Shown: one piece after another, positions 1 through 64,000 of the stretch
How the letters are laid out: each line of letters opens with the position of its first letter
Numbering within the stretch: the first letter of the stretch is position 1
Assembly (NCBI RefSeq): GCF_018598175.1
Contig: NZ_JAHESE010000025.1
Coordinates: 1-64,000, forward strand
From: Dawidia cretensis
GTDB taxonomy: Bacteria; Bacteroidota; Bacteroidia; Cytophagales; Cyclobacteriaceae
Length of the DNA: 64,000 bases
Direction of reading: 5' to 3'
Made by a program: the position numbers and the translations under genes
The notes under the pieces: generated by a model
Databases searched by the model: none
Told to the model about the DNA's origin: nothing
Seen by the model: the letters and a program-made list of their open reading frames with translations, nothing else

Positions 1-6
1 AACAAA

Positions 7-31
7 GTAGCCGCTACTTAGTAGCGGCTAC
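7..31. terminator. Perfect hairpin: 11-bp stem gtagccgctac / gtagcggctac with a 3-nt loop. Possible rho-independent terminator for rlmF on the minus strand (CTTTGTT tail on minus) or for an off-window gene.
   Basis: Inverted repeat read directly from the sequence. It lies 170 bp downstream of the minus-strand rlmF stop. Confidence 0.4.
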
Positions 32-200
32 ACTAGATGAACGCCTGGAAAACCAGAGGTCCTCTTTAAGACGATAAAATTAGTAAAAAATCTTAACCTG
101 ACACTTGGTCCTTATGACAGTACCTTGCGCCAGATGCGACTGGTTCAAGTCTTCCGACCGAAGGGAGGGCGACTTGGACCTGTCTCTCTAATGGCAGTCT

Positions 201-1208
201 TCAGACTGGCGAGGCTCCCGCAGATGTAGTCGAAACAAGTCCCACCCATCTTGCATTGATCCAACTACGTTGCTGTTCCGGCGTGAGGAATGTCCAGGCT
301 ACGATGCGGCTTATCTTATTTCCGTGAGCCATGGGAATCGTTTTTACTTCAATAGCTTTCGCCTGTTTAAGGGCGGTATAAACGCTTTTAAGATTGGACG
401 ATTTAGAAATCAGCGTAGAAAACCAAAAAACGGACGATGAAAACTGTTTGCTTTCGCTGATCATTTTCTGTACGAACTTTTCCTCGCCGCCTTCACACCA
501 CAACTCGGTGTTCACACCGCCAAAGTTCAACGTTGGTTTAGTAATTCGTTTATTCTTCAGGTTGCTCAATTTACGAAGCGATCCTGATTGGGCTTCCTGC
601 AAGGAGGCATGAAAGGGCGGATTACAAATGGTTAAGTCAAAGTACTCATCCTTTTGAATAATGCCCCGGAAAATATCCTTTGCATGCGGTTGTAAGCGAA
701 GCTCCAGCGTCTCTTTCAGATGAAAGTTGTCCTCCACTATTTTATGAGCCGATAGAATGGCCGCCGACTCACTATCTGATCCGACAAAGGACCAGCCGTA
801 TTCCTTGTTTCCAATAATAGGATAAATACAATTTGCTCCGACGCCAACATCCAGGCATTTTACCTTGGGGCCCACTGGAACTGTTCCGCTATTGCAGCTT
901 CCTAACAGATCGGCTATATGATGCATGTAATCGGCTCTTCCCGGAACGGGGGGGCACAAATAACCCGACGGAAGATCGTAGCGATCGATGTCATAGTAAT
1001 GTTTCAACAACGCTTTATTCAGCATGATTACCGCAGCTGGATTTGAAAAGTCAATCGACTCATCCTGATACTCATTCAACCGGACGAATGGACGCAATGC
1101 AGGAAAGGTAGAAATGAGCTCGGCGAAATTATAACGCTGGCGATGCCTGTTGCGCGGATGTAAACCGGGCTTTTCGGTTGGATGTTCTTTCTTTGGTTGA
1201 TTTTTCAA
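201..1208 (-). CDS. rlmF: 23S rRNA (adenine-N6)-methyltransferase RlmF
   Basis: Translation has KPGLHPRNRH near the N-terminus, an NPPF catalytic motif and a Rossmann GVGANCIYP segment, closely resembling E. coli RlmF/YbiN. The start is a TTG that overlaps the upstream gene's stop (TTGA). Confidence 0.8.
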   Translation of the reverse strand: MKNQPKKEHPTEKPGLHPRNRHRQRYNFAELISTFPALRPFVRLNEYQDESIDFSNPAAVIMLNKALLKHYYDIDRYDLPSGYLCPPVPGRADYMHHIADLLGSCNSGTVPVGPKVKCLDVGVGANCIYPIIGNKEYGWSFVGSDSESAAILSAHKIVEDNFHLKETLELRLQPHAKDIFRGIIQKDEYFDLTICNPPFHASLQEAQSGSLRKLSNLKNKRITKPTLNFGGVNTELWCEGGEEKFVQKMISESKQFSSSVFWFSTLISKSSNLKSVYTALKQAKAIEVKTIPMAHGNKISRIVAWTFLTPEQQRSWINARWVGLVSTTSAGASPV

Positions 1209-2560
1209 AACATACCAAGATAGTCACCAATCACGTCGTATACTTCTACGGGCATCAGCTCTTTCTTTGACAGGGCCTTGTCGGTGATCAGCACAGGGCG
1301 CGCAGAGACAGGAGTATTTACGCGGCCGTGCGAGCCTTTGATGAGCGTGGCATCCAGGGGAATGACGTCCATGACGTAACGAAGCGCCGCTTTTTTACGC
1401 AGCAGCTTGTAGGCCGCGCGTAGCTTGGAGGACATAAACATCTCGACGGGGTCATAGCCGGGTTTCTTGAAGATATCGACAGACCGTGCGAAATCCGGTG
1501 CTTTGCTGTCGTCCATCCAGTAGTAATAGCAGAACCAGCTGCGAGCGTCGGCCATGAGTACCAGGTCGCCGGAGCGTTCGTGATCGATGTGGTGAGCCTT
1601 TTGTTCCTGCTTGTCCAGCACGAGCTCTACGCCGGGTATTTTTTCTACCACGCTTTTTACCTTACTGACCAATGCAGGGTCTTTGATATAAATATGCGCG
1701 ATCTGGTGATCGGCCACGGCAAAGGCTTTGGATGCCCCGGCATCGAGCAGCTCCAGGCCACGCTCGACGCGGATGCCCAGCCAGTTGTTTTCACGCAGCA
1801 CCCGGTTGATGTACACGGGGCGATCGACATTGGTAATACCATACTCGGACAGCAGCATGATGCGCGCACCGGCGTTGGTATAATGTGTTACGAGTTGTTC
1901 CACGACACGGTCTATCTCTCCCAGCTCTTTCGCGATAAGGGTGAAGTCCTGCCCGAACTTCTGCAAGCAGTAGTCGAGGTGTGGCAGGTAGATCAGCGTG
2001 AGGGTGGGGTTATATTTTTTATCGGTGATCACCGAGGCATCGGCGATCCATTGCGTGGACTTGATGTTGGCACCGGGTCCCCAGAATTGAAACAGCGGGA
2101 AGGTGCCGAGTTCTTTTTGCAATTCATCGCGCAACGCGGCCGGCTCGGAATAGCAGTCGGGCATCTTACGGCCATCGGCCAGGTAGTTGGGCCGTGGTGT
2201 TACAGCGTAATCGGCGGTGGAGTACATATTATACCACCAGAACATTTTGGAGACGGTGAAGGTAGGATCGAGGCGTTTGGCTTTGTCCCAAATCTTCTCG
2301 GCCTGCACCAGCTTGTTGGACTGTTTCCAGAACTTGATCTCCGAGTCGGTGTGATCATACCAGCCGTTGCCCACAATGCCATGCTCGCTGGGCCATTTGC
2401 CGGTCACATACGTAGACTGCACCGCTGTGGTTACCGCGGGCAGCATGGGTGCGATGGTCTGTATGAACTTGTCTTGAGTGTATTTTTTGAGGAATGGGGT
2501 GTGGTCGCCGATCAAGCCGGTAGACAACCCCACGATATCGATCACTACGGTTTTCTGCAT
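1205..2560 (-). CDS. eboF: EboF: alkaline phosphatase / nucleotide pyrophosphatase family protein of the ebo cluster
   Basis: 451-aa type I phosphodiesterase/alkaline-phosphatase-like protein. Last gene of a six-gene operon whose composition matches the ebo cluster. Confidence 0.75.
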   Translation of the reverse strand: MQKTVVIDIVGLSTGLIGDHTPFLKKYTQDKFIQTIAPMLPAVTTAVQSTYVTGKWPSEHGIVGNGWYDHTDSEIKFWKQSNKLVQAEKIWDKAKRLDPTFTVSKMFWWYNMYSTADYAVTPRPNYLADGRKMPDCYSEPAALRDELQKELGTFPLFQFWGPGANIKSTQWIADASVITDKKYNPTLTLIYLPHLDYCLQKFGQDFTLIAKELGEIDRVVEQLVTHYTNAGARIMLLSEYGITNVDRPVYINRVLRENNWLGIRVERGLELLDAGASKAFAVADHQIAHIYIKDPALVSKVKSVVEKIPGVELVLDKQEQKAHHIDHERSGDLVLMADARSWFCYYYWMDDSKAPDFARSVDIFKKPGYDPVEMFMSSKLRAAYKLLRKKAALRYVMDVIPLDATLIKGSHGRVNTPVSARPVLITDKALSKKELMPVEVYDVIGDYLGMF

Positions 2561-2575
2561 GTCTTTAGTCTTTCG

Positions 2576-3787
2576 TTATGGATGATTGATAAACCCAATC
2601 ACCCACTCCATTTCGCGTATGATGGATTCGGACAACGGGACTTTAAGTGCTTCCGGCAATACTTCCCAGGTATAGGTTTCCACTTCCAGGTGGCCTGTGA
2701 ACGGTGTCGTTCCCTGTATCTTCAGCACCTCCTGTATGTCTTCCTGCGTGGAGCGCAGCAGCCCATAGTCCTGAATGAACAGGGGTACGTGAAAGTGCGA
2801 GCGCCACGCGCGTGTATCGACGTTGTCGGCATCGGCCAGTGCTTCAGGCAGGTCGGGGTAGCGCTTGAGCGTTCCATCGTCCTGGCGGGCCACGACCTGG
2901 TGCAGGTAGGTCGATTCGTTAAACTGGCGGAATGCTTGCACTACAGCAGCGCGTTTGTCTTTGTCTGCGGGCATATCGGCTTTCAGCGCGGCGCTGATCT
3001 GGATCTTGCCGGTTTTTATTCTCTTTTCACGCAGCTGCCGTACAACGGTGGCATGGTCTTCATATCCTACAGCAAAATGGCACACGTCATAGCAGAGCTG
3101 CAGGTGGTCGCGTATGGAGGCTTCTGCCGCGGTGGCGTCCATGCCGGCGTGTTGCTGTAAATACGTCTTGCCCATCGGCAGCAGGTATTGCTCGTACCAG
3201 TCAAAAAACTCCGGACCGCTTTCCAGCAGTCCATCGGGCTCGGGCTCGATATCCAGGTGCAGCAGCTTGCCGGTGTCACGACGGATAGCCGCCAGGTGAC
3301 GAATAACCTCCAGGATCTGCCCGGTGGTCTTTTTAAAGACTTCCGAATATTGCGTAGCGGGATGCCAGTATTTATACGACAGTGGCGAAGTAGAGATGCC
3401 ACCTTCCATCCCGGTGGGTACGAGTACCTTTAGGATATCAAACAAACGTATCGTATAGGCCAGGCGTTCGGGGGTGGTCCAATCGGGCGCGTGTACCTGG
3501 TCTTTTACCTTGGTGTGGTGAAATCCTCCGTAGGGAAAACCATTCATGGTAAACACGTAACAATCTTCCTGTCGCAGCCAGTCCTGAAACGCGCGCAAGG
3601 CCTCGGGCGCTTGTAGTGTAAGGCTGGCCTGATGCGACAGGCGCAGACCGATGCCGAAGGGGGCGTCGGCGCTGATGCGTTTTTTTATGCCGGGTATATT
3701 CTGCCGGAGCGCTGCAAAGTGATCTTCCCAACTTTCGCCGGCGTGTATGTTGGTACAGTAAGTCAGATGTCCCCGGGGTGTCTGCAT
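2576..3787 (-). CDS. eboE: EboE: xylose isomerase-like TIM-barrel protein
   Basis: 403-aa sugar-phosphate isomerase/epimerase-like TIM barrel. It sits between the DHQS-like and phosphatase-like genes, as in ebo clusters. Confidence 0.75.
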   Translation of the reverse strand: MQTPRGHLTYCTNIHAGESWEDHFAALRQNIPGIKKRISADAPFGIGLRLSHQASLTLQAPEALRAFQDWLRQEDCYVFTMNGFPYGGFHHTKVKDQVHAPDWTTPERLAYTIRLFDILKVLVPTGMEGGISTSPLSYKYWHPATQYSEVFKKTTGQILEVIRHLAAIRRDTGKLLHLDIEPEPDGLLESGPEFFDWYEQYLLPMGKTYLQQHAGMDATAAEASIRDHLQLCYDVCHFAVGYEDHATVVRQLREKRIKTGKIQISAALKADMPADKDKRAAVVQAFRQFNESTYLHQVVARQDDGTLKRYPDLPEALADADNVDTRAWRSHFHVPLFIQDYGLLRSTQEDIQEVLKIQGTTPFTGHLEVETYTWEVLPEALKVPLSESIIREMEWVIGFINHP

Positions 3788-3792
3788 GGTCG

Positions 3793-4941
3793 TTACTTTT
3801 TATTCTTCAGCCATTCGCTGGCTTGTTGTATCAGAGCACCATCCATTTCGTGTACTTCTTCGCCGTGGCCGATGCCTTTGAGCAGTGTGATGGTGAGCTT
3901 GCCACCGAGGTGCTCACGAAACTCTTCGAGGCCTTTAAGCAGCGGACTGCCGGCGCCGGTCACTTCCAGTAGCGGGTGCGTAATGGGCAGGCCCAGGGTC
4001 TCAATCACCTGAAGGATCCGATCCATCGCCTCGCGGGTGAGTCGTCCGCTCAGGTGTGAGTATACCGTATCGAGGGCGATACCGATGGCGACGGCCTCGC
4101 CGTGGCGTATGTTGAACTTCGCCAGTTGCTCGAGCTTGTGCGCACTCCAGTGGCCGAAGTCGAGCGGCCGTGACGATCCCTGTTCAAACGGGTCGGCACT
4201 GCGGATGTGTTGCATGTGCAGGTCGGCGCAATGCTTCACCAGGTATTGCATAGCGGGCATATCACGCTGCGCGAGCTTCGCCGCATTGTCAACCAGCCAC
4301 TGAAAGAAAGTAGCATCCTTGATGAGCGCCACCTTGATGGCTTCGGAGATGCCCGAACGCCAGTCTACCTCCTGAAGCGTGGTCAGAAAATGATAATCGT
4401 TAAAGACGGCGACGGGTGGTGCAAACGTGCCGAGGAAATTTTTCTTGGTGTAGAAGTTGATACCGTTTTTCACCCCTACCCCCGAATCATTTTGCGACAG
4501 CACCGTCGTGGGTATGCGGATGTGGCGGATGCCCCGGTGCGATACCGCGGCTGCGTAGCCGGCAAGGTCGAGGATGGAGCCGCCGCCGATGGCAACGAGG
4601 TAGGAATGGCGGTCGATCTTATAATCGTTTACAGCGTCGACGATCTTGTAAAACAATTTCTCGTCGTTCTTGGCCGCTTCACCGCCGGGAATGATCACTA
4701 CGTCCTCCACCAGCTGCACGCCGGCTATAGTCTTGAAATAGGCCCTGATATCGTCGAGCAGGCGTGGGTGATGAGACACTACCTGGTCGTCGAGCACAAA
4801 GAGTACCTTGGGTGGTATTTCGGATCGTTTTTCAACAGTCAGAAACTCCCGGAACCCGGGATTTTCAGTGCTGAAAAGATGTGTGGTGAAAAATACTTTG
4901 TAATCAAACCGGACACTGAATGTCTGCTGCAAAAACTCCAT
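3793..4941 (-). CDS. eboD: EboD: 3-dehydroquinate synthase family protein (sugar-phosphate cyclase-like)
   Basis: GGGSILDLAGYAA glycine-rich NAD-binding motif and the overall DHQS-family pattern. Confidence 0.8.
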   Translation of the reverse strand: MEFLQQTFSVRFDYKVFFTTHLFSTENPGFREFLTVEKRSEIPPKVLFVLDDQVVSHHPRLLDDIRAYFKTIAGVQLVEDVVIIPGGEAAKNDEKLFYKIVDAVNDYKIDRHSYLVAIGGGSILDLAGYAAAVSHRGIRHIRIPTTVLSQNDSGVGVKNGINFYTKKNFLGTFAPPVAVFNDYHFLTTLQEVDWRSGISEAIKVALIKDATFFQWLVDNAAKLAQRDMPAMQYLVKHCADLHMQHIRSADPFEQGSSRPLDFGHWSAHKLEQLAKFNIRHGEAVAIGIALDTVYSHLSGRLTREAMDRILQVIETLGLPITHPLLEVTGAGSPLLKGLEEFREHLGGKLTITLLKGIGHGEEVHEMDGALIQQASEWLKNKK

Positions 4942-5035
4942 AGATAGATCCCCTCCCTAATGCGGGGGCTAAAATTAGGAAAAATCACGATCCTCGGCCC
5001 TACCGTCCATGGCAAAATCCGGCGGCTGGCAGATG

Positions 5036-5920
5036 TCAGGTGACGGCGAACAATTTGGCCATTGCAATCGATACCGGCAACAGCAAAGCAATGATGATGG
5101 CCAGTAAAATGGCCCCCGTGGCGGCAGCCCAGGCGGCATTCATAATAATCAGTGCCAGTACTCCGGCTTTGACCGCCTTGCCGATATTGGGGCCGATGGG
5201 CGCGCGATAGGCACGAACCAGCGGCGGAAAGATCAATATGATCAACAGCACCAGGAATACGAGCGCATAATAGGCATGGTTGGCGATCGACCACGTGACG
5301 ATGGCCAGAATAACAACTCCATATAACCCGCCTGCGGCGAGCATCGTATTACTTTTGCCGCCGTGTACTTCTCCCCGGCTGATCATGGTGATGGCAGCTA
5401 TATAAAGTATTGGCGCGACAGCGAGGAAGCCAAACTGTGCTATCACTTCGGGTACCAGACTCATGCCCAGCAAGAGGTCGAGTCCACGACAGAGGCCCAT
5501 GTTTACAGGGCCAAGAAAGCTGTGGTGTTTACCCCACTTGTCATACACCAACGCGGCGACGGCAATGGCCATGGCGATTGCCCCTGAAAGGGGTGAAAAC
5601 ATAAAAGCCGCTGCGATGCCTGCGAGAAGTAAGATGCTGCCCAGCAGTGCAGCTTCTGTCCCGGAGATCAACCCGCTGGGTATGGGGCGTTCCGGACGTT
5701 CCACCCGGTCGAGCGCGGCATCGAACACGTCGTTGAATACCACACCGCCACCGTATAACCCAACGGTGGAAAGTACCAACCAGTACAAGTATTGCGAAGA
5801 AGAAGGCTGTTCACCCACGACTGCAAATCCCGCGATCGCCGCACCGGCCAGAATATCCGACACAGCGGTAACAATATTGGCCGGGCGCATGAGGCGCAGA
5901 TAGCCTATGAGTTTTTTCAT
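5036..5920 (-). CDS. eboC: EboC: UbiA-family polyprenyltransferase
   Basis: Polytopic membrane protein with an NDVFD..D aspartate-rich UbiA motif. N-terminus LRLMRPANIVTA is typical of UbiA prenyltransferases. Confidence 0.85.
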   Translation of the reverse strand: MKKLIGYLRLMRPANIVTAVSDILAGAAIAGFAVVGEQPSSSQYLYWLVLSTVGLYGGGVVFNDVFDAALDRVERPERPIPSGLISGTEAALLGSILLLAGIAAAFMFSPLSGAIAMAIAVAALVYDKWGKHHSFLGPVNMGLCRGLDLLLGMSLVPEVIAQFGFLAVAPILYIAAITMISRGEVHGGKSNTMLAAGGLYGVVILAIVTWSIANHAYYALVFLVLLIILIFPPLVRAYRAPIGPNIGKAVKAGVLALIIMNAAWAAATGAILLAIIIALLLPVSIAMAKLFAVT

Positions 5921-5921
5921 G

Positions 5922-6908
5922 TTACCGGATAATGAGCGAATCTTTGTCTACACGGGGCTGCTGGCCTCCGCGCAATACCGTGTTACCCTCGAACTTCTGG
6001 CTCTGGTCGATCTGCTGCGCGCTGGTAAAATCAGCCTCGTTCAGCTGGCCGCTTTGGCCAAAGGCTGTGATGGCATTTTTGTATGTCACCAGGTGAATGG
6101 CTTCGTCGTTGATACCGTGTTGTTTCATGAGTGCCGCGGTCTTGGGCACGGCCAGCGGATCGCTGATGCCCCAGTCGGCGGCGGAGTTGATCATGATGCG
6201 GTCGGGGCCATATTTTTTCACGACCTCTACCATACGCTCGTTGCCCATCTTGGTAAAAGGGTAGATCGTAAATGCTGCCCAGAAGCCACGCTCCAGTACT
6301 TCCTGAACGGTCTCTTCATTGTTGTGATCGATGATCACCATACCGGCAGGAAGGCCACAGTCGAGCGCGATGTCCATGCTGCGTTGGGTGCCGCGCTTTT
6401 TATCGCGGTGTGGTGTATGTACCTGCACGGGCAACGATGCTTCTTTGGCAAGCAACAGTTGTGCGCGGTAGAATTTCTCCTCGGCTGCTGTCTGGTCGTC
6501 AAAGCCGATCTCCCCTACGCCCACCACACCTTCCTTGTAAATAAAAAGCGGTAGGATTTCCATGACCTGCTCGGCGAGTGGTTCATTGTTGGCTTCGCGT
6601 GAATTGAGGCCGATGGTGCAATAGTGTTTGATGCCGAACTGCGACGAGCGGAAACGCTCCCAGCCGATGAGACTGCTATAATAATCTTTAAAAGTAGCCA
6701 CTCCGGTACGCGGCTGCCCCAGCCAGAATGCGGGCTCGATCAATCCTACCACGCCGGCGTCGGCCATGGCCTGGTAGTCGTCGGTTGTGCGCGAGGTCAT
6801 GTGCACGTGCGGGTCGAAGAATTTCATGCCTTTGATGCTTTCGAGGTACAGGGGCATCTCGACGCGAGGCTCAAGATTTCTTTCGGTCAGTTCGTGGCTG
6901 CTGCACAT
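5922..6908 (-). CDS. eboB: EboB: TatD-family metal-dependent hydrolase
   Basis: FDPHVHM metal-binding start and amidohydrolase/TatD fold signatures. A 1-nt gap separates it from eboC. Confidence 0.75.
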   Translation of the reverse strand: MCSSHELTERNLEPRVEMPLYLESIKGMKFFDPHVHMTSRTTDDYQAMADAGVVGLIEPAFWLGQPRTGVATFKDYYSSLIGWERFRSSQFGIKHYCTIGLNSREANNEPLAEQVMEILPLFIYKEGVVGVGEIGFDDQTAAEEKFYRAQLLLAKEASLPVQVHTPHRDKKRGTQRSMDIALDCGLPAGMVIIDHNNEETVQEVLERGFWAAFTIYPFTKMGNERMVEVVKKYGPDRIMINSAADWGISDPLAVPKTAALMKQHGINDEAIHLVTYKNAITAFGQSGQLNEADFTSAQQIDQSQKFEGNTVLRGGQQPRVDKDSLIIR

Positions 6909-6955
6909 AGTCGTATGTTTTAAAGATTCAAAGTTCAGGATTCAGGATCGAATAT

Positions 6956-7867
6956 TCAAGGTCTCCCGGCGAGCTTATCCCACGTCATACCGCTGTCGAG
7001 GATGGCTTTGAGATCGACGGCTTTGTCCACGAGCTCACGGGCGGGTGTATAGTGGCTTTGCGCACAGGCCAGGGCCGCGGCTTCGCGCTCCGCGTTGATC
7101 TCGGAGTACGCGATGCGTTGTATGTCGGGAAAGATGCGATCGTCGATGAAGCTGCCGACGCAGCGCCACTGCATGGGAGGTACAGGCCGGTGGGCAGCCC
7201 AGCGTTCATGCGCAAAATCGGAAAGTGTATAGGCCAGTGTTTGATTGGCGCGCGCGTCGAGACCGATGATGCGGTGAATAGGTTTTTCGGTAAAGATGGC
7301 TTTCAGTACCAATTGATTCCAGGCGGGCTCGTCGAGGTTTTCGGCGGCATAGGGATTGTCGCACATGATCGACTCCAGCACATCGCCGATATTGTTGCGA
7401 ATACCTTCGGCACAACGCGCACGCCACGCGGCAGGATAGGCCAACAACGGTAACGCCGAGTATAGCGCCACCAGCTCATTCATTTCGGCGGTCGGAAAAA
7501 GATGCTCGATAGCGGCTATATACTGATCACGGTTTGTGGCGTCCAGGAAGAGCATCAGCCACACGCGACTGAGGCGGTCGATCGTCCAGTGACGGATGAT
7601 TAATCCGGGCCTGATCGTTTGCAGCGTTGTCTGTTCATCCTCGGAAAGCATCAGCGATTGTTTACCCGTCTTACGCGGCATGGCAGAAAAGCCAACGACA
7701 AATTGTTGGGTATTCGCGGGGGCTGAAACCAGCGAAGCACGTTCCTCCAACCAGGCCCATGCATCTGCGGACAACTGGCGGCGTAAATAGGTGGCCAGTG
7801 CGGCCTGCAGCTTTTTTACATCGTAGGTAAAAACACCGTGTTCTATCTTCTCTTCCTTCGCGGGCAT
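6956..7867 (-). CDS. eboA: EboA: ebo cluster first-gene hypothetical protein
   Basis: 303-aa protein with no recognisable catalytic motif. Called by position as the first gene of the eboA-F operon. Confidence 0.55.
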   Translation of the reverse strand: MPAKEEKIEHGVFTYDVKKLQAALATYLRRQLSADAWAWLEERASLVSAPANTQQFVVGFSAMPRKTGKQSLMLSEDEQTTLQTIRPGLIIRHWTIDRLSRVWLMLFLDATNRDQYIAAIEHLFPTAEMNELVALYSALPLLAYPAAWRARCAEGIRNNIGDVLESIMCDNPYAAENLDEPAWNQLVLKAIFTEKPIHRIIGLDARANQTLAYTLSDFAHERWAAHRPVPPMQWRCVGSFIDDRIFPDIQRIAYSEINAEREAAALACAQSHYTPARELVDKAVDLKAILDSGMTWDKLAGRP

Positions 7868-7956
7868 GGCGCAAAGCTAAGAAAAGACGTTCATAACAAA
7901 TACTGATAAATATCAACGTCCGGCGCTGTTTACGTAACTCGCTGGCTATCATCCAT

Positions 7957-9306
7957 TCATCGTTCTGCGTGAACAAACCATGCAATATACTCCTCCAGTT
8001 TGAACGATAGATAATACGGGAGGTTAAGGAGCAAATACTCTTTGTTATTTTGTGTTTGTATTTTATCGACGCGCAATTGCCCTGGATAGCACCTGACGGC
8101 GAAATGATGATCGACACGGTCCATAAAAAGATGAAGGGAGCGTAATGCGCCTGTCGGAGTCGATTTCACTTCCACCGGAATCAACATATCTTCAAACTTA
8201 ACGACATAATCGACTTCTGCCGCGCTCGCTGCTTTATCACGTACCCAAAAACTCAGTCCATGAAGTACTTCAAACCGCGAGGCCAGAATTTCCTGCCCAA
8301 CGATATGCTCCGCTATCATACCCTTATAAACCACTTCAAGGTCAGTAGCCCCAAGCACAGATTTCTGGAGACCTGCAAAATGGTTTAGCATGCCGGTGTC
8401 CAGAACATGAAGGCGAGGAGACTTTTTTAAATCAGGGCGGATCGGCAATTCCGTGTGGACTGTCGGATAGACCAAATTAATGAGCATCGCCTTCTCGAGT
8501 GTTCGCAAAGCCTCTCCTACTTCCCGACGGCCATACATAGAATTTCCAAAACCCTGGAATTTTATTCGCGAACCCGCCTCGATATAGACGGCTGTAATAG
8601 CGTGGCGAATGATCTGAGTTAAGTTCACATTACGCGCATACTTCTCAACGTCGTTACTATAGGATACGATGAGAGATTCGTAAATTCTCGTCAAAGCTCC
8701 AAGATCTCTATTTTCCGCATAATGACTCACAACCTGAGGCATGCCACCAATCAACGCGTAGGTATGAAAAAGCTGCAACAACTTATCATGGGCGAAGTCA
8801 TTTCGTGGCACGATGTCAAACTGGCTCGCGGCAGATGACTCGCCCATTGCACCCAGAAACTCATTGAATGACACCGGACGAATAACCAGATACTCAACAC
8901 GCCCTACCGGCATATTGACCGATTCATCCAAAACGGTTTCGAGCAGCGATCCGGCAGCAATAACATATAAATCGGGGAACTCCTCGTAGAAATACCGGAG
9001 CAGTCCGATGGCCCTGGGCTCTTCCTGAATCTCATCTATAAAAATTAGCGTATCCTTAATGCTCCGATCCTTATCCTTCAAAAAGAAGAGTGCTTCCGTG
9101 AGTCTTTCGATGTTATCAAAATCACGGAACGGCTTGGCATCTTCCGACTTCTCGAGATTCAGGTAAATAAATTGTTTGAATGATTTGGCAAAAAGCCTAA
9201 CCGCCGTAGTCTTTCCAACTTGACGAGCACCCCGTAAGATTAAAGGTTTCCGATAGGGACTCCCTTTCCAACTTCTGAGCTGATTTTGAATATTTCTAGA
9301 AAACAT
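7957..9306 (-). CDS. AAA+ ATPase, DUF4143-type (ATP-binding protein)
   Basis: Walker A GARQVGKTT, Walker B IFIDEIQ, and the C-terminal DUF4143-like region common in Bacteroidota. Confidence 0.75.
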   Translation of the reverse strand: MFSRNIQNQLRSWKGSPYRKPLILRGARQVGKTTAVRLFAKSFKQFIYLNLEKSEDAKPFRDFDNIERLTEALFFLKDKDRSIKDTLIFIDEIQEEPRAIGLLRYFYEEFPDLYVIAAGSLLETVLDESVNMPVGRVEYLVIRPVSFNEFLGAMGESSAASQFDIVPRNDFAHDKLLQLFHTYALIGGMPQVVSHYAENRDLGALTRIYESLIVSYSNDVEKYARNVNLTQIIRHAITAVYIEAGSRIKFQGFGNSMYGRREVGEALRTLEKAMLINLVYPTVHTELPIRPDLKKSPRLHVLDTGMLNHFAGLQKSVLGATDLEVVYKGMIAEHIVGQEILASRFEVLHGLSFWVRDKAASAAEVDYVVKFEDMLIPVEVKSTPTGALRSLHLFMDRVDHHFAVRCYPGQLRVDKIQTQNNKEYLLLNLPYYLSFKLEEYIAWFVHAER

Positions 9307-9317
9307 TGTTCGGAAAC

Positions 9318-9480
9318 AGGCCCAATTTTTAGAGGGATTTGTTTGGTTTTAGGCCCAAGTTATGTCATTTTTTGTTCGATTTTAGGCCCAAGTTGGTAAT
9401 TTTTTGTTCGATTTTAGGCCCAAGTTATGCCATTTTTTGTTCGGTTTTAGGCCCAAGTTGAGTCATTTTTTGTTTGGAAA
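9318..9480. repeat. Five tandem copies of a 32-33 bp direct repeat: TTTTAGGCCCAAGTT-N5/6-ATTTTTTGTTCGA
   Basis: AGGCCCAAGT recurs at 9318, 9351, 9384, 9416 and 9449. Only the 5-6 nt central core differs between copies (ATGTC / GGTAA / ATGCC / GAGTC). Confidence 0.85.
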
Positions 9481-9559
9481 TAAGGGCAATTAGCGCAATT
9501 TTTTCAAAAAAGCCCCGTATTGATTCAATTTGGCCTGCCTATTAACAAAAAGCACGACA

Positions 9560-10834
9560 TCATTTTCCTTCCGTTACCTGCCGAATCACGCGGAGCCAGT
9601 TTAAGCCAAGAATCTTTTTGATCCGCTGATCGCTATACCCCAGCTTTTGCATCGCGATGGTTATCTGCGGATAATCACTGATGTCTTTCATTTCGTGTGG
9701 CAGCTCAGGACCGCCATCTAAATCCGAGCCGAGCGCGATGTGATCTTCGCCCACTAATTTTACGCCATAGTCGATCACTTTCGCCAACTGATCGACATGC
9801 ATCCAATATTCGTCAGGGATGGTCCCTCTGAAATTTAGCGGCACTTCCTTCGTCAGTTCCTTGTCTACGTCTTCAATGGTTTGGTCGGTAACCTGTGCCG
9901 TAAAGATTCTCGGGATGGCTGGTTGAGGAACAGGTTGTGCCTTGATGGGATTGTTCGGTTTCTGCCACTCCCAGTATTTGGGATTGTTAAACAGGCTGCC
10001 GAAGTGAACACCGATCACGCCGCCTTTCGCTGCGATAGCCTTTGCCGCTTCGTCTGTAATGCAGCGAGGATGATTGACTATTTTGTTGAAGCCGCCGTGG
10101 CTGTAGATCACGGGGTGGCGACTGGCCGCTACTGACTGAAGAATGGCGTCGTTGGATGCGTGCGCTACGTTGATCACCATGCCGAGGTCGTTCATTTCGT
10201 TGATCACCGCTTTTCCGTGATCGTTAATGCCACCCCAGGTATATACGTCGTTGCAGGCATCGATAAACGCGTTGGTGGTGTTGTGGGCGGTCAGCTGCAT
10301 AGAGCGCAGGCCGAGTCTGTACAGGGCGCGCAGCAGGTTCAAGTCGCCATGAAGATCATAGCCGCCTTCCAAATCCAGGAACGCAGCGATTTTTCCTTTC
10401 TTGTTGATTCGTTGTATGTCGGATGCGGTTAGCGCCAACTCGATAGCATTGTTATTCTTCCTGATCTGATCCAGGGCCAGCTCCACCACACGAAAAGTAT
10501 TCTTGATCTCAAACCTTCCGGGGTAATAGTGTTCGGGAGTATACACCGAAAAAAACATCGCGTCCACACCGCCTTCTTTCGCCCGTGGGAGATCGACATT
10601 CCCATCCGGGTATCGCTGGCCGATATCGGTTTTCAGCAGCAGCTCACGGGTCATGACGTGGATATGCCCGTCCATGACAAACGCTTCGCGATGCAGCGCG
10701 GGCATGGGCTTATCCTGCGGGATCAACGGAAGGCTATTTTCAGCGACAGGAGTAGATAACAATGATCGTATGGGAAAAACACCACCGGCTACCGGCAAAA
10801 GTGTTAAGCTCTTAATAACGTCTCTGCGTTTCAT
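9560..10834 (-). CDS. Membrane dipeptidase (peptidase family M19), Tat/Sec-exported
   Basis: Renal-dipeptidase family pattern (HxD start, conserved His/Asp metal ligands) and a twin-arginine-like leader MKRRDVIKSLTLLPVAGG. Confidence 0.75.
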   Translation of the reverse strand: MKRRDVIKSLTLLPVAGGVFPIRSLLSTPVAENSLPLIPQDKPMPALHREAFVMDGHIHVMTRELLLKTDIGQRYPDGNVDLPRAKEGGVDAMFFSVYTPEHYYPGRFEIKNTFRVVELALDQIRKNNNAIELALTASDIQRINKKGKIAAFLDLEGGYDLHGDLNLLRALYRLGLRSMQLTAHNTTNAFIDACNDVYTWGGINDHGKAVINEMNDLGMVINVAHASNDAILQSVAASRHPVIYSHGGFNKIVNHPRCITDEAAKAIAAKGGVIGVHFGSLFNNPKYWEWQKPNNPIKAQPVPQPAIPRIFTAQVTDQTIEDVDKELTKEVPLNFRGTIPDEYWMHVDQLAKVIDYGVKLVGEDHIALGSDLDGGPELPHEMKDISDYPQITIAMQKLGYSDQRIKKILGLNWLRVIRQVTEGK

Positions 10835-10871
10835 TCTTTATAGTGAAAGTTCTGTAATCATGCGAGGAAGC

Positions 10872-12173
10872 CTACTCCGCAAAGCCCCGGATATAGGGAG
10901 TATTCGGCGGCCGCTCGCCTTTGCTAAACTGAGCGCCGCGTGTGGAGTGGTAGCGCATATTCATAAACGGCGTCTCTATGCGGCGACCGATTGCGGAGTA
11001 ACGACCGTTCTCCCAGTTTGATTCCATGTTGTAGGCCACAATCCCTGTGGACAGAAGCAACCGCTCCGCATTAAATGGTTCCTGTTTGGTCACCATCATC
11101 TCGGTAATCCAGTGTGGTTGGGAATTGGAGGCGTGATACTGCGAGAAGGGACCAGGCCAGCCAGGCATCGAGACGATCGTCGGGTCTTTACGCCCTTCGA
11201 TTTCAGCAGCGTAGGTCCACGTCACATCCCTGCCTGAATAAACTGCCGCTTTCGTGCCATCATTATATTCAACGATGCAGACGTTCGGTGAGGCGATTTC
11301 CTGAAAGTGCCCGGGCTTGAGGTCAAAACTCGTCCGTACGGATTCTAGCAGCCTCGCCGCCCAGGGATTGCGTTCGGTCCATTTCCATGTTTCGGGGCCC
11401 CGAATACACTGCACCGACCTGACGCCCGTCTCACCCCCCTTACGGCGTTCTACAAACGCCTGTAACACGTCGACACAGTGGAATAGGGCTCCCTCGTCAG
11501 CAGCATCTCCCACCACGATCGATGCTTTTATGGGCGTATCTATAGCAAGCTCTATCTCGGGTTTCCGGAAGTAAGTGGGTATGGAGGAACCACCGGTCAG
11601 TGGAAAATTCAGCGCACGGGATTTGTCAAACATCCACTTCGCTTCGTCCCAACTGATGGAGAGGTGCTTGTCGTTAAACACCGGCACCGAGCGCTTGCTT
11701 TGCTCGAACACCCGGACAACCTGCTGGTAGATCCACCAGCGTGGCAACATCCACTGTCCTTTGAGATTGGTGGGGTATTCTCCGTGTTCTGCGACGATGA
11801 CAACACCATCCACGGCAAGCTCCTTCTGCCCTAGCGTGACGGCTTCCCCGACGGTCTGGAAGATCGGAATGTTTTTCGATTTGCATATTTTCTGACCCAG
11901 GCCGCTTTCTTCAAGCTGATGGATATAAACGGACACAACGTCCACGCGCGAAGGCGTGTGAGCGCCCTCCCACCAATAACCGTCCAGCAGCTTGGTGATG
12001 ATCCAGTCGGCATGAGATCGGGGAGCACCCCAGTAGGTAACGAGACAGGCGATACGCGGCCTTTTTTGCGCGGGCTGCGGAGACGCATCGGCTGCGATAC
12101 CCGTTAACGATGCCAACCCGGCCATACCCGTCAGTCCGAGCATTTGACGGCGTGTCAATTTCTGAAATTCCAT
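10872..12173 (-). CDS. Tat-signal secreted hypothetical protein
   Basis: N-terminal TRRQMLGLTGMAGLASL twin-arginine leader. The rest has no recognisable family. Confidence 0.55.
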   Translation of the reverse strand: MEFQKLTRRQMLGLTGMAGLASLTGIAADASPQPAQKRPRIACLVTYWGAPRSHADWIITKLLDGYWWEGAHTPSRVDVVSVYIHQLEESGLGQKICKSKNIPIFQTVGEAVTLGQKELAVDGVVIVAEHGEYPTNLKGQWMLPRWWIYQQVVRVFEQSKRSVPVFNDKHLSISWDEAKWMFDKSRALNFPLTGGSSIPTYFRKPEIELAIDTPIKASIVVGDAADEGALFHCVDVLQAFVERRKGGETGVRSVQCIRGPETWKWTERNPWAARLLESVRTSFDLKPGHFQEIASPNVCIVEYNDGTKAAVYSGRDVTWTYAAEIEGRKDPTIVSMPGWPGPFSQYHASNSQPHWITEMMVTKQEPFNAERLLLSTGIVAYNMESNWENGRYSAIGRRIETPFMNMRYHSTRGAQFSKGERPPNTPYIRGFAE

Positions 12174-12264
12174 GAAGTAAATTAACGAAATCCTGGATTA
12201 AACCATTTCCTCCGAATTGCCATTCGTGAGATCCATTAATAGATGATTTTAACAGACAATTGAT

Positions 12265-13026
12265 TTAGACAATCTTGCTATTAACAGCATACGAAAGCGC
12301 CTCTGCTATCGTACTTACATTCAAACGATCGAAAATCTGTCTGCGGTAGTACTTCACGGTATCGGGACTGACAGATACTTTTTCGGCGATCTCCTGGATT
12401 GACAAACCCTGCGCGTACAGATGCAGGACCTCTATTTCCCGCTTTGTAAGTTTGGGTTTTTCTGATGTACCCCAGACTTTATCTTTCAAATCCAACTCCC
12501 AGATTGTATCAGAGCCCTGTTTGTGGATGCAGACATTACCCGGACTTTTATGATGCGAAAGAGAAACCACACACATTGCCTTCCACATCTTCTTTTCCCG
12601 GGTAAGAAGCAACGGTGTAAGTTTATGATTGATCAGGATCTTTCTACCATCGCGATTGACCAGATAAAAATCGTACGTAATGCTGTATTGTATTTTTTCT
12701 TCGCCTGGCAGATTTTCAAAGAAATCAAATCCTGCTTCATTTATACTATGCAGCAACTTCAAATCGCTTTCAGGAACGTTCTTAAAATAAAAGTCATACC
12801 CCAGCGCCATAACTTCCGCAGATGAATATCCGCATAAAAACAACGGATTTTCTGAAACGTACTCAAACGTCATCGTTTCATAGTTAATGACATAGATGCT
12901 CTCGTAGGTTAATCGGGCAAAAGCTTTTACTACCTCCAAATAATCATTTTGTGCCAGGCGCTCATCATCCGTTACTTTTCCGAGGTGATTCCTGGTCAGC
13001 AGGGTTGAGTTATTACTATTTTTCAT
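12265..13026 (-). CDS. LuxR-family transcriptional regulator with N-terminal PAS-like sensor
   Basis: C-terminal LTKREIEVLHLYAQGLSIQEIAEKVSVSPDTVKYYRRQIFDRL is a classic LuxR/FixJ HTH. Confidence 0.8.
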   Translation of the reverse strand: MKNSNNSTLLTRNHLGKVTDDERLAQNDYLEVVKAFARLTYESIYVINYETMTFEYVSENPLFLCGYSSAEVMALGYDFYFKNVPESDLKLLHSINEAGFDFFENLPGEEKIQYSITYDFYLVNRDGRKILINHKLTPLLLTREKKMWKAMCVVSLSHHKSPGNVCIHKQGSDTIWELDLKDKVWGTSEKPKLTKREIEVLHLYAQGLSIQEIAEKVSVSPDTVKYYRRQIFDRLNVSTIAEALSYAVNSKIV

Positions 13027-13163
13027 TAAAAACGGCAGGGTTCAAAACAAATCTACACTAAAGTGTAGGCTTTAAAAACCGTTTTGTGCGGACTTTTGGA
13101 ATGAGAAGCGTCTCTACGCGGACAATCACGGTGGATCGCTAACCCCTATAACCTAATAACACG

Positions 13164-13877
13164 ATGAATTGCAGGAATTGCAATGCTTCCATGACCGGCG
13201 ATTTTTGCCATCAATGTGGTCGCCCGGTACAAATTGTCAGAGTTGACTGGCATTACATTGTGCATGAAATTCAGCACGTTTTACATTTCGAGAAAGGCAT
13301 CTTGCATACCGTGCGGGAATTGCTGCATAACCCCGGGCCCAGTATTCATACATTTATCACGGTTGACAGAAGCAGGCTTGTGAAGCCGGTGCTGTTCATT
13401 ATAGTAACCTCCTTGATCTATTCCATGATCGATCATTTCTTCCATATTGAACAGGGATATATTGACTATCACGACGCCAGGGATTCTGCCACCGGCCAAA
13501 TTCTTAACTGGGCTCAGAATCATTACGGTTATGCCAATATCGTCATGTGCGTATTCATTGCCTTTTGGCTAAAACTCATTTATAAAGCGCATGACTACAA
13601 TTTCTTTGAAATCTTAATTCTGTTATGTTTCATCATGGGAATGGGCATGCTGATATTTTCTATTTTCGCCATTTTCGAAGGGTTAACGGGACTACCCGTC
13701 ATGAAAATATCGGGCGTAGTGGGAGTATCCTATTGCACCTGGGCTATCGGACATTTTTTTGATAGAAAGCGTGTAGTGGGCTATTTAAAGGCGCTCGCTT
13801 CCTACCTTTTAGGAATGGCTACTTTTTCTATTTCCTTGATGCTTTTAGGCTTTTTGGTTGATTTAATAATACGTTGA
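13164..13877 (+). CDS. DUF3667-like membrane protein with N-terminal zinc ribbon
   Basis: CRNC...CHQCG zinc ribbon followed by several TM helices. Confidence 0.55.
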   Translation: MNCRNCNASMTGDFCHQCGRPVQIVRVDWHYIVHEIQHVLHFEKGILHTVRELLHNPGPSIHTFITVDRSRLVKPVLFIIVTSLIYSMIDHFFHIEQGYIDYHDARDSATGQILNWAQNHYGYANIVMCVFIAFWLKLIYKAHDYNFFEILILLCFIMGMGMLIFSIFAIFEGLTGLPVMKISGVVGVSYCTWAIGHFFDRKRVVGYLKALASYLLGMATFSISLMLLGFLVDLIIR

Positions 13878-13921
13878 ATGGATGGCAGCACGTCCGTAAC
13901 GTAAACTATATTTTATCAATT

Positions 13922-13935
13922 TTGACTTATGTCAA
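13922..13935. promoter_or_regulatory. FNR/Crp-type palindromic box TTGAC-N4-GTCAA, ~100 bp upstream of the ClC channel gene
   Basis: Read directly from the sequence: TTGACttatGTCAA. A Crp/Fnr-family regulator gene sits immediately downstream of the channel gene. Confidence 0.3.
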
Positions 13936-14033
13936 ATTAAAGACAACTGAAGAGAAATAGTTTTGTCAGCATGGTGGCCTGTATTTAACGGGTTATTCAT
14001 TCAACCATTTTACAAGCCTAATCAATCTTTTCA

Positions 14034-15881
14034 TTGACTACAGAAACCAGCAAAACCCATATCGACGCATTTGAATATCGAAAAAAGGTAAGACGAACAC
14101 TCTATATTTCAGGATTAACGCTGGTTAATGCCATCATCGTCGGGTTTATTGCAAAAGGATTGGTGTTGCTGATCTCACTTTTCACACAACTCTTCTTCTT
14201 CGGTAACTTCTCCTTTCACGAGGTTTCGCCATCGGAAAACTCGTTGGGGTATTGGATCATCCTTATTCCGTCACTCGGCGGATTAATTGTCGGCCTAATG
14301 GCACGATTCGGTTCTCCCGCTATTCGCGGACACGGTATTCCGGAAGCGATGGAAAAAATAGCCAAAGGAGAAAGTAAAATCCATCCGCTGATCACCTTAC
14401 TGAAGCCGCTTTCGGCCGCAGTCTCTATCGGCACAGGCGGACCCTTCGGTGCAGAGGGGCCTATTATTTCAACGGGGGGTGCCCTCGGTTCATTCTGTGG
14501 ACAAACGCTTCATATCACCGCGCAAGAGAGAAAGGTTCTACTTGCTGCCGGGGCTACAGCAGGCATGACCGCCATTTTTGGAACTCCGTTTGCGGCAATC
14601 CTCCTGGCCATCGAATTACTTCTGTTTGAATTCTCATCGCGAAGTTTTATTCCGGTAATGATTGCCTGTGTCACGGGAGCATGCATGCACTTCCTGCTGT
14701 TTGATTTCACACCGACATTCCCGATGCCCGAGATAGGTCAGGTTTCAACAGGGTCAATCGTTGCCTACTCTATCATTGGTTTGATTATCGGTTTTGCTTC
14801 TGTAATCGTTACAAAAGCCATTTATTTCGTTGAAGATTTATTCGAACGCCTGCCCATACACTGGATGTGGTGGCCGGCCCTGGGCGGAATTGCTGTTGGA
14901 GCAATCGGAATATTTGCCCCCGATACACTCGGCGTAGGGTATCAAAATATAACACACTCACTCTCCGGTCAACTTCCCATTACCATCCTTATTTCCCTTT
15001 GCTTTTGGAAATTTGTTTCATGGGCGATTGCCCTGGGTAGCGGTACGTCGGGCGGTACGCTGGCGCCGTTGCTAACCATTGGAAGTTCCTTGGGATGCTT
15101 GTTGGGTATGCTCGGCCAACATTATTTCCCTGAGGCAAACATCACTCTTCCGCTTGCTGCACTGGTTGGTATGGCTGCGCTCTTTGCAGGTGCCGCCAGG
15201 GCGTTATTAACATCGATCGTATTTGCCATGGAAACGACCATGCAGGAGAGTACCTTGCTTCCGCTTATCGCAGGCTGTGTTGCATCGTACCTGGTTTCTT
15301 TCATATTGATGAAAACGACCATTATGACCGAGAAAATTCACCGAAGGGGCATTAAACTACCTGATAGCTATTACCCCGATCTCCTGGAAACGCAATGCAT
15401 TCGCGATATCATGCCCATTGAAAATACGACACCCATAATAGCAGGGTCATTAACCGTTGGAAATGTTAAAGCGTGGTTACAGGAAAATAGAGCTGCGCAT
15501 GCCCACAACGTATTTATAGTGGCCGACGATATAACAAAAGAAAAGATAGGTATCATTTCAAAAGAAGAACTATTTAAGCATACAGCCGATACAAATGCAG
15601 TGCAATCGTTGATCACACACAAGCTTCCTTCTTTATATAGCGATAATTCTTTGCAACTGGCGGTCGAGTTTATCCTAAAAACAGGTCAGGATACGCTATC
15701 GATCGAAGATCGCGCGTCTCGCAAGTTCCTTGGCGTTGTATCGAGCAGAGATATACTGCATGTTTTTGAGCAACGACTTAAAGAAGAGAATGACAAAGAG
15801 AAACACATCCATATGAGCGCAAAAGCCCGGGCGGTATTTCGCGATGGTATAAACCTGATCCGAAAGAAAAGCAGAAGATGA
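14034..15881 (+). CDS. ClC-family voltage-gated chloride channel / H+-Cl- antiporter with C-terminal CBS domains
   Basis: GHGIPE, GPFG and GSGTSGGTLAPLL selectivity-filter motifs; about 10 TM helices; C-terminal CBS pair. Confidence 0.85.
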   Translation: MTTETSKTHIDAFEYRKKVRRTLYISGLTLVNAIIVGFIAKGLVLLISLFTQLFFFGNFSFHEVSPSENSLGYWIILIPSLGGLIVGLMARFGSPAIRGHGIPEAMEKIAKGESKIHPLITLLKPLSAAVSIGTGGPFGAEGPIISTGGALGSFCGQTLHITAQERKVLLAAGATAGMTAIFGTPFAAILLAIELLLFEFSSRSFIPVMIACVTGACMHFLLFDFTPTFPMPEIGQVSTGSIVAYSIIGLIIGFASVIVTKAIYFVEDLFERLPIHWMWWPALGGIAVGAIGIFAPDTLGVGYQNITHSLSGQLPITILISLCFWKFVSWAIALGSGTSGGTLAPLLTIGSSLGCLLGMLGQHYFPEANITLPLAALVGMAALFAGAARALLTSIVFAMETTMQESTLLPLIAGCVASYLVSFILMKTTIMTEKIHRRGIKLPDSYYPDLLETQCIRDIMPIENTTPIIAGSLTVGNVKAWLQENRAAHAHNVFIVADDITKEKIGIISKEELFKHTADTNAVQSLITHKLPSLYSDNSLQLAVEFILKTGQDTLSIEDRASRKFLGVVSSRDILHVFEQRLKEENDKEKHIHMSAKARAVFRDGINLIRKKSRR

Positions 15882-15886
15882 TATGA

Positions 15887-16582
15887 TTAAAACAGCCCAT
15901 TCAACGACTTCTGAATCCTTTCTTCCTGAGCGGGGCCTTGTATAATAATGGTTCGTCCTCTTACCGAGATATACTTCTCATCTCTAAGAATTTTCAATAG
16001 CCTGGCAAGGGTCTCGTTTGAAGTTCCAATCAACGCAGCCAAATCAGCGCGTGACAACGTAATTTCCACGGGCCACTTTTTCTTTGCCCGATATTTTTCA
16101 GTCAATATCAATAGATTCAAAAACAACCTTTCCTTAACAGTTCGATGCTTCAAATTCGAAATGGTATTTACCCAAACGGTAAATTCATTGCTTAGAAATT
16201 TGAGAAGCATATTGGAAAGCCGGGAGGACTTATCGAGTGCCAGTAAAAATTGCTTTTTGGGAATAAAGGATATTCTACACTCCTCCATGGCAGTAGCGGT
16301 TACCGGATATCTGTCGCCGCATAAAAGCGGACGATACCCAATGATCTCACCTTGAACATGAATATTCATGATTTGCTGCGTTCCCTCAAAGGTTTCCTGA
16401 TAAATCTTAATTTTCCCTTTGTCCAGGATAAAAACACCCTTAGGGTACACCCCTTCGCTATAGATATTGTCTCCTTTTGAATAGTGTTTTTGAACTATAG
16501 ACTGTTTCAGAAAATCAATGTCATCTCCGCTGAGCAATTCCCCTATGGAATTGTTAATAAAATAGAATCTGGATAAGTCCAT
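15887..16582 (-). CDS. Crp/Fnr-family transcriptional regulator
   Basis: cNMP-binding beta-roll followed by the HTH RADLAALIGTSNETLARLLKIL. Start set at the internal MDLSR, giving a typical 232-aa length; the ORF track extends to 16708. Confidence 0.75.
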   Translation of the reverse strand: MDLSRFYFINNSIGELLSGDDIDFLKQSIVQKHYSKGDNIYSEGVYPKGVFILDKGKIKIYQETFEGTQQIMNIHVQGEIIGYRPLLCGDRYPVTATAMEECRISFIPKKQFLLALDKSSRLSNMLLKFLSNEFTVWVNTISNLKHRTVKERLFLNLLILTEKYRAKKKWPVEITLSRADLAALIGTSNETLARLLKILRDEKYISVRGRTIIIQGPAQEERIQKSLNGLF

Positions 16583-16786
16583 TGCAGCACAAAATATCCT
16601 CCAAGCTATTTTTGCCGGCTTAGAAAAGCAAACATTATCAATTAAACGCCAGGGTTTTTCCCTGTCGTTTGAAATCCCTACTGGATGAAATCCACGTAGC
16701 CTTGCCATGGAAAATGCCCCAGCGGGATTCCCAACTAAAACCGGGCGATTGATGATAATGAAAAATGTCTTATTTTCGCGCCCGCA

Positions 16787-17230
16787 ATGAAGAGGATCAT
16801 CGAATACAGGCGGCTTTTGGGTGTTGATAAATCCGCCGATTTAAAAGAATTGAAGGCCATTTACCGGAATTTCATGAAAGATTGGCATCCGGACAAATTT
16901 CAATCTGACGAAGAGAAAGCCGCCGCGGAGGAAAAAAGTAAAGCTTTTATTGAAGCTTATCATTTTTTAGTGAGCATAGCCCCCGAAACACAGGCACAGA
17001 AGCTGGAGGAATATACAGCATCTATCACGTCTTCCAGAATAACAGATCTTCAATACAAGGGCACGACACTTCAGATCTATTTCGCCGATGGCAGCGCGTA
17101 CGAATACTTCGGCGTGCCCCGCAATATCTACCTGAAATTCGTGAACACCGATTCTCCCGATCGTTTTGCCCGAAGACACATCTACCACGCTTTCATCTAC
17201 AGAAAAGCAACCAAGGCCGTGGAGGCTTAA
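16787..17230 (+). CDS. J-domain (DnaJ-like, HPD motif) protein fused to a KTSC-like domain
   Basis: DWHPDKF HPD motif in an N-terminal J domain. C-terminal LQIYFADGSAYEYFGVPRNIYLKFVNTDSPDRF matches the KTSC-domain pattern. Confidence 0.65.
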   Translation: MKRIIEYRRLLGVDKSADLKELKAIYRNFMKDWHPDKFQSDEEKAAAEEKSKAFIEAYHFLVSIAPETQAQKLEEYTASITSSRITDLQYKGTTLQIYFADGSAYEYFGVPRNIYLKFVNTDSPDRFARRHIYHAFIYRKATKAVEA

Positions 17231-17372
17231 GGTGTGATAGCGCAAGGCATAGCTTGCCCGCCAGCGGATGGTCTACGCCCGTTTCCGAACAAGCCGGTCG
17301 TGCGAAACATCGCTTACAGCTAAAAAACCGCCTATACCTGCGGTACGATTCTTGAATGTTCTTAGCAAAAAC

Positions 17373-18116
17373 ATGATCATGAAATCGTTTGTATCCCCCA
17401 TGCTTGTCGCAGCGGCGTTGATCTTCGCCTGCACAAACCTATTGGCTCAGAACAAGAAAATCCTGGTGGACGTGGGACACGGCCAGCGGTTCTACAGCGA
17501 CCCCGCCGACAATATCTCGACCGAGCTTGTCCCCACCGATAGACTGAAGTATATGACCGGAGAGCTCGCGAAGAATGGCGCAGCACACCATGCTTCGCTA
17601 GGCTACGTGAAGAAGACCATTTCTACGGATGCGCTCGCCAAAGGTGATCTGCTTTTTATCCATGCCCCTTCCGTGAAGTATTCCCCCGACGAATGCAAGG
17701 CTATCGAACAATTCATCAAGAAAGGCGGATCGTTGTTTATCGTAATGGAAGAGGACTATTGGGGCACGCTGGCACAGGTCAACCTCAACGACATTGTTAC
17801 GCCCTTCGGTATCACGTTTAAATCCGACAACCCTAACAGAGCCTCCGGAGGACATTCCAACCCGGGAATAGTTACGAAAACGAAATATTCCATTCCCATG
17901 CACGGGGCACGTCTCGTGGAAGGTGGCAAACCTTTCGCCTATAGCGACGTGTCGGATGAGAACCCGTTTGGCGTCTGCGCAGAAATAACCGGCGGAGGCA
18001 AGATCGTCGCGATGGGCGAAGGAATGGTATCGTTATATATGACCAGCTGGCAGGGAGTCGATAATTACCAGTGCGCTGAATTTATGGGGGATACTATTGG
18101 GTGGTTGTTGAAGTAA
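17373..18116 (+). CDS. Secreted hypothetical protein (DUF4350-like)
   Basis: Signal peptide MIMKSFVSPMLVAAALIFACTNLLAQ. Start moved to the internal ATG; the ORF track starts at 17268. Confidence 0.45.
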   Translation: MIMKSFVSPMLVAAALIFACTNLLAQNKKILVDVGHGQRFYSDPADNISTELVPTDRLKYMTGELAKNGAAHHASLGYVKKTISTDALAKGDLLFIHAPSVKYSPDECKAIEQFIKKGGSLFIVMEEDYWGTLAQVNLNDIVTPFGITFKSDNPNRASGGHSNPGIVTKTKYSIPMHGARLVEGGKPFAYSDVSDENPFGVCAEITGGGKIVAMGEGMVSLYMTSWQGVDNYQCAEFMGDTIGWLLK

Positions 18117-18121
18117 CGGAA

Positions 18122-18910
18122 TCACCTGTCAAAACTTCCACCACGTCCATCACTGATTAATAATTCAACACGCCTGTTTTTCTTTCGTCCTTCATCCGAG
18201 GTGTTTACTGCCAGGGGTTTTGCACTACCCATCCCGAACGTCTCTACGCGATTGCTCTCAACGCCATTCCTGATCAGGTATTCTGCCACCACTTCCGCAC
18301 GTCTTTTGGACAACGTAAGATTATGCCCTTCATTTCCGGTATTGTCGGTATGACCCGAGATTTTTACAGCTCGTGCAGGGTGCAAAACCAGGTAATCCAC
18401 GATGGGCTTGAGTGTTGCAAAGTGCTCACTTCGCAGGGTTGACTTGTTTGTCTCAAACAGGAGCTCTGCCCCCAGCACGATGAGACTGTCCGCTTTGATT
18501 GCCGGAGCAGGCTCGGCGGAGACCGTATCCATAACGACGGGCCTTGCTTCACGCAATGCAGGTTTGCCTTTGTACGATGAATCGCTTTGGATCTTTTTGT
18601 AAAGACCTTTCTTCGCGTTCCGCGCCACCTTTTTCTTAAACTTCTTAAAACTAATAGGTCGCAGTGACGCAGAGTGTCCTGATTGTATCCGGCATAGCTT
18701 ACGGAAACACAGTACCTTGCCGAAGATAGAGTGACGTGCGTTCTTGTTTGCCCGTTTCAGTCGCTCCTTATTCGCACCGGCAAGGTGAGATACCATCAGT
18801 GGCATCTTTGGATTGCCGTACTCTCGCCCAACATTTTTAGGCGGGCCAATATCCTGAGAATTCACATAAAAGAACCCGAATAACAAAAATGACAGGAGAA
18901 GTGCTTTCAT
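18122..18910 (-). CDS. OmpA-family protein (peptidoglycan-binding OmpA/MotB C-terminal domain)
   Basis: GHTDNTGNEGHNLTLSKRRAEVVAEYL...NRRVEL OmpA-like motif, plus a signal peptide. Confidence 0.8.
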   Translation of the reverse strand: MKALLLSFLLFGFFYVNSQDIGPPKNVGREYGNPKMPLMVSHLAGANKERLKRANKNARHSIFGKVLCFRKLCRIQSGHSASLRPISFKKFKKKVARNAKKGLYKKIQSDSSYKGKPALREARPVVMDTVSAEPAPAIKADSLIVLGAELLFETNKSTLRSEHFATLKPIVDYLVLHPARAVKISGHTDNTGNEGHNLTLSKRRAEVVAEYLIRNGVESNRVETFGMGSAKPLAVNTSDEGRKKNRRVELLISDGRGGSFDR

Positions 18911-19119
18911 GCAGGCAGTACGTGACAGTAAAAGAAGGCGCTAATACTTACCATGCCAATCACTCACTTATTCCAACGGGGCACCGGTATACTTTCGTGA
19001 AATTTAAACGTAAAAATCAGAGCTGTATTGTTACAGAGGTAAAAGGAGGCCCGCGCGTTTTGATTTCCCCATAATGTTAGTTTTCTTTAGAACCGATCCC
19101 TTCACCAGGAACCGTACGC

Positions 19120-19911
19120 ATGGATTTTTCATCAGTAAGACTTGTCGCCTCCGATATGGATGGCACCCTTCTCAACACCAAACACGAACTAAGCCCCGAT
19201 TTCTTCACAATATTCAATCGAATGCGGTCGAAGGAGATCTTATTCTCCGCTGCCAGCGGAAGGCAGTACCAAAACCTCTATAACTGCTTTCCGGGCATCC
19301 AGGACGAAATCATATTCATTGCCGAGAACGGCAGTTATGTGATGCACCAGGGCAAAGAGCTCCACATCCAGCCAATGGATCGGGATCTTACCCGGGATCT
19401 CCTGAAACGCATAAAAAAACTTCCGAATGTACTGGCGATCCTTTGCGGTAAGAAAAGCGCCTATATCGACAACGACGACCCTGCCTTTGTTGGACGTCTG
19501 TCGATGTATTATGACGAATACGCCATCGTAGACAACCTCGTAAACGTCGATGATGACGAGTTTCTCAAGATCGCTATCTGCGACCTATCCGGCGCCGAGC
19601 AGAACAGTTATCCTCACTTTTTGGAATACCAGCATGACCTGCAGATAAAAGTGTCTGGTAACGTATGGCTCGACCTTTCACATAAGCTGGCGCACAAAGG
19701 AAAGGCGCTCGACGTCGTACAGAAAAAATTCGGAATCGGCTGCGAGCACACCATGGTCTTCGGCGATTACCTCAACGATGTTGAAATGATGGGCGAGGCA
19801 CACTTTAGCTTTGCCATGGAAAATGCGCACCCTGAAGTGAAGAATGTAGCCAGGTTTACCACACACAGCAACGACAATCGCGGCGTATTGAGCATTCTGG
19901 AACAGCTGTGA
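19120..19911 (+). CDS. Cof-type HAD-IIB family hydrolase
   Basis: DMDGTLL motif I and the GD..ND motif IV. Confidence 0.85.
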   Translation: MDFSSVRLVASDMDGTLLNTKHELSPDFFTIFNRMRSKEILFSAASGRQYQNLYNCFPGIQDEIIFIAENGSYVMHQGKELHIQPMDRDLTRDLLKRIKKLPNVLAILCGKKSAYIDNDDPAFVGRLSMYYDEYAIVDNLVNVDDDEFLKIAICDLSGAEQNSYPHFLEYQHDLQIKVSGNVWLDLSHKLAHKGKALDVVQKKFGIGCEHTMVFGDYLNDVEMMGEAHFSFAMENAHPEVKNVARFTTHSNDNRGVLSILEQL

Positions 19912-19930
19912 TTTCTTTTGCCTTTCACCG

Positions 19931-20821
19931 CTATCGCAACAATGGCTTCAGATTGGTTTTGAAGTACCCGGCACTGTCCCGGATGCTCTGCATCGAGCTC
20001 ACCGCGAAATTGCCACCCTGCTCCAGGAAATAGTACTGAAGCCCCGACAGGGAAGCATACGGAAGGATGGTTGTATAATCGATCGATCCGTTGCCAAGTT
20101 CCGTGTAGTCGCGTGTTTTTCGATCCATATCTTTGATGTGCCACATCACAAAGCGGCCGGGCTGTTTTTTAAACAACTCCGCAGGCGTAAGTCTGGACGA
20201 GTGCATAACCCAATACAAATCGAGCTGAAGTTTTACCAACGATGCATCCGTATCAGCCAGCAACACATCGTATCCATTCACGCCATGCTGGTCTGTAAAC
20301 TCATAATCGTGGTTGTGGTATGCAAAGCCCAGGCCCGCCTTGTTTACCTGTTCGCCGACCTGATTCAGCTTTTGTGCCAGTAGCTTGAACTTGTCGATCG
20401 CCCGTGATTCCGGATCGAGCCATGGCCAGGTGATGTATTTTTGCCCCAGGGTCTTCGCCCCCTGGATGCACTGGTCAACGTAACGACGCAATGCGTCCTC
20501 TGACTGGTTGAAGTAACGATAGAAGTCATAATGCCCGCTACTGGTGGTCAGCTGCAAGCGATCCAGCATGCTTTTAAATGCCGACGCATCTATACCATAG
20601 TATTTAGCGGCCTCCGGCTCAAATCCGTAGGTTTCCAGGTCCTGGTATCCAAGGGACGCCACCGCTTTCAGCGTGCCATTCAGATCTTTGGCGAGTGCAT
20701 CCCGGATGGTAAATAATTGCAAGCCCATTTTCAAGGGTTTGTTGGCTCCGACAAAGGCATGCGACAGCAAAGGCACACCTAAAGCCATGGATGAGTTAAT
20801 GATAAAATTCCTGCGGTTCAT
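19931..20821 (-). CDS. Sugar phosphate isomerase/epimerase (xylose isomerase-like TIM barrel), Tat-exported
   Basis: MNRRNFI twin-arginine leader and TIM-barrel AP-endonuclease/xylose-isomerase family features. Confidence 0.7.
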   Translation of the reverse strand: MNRRNFIINSSMALGVPLLSHAFVGANKPLKMGLQLFTIRDALAKDLNGTLKAVASLGYQDLETYGFEPEAAKYYGIDASAFKSMLDRLQLTTSSGHYDFYRYFNQSEDALRRYVDQCIQGAKTLGQKYITWPWLDPESRAIDKFKLLAQKLNQVGEQVNKAGLGFAYHNHDYEFTDQHGVNGYDVLLADTDASLVKLQLDLYWVMHSSRLTPAELFKKQPGRFVMWHIKDMDRKTRDYTELGNGSIDYTTILPYASLSGLQYYFLEQGGNFAVSSMQSIRDSAGYFKTNLKPLLR

Positions 20822-21094
20822 AATAACAAGGGTTGTTCCTTAAAAATACAACGAGTTCATGACATAGCATTGTCAGACCTGCCGTTTAATAAATTGTTTC
20901 AGCCGCTCAATAATTCCACCCGCTCATCATGATAGTCCCGGACGGTTTCGACGCCGGTGCTGCTTTCCTTTACAATTACATCAACATTTATTGATCATGG
21001 ACTCTACGTAGCATCATTCGGCGGCGACCTGTCTGTAGGCCTCCAGGTATACCTCATCTCTGCATCCAGTATAAAACGTTAAATCCGAACAACT

Positions 21095-24037
21095 ATGATC
21101 AAACTCAATTTATATGTCAGGGGCATTGCCATGCTATTCTTCTGTTTTGCTCATGACAACACCGCCATAGCACAGATAACATGGCCGCAGGGGCAACTCC
21201 TCCCCTCCTTTCCGGCGACAGCCCCAACGCAGGATTTAATCAATTGGGGGCCAACCAGTGTTCTCGGCAACATGACCCGCTGGGAAGCCGAAGGTACTTC
21301 ACTTGGTCACAAAACCGGACGCCTGGAAACCGACGGCTGGCTTTGCCAGACAGGAATTGATGCTCCGAATGAGCACATGATCTACGGGCCTTATGTCAAC
21401 AATGTACCAGCAGGACCTAACATTGCCGAGTTTCGGATGAAGATCGATAACAATACTGCCAATAACGATCCGGTGGTTGATATCGATGTTAGAAATGCCA
21501 CGACCGGGGCAAGCCTGGCGTTTCAAACGGTCACCCGCCAGCAATTTTCCATCGCGGCAAACTACACAAGTTTTAGATTGCCCTTTACAATGCCGGCCAA
21601 TAATCAATCCATTGAATTACGTGTCTATTGGCGTGGGGGTGCCTATATAAAGGTAGATTGGGTTGGCGTACAGGCTGACAATACGGTGGGTGAGCAACTC
21701 CTGTTCACTTCATTGAAAGGAATTGTGAACCGTACCCAACCGCGTATTTTCTCGTACGAAGGTGATGCTTTTGCGGAAGGACCCTATACCTGGTTGCAAT
21801 CACTGGGATTGACGTGGACTGAAGTCGCTAACAGATGGTCCTTGATTACGAAGTACCGTAGCGAATTAAATGGGTTGATTGTATACGATCCATCCCAGAT
21901 ACACACCGTCAACCTGGCAACGATGTTAGCGAAAGACAGAAAAGCACTCATTGTTTCTCCTGCATTCATATCGACGTTAACAGCCGCACCGTATAACCTA
22001 CCCGTGCTCATGGACTTGCGCGGACAGTTTACCAGCAAGCTGCACGTGTACCAGACACTCTTCAATACCTACTGGCCAGGCATTGATCACCGGCTATTGG
22101 TTGGATTGAGTCCGGAAGCACATGTACTGGGCATGCGTGAATATGCCGTCGCATTAGGCGCCGCAACGATCTGGCTCGACCCAAATGTGGCCGGCGAAAG
22201 TGAATTACTGAACAGCTTTTTATCGTCCATGCCCGCGGGTGCCAATTTTATGGGCTGGTGGCCGGAAGAGGGTGCCGGTGTAACGCGGGCATCCCAGTAT
22301 GGTATCGCTACGGTTGCAAGCGATTATGCTACTAATCTATCGGTTCACAGTGGCATGCCCAGGACCATTACTAGTAAACCCATTCCTCCGAAACCGGCCC
22401 TGCAAAACAAGATCTACGTAGCCTTCATCTTAAGTGACGGCGACAACCTGCAGTATGTCGAGCACCTGATGCGCAAGCTATGGGCCAATCCAGATCGCGG
22501 CTCCGTGCCGATTGGATGGACTGTTTCTCCAGCCATGGTAGATGCCATGCCCGGCGCACTAAACTTCTATCATCAAACGGCTACTAACAACGACAACCTC
22601 ATTTCGGGGCCTTCCGGTTATGGCTACGCTTATCCAAACAATTTCCCAAACCAAAGCTCGCTCGATCAGTTTGTTGCCAAGACTGAAGAGTACAACCGCC
22701 GGGCCGGGCTGCGGGTGCTTACTGTTTGGAATACCATCACAGGGGGTATTAACCAAAACGTTGGACAAAGCTACGCTACGTATGCGCCATCACTCCTTGG
22801 CTTAACAGCGCAAAATACTGGCGGTCCACTTAGTATATACAATCAAAGTCTTCCCAGTTTTCCACTTTCGTGCAACTACTGTTGGAATGAACAAAACATA
22901 CAGGAGCACATTGCCAATGCTGCTGCGGGATGGAATGGCTCCGAACCCCGGTTCATCATTATTCAGTCTCAGCCATGGCAGGACATGAAACCCAGCAATT
23001 TTAAGAACGTTGCCAATTCTCTTAGTGCTGATTATGTGGTGGTACGTCCGGACCATATCTTCCAGCTCATCCGGGAAAAGAATGGGCTCCCCACGGATCC
23101 AGGTCCCGCCAGGTTAGTTACCGTGTACAAAGATTGTAACTATGGCGGCACTTCTACGGGACTCGACGTAGGCGACTATAATTTGACGCGCCTGAGATCA
23201 TTGGGCGTTCAGGATGATGATATTTCATCCATACGACTCACGCAAGGGTTTAACGTTATTTTATATCAAGATGATAATTTTACAGGCGGTTCCCTTGCCG
23301 TTAATTCCGACTTAAGTTGTTTTGATGGTACCTGGAATGACAAAGTTACTTCCATTCGAATACTTGCCAACACGCCCGCCTCCACGCTGATACAAGCCGA
23401 AAGCTACTCCAACATGAGCGGTGTCCAAACCGAAGCAACAACCGACACCGGTGGAGGACTGAATGTGGGCTATGCCGATACGGGCGATTGGATGGCCTAT
23501 AGCAACATCAATTTCCCGACCACAGGTGCTTACTTACTAGAATACCGGGTGGCCAGTGCGGTAAACGGAGCACGAATCTCGGCTGACCTGAATGCGGGCA
23601 CCACGCCGTTGGGCGCACTCGATGTGCCCAACACGGGGGGATGGCAAACCTGGCAGACGATATCGCACACGGTGAATGTGAATGCAGGAACGTACAATTT
23701 CGGCGTCTTCATCCAAAACACCGGCGTTAACCTCAACTGGATCAGGGTTACCAACGTAGGGACAGGAGCAACCGCGAGAGCAGCTTCACCCAACATAGAA
23801 AAAGAGGCGACGGCAACTTTCGGATTATATCCAAACCCTGTTGAAAACACGCTTTATTTCAGCACTGCTATGAAAGGAGCAAACGTGAGCGTTGCCAACC
23901 TTCAAACAACGGAGGTGCTGTCAGAAACACGGGTGGATGAAAATGGACTGGACGTCTCGGCATTGAAACCAGGACTTTACTTTGTTATTCTCAACAAGGA
24001 TGGAAACAGAACAGTAAAGCGATTTGTCAAGAAATAA
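21095..24037 (+). CDS. T9SS-secreted multidomain carbohydrate-active protein: putative glycoside hydrolase core + beta/gamma-crystallin-like domain + CBM6-like domain + T9SS C-terminal sorting domain
   Basis: Signal peptide. The CBM6-like block has the conserved G..Y..V pattern (residues ~785-900). The crystallin-like block is YKDCNYGG...IRLTQGFNVILYQDDNFTGG. The last ~75 aa (YPNPVENTLYF...GLYFVIL) match the T9SS type-A sorting domain. Confidence 0.7.
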   Translation: MIKLNLYVRGIAMLFFCFAHDNTAIAQITWPQGQLLPSFPATAPTQDLINWGPTSVLGNMTRWEAEGTSLGHKTGRLETDGWLCQTGIDAPNEHMIYGPYVNNVPAGPNIAEFRMKIDNNTANNDPVVDIDVRNATTGASLAFQTVTRQQFSIAANYTSFRLPFTMPANNQSIELRVYWRGGAYIKVDWVGVQADNTVGEQLLFTSLKGIVNRTQPRIFSYEGDAFAEGPYTWLQSLGLTWTEVANRWSLITKYRSELNGLIVYDPSQIHTVNLATMLAKDRKALIVSPAFISTLTAAPYNLPVLMDLRGQFTSKLHVYQTLFNTYWPGIDHRLLVGLSPEAHVLGMREYAVALGAATIWLDPNVAGESELLNSFLSSMPAGANFMGWWPEEGAGVTRASQYGIATVASDYATNLSVHSGMPRTITSKPIPPKPALQNKIYVAFILSDGDNLQYVEHLMRKLWANPDRGSVPIGWTVSPAMVDAMPGALNFYHQTATNNDNLISGPSGYGYAYPNNFPNQSSLDQFVAKTEEYNRRAGLRVLTVWNTITGGINQNVGQSYATYAPSLLGLTAQNTGGPLSIYNQSLPSFPLSCNYCWNEQNIQEHIANAAAGWNGSEPRFIIIQSQPWQDMKPSNFKNVANSLSADYVVVRPDHIFQLIREKNGLPTDPGPARLVTVYKDCNYGGTSTGLDVGDYNLTRLRSLGVQDDDISSIRLTQGFNVILYQDDNFTGGSLAVNSDLSCFDGTWNDKVTSIRILANTPASTLIQAESYSNMSGVQTEATTDTGGGLNVGYADTGDWMAYSNINFPTTGAYLLEYRVASAVNGARISADLNAGTTPLGALDVPNTGGWQTWQTISHTVNVNAGTYNFGVFIQNTGVNLNWIRVTNVGTGATARAASPNIEKEATATFGLYPNPVENTLYFSTAMKGANVSVANLQTTEVLSETRVDENGLDVSALKPGLYFVILNKDGNRTVKRFVKK

Positions 24038-24045
24038 TTAAAAGA

Positions 24046-24072
24046 AAGAGGCTGTCAAACGGACAGCCTCTT
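24046..24072. terminator. Bidirectional rho-independent terminator between convergent genes
   Basis: AAGAGGCTGTC-aaacg-GACAGCCTCTT: 11-bp perfect stem, 5-nt loop, A/T-rich flanks on both sides. Confidence 0.6.
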
Positions 24073-24118
24073 CAAAATACGAACGCCAAAATGGTTACAC
24101 GTTCCTAAAAATGAGAGC

Positions 24119-24910
24119 TTAAAGGCTTCTTCCCAACCCAGCCCAGTCAAACCCGCTATCGGCACGATTATGCTTCAACGCAGGAATTTGCGTCGTAATA
24201 ATCACGGTCGTGCCAGCGATATCGGTCCTGTGATGTTGAGGAATCTCTTGCTTCACCCCTTTTACCATGGTGAATTCAGCACGCTCAAAAAATTCCTGAA
24301 AGGATCGCTTCAACTGGTTAATATTGTTCATGCCGTAGAATAGAACTACCCGGGGGGTATGCTCCTGAATTCTACTCAGTATAGTTTGCACCCGTTGCTG
24401 ATATACCTGTTCCTCGTATAGCTTTCGTGTTTTAAGCATGCTCTTCTGCGGAAGATCGAGCCAGCTATAGTACCAGGCATGGTTGTGTGGACTGGGTAAT
24501 GGATACAATGCGATTAACGCCTCGGAAGCACGTGCGAAATCATTCTTTTGGTAGTGAAGAAGATCCGGAAGCTCTCTGCCCTGATAACCATGCGCAAACG
24601 CGATCAGGTTTTTCCAGATGCCATGCAATACTGCATGGTCACCGAACCTGTAATCGTGGAGGGTGGCGAACAAGTTCGCCCGTGGCCCGTCCGTCCGGAA
24701 GGCTACATGCCGGTATAGGTCACGAAGATCGCACAGCACGGGAGATTCAGCAGGTTTCAGGTTATAGAAATAGTCAAACTTCTCGGCAACCTCTTCCGGC
24801 AGATCACCGCCACCTTCCTCATAGCCTACAAACCACACCGGTGCGTCCCAGGATCCGAATCCATAAAAGCTCTCAAGCCAGTATTGGAGGGTGTGCTCTT
24901 TTATCAGCAT
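24119..24910 (-). CDS. Hypothetical protein, last gene of the PspA-flotillin-giant ATPase operon
   Basis: 263-aa ORF 26 bp downstream of the giant ATPase gene on the same strand. No recognisable family. Confidence 0.5.
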   Translation of the reverse strand: MLIKEHTLQYWLESFYGFGSWDAPVWFVGYEEGGGDLPEEVAEKFDYFYNLKPAESPVLCDLRDLYRHVAFRTDGPRANLFATLHDYRFGDHAVLHGIWKNLIAFAHGYQGRELPDLLHYQKNDFARASEALIALYPLPSPHNHAWYYSWLDLPQKSMLKTRKLYEEQVYQQRVQTILSRIQEHTPRVVLFYGMNNINQLKRSFQEFFERAEFTMVKGVKQEIPQHHRTDIAGTTVIITTQIPALKHNRADSGFDWAGLGRSL

Positions 24911-24936
24911 ACGGGTAAATCTTTAGTTCCTGCCGG

Positions 24937-27900
24937 TCATGGCTTTCCCTTGATTGCCCTTGCAATCGCCTCGAGATGCTCGTTAAACGAGCTCAACTGT
25001 ATCAGCATCTGACCCGACGTGTCGCCTTCGCTCAGCATTCCAAATTTGTTATTCTTCACAAAGATCTCCTTAATTTGCCTCCAGCGCGCTCCTTCCTGAT
25101 CGTTGAGGAAACCTGCAATTTCTTTTAGTCGAAGCAGGTTAGCTTCTGCATCCGATGTCAGCGTTTGAGATTCACCGTCGTAATGGGAAAGAATCAATGT
25201 ATTCACTTCGTCAGGATTCATAAGCGGCACAATTTTACCCGCCATCTTATTCATATTCCGATATGACCCTTGTAACTTGAAAGCAGGCTCGGTACGGTAT
25301 GCATCTTTCATGGCAGCGCTCGCAATATACTGTTGATTCACGAGCATCACCACATCCCGAATCCGGATGATGTTCCTGAGCACCGCGATGGCGTCGTCTA
25401 TCTCCTGCCGGTTATAATTTCCTTCCAGTTCCGGCAACAGCTCACCGTTCGTTTCGACATAACTGATAAGCTTGTACAAATCATCAAAACTGCGACTACT
25501 GATATGCTGCAAATACCGATTCTCCGCCACGCAGTTTTCAATCAAACTCAATCTGAACAGTTGATCGGTATTGCCGATCACATCTCCCAGGTTATAGACA
25601 TCGGCACGGTTCGCCAACATGTCCGGGATCTTAAACTGCTCGCCACTCTCTGTATATGGGTTGCCCGCCATCACCACGCAGAAACGTTTTCCGCGCAGAT
25701 CATAGGTTTTGCTTTCGCCTTCAAAAATGCCATCCATTTTCCGCTGACCGTCGGCGAGGGATATGAACTTCTGTAGAAACTCCGGACTACAATGCTGGAT
25801 GTCGTCGACATACAACATCACGTTATCGGCCATTTCAAAGGAAAGGTTTATTTTCTTGAGCTCTGCCCGCGCGCCTGAAGTCGTCGCTTCCTGCGGATCA
25901 ATGGATGTGATACTGTGCCCGATGGTTGGACCATTGATTTTCACAAAGTGAAGCCCCATCGTTTTTGCCAGGTACTCCATCAACGTCGTTTTACCATAGC
26001 CCGGTGGCGATACCAGCAGCAACATTCCCATCCGCGCAGTGCGTTTATCGTCGCCTGCCGCACCGATCTGCTTGGCCAGGTTGGCGCCGATCAACGGAAA
26101 GTATACCTCGTTAATGAGACGATTACGCACAAACGAGCTCAATACTTTCGGCTCCAGCTCACTGATCTTCAATTGCTGGCGATATTCCCGTACCAATTGC
26201 TCTTTGAGCTGATTAAAAGAAGTAAATGCAGGAACAACCGCGTCAAAATAACTGCGCATCTTCCTCAGAAAGTGATGAAAGTTTAAGGTGTATTGACCAT
26301 CACTTTGTATCACTGCGTGTGTGCCTTTTAAGGCAACAAGATCAATTGAGTCCGCCGCCGCTCTTTCGCGGTAGGCATGATCCTTAAAAAGAAGCAGGCA
26401 AGCTGCTTCATCGACATATTGCACGTCGCCGGCATCCGGTTGCGTTTGAAGAAATGCGTGCAGCCAGCTTTGGATTATATAAAATCGCTCTGCAGTATCG
26501 AAACCCGAGCTATTTACCTCTTGTAAGAACAATCCTGCCCTTTTCTGTGCGTGCAAATATCCTTCGAACGCTTTTTTGAGATGCAGCGCCTGTTGACTGC
26601 CCGTAAAAAACTTACCGGTTGAAAGCTCTAGATACAAATACTGCGCTACATCCTTTGCGCCTACTGATTCATACACAATTTTCGACTGCAAGAATCGCGA
26701 TGATAATTCTTCTTCTACGAAACTTGCACGCTTGCTTTGAGGAAAACTCTCTTGTATGGAATAAGCAGCGGTAATCAATTGTTGAAGCTTATTCTGTGAA
26801 GCCTCGTCCAGGCCAAACCAGAACAGTTGAGCGGCCACACGAACGGCAGGAGAAAACTGCAGGATGCCTAATTCTGCCTGAAGTTTTTTAAGTCCCTGGT
26901 AGATAACCGCAGCATCGGTATTATGAACGCCTTTGAGATATGCGGCTGCATAATCACGTTCTGTCCGGTCATTCAGAAAAGTTTCATAGCTCCAGGGCTC
27001 ATGATGCTGGAGACTTTCGAGATAAGTTTGATACGCAAGATATTCAGAACGATAGATCTCCCTGTTTTCAGATATCAATTCCTGCTCCCAGATGGCTCGA
27101 TGCTGATAGAGCGATTCGGCGGCCACCTGCTTATAGAAGCTGGTCCCCAGGAGATGAAAATATAAGCTCTCATTTCTGCGAATGATTGTCAGATCCAGCA
27201 CTTGCTTATTGACAACAAACTTGTAATTACCGAGTGCAATTATATTTTGGCCATCAACAAAAAGGTCCGTCTTGTCTTTGAGATTTCGCAAAGCAGTTTC
27301 CTGTGCGACTTTCACAAGATTCTCCAGGTTTTCTGCTTTCGCTACGTCGCCCAAATCTTTTAAATCGCCCATCAGGTTACGTACCTTGTCTACCATCAGG
27401 TCCGTAGAAAAGAATGCGTAGATACTTTCCTTATCGTTAAACGACTGGGCTTTATTCTCGATGTTTTTTAGCACCCGCAAGCCAACCTGTTCCAGTGCTG
27501 TTGTGCGCTTGTTCAGCTGCGCGATCAGCATCTCCTTCTTGCCATTGAAGGCTTTGATTACTTCGTCGCGCTTATCTGAAATTTTAAGAATAAATTCATC
27601 AAAGTCGGCAAACTTGCTCTCGAGGTCTTCCACCTGAATACTCACCTTCGTAAAATATTCTTCACACTTTTCAGGCGATGTCGAAAGATCAAGGAAATTT
27701 ACAATGCTTTGATCCAGTAATGTAAGCTGCGCATAAAACTGACCTGTTGACTCCTGCGTTCTCAATGCGGTGGTGATACGTACCACTTCTGCTTTCACTT
27801 CGTTCAGTGATGCAAAAATCAGTGAGATCTTTTCAACGATGCGCGTGGTTTGCGTCGTGTCTTCAATTTTCAGGCTGTTCAGAATATCGATAAGCATTTC

Positions 27901-29778
27901 CAGTCCATTGGAAATCTCTTTTATCGCCAATTCTACGGGCTGAGCGTCTATCACTTTCGCAACACCGCTCGCGGCTTTCCTGAGCGCAGCAACTTTTGCC
28001 TCATACGGCGCCAGCGCCTCCTCTTTCAATAAAAAAGCAACGGTATCCTGTGAAAGTGAGCTATTATATTGCGCGAGCGTCTCTTTCAGTTCCTGAACCG
28101 CATTCGTGTCAATATACCGAACGTTCTGCAGATCGATAACAGCACCCTGCGTACTCCTCGTTGCCGCAAGCAGGTTTACAAGTTGATCCAGTGACGTGAT
28201 GGTCGCCCCTTTTATGTCGACCACCAGCTGGTCCACTCGCTTTTGCGTCGCCACGAGATTGTCCTTCGCGTGCTGGCGCTGCGTTTGCACCTTGGCAAAC
28301 TCATCTATCGCGGTGTTTGCAATATTCCGGATGTTGGTCAGTGGAGTCGCGAGATCGAATGTGCCTTCATCCTTTAACCAGAAATAGGAATCGACAATAT
28401 CGTTCGCACGTTTATGTACGTCCTCGTAAAGATCTTCGTAGCTATCTTCCTTTTGTAAGAGCTGTATGATCTCCTGGCTTTCGCTCATCGCACTTACGAT
28501 ATCCTTATTGCCGATCTTATACAGCACATTATTGCTCATCGCTGTATTTTCCTGAAGCGTAGCGGTATACGGGGTTTGCCAGATTTGCACCTGGTGATGC
28601 CTTACCGCTTCATTCTCGGATCTAAAATATACAAGCATCCCATCATTAAATACCGTAAAGCCATTACAGATGATCGGCGTCTCCACCTTTTGCGCAATCA
28701 TATTGTATGACATTAACACATAGGTATTTGTCTGCTTCTGATAGAATACATAGAGAAAGTCCTCACCATTAGGAGAAGCAACGCTACTATTAAATTCCAG
28801 CTCCGATACCTGTAGCTCGAATATTTTGTGTTCTCCATTTTGCAGGTAATAACCATTCGGAAAGATTATCCCCTGGTTGTCCGGCAGCAGAACGCCGGCG
28901 TCGAGCAGACTATTGATGGGAAGAACCTGTTTCGTCCGCACATTAAAAACGTAGGCGCGAAAGCCCTCCCCATAGGGCTTTATTTTGACAGGGATGAGAT
29001 TCCCGAGGTCTGCATAGTGATATTCCGCATCATCCAGTTGCTGGTCTTTATTCGAGACGGGATCAGAATAAACTCCTTTCCCGGAATCTGTATTGTTTTC
29101 AACCTTAAACGTAATATCACCATGAAGCGCCTCTATGAAAACTTTGTCTAAAATCGAGATATGCGGATATAAACCCAGTCGGCGATTGTTGAGGTCGGTT
29201 TTAATCCAATCGAATTCATGTTGTGGCGCTTTTTTTACTTCATGAATACTTCTGTCGTCGACATAGACCAGCTTCTCGTCTTTGATCAACCATTTAAAAG
29301 CTTTTCGGTCGTCAGGGCTTTTGCTGGTTTGAAAAACCATGAACAGATGGTTCTCTGTCTTGACAAATTTGGCAAAGATTGAATCCCGGTAGTACTTGTA
29401 AAGATTGCTGAAGTCCGTGATAAAATTCTCGTCTTCAATTAATGTAAGCGGCTCCGGGCCGAAATGATCACCCGTGAATTTATAGATACTGAAAACATCG
29501 CTGAGCTTGATGTTTTCACGCAAACCAAAATGGACGTTGTAACCGAAGAGAGTAAGATCACCAAATGCCATAATACCACGCGGTACGCCGCTGTTGACAG
29601 TGGTAATACGTTGGTTGGCGATCAGCTGAAATCCCGTGGAATTGAATATAACCTTGCGGGCATCATTCAGCCTGGCCAGTCTTTCGATTAAATTCAACCG
29701 TTGCTCTTCCAGGCGCTTCCGGATGATCTCATATGTCCCGGAATCCAATCCAATATTTGTATTTTCAGTACCTGCCAT
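24937..29778 (-). CDS. Giant (1613 aa) MoxR/dynein-related (AAA_5-type) AAA+ ATPase with a ~1250-aa N-terminal extension of unknown function
   Basis: Walker A LLLVSPPGYGKTT encoded near nt 26014. Walker B MLYVDDIQH. MoxR-like sensor region VVMAGNPYTESGEQFKIPDMLANRADVY. Long predicted coiled-coil segments upstream of the AAA module. Confidence 0.75.
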   Translation of the reverse strand: MAGTENTNIGLDSGTYEIIRKRLEEQRLNLIERLARLNDARKVIFNSTGFQLIANQRITTVNSGVPRGIMAFGDLTLFGYNVHFGLRENIKLSDVFSIYKFTGDHFGPEPLTLIEDENFITDFSNLYKYYRDSIFAKFVKTENHLFMVFQTSKSPDDRKAFKWLIKDEKLVYVDDRSIHEVKKAPQHEFDWIKTDLNNRRLGLYPHISILDKVFIEALHGDITFKVENNTDSGKGVYSDPVSNKDQQLDDAEYHYADLGNLIPVKIKPYGEGFRAYVFNVRTKQVLPINSLLDAGVLLPDNQGIIFPNGYYLQNGEHKIFELQVSELEFNSSVASPNGEDFLYVFYQKQTNTYVLMSYNMIAQKVETPIICNGFTVFNDGMLVYFRSENEAVRHHQVQIWQTPYTATLQENTAMSNNVLYKIGNKDIVSAMSESQEIIQLLQKEDSYEDLYEDVHKRANDIVDSYFWLKDEGTFDLATPLTNIRNIANTAIDEFAKVQTQRQHAKDNLVATQKRVDQLVVDIKGATITSLDQLVNLLAATRSTQGAVIDLQNVRYIDTNAVQELKETLAQYNSSLSQDTVAFLLKEEALAPYEAKVAALRKAASGVAKVIDAQPVELAIKEISNGLEMLIDILNSLKIEDTTQTTRIVEKISLIFASLNEVKAEVVRITTALRTQESTGQFYAQLTLLDQSIVNFLDLSTSPEKCEEYFTKVSIQVEDLESKFADFDEFILKISDKRDEVIKAFNGKKEMLIAQLNKRTTALEQVGLRVLKNIENKAQSFNDKESIYAFFSTDLMVDKVRNLMGDLKDLGDVAKAENLENLVKVAQETALRNLKDKTDLFVDGQNIIALGNYKFVVNKQVLDLTIIRRNESLYFHLLGTSFYKQVAAESLYQHRAIWEQELISENREIYRSEYLAYQTYLESLQHHEPWSYETFLNDRTERDYAAAYLKGVHNTDAAVIYQGLKKLQAELGILQFSPAVRVAAQLFWFGLDEASQNKLQQLITAAYSIQESFPQSKRASFVEEELSSRFLQSKIVYESVGAKDVAQYLYLELSTGKFFTGSQQALHLKKAFEGYLHAQKRAGLFLQEVNSSGFDTAERFYIIQSWLHAFLQTQPDAGDVQYVDEAACLLLFKDHAYRERAAADSIDLVALKGTHAVIQSDGQYTLNFHHFLRKMRSYFDAVVPAFTSFNQLKEQLVREYRQQLKISELEPKVLSSFVRNRLINEVYFPLIGANLAKQIGAAGDDKRTARMGMLLLVSPPGYGKTTLMEYLAKTMGLHFVKINGPTIGHSITSIDPQEATTSGARAELKKINLSFEMADNVMLYVDDIQHCSPEFLQKFISLADGQRKMDGIFEGESKTYDLRGKRFCVVMAGNPYTESGEQFKIPDMLANRADVYNLGDVIGNTDQLFRLSLIENCVAENRYLQHISSRSFDDLYKLISYVETNGELLPELEGNYNRQEIDDAIAVLRNIIRIRDVVMLVNQQYIASAAMKDAYRTEPAFKLQGSYRNMNKMAGKIVPLMNPDEVNTLILSHYDGESQTLTSDAEANLLRLKEIAGFLNDQEGARWRQIKEIFVKNNKFGMLSEGDTSGQMLIQLSSFNEHLEAIARAIKGKP

Positions 29779-29908
29779 TGCGAAAAAAGATAAACGTTAC
29801 ATCCGCGTAAATTGCTGCCGTTCGAATCGGCTGAACTGCGACCTCCACCGACTCCCGATTCATGCTTATTGATCCCCGGCTCAACAGAGACCCCCGATGA
29901 TCGACGTA

Positions 29909-31936
29909 CTACAACTTCCTGTTAGACAATCCCAAACTATTTGCCAGGTTGGCGAGGTTCAGCAGCGATGGACGATCCTCTTCCGAGCTGTTCTGTTGCA
30001 TTTTCAGAATCAGACTTGAAATGGTCAGGTTTTTAATATCGTTCGTGGTGATATTGTACTTATCGGCAAAGTCGCGGATGCGACCTAACAGATCACCACC
30101 ATTTCCTCCTTCACCCAACAGCGCAGTTTTGATCTGTGTTGCATTTTCACTTTCGTTGATCAACCGATCGAACCCTTTCGCGTTCGAAATCTGGTTGACA
30201 ATATTCTGGAAAAACATCGTTTCACCACCCACAATATCAATCTTGGCAGACTTCAACGCTTCTCCCAATATCGTGGCCTGTGCATCGGCAATATGCTTCT
30301 GAATATCGATCTGCGCGAGCGCGATCTCCTTTTCTTTCGTGAGGAGCAACTTAAACTCTTCATGATCTTTTCCAACAGCATCCAGCTTCTTCATCGCTTC
30401 TGCTTTTTCCTGGATGCCGGCAGCTTCCGCCAGAGCCTTTTCTTTCGTCACTTCAGCTTCCGATAAACCTTCCTTCCGTTTCGCTTCTGCAATTTTCTCA
30501 ATCACCGTCGCGTCAACGATACCTTGTCTTTCTACCGCTTCTGCTTTGGCTATCATAACTTCTGCTTCAGAAAGCCCCCTTGTTGCTTCCTCACGTGCCT
30601 GGGCGTCGGCCAGTATTTTACGTGCTTCTGCCTGTTTCACCGCGGCTTCTTTTTTAGCGTCCGCATCAATCACCAATTGTTTTGCTTTTTCCTCCGCGGC
30701 CTTCTTTTCAGCCTCTGCAGCCTTTACGGTATAGATCAGTTTTTCCTCGGCCTGTTGGCTGGCCTGTGTGATCCCTACTGTCTTATTACGTTCTACCTGA
30801 CGGAAAGCCTCCAGGTCTTTTACCCCCTGTTGCTCTTCCACCACACCTTTTTCAAGGCGCACACGGTCGCGAATGACATCCTGGATGTTCTTACGTTCCA
30901 CTTCCACTGTTTTCTCCTTTTCAATTTGAGCCAGTGTTACGATCTTTTCGCGCTCGGTAGCTTCCAATGCGCGATCCTTTTCTACACGCTCAGTTTCCAC
31001 CGCCTCTGTGCGTTGCTTGTTCTTTTCCGCAATGATGATCTGACGTAACTTATTCTCCTCCTGTACGGCAAGAGATTCCTCCGTTTTGATCCGAACCGTC
31101 TCAGATTTTAGTCTTTCCTCTTCTCTTACCTTAATGATCTCGGCTTGTTCGCGTGAGCGCACATTATCAATTTCTCTACGCTGTTTCTCTTCTTTTTCGG
31201 CCATCTGGCGTTCCAATTCCAGGATGGATTCACGGGCCTCGACGTCTTGCTTCTTGATCACTCTTTCTTCCTCTCGTTTGATCAGATTGGCCTTTATGTT
31301 CTGCTCTGCTGTAAGCTCGGTGATCTTCTTAATACCCTGTGAATCGAGGATGTTTTGTGGGCTGAGAAATTTCATCTCTGTCTGCTCGAGGAAATCAATA
31401 GCGCAGTCGTCGAGGATATAACCGTTCAGGTCGGTTCCTATAATATTCAGGATTTCAGTTCTGAACTCGCGACGCGCTTCATACAACTCGATAAAATCGA
31501 ACTTCTTACCTACCGTTTTTAACGCTTCCGAGAATTTCGCTTCGAAAAGATTGCGAAGTGTTTCCGTATCGCTGGCTCTTTCCGTACCGATAATCTGGGC
31601 TACGTTCAACACATCATCAGCGTTCTTATTTACGCGAACGAAAAATGCCACTTTGATATCAGCACGGATATTGTCTTTACAAATAAGACCATCTTGCTCC
31701 AGGCGGTCGATCTGCAGTTTCTTTACGGAGATATCCATGATCTCCATTTGGTGGAGAATAGGAATGACATACATTCCTTTATTAAAAGCAACGTGACCAC
31801 CCCCCACGCCCGTGCGCACAATTGCTTTTCCTTGCGGAATCTTTTTATAGAAAGTCGCAAAGGCAAAGAGAACAATGAAAATAAAGAATACTATTCCACC
31901 AATAAATATTAAACTAATGCCGCCAAGTAGGTCCAT
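29909..31936 (-). CDS. Flotillin-family SPFH/band-7 protein (YqiK-like)
   Basis: N-terminal TM helix, PHB/SPFH domain and a very long EA-rich coiled coil. Confidence 0.85.
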   Translation of the reverse strand: MDLLGGISLIFIGGIVFFIFIVLFAFATFYKKIPQGKAIVRTGVGGGHVAFNKGMYVIPILHQMEIMDISVKKLQIDRLEQDGLICKDNIRADIKVAFFVRVNKNADDVLNVAQIIGTERASDTETLRNLFEAKFSEALKTVGKKFDFIELYEARREFRTEILNIIGTDLNGYILDDCAIDFLEQTEMKFLSPQNILDSQGIKKITELTAEQNIKANLIKREEERVIKKQDVEARESILELERQMAEKEEKQRREIDNVRSREQAEIIKVREEERLKSETVRIKTEESLAVQEENKLRQIIIAEKNKQRTEAVETERVEKDRALEATEREKIVTLAQIEKEKTVEVERKNIQDVIRDRVRLEKGVVEEQQGVKDLEAFRQVERNKTVGITQASQQAEEKLIYTVKAAEAEKKAAEEKAKQLVIDADAKKEAAVKQAEARKILADAQAREEATRGLSEAEVMIAKAEAVERQGIVDATVIEKIAEAKRKEGLSEAEVTKEKALAEAAGIQEKAEAMKKLDAVGKDHEEFKLLLTKEKEIALAQIDIQKHIADAQATILGEALKSAKIDIVGGETMFFQNIVNQISNAKGFDRLINESENATQIKTALLGEGGNGGDLLGRIRDFADKYNITTNDIKNLTISSLILKMQQNSSEEDRPSLLNLANLANSLGLSNRKL

Positions 31937-31993
31937 AGATAGATTTTAAAGTTAGATTTTTGAGAAAGGTGTTTCTATATAGAGTAATGTCAA

Positions 31994-32665
31994 TCAAACG
32001 ATATTGGAGAGGTTGATCTCTGGGACCACCAGGTAAAATTTTTTATCGGCCGATTCGCCGGCAATCATCACTTCCGAATCATATTCGATCGAGTCGCCTG
32101 TTTTGCTTTGTACGTTGATGCGGATAATATCGTGCTCTATCTTTACTTCCGCTGCTCCGATCTTATCGCCGGAAATGGTACTTCGCATCCGGGCAATCCT
32201 TCCCAGAAGCTCCTGAGGTTCTTCACCATTATACCCCATAGCATGATAAACTTTGACCAACGGCCTGGTGGCATACCGCGTAATGACATACGCGACAAAA
32301 AAAGCAGGTATAAGAACGAATACAGATTTCCAGCCCCAGCTTCCCAAACCCAACGCCACCGATGACGTTAACGTAATGATCCAGGCAAGGAATTTAAAAA
32401 CGGAATATACTACCATGAAGGGCACTTTCCCGATGTTCACAAATTCGAGTGCCTTCTGCAAAAAAGGCTTGTCTGCCACGGCATCATCCGTGTCAGTATC
32501 AACATCCGTATCTACATCTGCCCCGTGCACGGGAAAATCGCTATCAACTCCGGAATCTCCAAACAGATCTCCCGCGACGAATGTAGTTATCCAATAAATA
32601 GCGGTTATTCCCGTGAGAATGGTCATGATGGCATTACTCAACGGATGAAACAGCAGGTCTGTCAT
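31994..32665 (-). CDS. NfeD/YqiJ-like membrane protein (flotillin partner)
   Basis: Two to three TM helices, an acidic D/T-rich linker and a C-terminal OB-fold-like beta region. Sits directly upstream of the flotillin gene, as in yqiJK / nfeD-floT pairs. Confidence 0.5.
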   Translation of the reverse strand: MTDLLFHPLSNAIMTILTGITAIYWITTFVAGDLFGDSGVDSDFPVHGADVDTDVDTDTDDAVADKPFLQKALEFVNIGKVPFMVVYSVFKFLAWIITLTSSVALGLGSWGWKSVFVLIPAFFVAYVITRYATRPLVKVYHAMGYNGEEPQELLGRIARMRSTISGDKIGAAEVKIEHDIIRINVQSKTGDSIEYDSEVMIAGESADKKFYLVVPEINLSNIV

Positions 32666-32696
32666 ACTTGATATCGGTAGGTTGAATGTTAAGATT

Positions 32697-33398
32697 TTAT
32701 GATATCCCTAATTTGTCTTTGATCGCCTGAAGGTCTTTCTCAATAGAGAATGAATCGTTTTTTAACAGGCTGTCCAATTCATCTTTCTTACTATTCTTAT
32801 CACGGGATATTTCACCGTAGGCTTTCGAGAGTGCTTCCTGATCTTCTACCTTTGATTTCATACGCTCGAGCATGCCAATTATTCCGTTGCTATCGACATG
32901 GGCCAGTTGTTTGTTTACTTGTACCGTTGCATTGCTAACGTTCAACCTGGTCTTCAACGTCCGCAACTCTTTTTCCCACTTCTCCATATTCTCCTTCAGA
33001 ATTTCGGCATTGCGCTGCATCTCCCTGGAAGATTGCTGCAACGCAACCGCTTGCAGCCCGAGCTCTTCTGACTCTACAGAATATCTTTTATAGAGCGACA
33101 ACGCTTCACGGGCAAGCTCTTCCGCCTTGCCCAGGTCTACCTGCCCGGACTGTGCTTTTTGCATGATCAATATAGCTTTTTCGGCATAACTTTTCGACTC
33201 CTGCTGGCGGTGAAGCTGATCATTTTCTGTGCGAATAGCCAGGGCCTTTACTTTGGCATAGGCCTCCGTTGCTTCTGCAAGATCTGTGCGCAGCTCACGA
33301 AGGCCCTGCTCCGTCATTTTAATGGGATCCTCCATTTTATCGACAGCGGCGTGAATTTCCGCCTGTCCTATTCTGAAAAGCCTTTTGAAAATATTCAT
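32697..33398 (-). CDS. pspA: PspA/IM30 (Vipp1) family protein
   Basis: N-terminal MNIFKRLFRIGQAEIHAAVDKMEDPIKM aligns with the E. coli PspA start [28 protein letters not shown]. All-helical coiled-coil composition. Confidence 0.8.
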   Translation of the reverse strand: MNIFKRLFRIGQAEIHAAVDKMEDPIKMTEQGLRELRTDLAEATEAYAKVKALAIRTENDQLHRQQESKSYAEKAILIMQKAQSGQVDLGKAEELAREALSLYKRYSVESEELGLQAVALQQSSREMQRNAEILKENMEKWEKELRTLKTRLNVSNATVQVNKQLAHVDSNGIIGMLERMKSKVEDQEALSKAYGEISRDKNSKKDELDSLLKNDSFSIEKDLQAIKDKLGIS

Positions 33399-33439
33399 GA
33401 CTGATAATTTTTAAGTTAAAAACAATCGTTGCGTCAAAA

Positions 33440-33838
33440 TTATAGCTTCGAAAAATCGATGATCTGCTGAGAGAACTCGCTCAATAATAAACCAAGAGAG
33501 TTTAAAGCACTCTCAAATTCATTAAAGTCGATATTCTGAAGCTGCATGGTATAACGGAACAGCACCCGATCGCCTTCTTCGTTAATGACAAAGGCGCCGT
33601 GAATAGTGTCCCTGTTTTTTTGCAGCAGCCTTTTGAACATGTCCATGCTGTCTTCCCGAAAGGAGAAGAGAAACTGCTCCATAATAAGGATAGGAGGCGC
33701 GACGCCAAGGATCAAATTATGGATACCGTCGGATGGATTATCGATCTTGAGAATGCCATGCTGTTCATTCTTATACAGTATTCTGCAATTAAGCCTCCGT
33801 GCGAAATCTTCGATGGTCTCAAAATGGTTCATGAGCAT
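33440..33838 (-). CDS. Hypothetical protein, possibly YbjN-like; first gene of the operon
   Basis: 132-aa soluble protein 41 bp upstream of pspA on the same strand. The YbjN-like call is a weak impression only. Confidence 0.4.
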   Translation of the reverse strand: MLMNHFETIEDFARRLNCRILYKNEQHGILKIDNPSDGIHNLILGVAPPILIMEQFLFSFREDSMDMFKRLLQKNRDTIHGAFVINEEGDRVLFRYTMQLQNIDFNEFESALNSLGLLLSEFSQQIIDFSKL

Positions 33839-33925
33839 AGTTTCTGCTGACTGAACAAATCTATCGACTAGTTTTCAGAATTGCAAAAAATATTAGCATT
33901 GTGATAATGAAAATTACAATTATCT

Positions 33926-34612
33926 TTGACAGGAATGACAAAGATTGGCGCCAATATCAAAAAGATCAGAACGACCAAAGGGCTTAGCCAGCAGGCGTTT
34001 GCGGACTTATTTGAATTAACCAGGGGTAACATCTCCTCCTATGAGGAAAACCGGGCGGAGCCGAAAATCGAAACCGTTATACAAATTGCCAATTATTTTA
34101 GCATCCCCCTGCATCAATTTATTACGGAGAATCTCTCCATACACGAAATATTGAAATATAACGGCGATAAGCTGATCGAGGATGAAAATCATATCATAAA
34201 TCTTCAGCTCCGGCAGGTTCCATTCATGAATGATGCCATTTATATGAAATGCTGCTATCAGGAATTGCCATTTAATGATTGGAATAGTTTTCCGAAGCTG
34301 ATCTTGCCGGAGGTAAACAATCACAATATGTTCGCCTTGAGCTTTAATCCCAACATCGCTCGCCACGAATCGCTCCCATCCTATCAAATGAACGACGTAT
34401 TGATTTTCGAAGAGTTAACCCAACAGAATATCCACCTCTGTCAGCACAAAACCGGCCTTTTTACTGCCGAGCGCGAGATCATGATCGGCCAGTATGAAAT
34501 GAAGGACGAAAAAGTTGACCTGGTCTTAAATGATTTCAAGCGGGAGCGATTCGATTTCAAGTCCGCACGGCGATTCTGGAAATTGTTTGCAACCTATCAG
34601 CATGAGAAATAA
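33926..34612 (+). CDS. XRE-family HTH transcriptional regulator, divergent from the pspA operon
   Basis: KIRTTKGLSQQAFADLFELTRGNISSYE Cro/C1-type HTH at the N-terminus. Confidence 0.7.
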   Translation: MTGMTKIGANIKKIRTTKGLSQQAFADLFELTRGNISSYEENRAEPKIETVIQIANYFSIPLHQFITENLSIHEILKYNGDKLIEDENHIINLQLRQVPFMNDAIYMKCCYQELPFNDWNSFPKLILPEVNNHNMFALSFNPNIARHESLPSYQMNDVLIFEELTQQNIHLCQHKTGLFTAEREIMIGQYEMKDEKVDLVLNDFKRERFDFKSARRFWKLFATYQHEK

Positions 34613-34700
34613 GACATTCGCAACGAGTTTGAGGCGCTGAGCCCTTTCGTTTTCACATATAACTTCCTGCGGTTATATTTGTCTGTATACGAAGTCAACA

Positions 34701-35840
34701 ATGACACAGGCAACAAAAATTTCAGTAGCATCTCTTCTTCTGACACTGGTCCTTCATACCACGGGCTTGTTTGCACAGTCCGGTGGCACCTATCAAAACC
34801 CTTTGCGGGTGACATTTGGAGATCCCTATGTACTGCAAACAAAAGGTAGATATTACATGTATGGTACCGGCGGTGGTGCTAAAAATGGATTTGCCGCCTA
34901 TTCCTCAGCCGACCTGGTAAACTGGAAAGACGAGGGTCAGGTGTTTTATGCAAGCAATCACCATGGCTGGAGCGACTCCACCGCTGCCTGGGACGGGGCA
35001 TACTGGGCGCCTGAAGTATACGAATACAATGGAAAGTTCTACATGTTTTACAGCGCGCAATGGAAGCAGAACCCCAACAACGAGCTGGAGAATTTTCGCA
35101 TCGGAGTGGCCGTGGCCGATAGCCCGACGGGACCGTTCATCGACCTGACCAATAAGCCTGTTTTTGATCCGGGCTATCCTGTCATCGACGCCAATGTACT
35201 GTTCGACAAAAGCGGCAAAATTTACCTGTACTATTCCCGTTGTTGCTATAAGCACTCCGTGGAAAGCGAAGTCGCTGCCTGGGCCAAACAAAAGGGATGG
35301 TTCGATACCATAGAGGAAAGCTGGGTCTATGGCGTTGAGCTGAAACCCGACTTCAGCGGCGTGATCGGCGAGCCCGTGCTGCAATTACGTCCGCCCGTAA
35401 AGATGGACGATAAGCAGGCTGACTGGGAAAGTCGCTCCGTGACTTCAAAAGAAGTGAACCGCCGCTGGACAGAGGGCTCGGTCATTTTCAAAAAAGGAGA
35501 TACCTATTACATGATGTATTCCGCCAATTATTTCGGGGGAAAGAACTACGCCGTGGGATATGCCACGTCGAAAAGCCCGCTGGGCCCGTTCACCAAAGCA
35601 ACCAACAATCCGGTATTGCAGAAAGACACAGAAAACGGCGGCGTGGTGACCGGGACGGGGCATAACAGTGTGACGTACTCACCCGACGGAAAAGAGATGT
35701 TTTGTGTATATCATGCCCGCACGTTGGCGACAGGCGAGGAAAGGGTCGTTTTTATCGATCGTATGAAGATCTTAAACAACGGAACGCTTGTTGTGGACGG
35801 GCCTACCACCATACCGCAGACGGCGCCGGGAAGCAGATAG
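34701..35840 (+). CDS. Glycoside hydrolase family 43 protein (five-bladed beta-propeller), secreted
   Basis: Signal peptide, then GDPYVL...YYMYGT and later GH43 blade motifs (WAPE, DANV). Confidence 0.75.
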   Translation: MTQATKISVASLLLTLVLHTTGLFAQSGGTYQNPLRVTFGDPYVLQTKGRYYMYGTGGGAKNGFAAYSSADLVNWKDEGQVFYASNHHGWSDSTAAWDGAYWAPEVYEYNGKFYMFYSAQWKQNPNNELENFRIGVAVADSPTGPFIDLTNKPVFDPGYPVIDANVLFDKSGKIYLYYSRCCYKHSVESEVAAWAKQKGWFDTIEESWVYGVELKPDFSGVIGEPVLQLRPPVKMDDKQADWESRSVTSKEVNRRWTEGSVIFKKGDTYYMMYSANYFGGKNYAVGYATSKSPLGPFTKATNNPVLQKDTENGGVVTGTGHNSVTYSPDGKEMFCVYHARTLATGEERVVFIDRMKILNNGTLVVDGPTTIPQTAPGSR

Positions 35841-35855
35841 CTGATTCGCTCTTTT

Positions 35856-36125
35856 TCACTGCGAGCTATCTTCAAGAAGGGACATTGCTTTTTCTTCCGT
35901 TACTTCAAAGTTCCATTCGTTTTTCGGCATCACAGCCACCACCGGCCCCCGTTTGCAGTGATCTGTACAACCGGTCTTGATGACCTGTACTTTTCTTCTC
36001 AAACGTTGCTCTTTCACTGTACTCTTCAACCGCTTATAGAGGTGCTTGCTGCCACGTTTTTTGCATTTGCTTCCGCAGCATACATAGAAGACGCAATTCG
36101 GGGTACGAGAAAATTCCTTCGACAC
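35856..36125 (-). CDS. Small thioredoxin-like [2Fe-2S] ferredoxin-family protein
   Basis: Four-Cys pattern CCGSKC ... GCTDHC in an ~89-aa protein. Last gene of the radical SAM cassette. Confidence 0.5.
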   Translation of the reverse strand: MSKEFSRTPNCVFYVCCGSKCKKRGSKHLYKRLKSTVKEQRLRRKVQVIKTGCTDHCKRGPVVAVMPKNEWNFEVTEEKAMSLLEDSSQ

Positions 36126-36184
36126 GTGCCGAAGTTAAGAACTGGGCAATGTCTTCTCCAAATTTTGCATCCGGAAATACGGCT

Positions 36185-37045
36185 TCAACGCCGAGGGTAG
36201 GACCGCGGAATCCGCTCCAACTCGCCTCCTCCAAATACCTCGTCCAGCTTAAGCTCAGGCATGTGCACATAACCGATATGACACCCGCATGTCTGATTCG
36301 AACAATCCCTTGGAAATAGATTGCCCGTGAAATCGCCTTCGTAAATATTACCGATCTTCTCTTTGATAAAGTGACAACGATACATATTTCCATCGCCATC
36401 AAGGCTAAATACACTTTCACCGGTACGGCATGGCCTCCCCAGACTTGCGTGGCGTTTCACATTATAACCAAACAACGGGTCGATCTGTTGAAGAAGATCG
36501 ATGTCTACAGCGTTATAGTAGTAGTCCCTTTGCTTGTACGCATTCACCCAAAGATATATGTCTTGCACCAATTCATTACGGAGGTGGCGAATTTCATCCA
36601 ACGACTCTTTGAATCCGACCACGCCCACACTATACTGCACCCCCAGGGCATCGAGCTCCCGGCATTTGGCGACAAAGTCGGCCCGCGAGATCTGCGTTGG
36701 ATGATAGGTGGTCCACAATGCCACAGTCGACTTGTTTGCCTTCTCCAGCCAACGCGTGCTGCACGTGAGATTCGTTTGGATCGCTACTTTTCGAATATTC
36801 TCCAGATGGCTCAGCTCCAGGATAGCCCGCTGATAGTAATCACGGATTAACGCTTCCCCCCACGGCGTGAACAGAACATGGAACGTATGCTCGGGATGCT
36901 GACGGACCCATGCAATAAACCGGCCGAGCTTGCGCGCGTCATCGGCTAGTTCGGCCCGAGTATTTTTAGTTTTGGCAAACGGACAATAGTCACACCCATA
37001 GTTGCAGCTGGATAACGGACCACGATATAATATCGAGAAATTCAT
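36185..37045 (-). CDS. Radical SAM protein, STM4011-like
   Basis: CNYGCDYC CX3CX2C radical SAM motif right after the start MNFSILYRGP. Start set at the internal Met so it overlaps the upstream gene's stop by 4 nt (ATGA). Confidence 0.65.
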   Translation of the reverse strand: MNFSILYRGPLSSCNYGCDYCPFAKTKNTRAELADDARKLGRFIAWVRQHPEHTFHVLFTPWGEALIRDYYQRAILELSHLENIRKVAIQTNLTCSTRWLEKANKSTVALWTTYHPTQISRADFVAKCRELDALGVQYSVGVVGFKESLDEIRHLRNELVQDIYLWVNAYKQRDYYYNAVDIDLLQQIDPLFGYNVKRHASLGRPCRTGESVFSLDGDGNMYRCHFIKEKIGNIYEGDFTGNLFPRDCSNQTCGCHIGYVHMPELKLDEVFGGGELERIPRSYPRR

Positions 37046-38364
37046 CGCAGCTCGTATTGGTTCATCAAGGCCTGTATGCCGGGTGAATACAGCCACGGAC
37101 CAATGCTGTCTGACAGCTCCATGCCTACCTTCGTAAGCCGCAGCCTGCCCTCGGCATTGACGGCCATCCCAGCATCGAGAAGTTGACAAAGCTCCGGGAA
37201 CTCCGCAAGGGCATTCGCACCAAACCGGCGATTATACCGCGCCAGGTCCAGACCGTCACCATGCAGAATCGATTTAATAACATCGCGTCGCTTCTGCTCG
37301 TCTTCCGGCAGCGATATACCATACCGTACTTGCCCAAACTCATCACTTGTTTCCTGGAGATAGCTGCCGATGATATTCTTCACACCTTTACGACCGACGG
37401 CATACTCCGTGGAATAGTGAACAGATTGTGTATACGACCGTGCGCCGGAACCGAGGCCCACCATGCCGTCTTCCTGGCAACAATAGGTAACAGCATTGAC
37501 AAGGCTCGATGCTGTCTTCTTTCGAAACATGCGCATAGAAACTTGATCATAGCCGTGTTCCAGCAGATAGTCACGCCCCTGGCGATAGCGTTCCAGCCGA
37601 AAATTGTCCCAGCTTAATCCCATCTTATCCAGGCCGGTAAGGGGGCGCACGTAGAGTGGGTAAAGATAAATCTCTTCGGGTTCATATTCCAGTGCGGTCT
37701 GTAAGTTGATCTGCCACGACTCCGGCGTCTGCCCCGCCCCGCCGTAGATCATGTCTATATTCATCGTCTCGAACCCTTCCTTCTTAATAGATGTGAGCGC
37801 CCGGTGTACCTCGTCACGGTGCTGTGGGCGACCAAGAAGTTTAGTCTCGTTGTCGAAAAAACTTTGCACGCCCATACTAATGCGGTCAACGCCTTTGGCG
37901 TGCAGGTAACGCAGCTTATCCGGTGTAATCGTTTTGGGCGAGACTTCAAACGATACAGGTATACGTTGCGTATCCGCGCGCATGGTATTCTCAATAATTG
38001 CAAAAAGCTTTTCCAACTCGTGCTCGTGTAAAAAGCTCGGTGTACCTCCTCCTATGGCCAGTTGAGCATACGTAGCTTCGCCGAGGGCTGCGCTGACGAC
38101 CGTTGCCTGCCGTTCGAGCGACTGAAGGTAGGCAGCAACCTGATCCTGCTCCGGATTAGCCATCGTGAAAAGGTTGCAGAAACCGCAGCGCATTTCGCAA
38201 AACGGTATGTGTACATAGAGAAACAGCGATGATTTATCTTCGCGAGCCCATACATCGCTGAGGGAACGGGCCGGCGAAAACTCGCGATAGGCCGTCTTGT
38301 GCGGATAGGAATACGCATATCCCGCATAAGGATTGGTTGTTATAGTATCTGCTTGAGCGATCAT
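37042..38364 (-). CDS. HemN/HemW-like radical SAM protein (coproporphyrinogen III oxidase family), STM4012-like
   Basis: IPFCEMRCGFCNL CX3CX2C motif, a GGGTPS SAM-binding motif and a HemN C-terminal domain. Confidence 0.8.
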   Translation of the reverse strand: MIAQADTITTNPYAGYAYSYPHKTAYREFSPARSLSDVWAREDKSSLFLYVHIPFCEMRCGFCNLFTMANPEQDQVAAYLQSLERQATVVSAALGEATYAQLAIGGGTPSFLHEHELEKLFAIIENTMRADTQRIPVSFEVSPKTITPDKLRYLHAKGVDRISMGVQSFFDNETKLLGRPQHRDEVHRALTSIKKEGFETMNIDMIYGGAGQTPESWQINLQTALEYEPEEIYLYPLYVRPLTGLDKMGLSWDNFRLERYRQGRDYLLEHGYDQVSMRMFRKKTASSLVNAVTYCCQEDGMVGLGSGARSYTQSVHYSTEYAVGRKGVKNIIGSYLQETSDEFGQVRYGISLPEDEQKRRDVIKSILHGDGLDLARYNRRFGANALAEFPELCQLLDAGMAVNAEGRLRLTKVGMELSDSIGPWLYSPGIQALMNQYELR

Positions 38365-39164
38365 GCACGTTTCTTTAACACTATATGGGCGTATGGCACC
38401 GTCAATACCGACGGGTGTGATAACCGGTGGCCGGTATAGCCATCTTCACCATACGCCGTGCCATGGTCTGCGCACAAGATGGTAAAGGTGTCACCCCGCG
38501 CACGCAAGGCATCGACGAGCACCGGAAGTTGACTGTCTACATAACGGAGCGCGGCGGCATGCGTCGTCAACGAATCCGTTGCCGGGCCGGGCTCGTAAAA
38601 GTAGTTGGGCTGATGGATCGCCGAAATATTGATGAACAGGAAAAATTTTTCATTGGCCGCCAACTGCTTTAGCCACCGCGCCGCAAAGGTAAATTGATTT
38701 CTGGTAGAATTGGGGTCTGTTACACCAAACTGCGGTTCCCAGTAGCTTTCTTCAAACAGCGACGGCAGCACCTGCCCCAGCGGTGTCTTTTTATTAAAAA
38801 AACCAACGCCGCCAATACACGCTGTGCGATAGCCGCCGGCCCGAAAACCCGATACGATGTCGGGTGTGTCAAATACAAAGGTATTGGCTGTTGTGGTCTC
38901 GCTTCCTTCGAAACGCGCGGCAAACAAGCGCTCGTGCCTGCCCGGGCGCGCGGGTGTGGGCAGGAAACCGGCGAAGAAGGCCTGGTGCGCAGCAAAGGTG
39001 AAGGTGCCGGGCGTATGTCGCTCCTCCCACCCGTGTGGTATCCACGCCGCCAGGTGCGGTGTAAGCCCCGCGTGGAACGACTTCACGGCGATATCATAGC
39101 GCAGGCTATCAAAGGTCAAAAACAGCACAGAAGGGTTTCCCGTGAGATCTTTCATGCCTGGCAT
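38361..39164 (-). CDS. Sulfatase-like / alkaline-phosphatase-superfamily hydrolase, STM4013-like
   Basis: LFLTFDSLRYD N-terminal metal-binding start and a C-terminal CADHG motif typical of the alkaline phosphatase/sulfatase fold. ATGA overlap with the downstream gene. Confidence 0.55.
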   Translation of the reverse strand: MPGMKDLTGNPSVLFLTFDSLRYDIAVKSFHAGLTPHLAAWIPHGWEERHTPGTFTFAAHQAFFAGFLPTPARPGRHERLFAARFEGSETTTANTFVFDTPDIVSGFRAGGYRTACIGGVGFFNKKTPLGQVLPSLFEESYWEPQFGVTDPNSTRNQFTFAARWLKQLAANEKFFLFINISAIHQPNYFYEPGPATDSLTTHAAALRYVDSQLPVLVDALRARGDTFTILCADHGTAYGEDGYTGHRLSHPSVLTVPYAHIVLKKRA

Positions 39165-39847
39165 ACGGGTGACAGAGTAAATAATTTATCAATAGATACC
39201 AGGGTCATATCGGGCGGTGTGGACAGCACCGAAGCCGGTAAGGAATGGCTCACCCAGCAGGTCTTCATGCCTACCGCCTGCGCACCGGCCACGTCATTTA
39301 GTGGATGATCTCCAATGAAAAGAATATCATGGGCCGCCAGACCAAGATTGTGCACCACCAGGTCAAAGATCCGGCGTTCGGGTTTTTCATACCCGCATTC
39401 TCCACCGATGTATATAGTATCGGGTAAGAAACTGCCGCTGAGTCCAGCCGCCACCAGTTTGGCCCGCTGTGTTCCGCCCTGACCGTTGGAGATCAGTCCG
39501 GTGCGGTAGGAACGCCGCAGCGATGCCAGGAAGTATACCACAGCCTCGTTGCGCGTGATACACGCCGCGATAGCCGCGGCCAAATCGTTCGCAATATCCC
39601 CCGTTGTACCGGCCAGGCCATACGTACTTTGTAACCCCGAGCAAAACGTCACGCGGTCCAAATGTCCGCTATTGTCCCGCGTCAGGATCTGCGGAATATG
39701 TGTGGCATATTGACTCTCCGGAAGATCGGGCACACGGGCACGCAGCCAACCTGGCAACGCCTGGCCTAACGCTGTATCGCGATCGATCAACGTATTGTCC
39801 AGATCAAAATAGATCGCCTTCACGGTATGAAATAACTCAGGCAGCAT
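39152..39847 (-). CDS. HAD-family hydrolase
   Basis: YFDLDNTL motif I and a GDHPLNDV motif IV. 13-nt overlap with the neighbour. Confidence 0.75.
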   Translation of the reverse strand: MLPELFHTVKAIYFDLDNTLIDRDTALGQALPGWLRARVPDLPESQYATHIPQILTRDNSGHLDRVTFCSGLQSTYGLAGTTGDIANDLAAAIAACITRNEAVVYFLASLRRSYRTGLISNGQGGTQRAKLVAAGLSGSFLPDTIYIGGECGYEKPERRIFDLVVHNLGLAAHDILFIGDHPLNDVAGAQAVGMKTCWVSHSLPASVLSTPPDMTLVSIDKLFTLSPVCQA

Positions 39848-40976
39848 ACATCCATTCTTTTAGCGTGGCCGTATAGGTGTCGTGGCCATGGACATTGGTC
39901 AGTCCGGGCAGCAGGTCGCCAAAGGCGTTGATCTCCAGGACGCGGGGCTGCCCAAAGCCTGCCGGGATCAGCACATCCACCCCCGCATAGAACGCCCCGT
40001 TCAGGCTGCGTACGGCTGCCTCCGCGCAATGCATCGCCTGATCATAGCATTGGCTCCCCAGGCGCTCGCGCAAATTAGATACCGGGCCACGTTGATTCCC
40101 CAGGTGCAGGTTAGTGATCGGACCGGCGCTAAGCCTCGGCAAGGTAAACTGCGCCCGGCCATTGATGACCACCACGCGCAAGTCAAAAATCTTGCCCTGC
40201 AAGGAAGCTTTAGGAATCCATTCCTCCACCACCGCGCCCTCGCGCAGGATAAAATCGACCAGTATTCGAATATCGGTACGATCGGTATAGCGACGTACTT
40301 TCAAAGAATTGTACAATTTCACTTCTCCCGCTACCCGCTCCAGGGCGATTGGCGCAAAGATTTCCTCCCGATGCCCTTGTGCGCGGTAGGCGAGTACACC
40401 CGAAGCAGAAGAGGCATGCGATGGCTTGATAAACAGACGCCGTCCCCGCTCCTCCTGTATCTGCTCCCGCAGGGCATGATAACTGACCAGTTCCGGCAAC
40501 AAACGTGGAATTGGAATCTGCCGATCCTGCAGGTGGCGTTGACAACATCGCTTATCAAACATCAGGCGTATAGCGTCAGGGGTATTCAGCATGCTACAAC
40601 CACTGGTCACGGCAGACTGCTGTATTTGCCTTAACACATGGCCAAAACCCAGGAACCATTGTCTTAAAAAACGTATCCGGCCATGATCGGGACGGAGGTT
40701 GCGCGCATCCACTTCGGAAATGCGTCCGGCATTCCCTGTATGTACAATATCGGCACCGCGTGCGATAATCCGACGCTCTACTTCAAAATTCTCTCCCGGA
40801 GACTCGATGCGCAGCAAAGTATTCGGCCCCAGGGCGTCATCTAGTACATGTTCATTTTCCAGAATGGATGTATATGCAATACGTTGTGGCGCGGCAAGAC
40901 CAAGGCCACGAGCAGCATTGCAAAACAGGTCTGCTCGCCGGTTTTCAGGATTGCACACGACCACGATATTCATCAC
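39837..40976 (-). CDS. ATP-grasp-like protein, STM4014-like
   Basis: Central region (LFIKPSHASSASGVLAYR ... EEWI ... DLRVVVING) resembles ATP-grasp RimK/GshB-type folds. The family name is recalled from NCBI family naming. Confidence 0.5.
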   Translation of the reverse strand: MMNIVVVCNPENRRADLFCNAARGLGLAAPQRIAYTSILENEHVLDDALGPNTLLRIESPGENFEVERRIIARGADIVHTGNAGRISEVDARNLRPDHGRIRFLRQWFLGFGHVLRQIQQSAVTSGCSMLNTPDAIRLMFDKRCCQRHLQDRQIPIPRLLPELVSYHALREQIQEERGRRLFIKPSHASSASGVLAYRAQGHREEIFAPIALERVAGEVKLYNSLKVRRYTDRTDIRILVDFILREGAVVEEWIPKASLQGKIFDLRVVVINGRAQFTLPRLSAGPITNLHLGNQRGPVSNLRERLGSQCYDQAMHCAEAAVRSLNGAFYAGVDVLIPAGFGQPRVLEINAFGDLLPGLTNVHGHDTYTATLKEWMYAA

Positions 40977-40984
40977 AGCAGGTA

Positions 40985-41911
40985 TTACTCGGCTACTTGT
41001 ATATAACGATGGCCTTCATCATCCTGCTGGCGATCCTTCAGATTGACCGCAATCCCAAGTTTCTCCAGCTGGTTGCAAACTTCTTCTGAAATAAAATGAT
41101 AATGAAGATCGAGCAATTTCAGTTTGCCGATGGCAGGGCTTTGCAGCAGCGCTTTGGCACCATCGTCCCCCAGCGTACCCATCGATAAATCGAGCACGTC
41201 CAATTGATTGACGATCGGCGCCGTACTGAGCGCCCTGGCAAGGTCATCTGCGATCACGCTGTCGCGCAGCCCGAGGTAGCGCAGCCTGGTGAAATTAGCG
41301 CCCTGGAATACGGAATCAAAATCGGCTGCCGTGGAACCAAAACCATATTCATCAGAACCGAGCCATAGCTCCAGGTGCTCCAGATTAGGCAGATGGGCGC
41401 TCACCACTTCCGTGACAACGCCGGGCGGTAGGCCACCCGTTTCAATAATCAGATGTCGTAAGCCTGTATGTTGTAGCGATTTTCCCAGACTCAGCTCATT
41501 GCCGCCGCGTACGCGGAAATACTCCAGGGCAGGATAAGCCTTCAACACTGCGCTAAGGTCGCACTGGTTGATCCAGGAGATCTCATATTCTTCATACGTA
41601 ATATCGCCAATAAACAAGGACTTCAATTTGGGAAGCTTCGGCGCCGCGTCGACAAGCGCCTGGGCGATCGCCGACGTATCCCCACCTTCAAAATCGAATG
41701 CACCAATGATGAGCTCTTCCACCTGGCCAGCGTTGGCATCCTGGATGAAGTCACCAATCATGTCGGGGATGTTTTTTCCGTCTTCGAAGCCGTCATAATC
41801 TAACCGCAGGCGGTATACGGTAGATTCCAGGTTGCTAATGCCGGTCTGGGCATCGAAATCCTTCACGGACTTGCCGTTCAGGGTGGTAAGGTTATCAGAA
41901 ATCATAGACAA
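40985..41911 (-). CDS. Leucine-rich-repeat protein, STM4015-like; first gene of the cassette
   Basis: Repeated LxxLxLxxN/D segments: LKSLFIGD, LEHLELWLG, LRYLGLRDS, LDVLDLSMG, LKLLDLHYH. Confidence 0.55.
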   Translation of the reverse strand: MSMISDNLTTLNGKSVKDFDAQTGISNLESTVYRLRLDYDGFEDGKNIPDMIGDFIQDANAGQVEELIIGAFDFEGGDTSAIAQALVDAAPKLPKLKSLFIGDITYEEYEISWINQCDLSAVLKAYPALEYFRVRGGNELSLGKSLQHTGLRHLIIETGGLPPGVVTEVVSAHLPNLEHLELWLGSDEYGFGSTAADFDSVFQGANFTRLRYLGLRDSVIADDLARALSTAPIVNQLDVLDLSMGTLGDDGAKALLQSPAIGKLKLLDLHYHFISEEVCNQLEKLGIAVNLKDRQQDDEGHRYIQVAE

Positions 41912-42037
41912 AATTAAGTAGCTCGTAATATACTAAAATCCAAACTTCTTTTGCTTCAACCGATTTTTTCAAAACGTTCCGGCACACCGTTGTGAACCCT
42001 GCCGGTCACCAGGCATTTGAAGGCTCTGTCGTACTTT

Positions 42038-42413
42038 CTAGGCGGGCTCAAACAATTCAATCTTGTTCCCCTCTATATCCAGAATGTGAACAAACTTCCC
42101 ATAGTCATACGTTTCTACCGTATCCAGGATCATCACACCTTCTTTTTTTAATTCTTCTACGAGTGCTTCCAGGTTCTCAACCCGGTAATTAATCATAAAA
42201 TCTCCGGACGAGGGCTCAAAGTATTTGGTCTTGTCTGAAAAAGGGCTCCATAGCGTATATCCTTCCTTTGTAGAATCCGCCTCCTCCCGCCAATCAAACT
42301 TCGTTCCGTATTGTTCAGCACCAAAACCGAGATGAGTTTGATACCATTGTTTCATTTTCTCCGGATCTTTACATTTGAAGAAAAATGCCCCCGATGCCTG
42401 TTACTCGTTTCAT
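42038..42413 (-). pseudogene. VOC (glyoxalase/bleomycin-resistance) family gene disrupted by a frameshift in an A5 homopolymer at 42381-42385
   Basis: Upstream frame encodes MKRVTGIGGIFF, a typical VOC N-terminus. It is followed by a stop, and the annotated 105-aa ORF continues in another frame with KDPEKMKQWY. Removing one A restores a single ~125-aa VOC protein. Confidence 0.6.
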
Positions 42414-42598
42414 TTTTTAATTGTTCTTTAGTGTTGTTAGCCAAAATTGAATTGAATGCGAAACCAAAACCGAAATGATGTCGCCAAACAAATTCACTGC
42501 ATTTCGATCCGGTCTTACCATTGATTCCTTAAATTTAAACGTTCTAAAACAATATCCAACGGAACCTAAACATCCCCAAACGAACAAATCCAAACAGA

Positions 42599-43525
42599 TT
42601 GAAACCTCCCATGAACACCAGGCTTCAACGATTCGCCCAGCTGGTTTTTTACGGTAATTATTTTTACGGAGTTTGTGCCGTCTCCTTAATTCTGGAAACT
42701 TCAGCACTCCTAAAAATTCCGTTTCAAGGATCCCTGTTCTATGCGATCGCGTTTGTCGCCACCGTGCTTTTTTATAATTATCCATACGCCCGGAATTACT
42801 CCTCCCCCAGCACAAATCCTCGAACAGCATGGTATATCGCCAATCATAGTCTGATCGTTAAAACACAAATAGCACTGACTCTGCTTTTGATTATCCTTAT
42901 TGCCTCGGTGCTGATCAATTACTTCCACGAATTTGAGAACATGAGTAATCTGCAATGGCTTCTATTTCTCATTTTTCCCATGATCGGAGCAATGTATTAT
43001 GGTGCCAACTTCTTTTCCGCCCGGTATAATCTTCGAAGCATCGGTTGGCTCAAACCTTTTCTGATCGGGTTTGTGTGGGCGGGGGTAACAACAATCTACC
43101 CGTTCGAATACCACGATGTACTAAATTCCACGCACCATCCGGTAACAATTTTAGAAATATTGTTATTCCTGAAGAATCTCATGTTTATATCGATGGTTGC
43201 CATCTTGTTCGACATTAAAGACTACGCATCCGATAGCAGCAGCCATTTGAACACAATGGTGGTAAAAATCGGGTTACGAAAAACAATCCTCTTCGTTGTG
43301 TTTCCATTAACGATCCTGGGCGTGCTTACCTTTCTATCCTATGCCCTTGTTCATCAGTTCAGCCTCCTCAAAATGATCCTGATTATGATCCCGTTTTTCC
43401 TGTTGATCATCGTGGCACGATCGTTAAAACGAAGAAGGTCGCTGATGTATTACCTCGTGGCGATTGATGGCCTTTTGGTTGTAAAAGCCGCTTTTGGAAT
43501 TCTTGCCGCGATGGTTACTTCATAA
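42599..43525 (+). CDS. Polytopic membrane protein, possibly a UbiA-like prenyltransferase
   Basis: About 8 TM helices and an aspartate-rich FDIKDYASD loop that loosely resembles UbiA NDxxDxxxD. Confidence 0.4.
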   Translation: MKPPMNTRLQRFAQLVFYGNYFYGVCAVSLILETSALLKIPFQGSLFYAIAFVATVLFYNYPYARNYSSPSTNPRTAWYIANHSLIVKTQIALTLLLIILIASVLINYFHEFENMSNLQWLLFLIFPMIGAMYYGANFFSARYNLRSIGWLKPFLIGFVWAGVTTIYPFEYHDVLNSTHHPVTILEILLFLKNLMFISMVAILFDIKDYASDSSSHLNTMVVKIGLRKTILFVVFPLTILGVLTFLSYALVHQFSLLKMILIMIPFFLLIIVARSLKRRRSLMYYLVAIDGLLVVKAAFGILAAMVTS

Positions 43526-43575
43526 TAATATTAAATATCGGCCAGGGTGGCTTTTATAAATCCCCGATCTCCCGA

Positions 43576-43705
43576 TCAGCTCGCCTGTATGAACCCAAAC
43601 TGCGTATAGAATGACGCGAGGTAATCACCCGCAAGAAGACCGACAATGGCCTTCGGATGAGCATTTGCTTTCAGCCAGTCAATAAGTCCTTGCACCACGG
43701 CCGTA
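43576..43705 (-). pseudogene. C-terminal remnant (~40 codons) of a GNAT acetyltransferase gene
   Basis: Minus-strand frame reads ...VVQGLIDWLKANAHPKAIVGLLAGDYLASFYTQFGFIQAS*, a typical GNAT C-terminus. There is no in-frame ATG, an in-frame stop lies just upstream, and a 35-bp AT-rich stretch follows. Confidence 0.35.
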
Positions 43706-43820
43706 TTATTATACACTATAAATATACTATAATAACAACACCGTCAGTCGCTTCCGGTGATCCCGGGCCAGGAGTCAGCGTGAGCATGAGAGCAAGAGCG
43801 AGAAAAATGGCGCGTTCGCT

Positions 43821-43844
43821 CTCACACTCACACTCACACTCGCG
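43821..43844. repeat. Hexanucleotide microsatellite (CTCACA)x3 + CTCGCG, beside an AGAGCGA...TCGCTCT hairpin
   Basis: Read directly from the sequence. Confidence 0.5.
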
Positions 43845-44278
43845 CTGATTCAACGTCCCGCCTAAACACATCTCGCGAGCTCAGAAAAACGACCGAATCG
43901 TCCCCAAGCCCCCCGGGAATCTCTCCTGGAAGTGAAATCTTTCCTGGTTCTTTCACATGTAAAGGGATAATCGCGTCTCGAAGCCAAAAATAGACGTAAC
44001 ACATTGTCAATCAGCATATATAAGACATTAAACGGAAAAATCGTCATCCTTGCGTTACTTCTACTCTAAATCGCCGCAAAATCCAAAACAACAAATTGAC
44101 AATCAATTCATTAACAGGAAAAATAAGCACGCTATTAGGGACTTCGCATGACTTGTTGCACTATAGTGTGTACCGTGTCAAACGACCTCAACGACCCTCC
44201 GAACAAAGCCAGAACAAGAACGGAAATGATCCTTTTTTTTTATTTTGTCTCCAAAACCATCGAGTAAGGACCCAAAGA

Positions 44279-46843
44279 ATGACAGAGCAAAGAGGCGAAG
44301 GAAGTTTCTTTCGGAATTTTAAAGCTATGCTTTCACTGATAAAATCATACTGCTATATATTTCTGGTATTTGGTTTTATGCCACTGCAAGCCACCTCGCT
44401 GGGCGGCTTAAAGTTTCATGGCAGTGAACAATCGATCGATCAGCGCACGTCCTACAATGTATTTGGCGATAAGGCGGTCGAATTTTCAGACAACATGATC
44501 ATTGAATTTGATCTGTCACTGTACACCACCACCCGCATCGGATACATCATCCGGATCAAAAACAATGAAAGCAACCGAATCTATAACCTGTTCTACGACG
44601 CGCAGGGCGACAACCTCGTCTTCAAATTCAATGAAGAAGGCAAATATAGCCTGATCGTTGCCACCCTCAACGAAGAAGAATTGCTAAACCTCCCCTGGTT
44701 TAAAATGAAAATCGCATTCGACCTCAAAAGCGATTCCATCTACCTGACGATCCATAACCAAACGTTCAGCGCCGCCAACGAGCTGCCCGATACCTATCAT
44801 CCTACGATTCTCTTCGGCAAAAGCGATCACATTATTGATGTGCCGTCCTTTGCCATTAAAGACCTTTCCGTCGGCGATAAAGAACGGTACTTCTTTCCAC
44901 TAAAAGAAAGCAAAGGCGACGTGGTGCACGACGCCAATGGCAAAGTCTTTGGCCAGGTCTCTAACCCGGAATGGTTGATGAACGATGCCTACCACTGGCG
45001 CTATAAAACCGGCTTTAAATCAAAATCAGTCGCGGGCGCCAACTATAATCCGGAAGAGAAAGAAATATACTACTTCAACCGCGACTCCCTGTGGCTCTAC
45101 AACGTGCGCTCCGGAGAAACGAACATACAGGTCTTTGGAGAAAAATGCCCGGTGGAGCTGGTCCTGGGAACCAACTTTATCGACACGAAGAAAAACAGGC
45201 TATATTCCTACGAAACCTACTATGCGCCTCCCCGCGACAATTACACCGGCCCCACGGTAGCCAGCCTCGACCTGACTACCTACCAATGGACTGCCGAAGA
45301 TTCCGGCCAGCTCATTAGCCCACTCCACCATCACGGCGCGTACTTCGACTCTACTACCGCGCAATACACCATCTTCGGAGGCTTTGGCAAGATGCATTAC
45401 AGCAATACATTCTTTGCCTACGATCTGAACAAACAGGCGTGGGACACCCTGGACGCCTTTTCGGGAGACTTTTTATCGCCGCGTTATTTTTCCTCTGTCG
45501 GATACCTCAAAAAGAACAACTCCATTTACGTCTTTGGCGGCATGGGCAACGACTCCGGCGAACAGACTGTCGGAAGAAAATATTATTACGACCTCTATAA
45601 AATAGACCTGACCACCCGCCGCGTCTCCAGGCTTTGGGAGATTCCCTGGGAACAGGATAATGTCGTGCCGGTACGAGGCATGGTTGTACTCGACGACTCC
45701 TCCTTTTATACCCTCTGCTATCCTGAACATTTTTCTGAATCGTTCCTCAGGCTCTATCAATTCTCATTAAAAGACGGAAGCTATAAAATACTGGGCGACT
45801 CTATCCCGATATATTCTGACAAGATCACAACAAACGCCAACCTTTATTACGATGGCAGCCTGAACAACCTGTATGCGGTCGTCCAGGAATTTGACGACGA
45901 TATCTCTTCCGACCTGAAGATATATTCCCTGGCGTTCCCTCCTATTACGGCCGACGAGCTGGCCAGCTATTCACGCGAAAAAAATAATTACGCAGTCATT
46001 CTTGCGCTTGTGTCATTATTAGCCGTTGGCGGCGCCTATGTTCTCTTCAAAAAGCAGCAATCCAGGCTCAGCAATACGGAGGATGAAACCCAAAATCTAT
46101 ACATTGATACGGACAAGCCCGAACCGGTAACGACGCAGCCGAACGCTATTTATCTCTTTGGAGAATTCACCGTACGCGACCGAAACAATCGTGACATCAC
46201 CTATATGTTCAGCGCGCAACTGAAGCAGATCTTCTGTCTTATACTACAGTACACTATAACTGAAGACGGCATCGCGTCACAGCGACTCAGCAACATACTC
46301 TGGCCTGACAAGCCGGCGGATAAAGTAAAGAACTCCCGCGGCGTTTCCATCAATCACTTACGCAAAGCGCTAAGCGAATTGGATGGAATAGAGCTCCTCT
46401 ATGACAAAGGCTTTTTCAAAATAGAGCAAACCGGAAGCTTCTACTGCGACTACACGCGATGCATCGAAATCATCTCCGCCAACGAAGTGGACACACGCCG
46501 TGACGAGCTGATTGAAATCATTTCCCGTGGCAAGTTCCTGCAACTTTCCGATCACGCCTTATATGATTCCTTTAAAGAAGAAGTAGAAAAGAAACTGGAA
46601 CCGGTACTATCACTGGAAATGGAAAAGAGCTTCGACGCCGAGCTTTATCTCACAACGATCGCTTTTGCCGAGGCCATCACCAATATCGATCCGTTAAATG
46701 ACGCCGCGCTGACTTTCCAGATCAAAGCGATGCAACGATTAAAAATGAACGATGAAGCGCGAATCCGGTACCAGGCTTTTGTGATCGACTATAAAAAGGC
46801 GATGGGGAATGATTATCCCCACCCCTTTAAAAGCCTAACGTAA
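44279..46843 (+). CDS. One-component transmembrane transcriptional regulator: extracytoplasmic LamG-like + Kelch/beta-propeller sensor, single TM helix, cytoplasmic OmpR/SARP-type winged-helix DNA-binding domain
   Basis: Signal-like MLSLIKSYCYIFLVFGFMPLQA; LamG-like block; repeated Kelch-like Y..GG...W blades; TM helix AVILALVSLLAVGGAYVLF. C-terminal IYLFGEFTVRDRNNRDI...LKQIFCLILQY...LWPD matches trans_reg_C-type winged helices. A Bacteroidota -7 box TATTTTG at 44241 supports the 44279 start; the ORF track begins at 44096. Confidence 0.6.
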   Translation: MTEQRGEGSFFRNFKAMLSLIKSYCYIFLVFGFMPLQATSLGGLKFHGSEQSIDQRTSYNVFGDKAVEFSDNMIIEFDLSLYTTTRIGYIIRIKNNESNRIYNLFYDAQGDNLVFKFNEEGKYSLIVATLNEEELLNLPWFKMKIAFDLKSDSIYLTIHNQTFSAANELPDTYHPTILFGKSDHIIDVPSFAIKDLSVGDKERYFFPLKESKGDVVHDANGKVFGQVSNPEWLMNDAYHWRYKTGFKSKSVAGANYNPEEKEIYYFNRDSLWLYNVRSGETNIQVFGEKCPVELVLGTNFIDTKKNRLYSYETYYAPPRDNYTGPTVASLDLTTYQWTAEDSGQLISPLHHHGAYFDSTTAQYTIFGGFGKMHYSNTFFAYDLNKQAWDTLDAFSGDFLSPRYFSSVGYLKKNNSIYVFGGMGNDSGEQTVGRKYYYDLYKIDLTTRRVSRLWEIPWEQDNVVPVRGMVVLDDSSFYTLCYPEHFSESFLRLYQFSLKDGSYKILGDSIPIYSDKITTNANLYYDGSLNNLYAVVQEFDDDISSDLKIYSLAFPPITADELASYSREKNNYAVILALVSLLAVGGAYVLFKKQQSRLSNTEDETQNLYIDTDKPEPVTTQPNAIYLFGEFTVRDRNNRDITYMFSAQLKQIFCLILQYTITEDGIASQRLSNILWPDKPADKVKNSRGVSINHLRKALSELDGIELLYDKGFFKIEQTGSFYCDYTRCIEIISANEVDTRRDELIEIISRGKFLQLSDHALYDSFKEEVEKKLEPVLSLEMEKSFDAELYLTTIAFAEAITNIDPLNDAALTFQIKAMQRLKMNDEARIRYQAFVIDYKKAMGNDYPHPFKSLT

Positions 46844-46903
46844 ACTTACCCAAGCAAAACGCTAAACTTAACAACTTACCTAACCTAAACTTCTTATCTA
46901 AAA

Positions 46904-49108
46904 TCACCAACTCAGCTTCACGTGAACGCCGTCGGGATTGTTTTCAAAACTCAGGAAACAGGTCTTACTCGCAGCATCCCAGGATGTCTTTGATTCAACC
47001 AATTTTCCAGCGGCATCCGTTACCTTTATTTCCTTTGCCTTCGCCGGTAAAAGCACCCGCATCACATTGGTTGTGTTCAACGGGCTCATGGCAACAAAAG
47101 TATAGGAGCTCCTGGTAATCTTTTCGTCGTAAACACGTGCGGCTGCGGCCAGTACCTGCGGTGTCTTCGGATTCTTGATACTGCCTATATTAAACAAAAG
47201 TGCCTGCTCACCCGGGTTCACCTGCTTTTGATCTAAAACAGGGATTTCCGGATCGAACAGATCGATCAGCTTGCCTTTCAGGGTATACGGAGATTGATCG
47301 GCATTTTCATCTACCACGGAAATAATTTCGTAAGGCCCGCGCGTCAGGGCGAAGTGGTTTTTATACTTCAGCACGCCACCACCCGCTTGTGTTTCGTATA
47401 GCTTCTTAACCGTATTGACAAACGCGTCATCGCTGTTTGCCTTCAAAACAAACTCTTTCGGGTCGTTGCGCAGAATAACAACCTTTCCCTTTCCGTAGGT
47501 ATATTCTCCCGCCGGGAAAGGCTCTTTCAAACCGAGTGTTTTAAATAAATGCTCGGACGGCGCTTTGAAGGTATTCCCATCCGTATTCCACCACTCTTGT
47601 ACACGTTGAAAAGGATCCTCATCTCTGCCACTGTATAGCAAGACCCCACCATTCTTCACCCACTCGGCAATATGACCATGCGCATTCTTGTCCATGGGCT
47701 TCATATTGGAGTAAGACATGATCAGGATCTTGACGTCCTTCCAGGTTTGAGGGAACGACACATTCTCGATGTGTACCGTTTTAACCGGAACACCCCGCTT
47801 CAATAACGGAAGCGCCTGTCCATAAAAATTGGCCAGCTGTGGATCTTCATAGCCACTGTGTGTGGGAAACCGCTGAAACATCAGCGAGTTGCTCATCAGA
47901 ATACCGATACCTTGCGAACCGTTCACCTTGTTCTGCGACAACGGCATGTTGTTCAGGGTATTGATCATAACCTGCATTTGCGTAGAATAGAAACGAGGGA
48001 TCTGCTCCTTTTTATCGCTGTTTGCGCTGGTGCGATAAAGGCCCTGGTATATCCGGTCCGGCCAGGGCATTACTTCATAATCGGCAATCATCGGGTACAG
48101 CAGCTGTGCCGTAAATGTGGCCTGGTAATTTTTCTTGTAGTCCGCCCAGTCGCGTGGCCAGTCTTCAATCGGATCCGTCAGGAAAAACATCTTTCTGCCG
48201 GTAGGCGCCGTCATAGATTCCATGGAGCCATACTCCAGGAATGCCGTTTCAAATACACGCTCTTTTTCACGACCATTAAAATAATTGGGCTCGCGCGACG
48301 TGCCCGTCCATACCTGTGCAATGTAGCCGTCCACGCAGGGCAACGATGCCAGGCTCGCTTCGGGACTCACGATCATCCACTGCGAATAATTTACCAGCGA
48401 ATGGGTCGGCACGTAACAGCGCACATTCATGCCTTTGGTTTTACCATACTCCTTGGCGTAGGTGAAACATTCGTTCAACGCCCGGTAGTACAGGTGATAT
48501 TTTAACTTGTTAGACAAGTAGGTGTTTTCCGGCGACTCGTGCTGTGGTCTCCAGTCAAACCCGTAATATTCTTTCCATTCTTTTTTGAACGCAGTGCTGT
48601 AGCCCGATCGGGCCCAGAACTCCGGCTCCTCCAGGAAGATCGCGTCGATCCCCGCATCGATCACGCGCTTGATTACCGCCTCCTTCATATACTTGATGAA
48701 GTTCAGCGACGGCACGATGTACGGCACCAGCCGACCGTGCCACAGGGTATCGCCCTTTTGAGTAACCTGGCCTTCATCGAGATGCCATTTGCCATCCCAC
48801 TTGCCGGTAAAATAATCCTGGTATTCACCCCAGGCTATGCCGGTCATAAAATGTGTCTTGTAACCTTTGTCGCGCCAGCTTTGTACGCGCTCCTCAAAGG
48901 TCATGCTGCCTTTACCATGATGCTCCTTCACGCTGTAAACAATCGCAACATCGGCCCGCACGTCGGTCACGGGCTTCCAGGGATTGGAAGTTTGAAATAC
49001 GGTCTTTTCGCCGGGCAGACTGGCAGGCCGCTGCTCCGGTTGCTGAGACTGAGAAAACGCTTGAACAGAAAACGTTACGAAAAGATAAAATAGAATCGAC
49101 TTACGCAT
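46904..49108 (-). CDS. Secreted putative glycoside hydrolase, last gene of the PUL
   Basis: Signal peptide MRKSILFYLFVTFSVQAFSQ. 734 aa, aromatic-rich. No firm GH family could be assigned from sequence. Confidence 0.45.
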   Translation of the reverse strand: MRKSILFYLFVTFSVQAFSQSQQPEQRPASLPGEKTVFQTSNPWKPVTDVRADVAIVYSVKEHHGKGSMTFEERVQSWRDKGYKTHFMTGIAWGEYQDYFTGKWDGKWHLDEGQVTQKGDTLWHGRLVPYIVPSLNFIKYMKEAVIKRVIDAGIDAIFLEEPEFWARSGYSTAFKKEWKEYYGFDWRPQHESPENTYLSNKLKYHLYYRALNECFTYAKEYGKTKGMNVRCYVPTHSLVNYSQWMIVSPEASLASLPCVDGYIAQVWTGTSREPNYFNGREKERVFETAFLEYGSMESMTAPTGRKMFFLTDPIEDWPRDWADYKKNYQATFTAQLLYPMIADYEVMPWPDRIYQGLYRTSANSDKKEQIPRFYSTQMQVMINTLNNMPLSQNKVNGSQGIGILMSNSLMFQRFPTHSGYEDPQLANFYGQALPLLKRGVPVKTVHIENVSFPQTWKDVKILIMSYSNMKPMDKNAHGHIAEWVKNGGVLLYSGRDEDPFQRVQEWWNTDGNTFKAPSEHLFKTLGLKEPFPAGEYTYGKGKVVILRNDPKEFVLKANSDDAFVNTVKKLYETQAGGGVLKYKNHFALTRGPYEIISVVDENADQSPYTLKGKLIDLFDPEIPVLDQKQVNPGEQALLFNIGSIKNPKTPQVLAAAARVYDEKITRSSYTFVAMSPLNTTNVMRVLLPAKAKEIKVTDAAGKLVESKTSWDAASKTCFLSFENNPDGVHVKLSW

Positions 49109-49218
49109 GGGACTATATACTCTTTGTTAAAGGAAAGAAGGTCATGACTGTCGGCAAGCCGTCTAAACAGCTTACTATACCATGACCTTCTTATTATCAT
49201 TCCAGAGAGGGTCGAATC

Positions 49219-50034
49219 TTACGGAACCAGCACTTGCTTGGCTTCATTATAGTTCCATCTTCTCGTGCCGCTACCTTTGGGCGTATCATAGTTGATCCGC
49301 GCCGCAGCCCGAACAAAGACAGCCCTTCCCGAAGGAATCGCACCGACCGATTCAATGGTTACGATCTCGCCTAACAACCCGCTAAAAGCCGACCCTGCGT
49401 ATTCGATCTTGCTGGACCAACGCTCATCACGTGCACGATATCCTACGCTGGAAGAATAGCTGACGAATAGCTGAATATCCGTTACATCTTGAAAGTTCGA
49501 ATTATAACCGCCCATCGGCTCGATCTTCGCACGAAAATCATCTTCCGATACGCCACGCGTAACGCGCACTTGCGCTCTAACCTTACCGTTGATTATTTGA
49601 GGCTCTCCCACCCACTCTATGTTCAGGAAAGGCTGCACCTCAAAGGTTACCTTCGTCAGGTCGCTGATCTCCTTCGTTTGGGTTTCGTCGGCCAGTGGCG
49701 TGCCGCGGTCGTCCTCGCGAAGCAAGGGAATAAACGGACCATCGACACGGATGTTATACGTACCACCAAAGATCTTGGTATTTTGGAAGGTACCGTCGGG
49801 CTTGCAGAAGAAGTCAGGGTTTGGCTGTACGTTTTCGCCGTAGCTGAGCTCCAACAGGCGCACGCGAATACCTTCGCTTCCCTGGTCGGTCAGCACCGGC
49901 GCGCCGCTTTCGGCGTCAATCACTTCGCCTTGAATCGTGGCCGAAGGCTCGTCTTTGTTATCCAGCTCAAACAGCCCGCAGGAGCTGAGCGAGAGCAGTG
50001 CGAACGACACGATGTATAATGATATCTTTTTCAT
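49219..50034 (-). CDS. PUL-associated lipoprotein (DUF3823-like)
   Basis: Lipoprotein signal MKKISLYIVSFALLSLSSC. Directly downstream of SusD, as is typical for DUF3823 proteins. Confidence 0.45.
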   Translation of the reverse strand: MKKISLYIVSFALLSLSSCGLFELDNKDEPSATIQGEVIDAESGAPVLTDQGSEGIRVRLLELSYGENVQPNPDFFCKPDGTFQNTKIFGGTYNIRVDGPFIPLLREDDRGTPLADETQTKEISDLTKVTFEVQPFLNIEWVGEPQIINGKVRAQVRVTRGVSEDDFRAKIEPMGGYNSNFQDVTDIQLFVSYSSSVGYRARDERWSSKIEYAGSAFSGLLGEIVTIESVGAIPSGRAVFVRAAARINYDTPKGSGTRRWNYNEAKQVLVP

Positions 50035-50070
50035 GTTCGTAATTCTTAAGTATTGGCAATTCATGATTCC

Positions 50071-52131
50071 CTATCGGTTTGGTTGCTGGTCAATGACCGC
50101 ACTCTTCGATACCTCACCGCTCGGGATCGCAAAGTAATAATCCACGACGTTATACTCGAACGTCTTCTGGGCCACCCATTGGAAGTGAGCATCGAAGAAA
50201 TATTTGCCGGTTTGAGAAGAGAGGAACGGATACAAACCACGGAATTTATAGCGCGAGTTGTTGCTGAACAATTCTTTCTCCCGCTCTTCGCCCCAGAAAA
50301 GATCGCGCGCTTCGTAGTGATTCACTCTCCAACGACGCAGATCCCATTTGGCTTTGTGCTCCATCGCCAGTTCTTTGCGCCGTTCTTTCCGAACAATGTT
50401 ACGACCTTCGTCACTACCCGCGACACTTCCAACTAACGGATTCGCTCCCGCGCGCTCACGAATGGCAGCAATCGCCTCCGTAGCAGTTTGCAGCATGTCC
50501 GATCCGTCCGGCGAAGGCTCGCCCGCCAGGGTCAGCTCCACGCCGGCTTCTGCCGCGTTCAACAATACCTCTGCATAACGCATCAGGACGTAGGGTTGTG
50601 CTGACTTGCCTTCCGCCGGTACAAACGCAGGATCCGGATTCAGCCATTTGCGGCCCAGAAGACCAGTGAGACATCCTTCGCCGTTGTTGTAGAATGGGCC
50701 ATTCTCGCCGGCAGCCGTCGTGGGCACACCGCTGACGGGCACGATCTCCTGGTCGGTTAATTCCCGCGGGCTGAGGTACAGCGACTTGGGAGTTCCCGTG
50801 TATTGAGTCAGCTGTTGATAATGTCTTTCAGCATTGCCATAGGAATAATCCGTAAACAGGGGGTTGATCGGTGCAGCACCGGTATAGATTCCCGCGCGGA
50901 TTTCAATATCCCGGCTCTTAAACTGATCACCCGGAAAGATTACATAAGCACGCAGACGTGGCTCGGCATTTTTGAAGAAATCCATCGGCGTATCGTACAG
51001 CACATACGTTCCTTCGTTGTTCCTATCACCCGTAGTAACCTTGATCGTACCGTTGGGATAACGGGGAAAACCGTCAAACAGCTCGACAAAATCCAGTGTC
51101 GGACAGGTGCCCGATGCCAGCGGCGATTTGAAGATATACGGTGAGTTGTACGCGTCATAGGCGTGTGTAGAGATCGGATACGTATACTCCCGTGCATAGA
51201 TCGTCTCTGTGCTGCTCAGGTCCGAGAACATATCCACCATGTTCTGATATTGTGCTGCTTTGTCGTTGGCAGCCCACTTTTTCTTGTACAAAGAGTATTT
51301 GTTGCTTTTAATCACTTCCTGGGCGGCCAGATACGCTTCGCGGAAATACTTGCGCGAGGCCGATTGCCAGGTATTCGGATCAAAGCCCATAACCCGCACG
51401 TTGGTTTTCAAACCCATACCGGTAAGGCGGCCGGGAACAGTCTCATTGTACTTCGCCACGCTCCCCGCATACAACATCGCTTCCGACTTGAAAGCCAATG
51501 CCACATATTTATTAGAGTACCCTCTTTCAATGTCAGGGTTTGTCGTGCGCAGCAAAGAGATTGCCTGATCGTAGTCGGCAAGCACCTGGTCCCAGGTCTC
51601 TTCCTCCGTCGAACGCGCTATCTCCGGATTCTCATCATTCGGATATTTGATCACGCGTGTCACAAGGGGGACACCGCCGAAGCGGCGGGCCATCGCATAG
51701 AACGCGGTAGCGCGTGCGTAGTAGGCCTCTCCCAGATAATGATTGTACGTGATCTCCGGGAATGATCCCTTGTACTCCGGCAATGTCTCGATCAGGTAGT
51801 TCGCATCGCGGATCAACACAAAAGCATCTTTCCAGTACGCAGTCCGCTCACTGGTAAACGCGCGGCAGATACCATCGCGGTTCACAGCTTCACCGGTACC
51901 TTCGATACCCGAGGCGTTCAACCAGCCGTTGTACTCCATGCCCCACTCACCCATATACTTGAAGTCCTCGAACGGCATCCGGCTATACATCCGCGCCAGA
52001 TACACTTTCATACCCGACTCATTCGTCAGCAGGGTCTCGTCGCCTATCACATTTTTCGGCGGAATGTCCAGTTCCGTACATGCGGACACACAGAACGCTC
52101 CGATCAATAGTAATATATATATCCTATTCAT
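50071..52131 (-). CDS. susD: RagB/SusD-family nutrient-binding outer membrane lipoprotein
   Basis: Lipoprotein signal with Cys, TPR-like SusD architecture, and the SusC gene immediately upstream. Confidence 0.9.
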   Translation of the reverse strand: MNRIYILLLIGAFCVSACTELDIPPKNVIGDETLLTNESGMKVYLARMYSRMPFEDFKYMGEWGMEYNGWLNASGIEGTGEAVNRDGICRAFTSERTAYWKDAFVLIRDANYLIETLPEYKGSFPEITYNHYLGEAYYARATAFYAMARRFGGVPLVTRVIKYPNDENPEIARSTEEETWDQVLADYDQAISLLRTTNPDIERGYSNKYVALAFKSEAMLYAGSVAKYNETVPGRLTGMGLKTNVRVMGFDPNTWQSASRKYFREAYLAAQEVIKSNKYSLYKKKWAANDKAAQYQNMVDMFSDLSSTETIYAREYTYPISTHAYDAYNSPYIFKSPLASGTCPTLDFVELFDGFPRYPNGTIKVTTGDRNNEGTYVLYDTPMDFFKNAEPRLRAYVIFPGDQFKSRDIEIRAGIYTGAAPINPLFTDYSYGNAERHYQQLTQYTGTPKSLYLSPRELTDQEIVPVSGVPTTAAGENGPFYNNGEGCLTGLLGRKWLNPDPAFVPAEGKSAQPYVLMRYAEVLLNAAEAGVELTLAGEPSPDGSDMLQTATEAIAAIRERAGANPLVGSVAGSDEGRNIVRKERRKELAMEHKAKWDLRRWRVNHYEARDLFWGEEREKELFSNNSRYKFRGLYPFLSSQTGKYFFDAHFQWVAQKTFEYNVVDYYFAIPSGEVSKSAVIDQQPNR

Positions 52132-52166
52132 ATATAATTCAGATTATAACTCGTAAGTCTTTAACA

Positions 52167-55100
52167 TTAAAATTTGGCCGATAAACCTACCGTATACGTT
52201 TTGTTTAGCGGGTACAACCGTCCCAGGTCGCTATCCGGGTGCTCCGGATCGACAAACTTGACATCCGTGATCGTAAACACGTTGTAAGCGTTGGCAAACA
52301 CACGCACGTCCAGTGATGACAATATCCGCTTCGGCAATGTATAGCCGAGCTCAATGCTCTTCAGACGCAGGTAGGCGGTGCTCACACGGTTGAATTCCGA
52401 GTTATCACGCGGATAGTGCCCGGTGTAACCATAGTAGCCACTAGCCCATTCCGTGCTGGGATTATACGGATCAGCCTTCGGGTCAACCGGGTGCCAGCGA
52501 TCGAGGTATTGCTCCAGCGCACCACCACCATTGCTACCCCAGATGCGGTAAAGCGGTTCTTGATACGCCATCGATCCCATCGCTGTACCCTGGAAAAGGA
52601 AGTTCAAATCGAAGCTCTTGTAGTTAAAGTCAGCCCCTAAGCTGAAGTTCAACCAGGGTGTCTGGTCAAATGCAAACGGGTGTTGGTCCTGATCGTTGAT
52701 CTCGCCATCGCCATTCCAATCTTCGTATTTGTAGTCCCCGGGCAAAATGTCGCGGTCTTTGTAAATCGGGTAGTTCCAGATATCCTCCCAGTTCTGATAA
52801 CGTCCGGCAGACTCGAAGCCGAACTGTACACCTTGATAGCGGTTGTTCAGGTTGTCGTTACGCCATTTATCATACGAGTTTGCATAGGGCCCATTGGCGG
52901 CTCCAAACAGCCACTCTCTACGCGTAATGGTAGCAATAGCCCGTACCTTGTAGGAGAGGTCACCAATCTTGTTACGGTGATTGAGCTCCAGATCCAAACC
53001 GTATTGACGCTCTCTGTCCAGGTTTTCAACCGGCGCGTCGGTACCTACGATAGTAGGAATTTCGCTGGAAAGTTTCGTATGGAGTCCGGTCCGTTTACGT
53101 TGGAAATAATCTAACGAAAAACCGAACAAACCGTTCCAGCCTTCATAATCCACACCTACGTTGAAAGTTTGTGCTTCCCACCAGGTTAACTCACTATTAT
53201 TCACGATTACGTCTGCACCGTTAATAAACTGGCCACCGAACACATTGCCAGGAGCCCATTGATTATAATAGCCGTTCGCCGCGTTCGAGTTGGTGGACGG
53301 ATATTTATACCCCGGATACCAATCATATCCCAATGTACCGTCATTCGATGTTACACCGTAGCTTGTACGAAATTTCAACTGGTCAACAAACGACAGTGCC
53401 GAAATATTTTGGAAGAAGGGTTCTTCCGATATACGCCAGGCAACCGATCCTGAAGGGAAGAAACCCCACTGATTATCTTCGACAAATTTCGAAGAACCGT
53501 CATACCGGAACTGGAACTCGGCAATGTAGCGATCCTTGTGCGTAACGTTCACCCGTCCAAGCGCAGCGGCATTGGCAATCTCATAAAGGTCGCCGGTAGT
53601 AGAGCCCATCCCGCTGACCATGCCCGCGTCATTTACACCCGCGAGCAAATACGGCAGCCCAAAGGCAAGGTTCCGACGTGCGAAGAAATTGTCACCGGTT
53701 TTATTCTGGCTCTCCCAGCCTAAAAGGCCTACGAACTTCGTTTCACCGAATGTGCGGCTATAATTCACCAGGAATTGACCTAACCACTGCCGTCTCTCCG
53801 ACATATCACGCTGCAGCTGATTGGGCGAGCTCAGGTTATACAACTTGGAAACATACTCACCCGATAAAGGGTCCATCGCATACTGAAAGTACTCACGCCG
53901 ATAGGCCGTATTGTTGTTTTGACGGTAGTCATAGCTAAACATACCTTTCACAGACAAACCTTCCAGCGCGGGTGATACCGTGCCAAGATCAAAATTGAGC
54001 GATGCAGACGACTGAAAGTCCTTCTGTTGAAACTTCCGGTATCCCGAGATATCGGACGACATCATCGCCACCGTGTTTTGTTCCAGCGCAAGGCCTTCGT
54101 AGTTCAGCATGGTGCCTTCCGGATCTGCATACGCCGGAAATAAGACACCTTGCGCCCAATAGTTCCGGATTATATCCACCGAGCTCGCGTACGGTGTATT
54201 ACGTTCGTCGGATACTCCCGCCAGGTTGATATTCAGCGACAGGCCCTTGTAAAGCTCCGTGGTAATATTGGTGCGCAGGTTATACTTCTTGTAGTTCAGG
54301 TCACCCGATTTGAATATACCCTCCTGATAGAGATATCCTCCGCCAATATAATATTGCGTATTGTCGTTTCCACCGGTGATACTGAGATCGTGTTGCGTTT
54401 GAGGCGCCGTATTCGCGATGATCAGCTTGTTCCAGTCCGTCGTCGGACGCTGTCCCGTACGGAATGCTTCGAAATCAGCCTCATCGTAGATGATGTTGCC
54501 ACCGTTGACCTGATTCATGGCCTGCTCGTTGTAGAGCGTCATGGTTCCATAGGCATCTGCAAGCTTAGGCATATTCGACGGCTTCTGTATCGTAACAGAA
54601 CCGTTGTACGTAATAATCGGCTTTCCTTTTGTACCCTTTTTAGTGGTCACCAGCATCACGCCACTCGCCGCACGCACACCGTAGATAGCCGCCGACGCAT
54701 CTTTCAGCACCGAAATATCATCGATATCGCTTGGATTCAAGCGCTGAAAGTCTTCCATCGTGCGGGGCACACCGTCGATTACGACCAGTGGATCACCCTC
54801 CATACCACGGATGTCAAAGGTCGTGTTATAGGTACCTGGTTCAGCGCTTTTCTGCCAGATCCGCACACCCGCCACACGACCGGTAAGCATGTTCTGCGGG
54901 TTTTCATTTTTGGTCCGGCGCAGCTCGTCACCTTTAATCGCGGCCACAGAGCCGGTCAGGTTAACTTTTTGCTGTGTACCATACGCCACGACCACAACCT
55001 CGCCCAGTTGCGTAATATCAGAAACCAGGGCCACGCTGATGTTGGTTTGTGCACCCACCGTAACCTCCTGCTGGACATAGCCGATAAACGACAGGACCAG

Positions 55101-55406
55101 CACGTCTTCGCCGCTCGCAACATTGATCACAAACTTGCCATCGGCATCCGTGGTGGTACCACGGTTTGTGCCTTTGACAACCACGCTCACACCCGGTAAG
55201 CCTGTTCCGTCATCCGACGACGTGATGGTACCCGTTACGGTAATGCCCTGAAACGGCAAAGTCGTTGTCACGGCGGTTGCATGTATATTTTTTACGTCGT
55301 TTGCTTCCGATGCAAAAACAGAAGCAACAAGAACGCACTGAGCGGCTATTCCGAAGGCGGAATACTTCAGTAGTTTCTTTGATAATGATTTGTAGTTATT
55401 CTGCAT
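52167..55406 (-). CDS. susC: SusC/RagA-family TonB-dependent outer membrane transporter
   Basis: Carboxypeptidase-regulatory-like N-terminal domain, TonB plug and 22-strand barrel signatures, and the terminal ...GLSAKF. Confidence 0.9.
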   Translation of the reverse strand: MQNNYKSLSKKLLKYSAFGIAAQCVLVASVFASEANDVKNIHATAVTTTLPFQGITVTGTITSSDDGTGLPGVSVVVKGTNRGTTTDADGKFVINVASGEDVLVLSFIGYVQQEVTVGAQTNISVALVSDITQLGEVVVVAYGTQQKVNLTGSVAAIKGDELRRTKNENPQNMLTGRVAGVRIWQKSAEPGTYNTTFDIRGMEGDPLVVIDGVPRTMEDFQRLNPSDIDDISVLKDASAAIYGVRAASGVMLVTTKKGTKGKPIITYNGSVTIQKPSNMPKLADAYGTMTLYNEQAMNQVNGGNIIYDEADFEAFRTGQRPTTDWNKLIIANTAPQTQHDLSITGGNDNTQYYIGGGYLYQEGIFKSGDLNYKKYNLRTNITTELYKGLSLNINLAGVSDERNTPYASSVDIIRNYWAQGVLFPAYADPEGTMLNYEGLALEQNTVAMMSSDISGYRKFQQKDFQSSASLNFDLGTVSPALEGLSVKGMFSYDYRQNNNTAYRREYFQYAMDPLSGEYVSKLYNLSSPNQLQRDMSERRQWLGQFLVNYSRTFGETKFVGLLGWESQNKTGDNFFARRNLAFGLPYLLAGVNDAGMVSGMGSTTGDLYEIANAAALGRVNVTHKDRYIAEFQFRYDGSSKFVEDNQWGFFPSGSVAWRISEEPFFQNISALSFVDQLKFRTSYGVTSNDGTLGYDWYPGYKYPSTNSNAANGYYNQWAPGNVFGGQFINGADVIVNNSELTWWEAQTFNVGVDYEGWNGLFGFSLDYFQRKRTGLHTKLSSEIPTIVGTDAPVENLDRERQYGLDLELNHRNKIGDLSYKVRAIATITRREWLFGAANGPYANSYDKWRNDNLNNRYQGVQFGFESAGRYQNWEDIWNYPIYKDRDILPGDYKYEDWNGDGEINDQDQHPFAFDQTPWLNFSLGADFNYKSFDLNFLFQGTAMGSMAYQEPLYRIWGSNGGGALEQYLDRWHPVDPKADPYNPSTEWASGYYGYTGHYPRDNSEFNRVSTAYLRLKSIELGYTLPKRILSSLDVRVFANAYNVFTITDVKFVDPEHPDSDLGRLYPLNKTYTVGLSAKF

Positions 55407-55424
55407 ATGCTAAAGATCTTAAAT

Positions 55425-56876
55425 TCATTTTTCCAGTTGATAGCGTGCTAATACAGCGTATTCAGCGGCGTAGGTAAAATTGAACATACCCTCCGCCTGG
55501 TTTTTGCTGTTTTCACGATTCCATCCAACCAGCAAATTGGTGGGCAGATACCCCTTGTAAAAGAAGTTGTCGTAACCGTGGTCCAGGTTCTTTTGGAAAG
55601 ACTCGGCATACGTACCGGACGTGGCATAGTGCGCTGCAGTCTCTACGAAAGCGCGCATCAGCACACCGTTAAACCACGTGCTAAAACCACCGATATCATA
55701 GGTATAATAGCCGGTCTTCGTCTGGTCCAGTTTGGCAAAGTACTTGAAGCTGTCGTCCGACAATTTCTTGGCATCTTCCAGGTATGCATTATCGGTAGTT
55801 ACCCGGTACAAATCGGCTGCGCCGGAAAGCATCGAGCCGCTGTTGTACGAGTACGCAGGGCCTACGCGATCCCTGCACGTAATGCCTTTGCGATAGGTTC
55901 CGCCACCGACAGACTCTGTCTCCGGTCCGCCCGGTGTGCATCCACCCAGAAAATCATCGTATACACCTTCGCCGCGTACCAACGCTTTCTTCTGCCAGGC
56001 ATATATCTTCTTGGCAAAATCCAGGTAATAGTCGCTCTTCGTTACCTCTTCGGTCAGGCGTGTTTGTTTGTCGGTAGCGTCGATGTACCGGTGGGTGATC
56101 ACGTCGGCTTTGCCTTTGTATACCTCGTGCAGCCATACCAGCGGGCTGATCATGGGGCCGTTGCTGCAAGCGTGCTTGGTGACGTAACCCGGTCCCCAGG
56201 TAATACCACCAATCTCCGCGCCATTGGCATCCAGGGTACAATCCCAGCCATCCAGTACATACTCTGTCAAATACTCCGCTTTGTCCAGGTATTTCTGCTC
56301 GCCTGTTAGTTTATAGGCTTCGATCATTTCGCGTACGAACCACATCTGGTCATCATACACGTTGTGAATACCATCTACCTGGGCAGAGCCCTTGTCGCCG
56401 CCGCGGTCCACGCCGTACACAGACCAACTTTTGGTTTGCGTGTAAGACGTCAACTGAAACGTTCCCTTGTAGAAATCCGCATTCTCGTATAAATTAGAAA
56501 GCAGGTCCTTGTACTTGCTAAAGTTGGCATCGTACAGCGCGGAATTTCCATCGTCTTTCTGCGCTTTAAGGCCATGAAGAATAGCGTTCACCGCTTCGAT
56601 GCCGGCGGTATACATCCACACACTGCCCTTTTCATCTGAACGAGCGCTGGTATACGGATTGTAGAAACGGGCCATTGCCATGCCGTCGCCCGTAAAGTGG
56701 GCGGCGACCGTAGCGTCGGTAAGTTCCATCGCACGCTTCAGGTTTTGCTCCGGCACGTTTACATCGCCGTCCGGGTCTGTATCCGGTCCGTCATCAGATG
56801 ATGTATCACTACACGCGGCGATAATCAACAGCAATACCAGGCAGCAGGTAGTAAAAAAATTACGAAATAGTATCAT
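55425..56876 (-). CDS. Six-hairpin glycosidase lipoprotein, probably GH76 (alpha-1,6-mannanase family)
   Basis: Lipoprotein signal ...IIAACSD. A consecutive-aspartate motif NVYDDQMWF resembles the GH76 catalytic DD pair, on an (alpha/alpha)6-type composition. Confidence 0.5.
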   Translation of the reverse strand: MILFRNFFTTCCLVLLLIIAACSDTSSDDGPDTDPDGDVNVPEQNLKRAMELTDATVAAHFTGDGMAMARFYNPYTSARSDEKGSVWMYTAGIEAVNAILHGLKAQKDDGNSALYDANFSKYKDLLSNLYENADFYKGTFQLTSYTQTKSWSVYGVDRGGDKGSAQVDGIHNVYDDQMWFVREMIEAYKLTGEQKYLDKAEYLTEYVLDGWDCTLDANGAEIGGITWGPGYVTKHACSNGPMISPLVWLHEVYKGKADVITHRYIDATDKQTRLTEEVTKSDYYLDFAKKIYAWQKKALVRGEGVYDDFLGGCTPGGPETESVGGGTYRKGITCRDRVGPAYSYNSGSMLSGAADLYRVTTDNAYLEDAKKLSDDSFKYFAKLDQTKTGYYTYDIGGFSTWFNGVLMRAFVETAAHYATSGTYAESFQKNLDHGYDNFFYKGYLPTNLLVGWNRENSKNQAEGMFNFTYAAEYAVLARYQLEK

Positions 56877-56896
56877 GATATAATCCCCTCTTTCTT

Positions 56897-58717
56897 TTAT
56901 TTTATTTCGATCTGGCGGATAGACAATTTATTCTCGCCAGAGTTTTCAACAACATTGTATACCCCCAAAACAAGGGTTACATCTTCGCCATTGAATTGTG
57001 ACAAGTCGTATTCGAATTTGGCATAATCAACCAGTGCGTTATCACCGGCTTCATGTTTGAATTTCCAAAGTCCATCGGCCTCAGCGCTGGCGTCATCGCC
57101 ATTCACAGCAAACGAGGAAGGTTCAAGATGTGTAACCGTACCGTTGTTTTGTACTGCGCTGACCTTAAAGTATGTATAGCTGCCGTCGTAGGTGCGTGCA
57201 TGCAACGTCAGTAAATTACTACCGGAGGCGATGGAAAACTTTGCATAGAGGTGAGCGTCCGGAACCACCGTGCTCGTGGTATTGTCGCTAACGGTCTTGA
57301 TGACATAAACTTGTCCTCTAAACGGTTCGGCATCCTTCCTGACCGGGACCAGAGACCAGTTTGCTCCCAGGTGATTTGTCTCGCGCCATTCGCGGTATCC
57401 AGCAATATAATGATCACGGTTCTGATCAGCAGTAGCGGTGCGTCCTGTAAAAACCTTTTTCGTTTGGGGCATCGTAGAGCGAACAGCCTCTAGAGGTAAC
57501 TTCCATCCAGGAACAACATCAGCACCCGGCAGCCATTCCCAGCTAACGAGCTTGCGGGTAGAAAAACGAATCGCCCGAAGAACAAATTGTTTCCAATAAT
57601 CGCCCGTAGCCGCACGATAAGTTCCAATGGCAATAACGACCTCTTTCCCTACATAAGCACTCAGGTCGAAGTCGAAGTCCTGATAGGCTTCCGAATTCAA
57701 TCCTTTGGTTTCACCGATTTTGACAGCGACAGGTTCTGCGGCTGAAAGGTCGATCACTTGTACACCCCACACAGTTGGAGCCGCATCCGAGGCACTGTGC
57801 GTACGTACGCGCAACGACATGATTTTATTATCGTCGGTAATCATTTTGCTACCGAATACAAACGAGTCGAATACATCCAAATCAGCCGGATTCGCGCGCT
57901 CCGCGTCACTGTTGCGGATTTGTAGTGTCGTACCCTCGTTCTGCTCTTCCCAGGCACCGCGGAAGTCAAGCGTTCCCATGTAGTTGGTCGACCAGTCCCA
58001 GTGTGGGTAAGAGTCGCCGTTACGGCCGCCACGATATTCGTTGTAGTACCATTTGTCAGCCGATCTCAAATCGTCAGCCGTCAACCCGCGCAACACATCT
58101 CTCCCGCCCATCCGGATGTCAGCTGTAGCGATGCCGGTAGCAACATCAAAGTCCGCTTTCGCAACGGCCTTTGTCACGGATACATAATTTGCTTTGCTGT
58201 AGGTTACCGTGTAATTGTCGGCAATCAGGTTCTCGATGGTGAATTTGCCATCACTACCGCTGGTAGCTGTACCGGCAACACCTACCGTAACCGTTACTCC
58301 TTCCAGCGGAGCATCGTTATTACGGGCATCGGTAATCGTACCGGTAATCACCTTCGACGCGTCCAGCATCATCACGTCCACGGTCGCCCGTTTGTTTTCG
58401 TCAAAGTCGCCGGCATCAACGCTCACGCTGGTGCGCAACAGTTTCGTCTTGGAGAACGTCACAGCATGCAGTTTCATCGACACGCCGTCTACGCTGAATT
58501 TTCCGTTGGCATCGGTCGTCAGGACGATATCCTCCTCCTTAATGCCGGAAATGGTCACCGTAACGTCGGGAATGGTTTGCCCATTCTCACCCGTAACGGT
58601 GCCGGAAATGGTCCCTAAAGAGGTTGTTGGGGCATCGTCATCCTTACAGGAGCCGAACGACACAGCGAATGCCCCCAGCAAAACAACGTACCGTAAGAAT
58701 TGTAAAGCTTTACTCAT
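56897..58717 (-). CDS. Surface glycan-binding lipoprotein (SGBP-like), first gene of the PUL
   Basis: Lipoprotein signal ...SFGSCKDD. Two carboxypeptidase-regulatory-like Ig domains (TGTITD...GVTVTVG...GKFTIENL). PUL leader position. Confidence 0.5.
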   Translation of the reverse strand: MSKALQFLRYVVLLGAFAVSFGSCKDDDAPTTSLGTISGTVTGENGQTIPDVTVTISGIKEEDIVLTTDANGKFSVDGVSMKLHAVTFSKTKLLRTSVSVDAGDFDENKRATVDVMMLDASKVITGTITDARNNDAPLEGVTVTVGVAGTATSGSDGKFTIENLIADNYTVTYSKANYVSVTKAVAKADFDVATGIATADIRMGGRDVLRGLTADDLRSADKWYYNEYRGGRNGDSYPHWDWSTNYMGTLDFRGAWEEQNEGTTLQIRNSDAERANPADLDVFDSFVFGSKMITDDNKIMSLRVRTHSASDAAPTVWGVQVIDLSAAEPVAVKIGETKGLNSEAYQDFDFDLSAYVGKEVVIAIGTYRAATGDYWKQFVLRAIRFSTRKLVSWEWLPGADVVPGWKLPLEAVRSTMPQTKKVFTGRTATADQNRDHYIAGYREWRETNHLGANWSLVPVRKDAEPFRGQVYVIKTVSDNTTSTVVPDAHLYAKFSIASGSNLLTLHARTYDGSYTYFKVSAVQNNGTVTHLEPSSFAVNGDDASAEADGLWKFKHEAGDNALVDYAKFEYDLSQFNGEDVTLVLGVYNVVENSGENKLSIRQIEIK

Positions 58718-58781
58718 TGGTTTTTAGGTTTAGATGAAAAACTGGTCCAGTAGCTTTTTAAAAGTGTTAGACTTTGCCAAT

Positions 58782-59144
58782 TATCGATTGCGGGATGGTT
58801 GCTATCGATTGCAAATTGTACCGAGTTTACCAGTCAGGTGGTTAAAGAATGGGTTAAAACCGGGTTAATGGAGGGAAAAAAATCGTTAATCTGCGATTTT
58901 GGCCACTTTTGCTGTTTGCGGTTGAAGAAATATTTTTGAGCCTAACAAGGGAAATTAAGCGCCGTACACAGCGGCGCACACAGAGACAGATATCTTCAGC
59001 TAAACCGATTTATGAAGCGTTCAGCAAACGTTTGGGAAGGCGCTCCCGACAAGCGTGTTGGAGCAAGGTTATTAACCCGGTTTTCAACGCCAGCTAATAC
59101 GCTGAAAATCAAAAAGTAAAACCACATTAACCCGTAGTTAATGG
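58782..59144. promoter_or_regulatory. PUL upstream region dense in repeats: TATCGATTGC x2 (21-bp spacing), GGTTAA x3 at 11-13 bp spacing, an inverted 12-mer pair AACCGGGTTAAT / ATTAACCCGGTT, and the palindrome ATTAAC-N6-GTTAAT
   Basis: Read directly from the sequence. TATCGATTGC at 58782 and 58803. GGTTAA at 58839, 58852 and 58863. 12-mers at 58858-58869 and 59071-59082. Palindrome at 59127-59144. Confidence 0.4.
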
Positions 59145-59176
59145 CCATTTTAAGGCCTTCCAAAGAATATGGATGT

Positions 59177-60250
59177 TTACGTGACATCCGTTGCGGAAAT
59201 GTATGCGGGGCGCGTACGGATGACGGCGGGCACCGTCTCGGGCACATTGACGAACTTGCAGATCACATCGCCACCGGCATTCTTCATGATCTTTTGTACA
59301 ACCCCCAAATCCAGGGTCTTCAACGTCCGAGTTAGTGCGGAATCTTCGTCAGCCACCGTAATAGCGGAATGCACCTGATATCTTGCCAGCAAGGCCTCGA
59401 TTAACCGCTGCAGATCGGCTTCGCATCCAGCAGCATGATAGATTCCTTCCAACGCCAGAAACGCGTACCGATGTCCCATGACGCGATTGAGCGATGGCAA
59501 ATGTGACACAAGGGATAACAGGAATTTGCCATAACGCCCCGGCAACGAGCGAACCTGCCAGCAGTCCGGTGTTGCCTGAACACCCGCTACGACCTCCCCT
59601 TTCGAGTTGCGTAGCACAAAGTACTGCCCGTCACGAAACAAGTTTTCGGTACTGAACATCGTATAATCGGCGTAGAAGCACGCCAGCCGTTGCTTCATAT
59701 CAGCCAACGCATCGTGCCCCTGAAGCGATTCGGGCCGTGCATCGCTTCGGAGGGTAAATCGTGTGAAAATAAAAGTGGAATAACGCCGGACCTGCTCGAA
59801 ACCAAACGCACGACATAACCGGACCGACCGCACGTTCCGGGGGTCCACGTACGCATAATGAAAATAGCCGCCGCTCGACCGCGCCCAGGTGTCTGTCTCC
59901 AGCAGCATGGCAATCTCCTGCCGCAAAGCACTCGTACGCTGTCCAACCCTATGCGCACGCGGCATGCGCTTAAACTGATCCAGGAAAGCAAAATACCGGA
60001 TGTAAAATGCCGGGGTCCAATCACCCGCCGCCGAAACTCTCCGGAAACAAAAACAGCACGTGCCCACCGTCTGGTCGCCGCGCTTCAGGCTGATGAAATA
60101 AGGATCGGCAATCCCCTCGATCTTTCGCGCTACCTGCGTATGCTGATAACACATACTCAATCCCGGGGTACCGATAACGTTGTAGGCCAGGATCTGCCGC
60201 ACCTGGGCGGATGGCGAGGGATGTATAGTTAAATACCTAAAATGTGTCAT
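59177..60250 (-). CDS. Hypothetical protein, possibly acyl-CoA N-acyltransferase-like
   Basis: 357-aa ORF with a good start context and no firm motif. Confidence 0.4.
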   Translation of the reverse strand: MTHFRYLTIHPSPSAQVRQILAYNVIGTPGLSMCYQHTQVARKIEGIADPYFISLKRGDQTVGTCCFCFRRVSAAGDWTPAFYIRYFAFLDQFKRMPRAHRVGQRTSALRQEIAMLLETDTWARSSGGYFHYAYVDPRNVRSVRLCRAFGFEQVRRYSTFIFTRFTLRSDARPESLQGHDALADMKQRLACFYADYTMFSTENLFRDGQYFVLRNSKGEVVAGVQATPDCWQVRSLPGRYGKFLLSLVSHLPSLNRVMGHRYAFLALEGIYHAAGCEADLQRLIEALLARYQVHSAITVADEDSALTRTLKTLDLGVVQKIMKNAGGDVICKFVNVPETVPAVIRTRPAYISATDVT

Positions 60251-60839
60251 AACGAACCCGGTACATCCTTTTCCAGAGAGCTGTTGAGGTGACCAAGATA
60301 GAGCCCTCCTCCCGGAAAATCAATCCGCTGATTCCCTCCCCTACTTTCTATTTCTGCCTCGCCGAAGAATATTCGTGTAGTCCACACCCCGTCTTACCAG
60401 TCTCCCTTTTTGCTTTCAGCAAGCATTTGAAATGGCCGGATAGATTTGTCGATACCCAAGAAGGTCACTCGATAAACAGTCTTTTTAAACGATTGAAATG
60501 TCGATTTTGAATTTAATATATTATTGACATTGATTCCTGCAGACCTTTTGTCATCTTTGAAATGCGATTTGTCTTTATTTAATCTACCATGAAGTTGTCT
60601 ACCTGCGGTGCCATGTGCCTTATCATGGCTGTGCTTTTACTAATCTATTCATCTCCACGTTCTCGGAAGATGTCAAGCGATTTAACTAGTCTTTTCTACT
60701 ACCGCTTACAGACGTAGCGTTGCGTGCTCACATGATTGTGTCTTGAACTTGCTGTGCGCATTCGGCTGTCCCAAGCTCAGTTTGGGAATGGTAAATAGAG
60801 TTAAATTTTGAATAGTGTATCGGAAAAATAAAAAGTAAT

Positions 60840-63737
60840 ATGAGAGTTCTCTATCTGTTGGTCGTTCTATTAATAGTCTGCACCGGCCTGTACGGCCAGC
60901 CACCTAGTGAAGTGAGTCTTTTGTCACCTAAAGCTGCTTCAATCCTTAAATACGGCGATTACCCGCCCACAATGTATAACGGCATGATCGATATAACGGT
61001 ACCGATATATACGATCGAGGCGCACGGTTTTAAGGTGCCCATCGAATTTAAATACCACGCTTCGGGAATCAAATACGATGATACCAGTAACGAAGTGGGG
61101 CTGGGATGGTCATTGATCTCCGGTGGCGTCATTAGCCGCTCGGTCAATGGCGCGCTAGATGGCTCGGTTGCCGGAACCTTTTCGAGGGATGTGTCAACAT
61201 TCGTGACATGCCCTGATATTAACTCCGAGTTGGATAACGATTATGTACGAATCCAACAAGTTGCGGCCGGAAGCAGCGGACAAAATACCGGGAACGGTTT
61301 GCAATTGGATGGTGAAATGGATACATACTCTTTTTCCTTTCTGGGCCACAGTGGTAGTTTTAGCTTCCCATTTTTGAATTCGGAGGTTGAAGCCGCAACG
61401 CATCCAACAGGTGGCAATGCGCTTTTTACACCCGCCAACGGAATGAGGGTAATTAGTTGCACGGGGCAAAAAATTGAAATACTCGATACGGAAGGCGTCT
61501 ATTACAAATTCGAAGTGAAAGATGAGGATCAAAACCTGCGGTTTAAAGAGTTTTACCTGACGCAAATCATATCTGTGGACAAGGCGGATACGGTGGACTT
61601 TACTTACGAGGTTGTATCGCAGTTCGTTAACTATATGCGGCGCCCCTATATAACATATACTGGCTCAGTTTTAACAAAAAGCGCGCAGGGAGGCCCCTCG
61701 GGCACCGAGGTCTCGCTCGAGTTTATTGAGGACGGAGGCGTATATATCCAGTATATGCGGCCACCCCGGCTTAAGCGTATCGACTTTCCGGGGGGATATG
61801 CAACGTTCGACTACGCCGTAAAGAACGAAGTAAAAACATGGGATTTGCAGCAGGTCAAGATTTATAACCAAACAGGAAGCACCCCTTTTCGAACCGTTAA
61901 CCTGACAAAGACGGCGTTCACCAACGGTGAGCAGCGACTAGATAAAGTTACGTTTAATCTGGGCACGTCGAACTCCTTTGATTATCAGTTTGGATATAAC
62001 GGTAGTCCATGGGGCATGTTTGCCCTTGGGCCCAAAGGAATAGATTATTGGGGCTACTTCAATGGAGCCATCGTTCCGTATGAAAAACAATACACACCCT
62101 ATTTCCCGGAATTGCCCTACCTAATACGCGGCAGCACCACCGATCGTCTGCCAAACGTATCGGTTATCCAACAAGGTGTGCTGAATAAAATAACATATCC
62201 TACCAAGGGATATTCAGAATTTACCTACGAACAGCATAGAGGCCGGTATTCTCTAAGTCAGCCGGTGGTAGCCTGCGGCGGTCTTCGTCTTGCAGAGATC
62301 CGCAATTATCTACCCGACGGTACGCTGGCAGAAAAGAAATGGTATAAATACGGAGCAGATGAATCTGGAATAGGGGTAACCAATACTATGCCGCCCAGTC
62401 CCACCGATTTTCGACGGACGACAACATCACTTCATACGGTTCGTAACGGTCACGGTACGCAGTACTTAGCCAAAGTGAGCTATAAGGATACATATTTGCC
62501 ATTTCCACGAGTTAGCTATTTTCTGATGGGAAGTGCTGCCGTCTATCCGCAGGTGACGGAGTACGCGGGCAATGCTACGGGGGCGTACGGTAAAACTGTG
62601 TATGAGTACGAAGTATTTGCAGATCAACAGATGTATTCAGAAGGATATACATACCGCTTGACAGCAGCGAGGCAATATGCCCGGACAAATCAGTGGAAGT
62701 CCGGTAACTTATCTGCGAAAACGGTATATAAGAAGAAAGACGACGAAACTTACGAGAAGGTATACTCCATTCGAAATGCATACATCGATATTAATAAAGC
62801 CGAATTCCGAAACGTGGCTGTGCTGCCTAATATAGAATTTACGTATGAGTGGGTAGGTTCAGGTTCAGCCATTCCGGATTATTTGACAAATTTTTGTGGT
62901 GTCCCTGAAGCATACCGTGGATACTTTCGCGAAAGACCGACCTTATGCCCGTATGATTATTATAATTATTACACCACTACGGGACTGCGGGTGCTGGCGT
63001 CCACCACAGAGGAGTCTGATGGCGTGTCGACGGTTACCTATTATAATGCTCACAACGTAAATGGCTTGCCGGCTAACGTCACGCGAACTTCCAGCGAAGG
63101 TGATAACGTCGTTACCGCATTCAAGTATTCGACAGATTTTGCCTATTCACCGTATGCGGACATGAAATCCGCCAATATTCTAACGCCTGTTATTGAAAAG
63201 ACCATCTCGAAAAATGGATTCATTATGCGAAGGGAAGCTACCAGCTATGGATACTGGCATTCCCGATTTTTTGCTCCCTCGTTCTATTCGGAGGGTAATC
63301 TGAACGAAAGCCCGGTGACCCGCATGGAGTATAAGTACGATCTGACGGGAAGCTTGCGGCAAATCTCCAAAGACGGCGCGGTAAAGAATGTTTACCTATG
63401 GGGCTATAACGCTCGGTATCCGATTGCCCAGATTCAGAATGCTACGTACGACCAAATCCAGGCGATCCTGGGACAACCATTGATCGAGCGGGTGGCAAGT
63501 GCTGCAGTGCCCGCTTCCGCCGATCTCACCGCGATCAACAACCTGCGTACCAACGCAGCATTGCCGGGTGCCCTGGTGACGACCTATTCCTACCAGCCTT
63601 TAATTGGAATGATCTCTCAGACGGACCCGAATGGAAATACATCGTCCTATGGCCTCGATTCGTTCGGAAGACTGGTGTCGATCAAAAATAGTGACGGCGT
63701 TTTCGTTCAAACGTACGAGTACATATACAAGAAATAA
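60840..63737 (+). CDS. Large secreted protein ending in YD/RHS-like repeats; N-terminal region resembles those preceding RHS proteins in Bacteroidota
   Basis: Signal peptide MRVLYLLVVLLIVCTGLYGQ. C-terminus ...DPNGNTSSYGLDSFGRLVSIKNSDGVFVQTYEYIY carries Yx(Y)Dxx-GR-L YD-repeat motifs. Confidence 0.5.
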   Translation: MRVLYLLVVLLIVCTGLYGQPPSEVSLLSPKAASILKYGDYPPTMYNGMIDITVPIYTIEAHGFKVPIEFKYHASGIKYDDTSNEVGLGWSLISGGVISRSVNGALDGSVAGTFSRDVSTFVTCPDINSELDNDYVRIQQVAAGSSGQNTGNGLQLDGEMDTYSFSFLGHSGSFSFPFLNSEVEAATHPTGGNALFTPANGMRVISCTGQKIEILDTEGVYYKFEVKDEDQNLRFKEFYLTQIISVDKADTVDFTYEVVSQFVNYMRRPYITYTGSVLTKSAQGGPSGTEVSLEFIEDGGVYIQYMRPPRLKRIDFPGGYATFDYAVKNEVKTWDLQQVKIYNQTGSTPFRTVNLTKTAFTNGEQRLDKVTFNLGTSNSFDYQFGYNGSPWGMFALGPKGIDYWGYFNGAIVPYEKQYTPYFPELPYLIRGSTTDRLPNVSVIQQGVLNKITYPTKGYSEFTYEQHRGRYSLSQPVVACGGLRLAEIRNYLPDGTLAEKKWYKYGADESGIGVTNTMPPSPTDFRRTTTSLHTVRNGHGTQYLAKVSYKDTYLPFPRVSYFLMGSAAVYPQVTEYAGNATGAYGKTVYEYEVFADQQMYSEGYTYRLTAARQYARTNQWKSGNLSAKTVYKKKDDETYEKVYSIRNAYIDINKAEFRNVAVLPNIEFTYEWVGSGSAIPDYLTNFCGVPEAYRGYFRERPTLCPYDYYNYYTTTGLRVLASTTEESDGVSTVTYYNAHNVNGLPANVTRTSSEGDNVVTAFKYSTDFAYSPYADMKSANILTPVIEKTISKNGFIMRREATSYGYWHSRFFAPSFYSEGNLNESPVTRMEYKYDLTGSLRQISKDGAVKNVYLWGYNARYPIAQIQNATYDQIQAILGQPLIERVASAAVPASADLTAINNLRTNAALPGALVTTYSYQPLIGMISQTDPNGNTSSYGLDSFGRLVSIKNSDGVFVQTYEYIYKK

Positions 63738-63759
63738 CGGGGTGTTTGCCAAACTTATC

Positions 63760-64000
63760 ATGAAACTATATAACAGCGCTCGTTTTGTTTTATTCAGTAT
63801 CTTTTTAGTTGGAAGCCTGCAAAATGCGATTGCACGGTCATATACCGTACCCCTGATAGGAAGCTCCGCAGCAGCACTGGGCGCAACAGACTGCCCGCCA
63901 GCACCTGCTTCCGCGACCGACGTCCATATGATCACCAACGCTTCGCAGCAGGTCACCCTGTCCGTTGCGATGGTGGCCGGTGCGAGCGGATATGCCTGGT
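63760..64000 (+). CDS. 5' part of a secreted protein ORF that runs off the window
   Basis: ATG at 63760, signal-like MKLYNSARFVLFSIFLVGSLQNAIA, and no stop before the window end. Confidence 0.35.
   Translation, partial: MKLYNSARFVLFSIFLVGSLQNAIARSYTVPLIGSSAAALGATDCPPAPASATDVHMITNASQQVTLSVAMVAGASGYAW

Follow-up and report, generated by a model that had tools for sequence, protein, structure and literature searches.

We found that the gene at 44279..46843 (+ strand) of the window, a stretch of 64,000 nucleotides from Dawidia cretensis contig NZ_JAHESE010000025.1, probably encodes a one-component transcriptional activator that spans the membrane and acts on the neighbouring GH76/SusC/SusD PUL, which is of the α-mannan type. 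The regulator is an ordinary orthologue within the family that includes BT3853 of Bacteroides thetaiotaomicron. Structural modelling predicts that its cytoplasmic output is a SARP module (winged helix-turn-helix plus BTAD). An earlier note had proposed a one-component regulator that signals directly from membrane to DNA, and this held: the protein is a single membrane-spanning polypeptide that adjoins the GH76/SusCD PUL and carries no phosphorelay domains. When Pfam was searched for HisKA, HATPase_c, Response_reg and HTH_AraC, neither the regulator nor any of 29 orthologues had a match at E ≤ 1.

According to the ORF list, a single ORF on the + strand terminates at 46843. From ATG 44279, the codon from which residues are numbered here, it encodes 854 aa; the mechanical ORF, which begins at TTG 44096, encodes 915 aa. 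Homologues do not extend as far upstream as TTG 44096, so this start is probably unused. As the N-termini of most homologues lie 9–16 residues inside the ATG 44279 start, ATG 44327 (M17), which gives a protein of 838 aa, is the likelier start on sequence comparison. When the whole regulator was compared with Pfam and NCBIfam only Kelch was matched, and the N- and C-terminal domains returned no match. No paralogue of the regulator was found in the window or in 80 related loci.

Hydropathy identified a Sec signal peptide at aa 17–38 (MLSLIKSYCYIFLVFGFMPLQA; 44327..44392, + strand), and topology prediction thus agrees with the signal peptide expected in the earlier note. An N-terminal hydrophobic segment exceeded the threshold in 73 of 101 full-length family representatives, and the printed N-termini of many of the others also resemble signal peptides. 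In the family, the signal segment usually finishes ..AQG or ..SQG, directly ahead of a conserved GL+F.G..I..RTSY motif. A single TM helix with a Kyte-Doolittle peak of 2.49 was found at aa 571–590 (YAVILALVSLLAVGGAYVLF; 45989..46048, + strand), directly followed by KKQQSR, and a helix is present at the equivalent position in 101/101 representatives. A single TM helix had been anticipated, but at residue ~640; that figure is correct only when counting from TTG 44096. Family comparison revealed that the cytoplasmic linker that follows (aa 591–622; 46049..46144, + strand) is poorly conserved, with 16% pairwise identity and lengths of 20–68 aa.

The predicted periplasmic segment consists of two domains. 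In an AF2 model of the ectodomain (pLDDT 78.9), the N-terminal ~200 aa are all-β with a β-sandwich fold (aa ~39–238; 44393..44992, + strand), tentatively assigned as LamG/concanavalin-like from the model and from profiles. Laminin_G_2 matched 4 of 45 diverse family members and Laminin_G_3 matched 3 (best E 3.4e-4), but the regulator sequence from the window itself had no match to a LamG profile. A weak match to a thrombospondin N-domain (E 0.065) was also returned, as were lipocalin matches that are probably spurious. Hence, of the LamG domain claimed previously, the β-sandwich is predicted and 7 of the 45 members match, while the regulator does not; the domain may be LamG-like. The Kelch propeller that had been claimed alongside it was upheld. 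Pfam Kelch families match aa ~269–502 (E 1.6e-15), and the predicted structure contains 24 strands that form six four-stranded blades (aa ~239–556; 44993..45946, + strand). Foldseek alignments spanning both domains were to the V. cholerae neuraminidase, muskelin and a galactose oxidase homologue. The Kelch motifs LHHHG and GGMGNxSGEQ do not vary among paralogues whose PULs differ, so this part may serve structure or signalling and not determine specificity. From the fold type and context, we infer that the ectodomain binds glycan directly, and the ligand identity likewise.

The AF2 model of aa 615–854 (pLDDT 88.3) contains an OmpR/PhoB-type winged helix-turn-helix (wHTH; aa ~623–721; 46145..46441, + strand), with KVKNSRGVSINHLRKAL as its recognition helix, and a BTAD-like helical, TPR-like domain (aa ~722–854; 46442..46840, + strand). 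The closest structural matches, AfsR and EmbR, covered both the wHTH and the BTAD, and the DNA-binding domains of the OmpR-family proteins PhoP, DrrB, PmrA and TcpP were further independent matches. When PDB sequences were searched, a profile of 95 family sequences reached AfsR (E 0.0018), and neither the single-protein query nor a shallow C-terminal profile returned anything useful. The regulator did not match Trans_reg_C or BTAD at the curated Pfam thresholds; a BTAD profile matched 5/29 orthologues (best E 0.034), and among homologues only a few distant ones carry a precomputed PF03704 assignment. A GerE-type HTH was matched by neither the regulator nor the 29 orthologues. The wHTH is the most conserved domain of the family and its recognition helix is nearly invariant. 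The winged-helix output proposed earlier is therefore retained as an OmpR-type wHTH, but it is not a bare one, as it is fused to a BTAD.

Pfam searches also bore out the claim that the gene flanks a PUL. A six-gene operon (46904–58717, − strand) that includes SusC, SusD and GH76 genes is convergent with the regulator gene. The first PUL gene (56897..58717, − strand), syntenic in many loci, encodes a 606 aa protein with CarboxypepD_reg-like domains that is possibly a surface glycan-binding protein. It is followed by genes for a GH76 family protein (55425..56876, − strand; PF03663, E 1.5e-17; α-1,6-mannanase family), which is also syntenic, a SusC-like TonB-dependent transporter with Plug and CarboxypepD_reg domains (52167..55406, − strand), for which Pfam reported no STN domain, and a SusD-like protein (50071..52131, − strand; SusD_RagB, E 2.4e-34). 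The last two products are conserved proteins of no known family. One is a syntenic protein of 281 aa (49219..50064, − strand) without a match in Pfam or NCBIfam, and the other, the product of the last gene, is a secreted protein of 734 aa (46904..49108, − strand) that is unmatched in Pfam, NCBIfam and PDB and shares 63–96% identity with its counterparts in syntenic loci. Synteny of the PUL with the regulator gene was retained in about 60 of 80 loci, and the same PUL genes lie within 10 kb of it in Cytophagales, Marinilabiliales, Dysgonomonas, Alistipes, Prevotella, Proteiniphilum and Sphingobacterium. Distant paralogues adjoin other SusCD loci, with GH92, GH29 and GH2 genes.

Upstream of the first PUL gene, we identified a candidate operator that is new in the present analysis. 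It consists of three direct TTAACC(C) repeats spaced by 11 and 12 bp (TTAACCCGGTTTTAACCCATTCTTTAACC; 58840..58868, − strand) and lies 123–151 bp from the gene. The triple repeat is unique in the window, where 0.04 occurrences are expected even with three mismatches allowed. In 1.54 Mb of related loci there were 47 copies, compared with a mean of ~1.8 in randomised sequence, and nearly all of them are intergenic, beside the regulator gene, and are directed into the next operon, no matter which gene comes first in it. In this way, about 45 independent loci have the repeats and the regulator gene together. They are also found at the promoters of distant paralogues, and the consensus is common to paralogues that share 37% identity; no such repeats were reported for an HTCS-linked SusCD pair within the same locus. 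In a Proteiniphilum clade, a His→Arg substitution in the recognition helix accompanies repeats that read GTAACCC, though as only one clade is involved this covariation counts as a single evolutionary event. We take the TTAACC repeats as the putative binding site of the regulator.

A GATTAAC element 21 bp before repeat 1 (58885..58891, − strand) is possibly a fourth, degenerate repeat, and 28 of 48 unique sites have a TTAAY element 20–21 nt ahead of repeat 1. The −7 box of Bacteroidota promoters has the consensus TAnnTTTG, and ACAATTTG (58812..58819, − strand) was read from the sequence as a candidate. TTTG follows repeat 3 by 13–14 nt in 31 of the 48 sites; in the window the distance is 24 nt, about one helical turn further. 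The promoter of B. thetaiotaomicron PUL69, upstream of the first PUL gene, has phased TTAAYC repeats 13 nt before TTTG (TATGTTTG). In the window the operator does not adjoin the regulator gene but lies 12 kb away. As the window contains no second copy, for example upstream of the regulator gene or of the GxGYxYP gene, there is no sign of autoregulation.

The regulator had been described as unusual, a view that did not survive: the family comprises 1,166 clusters at 50% identity, every organism label seen was Bacteroidota, a close orthologue is present in 249 GTDB species, and IMG already labels the family 'DNA-binding SARP family transcriptional activator'. A repeat of the homologue search with a diverse profile returned the same close orthologues. 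The layout is fixed, with nearly all full-length members 800–896 aa. 'SARP-OmpR' appears in a one-line list of PUL regulator classes; beyond that list, we found no literature linking Kelch or SARP to PUL regulation, and no published account of the architecture, DNA site or mechanism of the family. The B. thetaiotaomicron protein P0415 shares 37% identity with the regulator over 840 aa (E = 0) and has the same domain order. It was equated with BT3853 via its gene order, which is regulator, DUF4972/LamG_3 protein, SusC, SusD, GxGYxYP (BT3857) and GH92 (BT3858). The accessible part of a preprint (bioRxiv 10.1101/2025.07.13.664583) presents BT3853 as the PUL69 sensor, required for α-mannan-dependent transcription of PUL69; the domain architecture of BT3853 was not found in that part, and Cuskin 2015 does not mention BT3853. 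BT3957, described as a 'unique sensor class' for PUL71, was considered as a homologue and rejected because the receiver and HTH domains described for it are absent from the regulator.

In the mechanism that we propose, the β-sandwich and Kelch propeller, after signal peptide cleavage, would lie in the periplasm, joined by one helix through the inner membrane and a linker of ~30 residues to the SARP module in the cytoplasm. Polymer at the cell surface would release an oligosaccharide that is imported by SusC/D and then binds the ectodomain, and the ligand would alter how the sensors oligomerise or are spaced. Because the linker varies in both length and sequence, it seems unlikely to act as a rigid relay, whether by piston movement or by rotation. 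Several SARP modules would then occupy the three, possibly four, direct TTAACC(C) repeats, which lie one helical turn apart directly ahead of the −7 box in the PUL promoter, at the usual place of the −33 element. The bound modules would recruit RNA polymerase without a phosphorelay, with oligomerisation as the proposed means of activation.

Other explanations were weighed against this activator model. It is unlikely, though not negligibly so, that this PUL regulator, instead of binding the glycan directly, senses a protein partner, such as the state of SusC/TonB or a binding protein in the periplasm, or that regulated proteolysis frees the SARP module from the membrane. The solved Kelch structures that were matched are mostly protein-interaction modules (LZTR1, KLHDC2/3, KLHL12 and Keap1), but sugar-binding propellers and lectin-plus-propeller layouts (YjhT/NanM, the V. 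cholerae neuraminidase and fucose lectins) were also among the matches. Invariance of the strongest Kelch motifs in paralogues with different PULs would suit this reading, and the linker, being poorly conserved and variable in length, could be a cleavage-prone tether. However, the syntenic loci contain no conserved gene for a partner besides the PUL genes, an STN signalling domain was not reported for SusC, and BT3853 is treated as a glycan sensor in the accessible part of the preprint.

It is improbable that the TTAACC repeats are read by another factor or are an element of PUL promoter architecture, with the regulator binding elsewhere or acting as a repressor. One consensus shared with paralogues only 37% identical would be unusual for private operators, and raises the question of how cross-talk between paralogues is avoided. 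Against this, the repeats accompany the regulator gene irrespective of which gene is first in the operon, were not reported at the HTCS-controlled SusCD pair of the same locus, and, as phased direct repeats beside a core promoter, fit the SARP mode; in one clade, a change in the nearly invariant recognition helix goes with a change in the repeat. It is highly improbable that the regulator is no transcription factor at all but a periplasmic Kelch protein anchored in the membrane, either a lectin or an enzyme such as a NanM-like mutarotase, whose cytoplasmic TPR-like tail serves as a scaffold. NCBI often names members 'Kelch repeat-containing protein' or 'hypothetical protein', the Pfam DNA-binding models all fall below threshold and YjhT/NanM was matched. 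Yet AfsR and EmbR match over the wHTH and the BTAD, not over the TPR part alone, the OmpR-family DNA-binding domains were matched independently, and PUL transcription needs the homologue BT3853, according to the preprint text that was accessible. We therefore favour the membrane-spanning activator.

Usual accounts of PUL regulation cover HTCS, SusR-like and ECF-σ/anti-σ systems. Among Bacteroidota of the environment and the gut, the BT3853-type family is no less widespread than these systems, and it is associated with α-mannan and other PULs. With the conserved TTAACC repeat, the SARP assignment provides a testable regulon marker, so that sequence alone would suffice to predict the PULs that the family controls. 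Sensor, tether, DNA-binding domain and operator would together offer a handle for glycan-responsive reporters, a use to which BT3853 has already been put in B. thetaiotaomicron. We rate the chances as even that the family represents a third structurally distinct class of membrane-spanning one-component glycan sensor in Bacteroidota, beside the SusR-like and BguR-like classes, with ligand-driven SARP oligomerisation. If so, the lectin-like β-sandwich and Kelch ectodomain would bind imported oligosaccharide directly, and binding would drive oligomerisation of tethered SARP modules on phased TTAACC repeats that replace the −33 element. This would be the first mechanism described for a SARP-type activator outside Gram-positive secondary metabolism. 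As one repeat 'code' would serve the whole family, specificity must then lie in the sensor, the geometry of the site or the bases that flank it.

Like the regulator, BT3853 lies beside a SusCD PUL for α-mannan (PUL69, or MAN-PUL3), but that PUL contains GxGYxYP, GH92 and, according to the accessible text of the paper, GH99, where the window PUL has GH76 and two proteins of no known family. The BT3853 gene is adjacent to and co-directional with its PUL, whereas the regulator gene in the window is convergent and the promoter is 12 kb away. The hosts also differ, BT3853 being from a gut Bacteroidales and the window from a soil-type Cytophagales relative of Parachryseolinea. HTCS resemble the regulator in that a periplasmic β-propeller-type sensor, linked to a PUL, is fused across the membrane to a DNA-binding output. 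However, their sensors are Reg_prop/Y_Y_Y tandems, and the regulator has a single Kelch propeller and no HisKA, HATPase_c, receiver or AraC domains.

With SusR and BguR, the regulator shares a periplasmic sensor, a single TM helix, a C-terminal DNA-binding domain, PUL adjacency and the absence of a phosphorelay. A conserved motif is reported to lie between BguR and the first gene of its PUL, and the candidate repeats are comparable. BguR has an HTCS-like tandem propeller sensor with a Y_Y_Y domain and a GerE-type HTH, domains that are unrelated to the β-sandwich and Kelch sensor and the wHTH and BTAD output found here. The earlier note had set SusR-like regulators apart as a usual alternative, which was mistaken, as they are themselves membrane-spanning one-component systems. 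Its comparison with ToxR and CadC holds for the signalling logic: like these and TcpP, the regulator is predicted to have an OmpR-type wHTH that is tethered to the membrane and contacts DNA directly, with no phosphorylation step. In ToxR and CadC the DNA-binding domain is N-terminal, in the cytoplasm, and the periplasmic sensor is at the C-terminus. In the regulator, as in SusR and BguR, this order is reversed, running from signal peptide through sensor and TM helix to the C-terminal DNA-binding domain; moreover, ToxR and CadC lack a BTAD and their sensors are unrelated.

The output module is most like that of the actinobacterial SARP family (AfsR, EmbR, ActII-ORF4 and DnrI), in which an OmpR-type wHTH is likewise followed by a BTAD, although the sequence similarity falls below Pfam thresholds. 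SARPs typically bind direct repeats phased at ~11 bp, which adjoin the −35 region or extend into it, and the candidate operator in the window, with its direct repeats at intervals of one helical turn beside the core promoter, would suit this mode. In SARPs the module is N-terminal in a soluble protein and the role is in secondary metabolism, whereas in the Bacteroidota regulator it stands at the C-terminus, preceded by a signal peptide, a 530 aa ectodomain and a TM helix, and the role would be in catabolism.

The regulator gene is a single long + strand ORF with its stop at 46843. Taking ATG 44279 as the start gives the 854 aa form used here for numbering, and the mechanical ORF extends upstream to a TTG at 44096. 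As the N-termini of homologues mostly lie 9–16 residues downstream of the 44279 start, ATG 44327 (M17; 838 aa) is the likeliest start. The closest genome was that of Parachryseolinea silvisoli (96% protein identity), indicating that the window derives from a soil-type Cytophagales relative.

Hydropathy analysis revealed two hydrophobic segments, an N-terminal segment or signal peptide (aa 17–38, MLSLIKSYCYIFLVFGFMPLQA) and a strong one corresponding to a TM helix (aa 571–590, YAVILALVSLLAVGGAYVLF, then KKQQSR). The single TM helix proposed in the earlier note is present, but the residue number given, ~640, is right only when counted from the TTG ORF. A TM helix is found at the equivalent position in 101/101 full-length family representatives drawn from 50%-identity clusters. 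The N-terminal hydrophobic segment was above threshold in 73 of these, and signal-peptide-like N-termini could also be read in many of the remainder. The usual signal-peptide ending, ..AQG/SQG, lies immediately N-terminal to a conserved GL+F.G..I..RTSY motif, and we take it to be consistent with SPase I cleavage and the tendency of Bacteroidota to have Gln at position +1. As the signal peptide and single TM helix recur across family representatives, the predicted topology is N-out/C-in, with ~530 periplasmic residues, one membrane pass and ~265 cytoplasmic residues.

The only Pfam matches on the whole regulator were to Kelch families (aa ~269–502). In an AF2 model of aa 38–568 (pLDDT 78.9), an N-terminal β-sandwich is followed by 24 strands that form six four-stranded propeller blades. 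Foldseek returned long two-domain alignments to muskelin, a galactose oxidase homologue and the neuraminidase of V. cholerae, which comprises lectin domains plus a propeller. Of the LamG plus Kelch sensor previously suggested, the Kelch part is borne out, while the LamG identity of the β-sandwich is weakly supported: none of the close orthologues matched a LamG model in Pfam, Laminin_G_2 and Laminin_G_3 matched 4/45 and 3/45 diverse family members (best E 3.4e-4), and a profile of the domain matched the thrombospondin N-domain at E 0.065.

The cytoplasmic part had no match in Pfam or NCBIfam, nor did a shallow profile of it match the PDB. The AF2 model of aa 615–854 is confident (pLDDT 88.3), with the order β-β-α-α-α-β-hairpin, then seven or eight helices. 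In sequence, a 95-sequence family profile matched both AfsR (E 0.0018) and consensus TPR proteins (E 6e-7), and there were weak Pfam BTAD matches in 5/29 orthologues. On the strength of the modelled fold and these matches, we assign the predicted output to the SARP type (an OmpR-type winged helix plus a BTAD helical domain). The winged helix that had been claimed is thus present in the model, but it is not a bare one, as a BTAD-like helical part adjoins it.

When the C-terminal 240 residues were used to query 1.84 billion representatives, 1,166 clusters were found at E ≤ 1e-3 and 958 at E ≤ 1e-10. Complete members are nearly all 800–896 aa with a C-terminal SARP module, and carry source names such as 'DNA-binding SARP family transcriptional activator', 'two-component SAPR family response regulator', 'DNA-binding transcriptional activator', 'Kelch repeat-containing protein' and 'hypothetical protein'. 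Close orthologues are present in 249 GTDB species, in Cytophagales, Marinilabiliales, Dysgonomonas, Alistipes, Prevotella, Proteiniphilum, Sphingobacterium and Algoriphagus. Mean pairwise identity across 95 diverse members is 41% in the winged helix, 33% in the Kelch propeller, 30% in the N-terminal β-sandwich, 27% in the BTAD and ~15% in the TM helix and cytoplasmic linker, which ranges from 20 to 68 residues. Further paralogues adjoin different PULs with GH92, GH29, GH2 and F5/8-type C genes, and we therefore conclude that the family is a general class of PUL regulators. A paper citing Terrapon et al. 2015 lists 'SARP-OmpR' as a PUL-regulator class.

When a gut Bacteroides member was used as the query, the search recovered an 857 aa 'hypothetical protein [Bacteroides thetaiotaomicron]', P0415. 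Its locus order (regulator, DUF4972/LamG_3 protein, SusC, SusD, GxGYxYP protein, GH92) agrees with the gene positions in the literature for PUL69 (BT3853–BT3862, including GxGYxYP genes BT3857 and BT3859 and GH92 BT3858), which identifies it as BT3853. The window regulator is 37% identical to it in an end-to-end alignment of 840 residues. A 2025 preprint (bioRxiv 10.1101/2025.07.13.664583) reports that BT3853, 'Sensor PUL69', is needed for a PUL69 promoter reporter to respond to α-mannan, and that this reporter is induced by none of the di- or trisaccharides tested.

The regulator gene does flank a PUL, a tightly packed, convergent − strand operon downstream. It encodes a 606-aa protein with CarboxypepD_reg domains (58717–56897), GH76 (56876–55425), SusC (55406–52167), SusD (52131–50071), and 281-aa (50064–49219) and 734-aa (49108–46904) proteins of no known family, neither of which matched Pfam or NCBIfam; the latter also lacked a match among PDB sequences. 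Across orders, the 734-aa protein, which has a signal peptide, is conserved with the GH76/SusCD operon at 63–96% identity and the 281-aa protein at 37–88%; the former may represent a new family of glycan-active enzymes. A terminator-like hairpin and T-run downstream of the last PUL gene (46801–46823, − strand) falls within the final codons of the regulator gene, so the 3' ends of the two transcription units overlap. In tblastn searches with the PUL proteins, the regulator was within 10 kb of the same PUL genes in most of 80 related loci, and PUL protein identity in syntenic loci was 50–90%, even between orders. The PUL is convergent with the regulator in Cytophagales, as in the window, and in Bacteroidales and Marinilabiliales it is divergent, starting 150–600 bp upstream.

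Elsewhere in the window, a 980-aa protein (21095–24037, +) has GxGYxYP domains, CBM6/CBM35 and a T9SS C-terminal sorting domain. GxGYxYP is a putative glycoside hydrolase family shared with PUL69 (BT3857, BT3859); the window gene lies 20 kb away from the PUL and lacks a TTAACC operator. Upstream of the PUL promoter is a 357-aa gene with no assigned function (59177–60250), divergent from a 965-aa RHS-repeat protein gene (60840–63737, +). A 1,613-aa protein (24937–29778, −) with DUF3686 ('ATPase involved in DNA repair'), DUF7902 and an AAA domain might, with the adjoining 675-aa ORF (29909–31936; no Pfam match), form a defence-type or repair module. The − strand cluster at 36185–41911 (two radical SAM, sulfatase-like, HAD hydrolase, ATP-grasp-like and LRR-like proteins), followed by a UbiA-like prenyltransferase (42599–43525, +), appears to be a small cluster for modification or biosynthesis with no connection to the PUL.

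Regions lying upstream of the first PUL gene have TTTAACCC in common; it contains three direct TTAACC(C) repeats, at spacings of 11 and 12 bp, which we propose as a new candidate operator. The window copy (58840–58868, −), 123–151 bp upstream of the first PUL gene ATG, remains the sole match in 64 kb when three mismatches are allowed (0.04 expected). Across the window and 80 loci, 1.54 Mb in all, there are 47 matches, compared with 1.8 on average, and at most 5, in twenty first-order Markov randomisations. With two or three exceptions, the matches are intergenic, directly adjoin the regulator gene and are oriented towards the operon beside it, irrespective of whether the first gene of that operon is the 606-aa gene, GH76, the 734-aa gene, SusC or a 770-aa gene. 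Their anchored consensus reads gaTTAat-N~14-TTAACCC-N4-TTTAACCCa-N4-TTAACC-N13/14-TTTG. Among 48 unique sites, TTTG lies 13–14 nt downstream of repeat 3 in 31 and a TTAAY element 20–21 nt upstream of repeat 1 in 28; in the window and one related locus (L079), the TTTG box is 24–25 nt after repeat 3, about one helical turn further. We take TAnnTTTG to be the Bacteroidota −7 promoter element, and repeat 3 would therefore occupy the place of the −33 element. Direct repeats in phase that abut the core promoter are typical of SARPs. The PUL69 intergenic region of B. thetaiotaomicron is built in the same way, GGTTAATGA...TTAATCC-N4-TTAACCC...TTAACCT-N13-TTTG, with TTTG inside a perfect TATGTTTG box. 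The repeat structure also recurs in promoters adjoining two more distant paralogues (about 40% identity) beside GH92/GH29/GH2 PULs, as GGTTAAT...TTAAYC×3...TTTG (locus L083, 7541–7600 and 13318–13375; locus L084, 19204–19390), sometimes flanking a divergent promoter on both sides; no operator match was reported for an HTCS-linked SusCD pair in one such locus. In a Proteiniphilum clade (L059, L060, L062, L063 and L065), the recognition helix is VKN(T/I)RNVTLNRLRK in place of VKNSRGVTINHLRK, with His→Arg and Gly→Asn changes, and the repeats, about 150–250 bp upstream of position 10001, are GTAACCC rather than TTAACCC. This is suggestive and may reflect protein–DNA covariation in one clade, a single evolutionary event.

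The regulator is probably an activator that works without a phosphorelay. The periplasmic β-sandwich/Kelch sensor would detect an oligosaccharide derived from the PUL substrate, likely α-mannan given the GH76 gene and the relationship to BT3853, and tethered SARP modules would assemble on the phased repeats and recruit RNA polymerase. As the linker is variable in length and poorly conserved, control by proximity or oligomerisation seems preferable to a rigid helical relay. Sensing could instead be indirect, or the output released by proteolysis, which we consider unlikely. There is a still smaller chance that a different factor reads the repeats. That the protein is not a regulator is very improbable.

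As the full-length homologue BT3853 has genetic evidence, the window gene belongs to an already known kind of regulator and is ordinary within its family. It is the family that is under-described: no description of its architecture, SARP nature or operator was apparent in the searchable literature, and the operator offers a concrete test. The regulator is not an HTCS. With ToxR/CadC, to which the earlier note likened it, it shares the logic, but their topology is opposite. Its output belongs structurally with the SARPs but misses SARP sequence thresholds, and lacks their usual format, soluble with an N-terminal module. The membrane-spanning one-component PUL regulators SusR and BguR have the same logic and likewise run from sensor through TM helix to DNA-binding domain, an architecture otherwise known only for SusR according to the BguR preprint, but their domains are unrelated to those of the regulator described here.

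Follow-up and report, generated by a model that had tools for sequence, protein, structure and literature searches.

The intergenic region upstream of the PUL described here contains an array of TTAACC repeats that is real and recurs in dozens of Bacteroidota genera, where it constitutes the promoter and the predicted binding array of a sugar-utilization cluster. The array is almost certainly a functional, conserved promoter/operator. Its reader and activator is likely to be a linked membrane protein with a Kelch sensor and a DNA-binding module whose fold resembles that of the SARPs, the Streptomyces antibiotic regulators (the Kelch-SARP protein). This picture rests on direct results for the repeats and their conservation, the geometry of the promoter, the linkage of the genes and the fold of the protein. 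A preliminary description of the region had interpreted it as an operator read by the winged helix of the Kelch regulator, and the testable parts of that interpretation are supported. Throughout, "the window" denotes the whole stretch of DNA that was analyzed (64 kb).

The repeat array in the window

An intergenic region of 460 nt separates the first PUL gene (ATG at 58717, minus strand) from a 357-aa gene whose stop codon is at 59177. Read on the minus strand, i.e. in the direction of the PUL, the array consists of GATTAAC, a T7 tract, and TTAACCC-N4-TTAACCC-N5-TTAACC, and its TTAA cores are spaced by 21, 11 and 12 nt:

58840-58845, minus strand: R3, promoter-proximal direct repeat TTAACC, invariant in 44 non-redundant orthologous arrays
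58851-58857, minus strand: R2, direct repeat TTAACCC, 12 nt upstream of R3
58862-58868, minus strand: R1, direct repeat TTAACCC, 11 nt upstream of R2 and within the 14-nt inverted-repeat arm 58856-58869
58876-58882, minus strand: T7 tract between R0 and R1, a conserved column block with the consensus aaTTTTTt
58885-58891, minus strand: R0, GATTAAC in inverted orientation, its TTAA core 21 nt from that of R1

All four features named in the preliminary description are confirmed in the sequence. The three GGTTAA half-sites are found on the plus strand at 58840-45, 58852-57 and 58863-68, with spacings of 12 and 11 nt, and they lie 123-151 nt upstream of the ATG at 58717, in agreement with the distance given there. 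The two copies reported at 21 bp from each other (TATCGATTGC) occupy 58782-91 and 58803-12. Two details required adjustment: the inverted pair is indeed a perfect inversion, but its arms (58856-69, AAAACCGGGTTAAT, and 59071-84) measure 14 nt instead of 12, with 201 nt between them; and the ATTAAC/GTTAAT palindrome, present at 59126-42, has an N5 and not an N6 spacer.

The repeats are concentrated in this region. Four of the six GGGTTAA copies of the 64-kb window fall within the 460-bp intergenic region; the two-repeat pattern TTAACCCNNNNTTAACC, with at most two mismatches, has 7 matches in the window versus 1.33 expected, five of them intergenic, and none of 100 shuffles reached this number.

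Conservation across Bacteroidota

A genome scan with the GH76-like protein of the PUL returned 80 loci, and the PUL or its regulator is recognizable in about 66 of these. According to the two-repeat pattern, 58 of the 66 possess the array upstream of the first operon gene, on the strand of the PUL, as opposed to none of 14 control GH76 loci without this PUL. It is this conservation that decisively places the repeats beyond chance. A lack of the motif in orthologous promoters had been named beforehand as the observation that would speak against an operator; the motif is present. In three of the eight loci without the array, the contig stops short of the promoter, and in two others the variant GTAACCC is present.

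The array-bearing loci belong to the orders Cytophagales, Sphingobacteriales, Marinilabiliales and Bacteroidales. The array is found in the same place in Chryseosolibacter, Ohtaekwangia, Algoriphagus, Echinicola, Cesiribacter, Maribellus, Draconibacterium, Dysgonomonas, Proteiniphilum, Paludibacter and Sphingobacterium, with degenerate versions in Sphingobacterium and Draconibacterium. The 44 non-redundant arrays yield the consensus agatTaa..aaTTTTTt.t....atTAACCCtgttTTAACCcataatTTAACCa...c.c.t.tA..TTtg. Across the orthologues R0 has the consensus GATTAAY, with GGTTAAT in Sphingobacterium and Draconibacterium; relative to R1, positions −22 and −37 are enriched in GGTTAA. Of the 49 matches to a loose pattern of three TAAC motifs in 1.58 Mb (both strands), about 46 are situated at the promoter of this PUL.

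Promoter geometry

The housekeeping sigma factor of Bacteroidetes uses −33/−7 elements, and promoters without a −33 element typically depend on an activator. In the orthologue consensus, R3 is followed by 10 nt and then by a −7 box TAnnTTTG, which is matched at five or more of its six specified positions in 31 of the 44 arrays. A −33 TTTG, expected about 19 nt upstream of the −7 box, is absent in 42 of the 44, and its position is taken up by the R2-R3 spacer and R3.

More ambiguous is the −7 box of the window itself. No exact TAnnTTTG was found on the PUL strand of the window; instead, there are two weak candidates 10 nt apart:

58822-58829, minus strand: TAAACTCG, a candidate −7 box located 10 nt after R3 as in the consensus, with 4/6 positions of TAnnTTTG
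58812-58819, minus strand: alternative −7 box ACAATTTG, 5/6 positions, 20 nt after R3, i.e. one helical turn further downstream, and conserved in the two closest syntenic loci, L001 and L002

The window and these two loci differ from the other orthologues in one respect: their best TTTG-containing box stands 20 nt from R3, and the one at 10 nt is weaker.

In SARP target promoters, direct repeats are separated by 11 or 22 bp, the 3' repeat is 8 bp away from the −10 element, and the promoters on which SARPs act have poor upstream elements (PMC10936776). The array follows this rule, given spacings of 21, 11 and 12 nt and an R3 that, in the orthologue consensus, ends 10 nt before TAnnTTTG, with −7 in place of −10. 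Once put into the −33/−7 grammar of Bacteroidetes, the geometry of the array is the same as that of SARP promoters.

Further elements of the intergenic region

Several additional elements surround the array on both sides:

58801-58814, minus strand: B1, TTGCAATCGATAGC with the near-palindrome GCWATCGATWGC, the second TATCGATTGC copy of the preliminary description
58781-58792, minus strand: B2, CGCAATCGATAA, a partial second B copy 21 nt downstream of B1, the first TATCGATTGC copy of that description
59071-59084, plus strand: D1, ATTAACCC(GGTTTT), or GGGTTAAT in the PUL direction; inverted with respect to R1-R3, it forms the distal arm of the 14-nt inverted repeat
59126-59133, plus strand: D2, ATTAACCC, the conserved half of the ATTAAC-N5-GTTAAT palindrome

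In the Ohtaekwangia/Chryseolinea clade and in Echinicola, the B element is retained at a position downstream of the −7 box, and the motif shows no enrichment elsewhere in the window. Its two copies had been listed alongside the GGTTAA sites; the copies are real, but they form a separate palindrome (GCWATCGATWGC) and not the same element. This palindrome bears some resemblance, though in appearance only, to a dimeric HTH operator of the LacI type, for which a 14-16 bp palindrome centered on CG is expected, and among the window ORFs scanned no LacI-family partner for TGCAATCGAT was found.

The distal GGGTTAAT cores (59071-78 and 59126-33) are located 207 and 262 nt upstream, in the opposite orientation to R1-R3. 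L001 and L002 retain them while the flanks diverge, and they are conserved in Parachryseolinea and Dawidia. They look like lineage-specific auxiliary sites, because comparable distal sites are rare elsewhere. The palindrome that had been described as a unit is conserved in one half only (59126-33); for the other half (59137-42), even the closest relatives show no conservation. The same applies to a GC hairpin at 58959-77, which was considered as a terminator and rejected for this reason. A canonical promoter sequence is present on the antisense strand at 58908-38.

The PUL and its linked candidate regulator

The predicted target of the promoter and its candidate regulator map as follows:

46904-58717, minus strand: predicted regulated PUL (Pfam), with synteny kept across more than 60 loci
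44327-46843, plus strand: candidate regulator of 838 aa (Pfam, Kelch only; AlphaFold2; Foldseek)

The PUL encodes a 606-aa CarboxypepD_reg lipoprotein-like protein, a GH76-like protein, SusC and SusD, as well as proteins of 281 and 734 aa that have no assigned function. It is a conserved GH76-type locus whose substrate is probably α-mannan. The window stems from a relative of Parachryseolinea silvisoli (Cytophagales), with 94% identity in the GH76-like protein; an exact-protein look-up of the first PUL gene matched no record.

The pairing of this regulator with the PUL, proposed in the preliminary description, holds in every lineage with a sufficient contig, albeit in different arrangements. 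The regulator gene is convergent at the 3' end of the PUL in the window, L001, L002, Algoriphagus and Echinicola. It lies divergently and directly upstream, with the array in the shared intergenic region, in Maribellus, Draconibacterium, Sphingobacterium, Dysgonomonas and Proteiniphilum. In the Ohtaekwangia-like and Pseudochryseolinea genomes, it is located just past two extra genes (GH92 and a DUF4964/DUF5127 protein). The convergent regulator gene of the window is 12 kb away from the array and has none at its own promoter, which counts against this protein as the reader.

It had also been suggested to look for such arrays at other PULs or at the regulator's own gene. Arrays at other operons do exist: a second array in Algoriphagus precedes a neighboring GMC-oxidoreductase-like operon (gene pair), an extra array in Dysgonomonas precedes a GH92 gene placed ahead of the PUL, and further PULs and operons with arrays are described below. 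No array was found upstream of the regulator's own gene in the window, and autoregulation was rejected on these grounds.

Architecture and fold of the candidate regulator

According to the models, the regulator comprises, in this order, a signal peptide, a β-sandwich, a six-bladed Kelch propeller, one transmembrane helix, a disordered linker and the SARP module. The sensor part spans residues 42-536 in the model, and the two regions that follow it are:

about 45983-46048, plus strand: transmembrane helix, residues 553-574 (full-length model)
46139-46840, plus strand: cytoplasmic SARP module, residues 606-838 (structure model and Foldseek)

The full-length AlphaFold2 model is of moderate quality (pLDDT 69.6). 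The C-terminal 234 aa have no Pfam match even at E = 10, neither to Trans_reg_C (PF00486) nor to BTAD (PF03704), and no match in NCBIfam or in a PDB sequence search; only weak TPR-like profile matches were observed in the module. AlphaFold2 modeled it from an alignment of 33 homologs with a pLDDT of 94.1. The model has a winged helix (strands 3-13, helices 26-42, 47-54 and 60-78, hairpin wing 84-97) and, right after it, an all-helical BTAD part with helices across residues 104-233. In a Foldseek search of the PDB, the sole significant matches are the SARP domain of AfsR (8hvr, 8k60) and EmbR (2fez, 2ff4), aligned over about 245 columns with 17-19% identity, a TM of about 0.6 and a probability of 1.00 (8hvr_I: E 8e-6). 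Both AfsR entries represent the protein within transcription activation complexes.

The winged-helix C-terminus that had been read from the sequence is thus recovered by structure only, as an OmpR-type winged helix with a BTAD bundle. Its assignment to the OmpR/PhoB proteins was right as to the type of winged helix and is refined here to SARP-like: the protein is not a response regulator, because it lacks a receiver domain (no Response_reg match in Pfam). Since the model places the sensor on the periplasmic side and the DNA-binding module on the cytoplasmic side of the membrane, the regulator looks like a one-component membrane sensor.

The family is large. At least 1786 homologs are present in a 90%-clustered database, and 941 clusters at 50% identity (E <= 1e-30) consist almost exclusively of proteins of 810-880 aa with the module at the C-terminus. 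Some homologs are named "SARP family" activator by JGI (COG-based names). In the predicted recognition helix, K64, N65, V69, N72 and R75 are invariant among homologs down to 36% identity, which fits the invariance of the TTAACC core. Because these residues are invariant, no test of co-variation between motif and regulator is possible; such a test turned out to be uninformative, as regulators of about 40% identity (Sphingobacterium) and paralogs retain TTAACC.

A proposed model of promoter activation

We propose that the region is an activator-dependent promoter of a conserved GH76-type PUL. Its array is composed of an inverted GATTAAC and a T-tract, after which come three direct TTAACC(C) repeats that share one face of the helix. 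These repeats take the place of the −33 TTTG, and the last of them lies roughly one helical turn ahead of the −7 box (two, possibly, in the window). The regulator may sense a glycan product with its periplasmic β-sandwich and Kelch propeller. The SARP modules would then bind R1-R3 head-to-tail, one protomer per repeat, and recruit RNA polymerase in the manner of AfsR-type SARPs at afs boxes; they would make up for the −33 contact that is lacking. R0 and the T-tract could add a fourth, oppositely oriented contact or a bend; the distal GGGTTAAT sites would be lineage-specific auxiliary sites, and the GCWATCGATWGC palindromes downstream of the −7 box may serve a second factor. Binding, activation rather than repression, stoichiometry and ligand are inferred in this model.

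TTAACC arrays outside the orthologous loci

Diverged paralogs of the regulator are likewise associated with TTAACC arrays. One of them (L082) is found beside a GxGYxYP/SusC/SusD PUL, another (L086) adjoins an array, and in a third (L164) the array lies upstream of NapC/FGE-sulfatase, GFO/IDH/MocA and GT2 genes. No array was present in the DNA scanned at three further paralog loci (L083-L085). If paralogs have one motif in common, this puts its specificity in question and is a point against the Kelch-SARP protein as activator. The diverged paralogs beside unrelated operons appear to share both the core motif and the invariant recognition helix; therefore, the choice of target might not rest on sequence discrimination. 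Instead, a membrane-tethered regulator might be directed by its tight cis-linkage to the target promoter, and R0, the T-tract and the spacer bases might fine-tune the choice. That TTAACC arrays are the common operator of phylum-wide membrane-anchored Kelch-SARP activators, replacing the −33 element at PULs and other operons, is a tentative and, on balance, doubtful generalization.

What complicates the identification of the reader is a second class of arrays. A reverse metagenome scan with the array pattern returned at least 120 stretches, mostly 11-bp tandem satellites, and 3 out of 80 loci belong to the Kelch-SARP family. About a dozen metagenome loci contain TTAACCCTTCRTTAACCyTTCATTAACC between an OMP_b-brl_3 outer-membrane gene and a divergent pair of a HisKA kinase and a Response_reg/Trans_reg_C protein. 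The spacing is 11/11 versus 11/12 in the PUL array, GATTAAY and the T-tract are missing, and the −7 distance is another one. The second class supports the view that TTAACC repeats at one-turn spacing are winged-helix sites in general. Since three TTAACC repeats also occur beside OmpR-type two-component systems, the motif alone does not identify its reader.

The array of the PUL could be a genuine OmpR-family operator for a classical response regulator encoded elsewhere in the genome; in favor of this, the second class implies that some response regulator of Bacteroidota apparently uses TTAACC repeats. Yet the preliminary description is supported in calling the Kelch regulator's domain the only one of its kind nearby: no other Trans_reg_C protein was identified among the window ORFs of at least 200 aa. 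Nor is any such response regulator PUL-linked in the orthologous loci, where the Kelch-SARP gene is linked throughout. Moreover, the two array classes differ in the three respects mentioned (spacing, GATTAAY/T-tract and −7 distance), and the winged helices of the Kelch-SARP protein and of the second-class response regulator have no detectable sequence similarity. Taken together, we regard a response regulator as an unlikely reader, and the linked Kelch-SARP protein is preferred.

Other possible functions of the region

A different interpretation accepts the Kelch-SARP protein as reader of the array, but as a repressor, or as a dual regulator that loops the DNA via the inverted and distal sites. 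The position of the array, overlapping the −33 region, could serve repression instead of activation, and inverted sites are available in R0 and in D1 and D2, the latter two upstream by 207 and 262 nt and conserved in three genomes. Most lineages, however, have no distal sites at all; the lack of a −33 element in 42 of 44 promoters is what activator dependence would typically produce; and the BTAD domain, together with the distance from the repeats to the −7 box, matches SARP activation complexes. This makes a repressor or looping function quite improbable compared with the activator proposed above.

The length of the intergenic region (460 nt) and the canonical antisense-strand promoter (58908-38) might also suggest that the conserved sequence works as RNA, be it a leader, a riboswitch or a small RNA. 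A search of 58600-59300 in Rfam gave no match, though, and the hairpin at 58959-77 is not conserved; besides, the repeats stand upstream of a conserved −7 box, and their periodicity is helical and not that of base pairing, so that a function as RNA is very improbable. Finally, that the perfect 14-mer arms 201 nt apart are ends of a miniature transposable element is effectively refuted (the pair is the sole one in 64 kb, without further copies in the window, its arms coincide with conserved regulator-type sites, its interior is syntenic in L001 and L002, and dozens of genera retain the proximal arm without the distal one), and with a repeat count never reached by shuffles there is next to no probability left for this origin or for chance and low complexity.

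Comparison with known systems

To our knowledge, PUL regulation is understood for a few types only: SusR, hybrid two-component systems, ECF sigma/anti-sigma pairs, and some GntR or LacI repressors. Like SusR, the hybrid two-component systems and the ECF sigma/anti-sigma pairs, which are PUL-linked sensors of glycan products at the inner membrane that switch on a SusC/SusD operon, the Kelch-SARP protein would respond to a glycan product and control its neighboring PUL. In contrast to the characterized PUL regulators, whose output is an AraC-type or LuxR-type protein or a sigma factor, the output here is a SARP. "SARP-OmpR" proteins have been listed among predicted PUL regulators (PMC7641319); our literature search found no paper on the operator, promoter geometry, sensor or mechanism of SARP-OmpR PUL regulators.

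The system resembles OmpR/PhoB response regulators in the type of winged helix and in direct half-sites at 11-nt spacing that overlap the upstream promoter element; examples are the pho box and the ArcA box, GTTAA-N6-GTTAA. Unlike these proteins, the Kelch-SARP protein has neither a receiver nor a partner kinase, and its input is predicted to arrive via its own periplasmic domain. It also resembles ToxR and CadC, which likewise combine a periplasmic sensor, one transmembrane helix and an OmpR-type winged helix at the membrane in a single polypeptide. The topology is reversed, however, with the sensor at the N-terminus and the DNA-binding module at the C-terminus, and the Kelch-SARP protein additionally possesses a BTAD domain and a Kelch propeller as sensor.

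With a precise, conserved operator whose position relative to the −7 box is defined, and with a candidate reader backed by structure, a class of PUL switches becomes testable; the array also offers a simple sequence signature for predicting GH76/GH92 regulons of the fungal α-mannan type in soil, marine and gut Bacteroidota.

A close parallel is with the SARPs (AfsR with its afs box, ActII-ORF4, DnrI, and also EmbR), which have been described mainly from actinomycetes (PMC10936776). The regulator shares with them an OmpR-type winged helix followed by an all-helical BTAD domain. As in SARP boxes, direct repeats are spaced by one or two turns; between the 3' repeat and the −10/−7 element there are about 8-10 nt, and this repeat takes over from an upstream element that is poor or absent. 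The differences are these: the module is only 17-19% identical and without a Pfam match to Trans_reg_C or BTAD; SARPs are soluble, whereas here the module is the C-terminal part of a membrane protein with a periplasmic Kelch sensor; the promoters are the −33/−7 promoters of Bacteroidota, with three direct repeats, an inverted site and a T-tract; and the target is a PUL and not an antibiotic gene cluster. SARP-type activation would thereby gain a membrane-tethered form, in a phylum whose promoter grammar differs. The known part of this system is the SARP-type activation logic; what is new are the membrane tether with its Kelch sensor, the other promoter grammar and glycan utilization as the target.

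Arrays at other operons

The TTAACC core motif seems to be common to the Kelch-SARP family of membrane regulators, since TTAACC(C) repeats also adjoin diverged paralogues at three loci:

L082:9470-9600, minus strand, TTAACC(C) repeats
L086:~60-170, minus strand, TTAACC(C) repeats
L164:~10380-10410, minus strand, TTAACC(C) repeats

The operons beside these repeats are unrelated, i.e. a GxGYxYP/SusC/SusD PUL, and NapC/FGE-sulfatase genes with a GFO oxidoreductase and a GT2. Algoriphagus possesses a second complete array, composed of GATTAG, a T-tract, three TTAACC repeats, N10 and TATTTT:

L039:5072-5099, second Algoriphagus array
L054:4751-4778, second Algoriphagus array

It is followed by genes for a 581-aa GMC-oxidoreductase-like protein and a 235-aa subunit that apparently carries an export signal at its N-terminus; the operon that they form sits immediately upstream of the PUL, and the Algoriphagus regulon therefore consists of two operons.

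Other conserved elements of the promoter region

Three further elements accompany the array in the window:

58781-58814, minus strand, near-palindrome GCWATCGATWGC (TTGCAATCGATAGC) downstream of the −7 box, also at orthologous loci
58908-58938, plus strand (the PUL is on the minus strand), TTTG-N19-TATTTTTG, a promoter of canonical Bacteroidetes form
59022-59040, PUL strand, CCCAAACGTTTGCTGAA, kept in the window and in L001 and L002, the loci of the closest relatives

Echinicola and the Ohtaekwangia/Chryseolinea clade both keep the near-palindrome; among the window ORFs scanned, none encodes a LacI-family protein that could be its partner. CCCAAACGTTTGCTGAA is located between the two groups of sites and contains AACGTTTGC, which recurs around the −7 box of Ohtaekwangia-type promoters. 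The plus-strand promoter is placed between the inverted site R0 and the distal sites; L001 shares this block with the window, and L002 does so with a single mismatch. The promoter is directed toward the 3' end of a 357-aa gene. The 35-aa ORF at 59012-59119 is the only one downstream of this promoter, and no ORF there is conserved; the transcript could be an antisense or small RNA.

Genes without family match and base composition

59177-60250, minus strand, 357-aa gene upstream of the promoter
46904-50064, minus strand, 281-aa and 734-aa PUL genes

None of these three gene products has a Pfam or NCBIfam match. Despite this, the 281-aa and 734-aa proteins are found phylum-wide inside the same PUL with 65-90% identity. 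The region of the regulator gene (44000-47000; GC 0.44-0.49) is more AT-rich than the PUL (about 0.50-0.53). A block with no relation to the PUL (24937-33398, minus strand) encodes a 1613-aa DUF3686/DUF7902/AAA ATPase, then uncharacterised proteins of 675 and 223 aa, and a PspA/IM30 protein.

A second class of TTAACC arrays

Eleven metagenome loci (L091, L102, L124, L131, L132, L149, L151, L155, L156, L162, L167) contain a second class of threefold TTAACC array with 11/11 spacing, TTAACCCTTCRTTAACCyTTCATTAACC. Downstream lies the gene of an OMP_b-brl_3/CarboxypepD_reg outer-membrane protein of about 790 aa, from which a classical pair of HisKA kinase and Response_reg/Trans_reg_C protein diverges. 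This array resembles the box that a Bacteroidota two-component system of the OmpR type would use.
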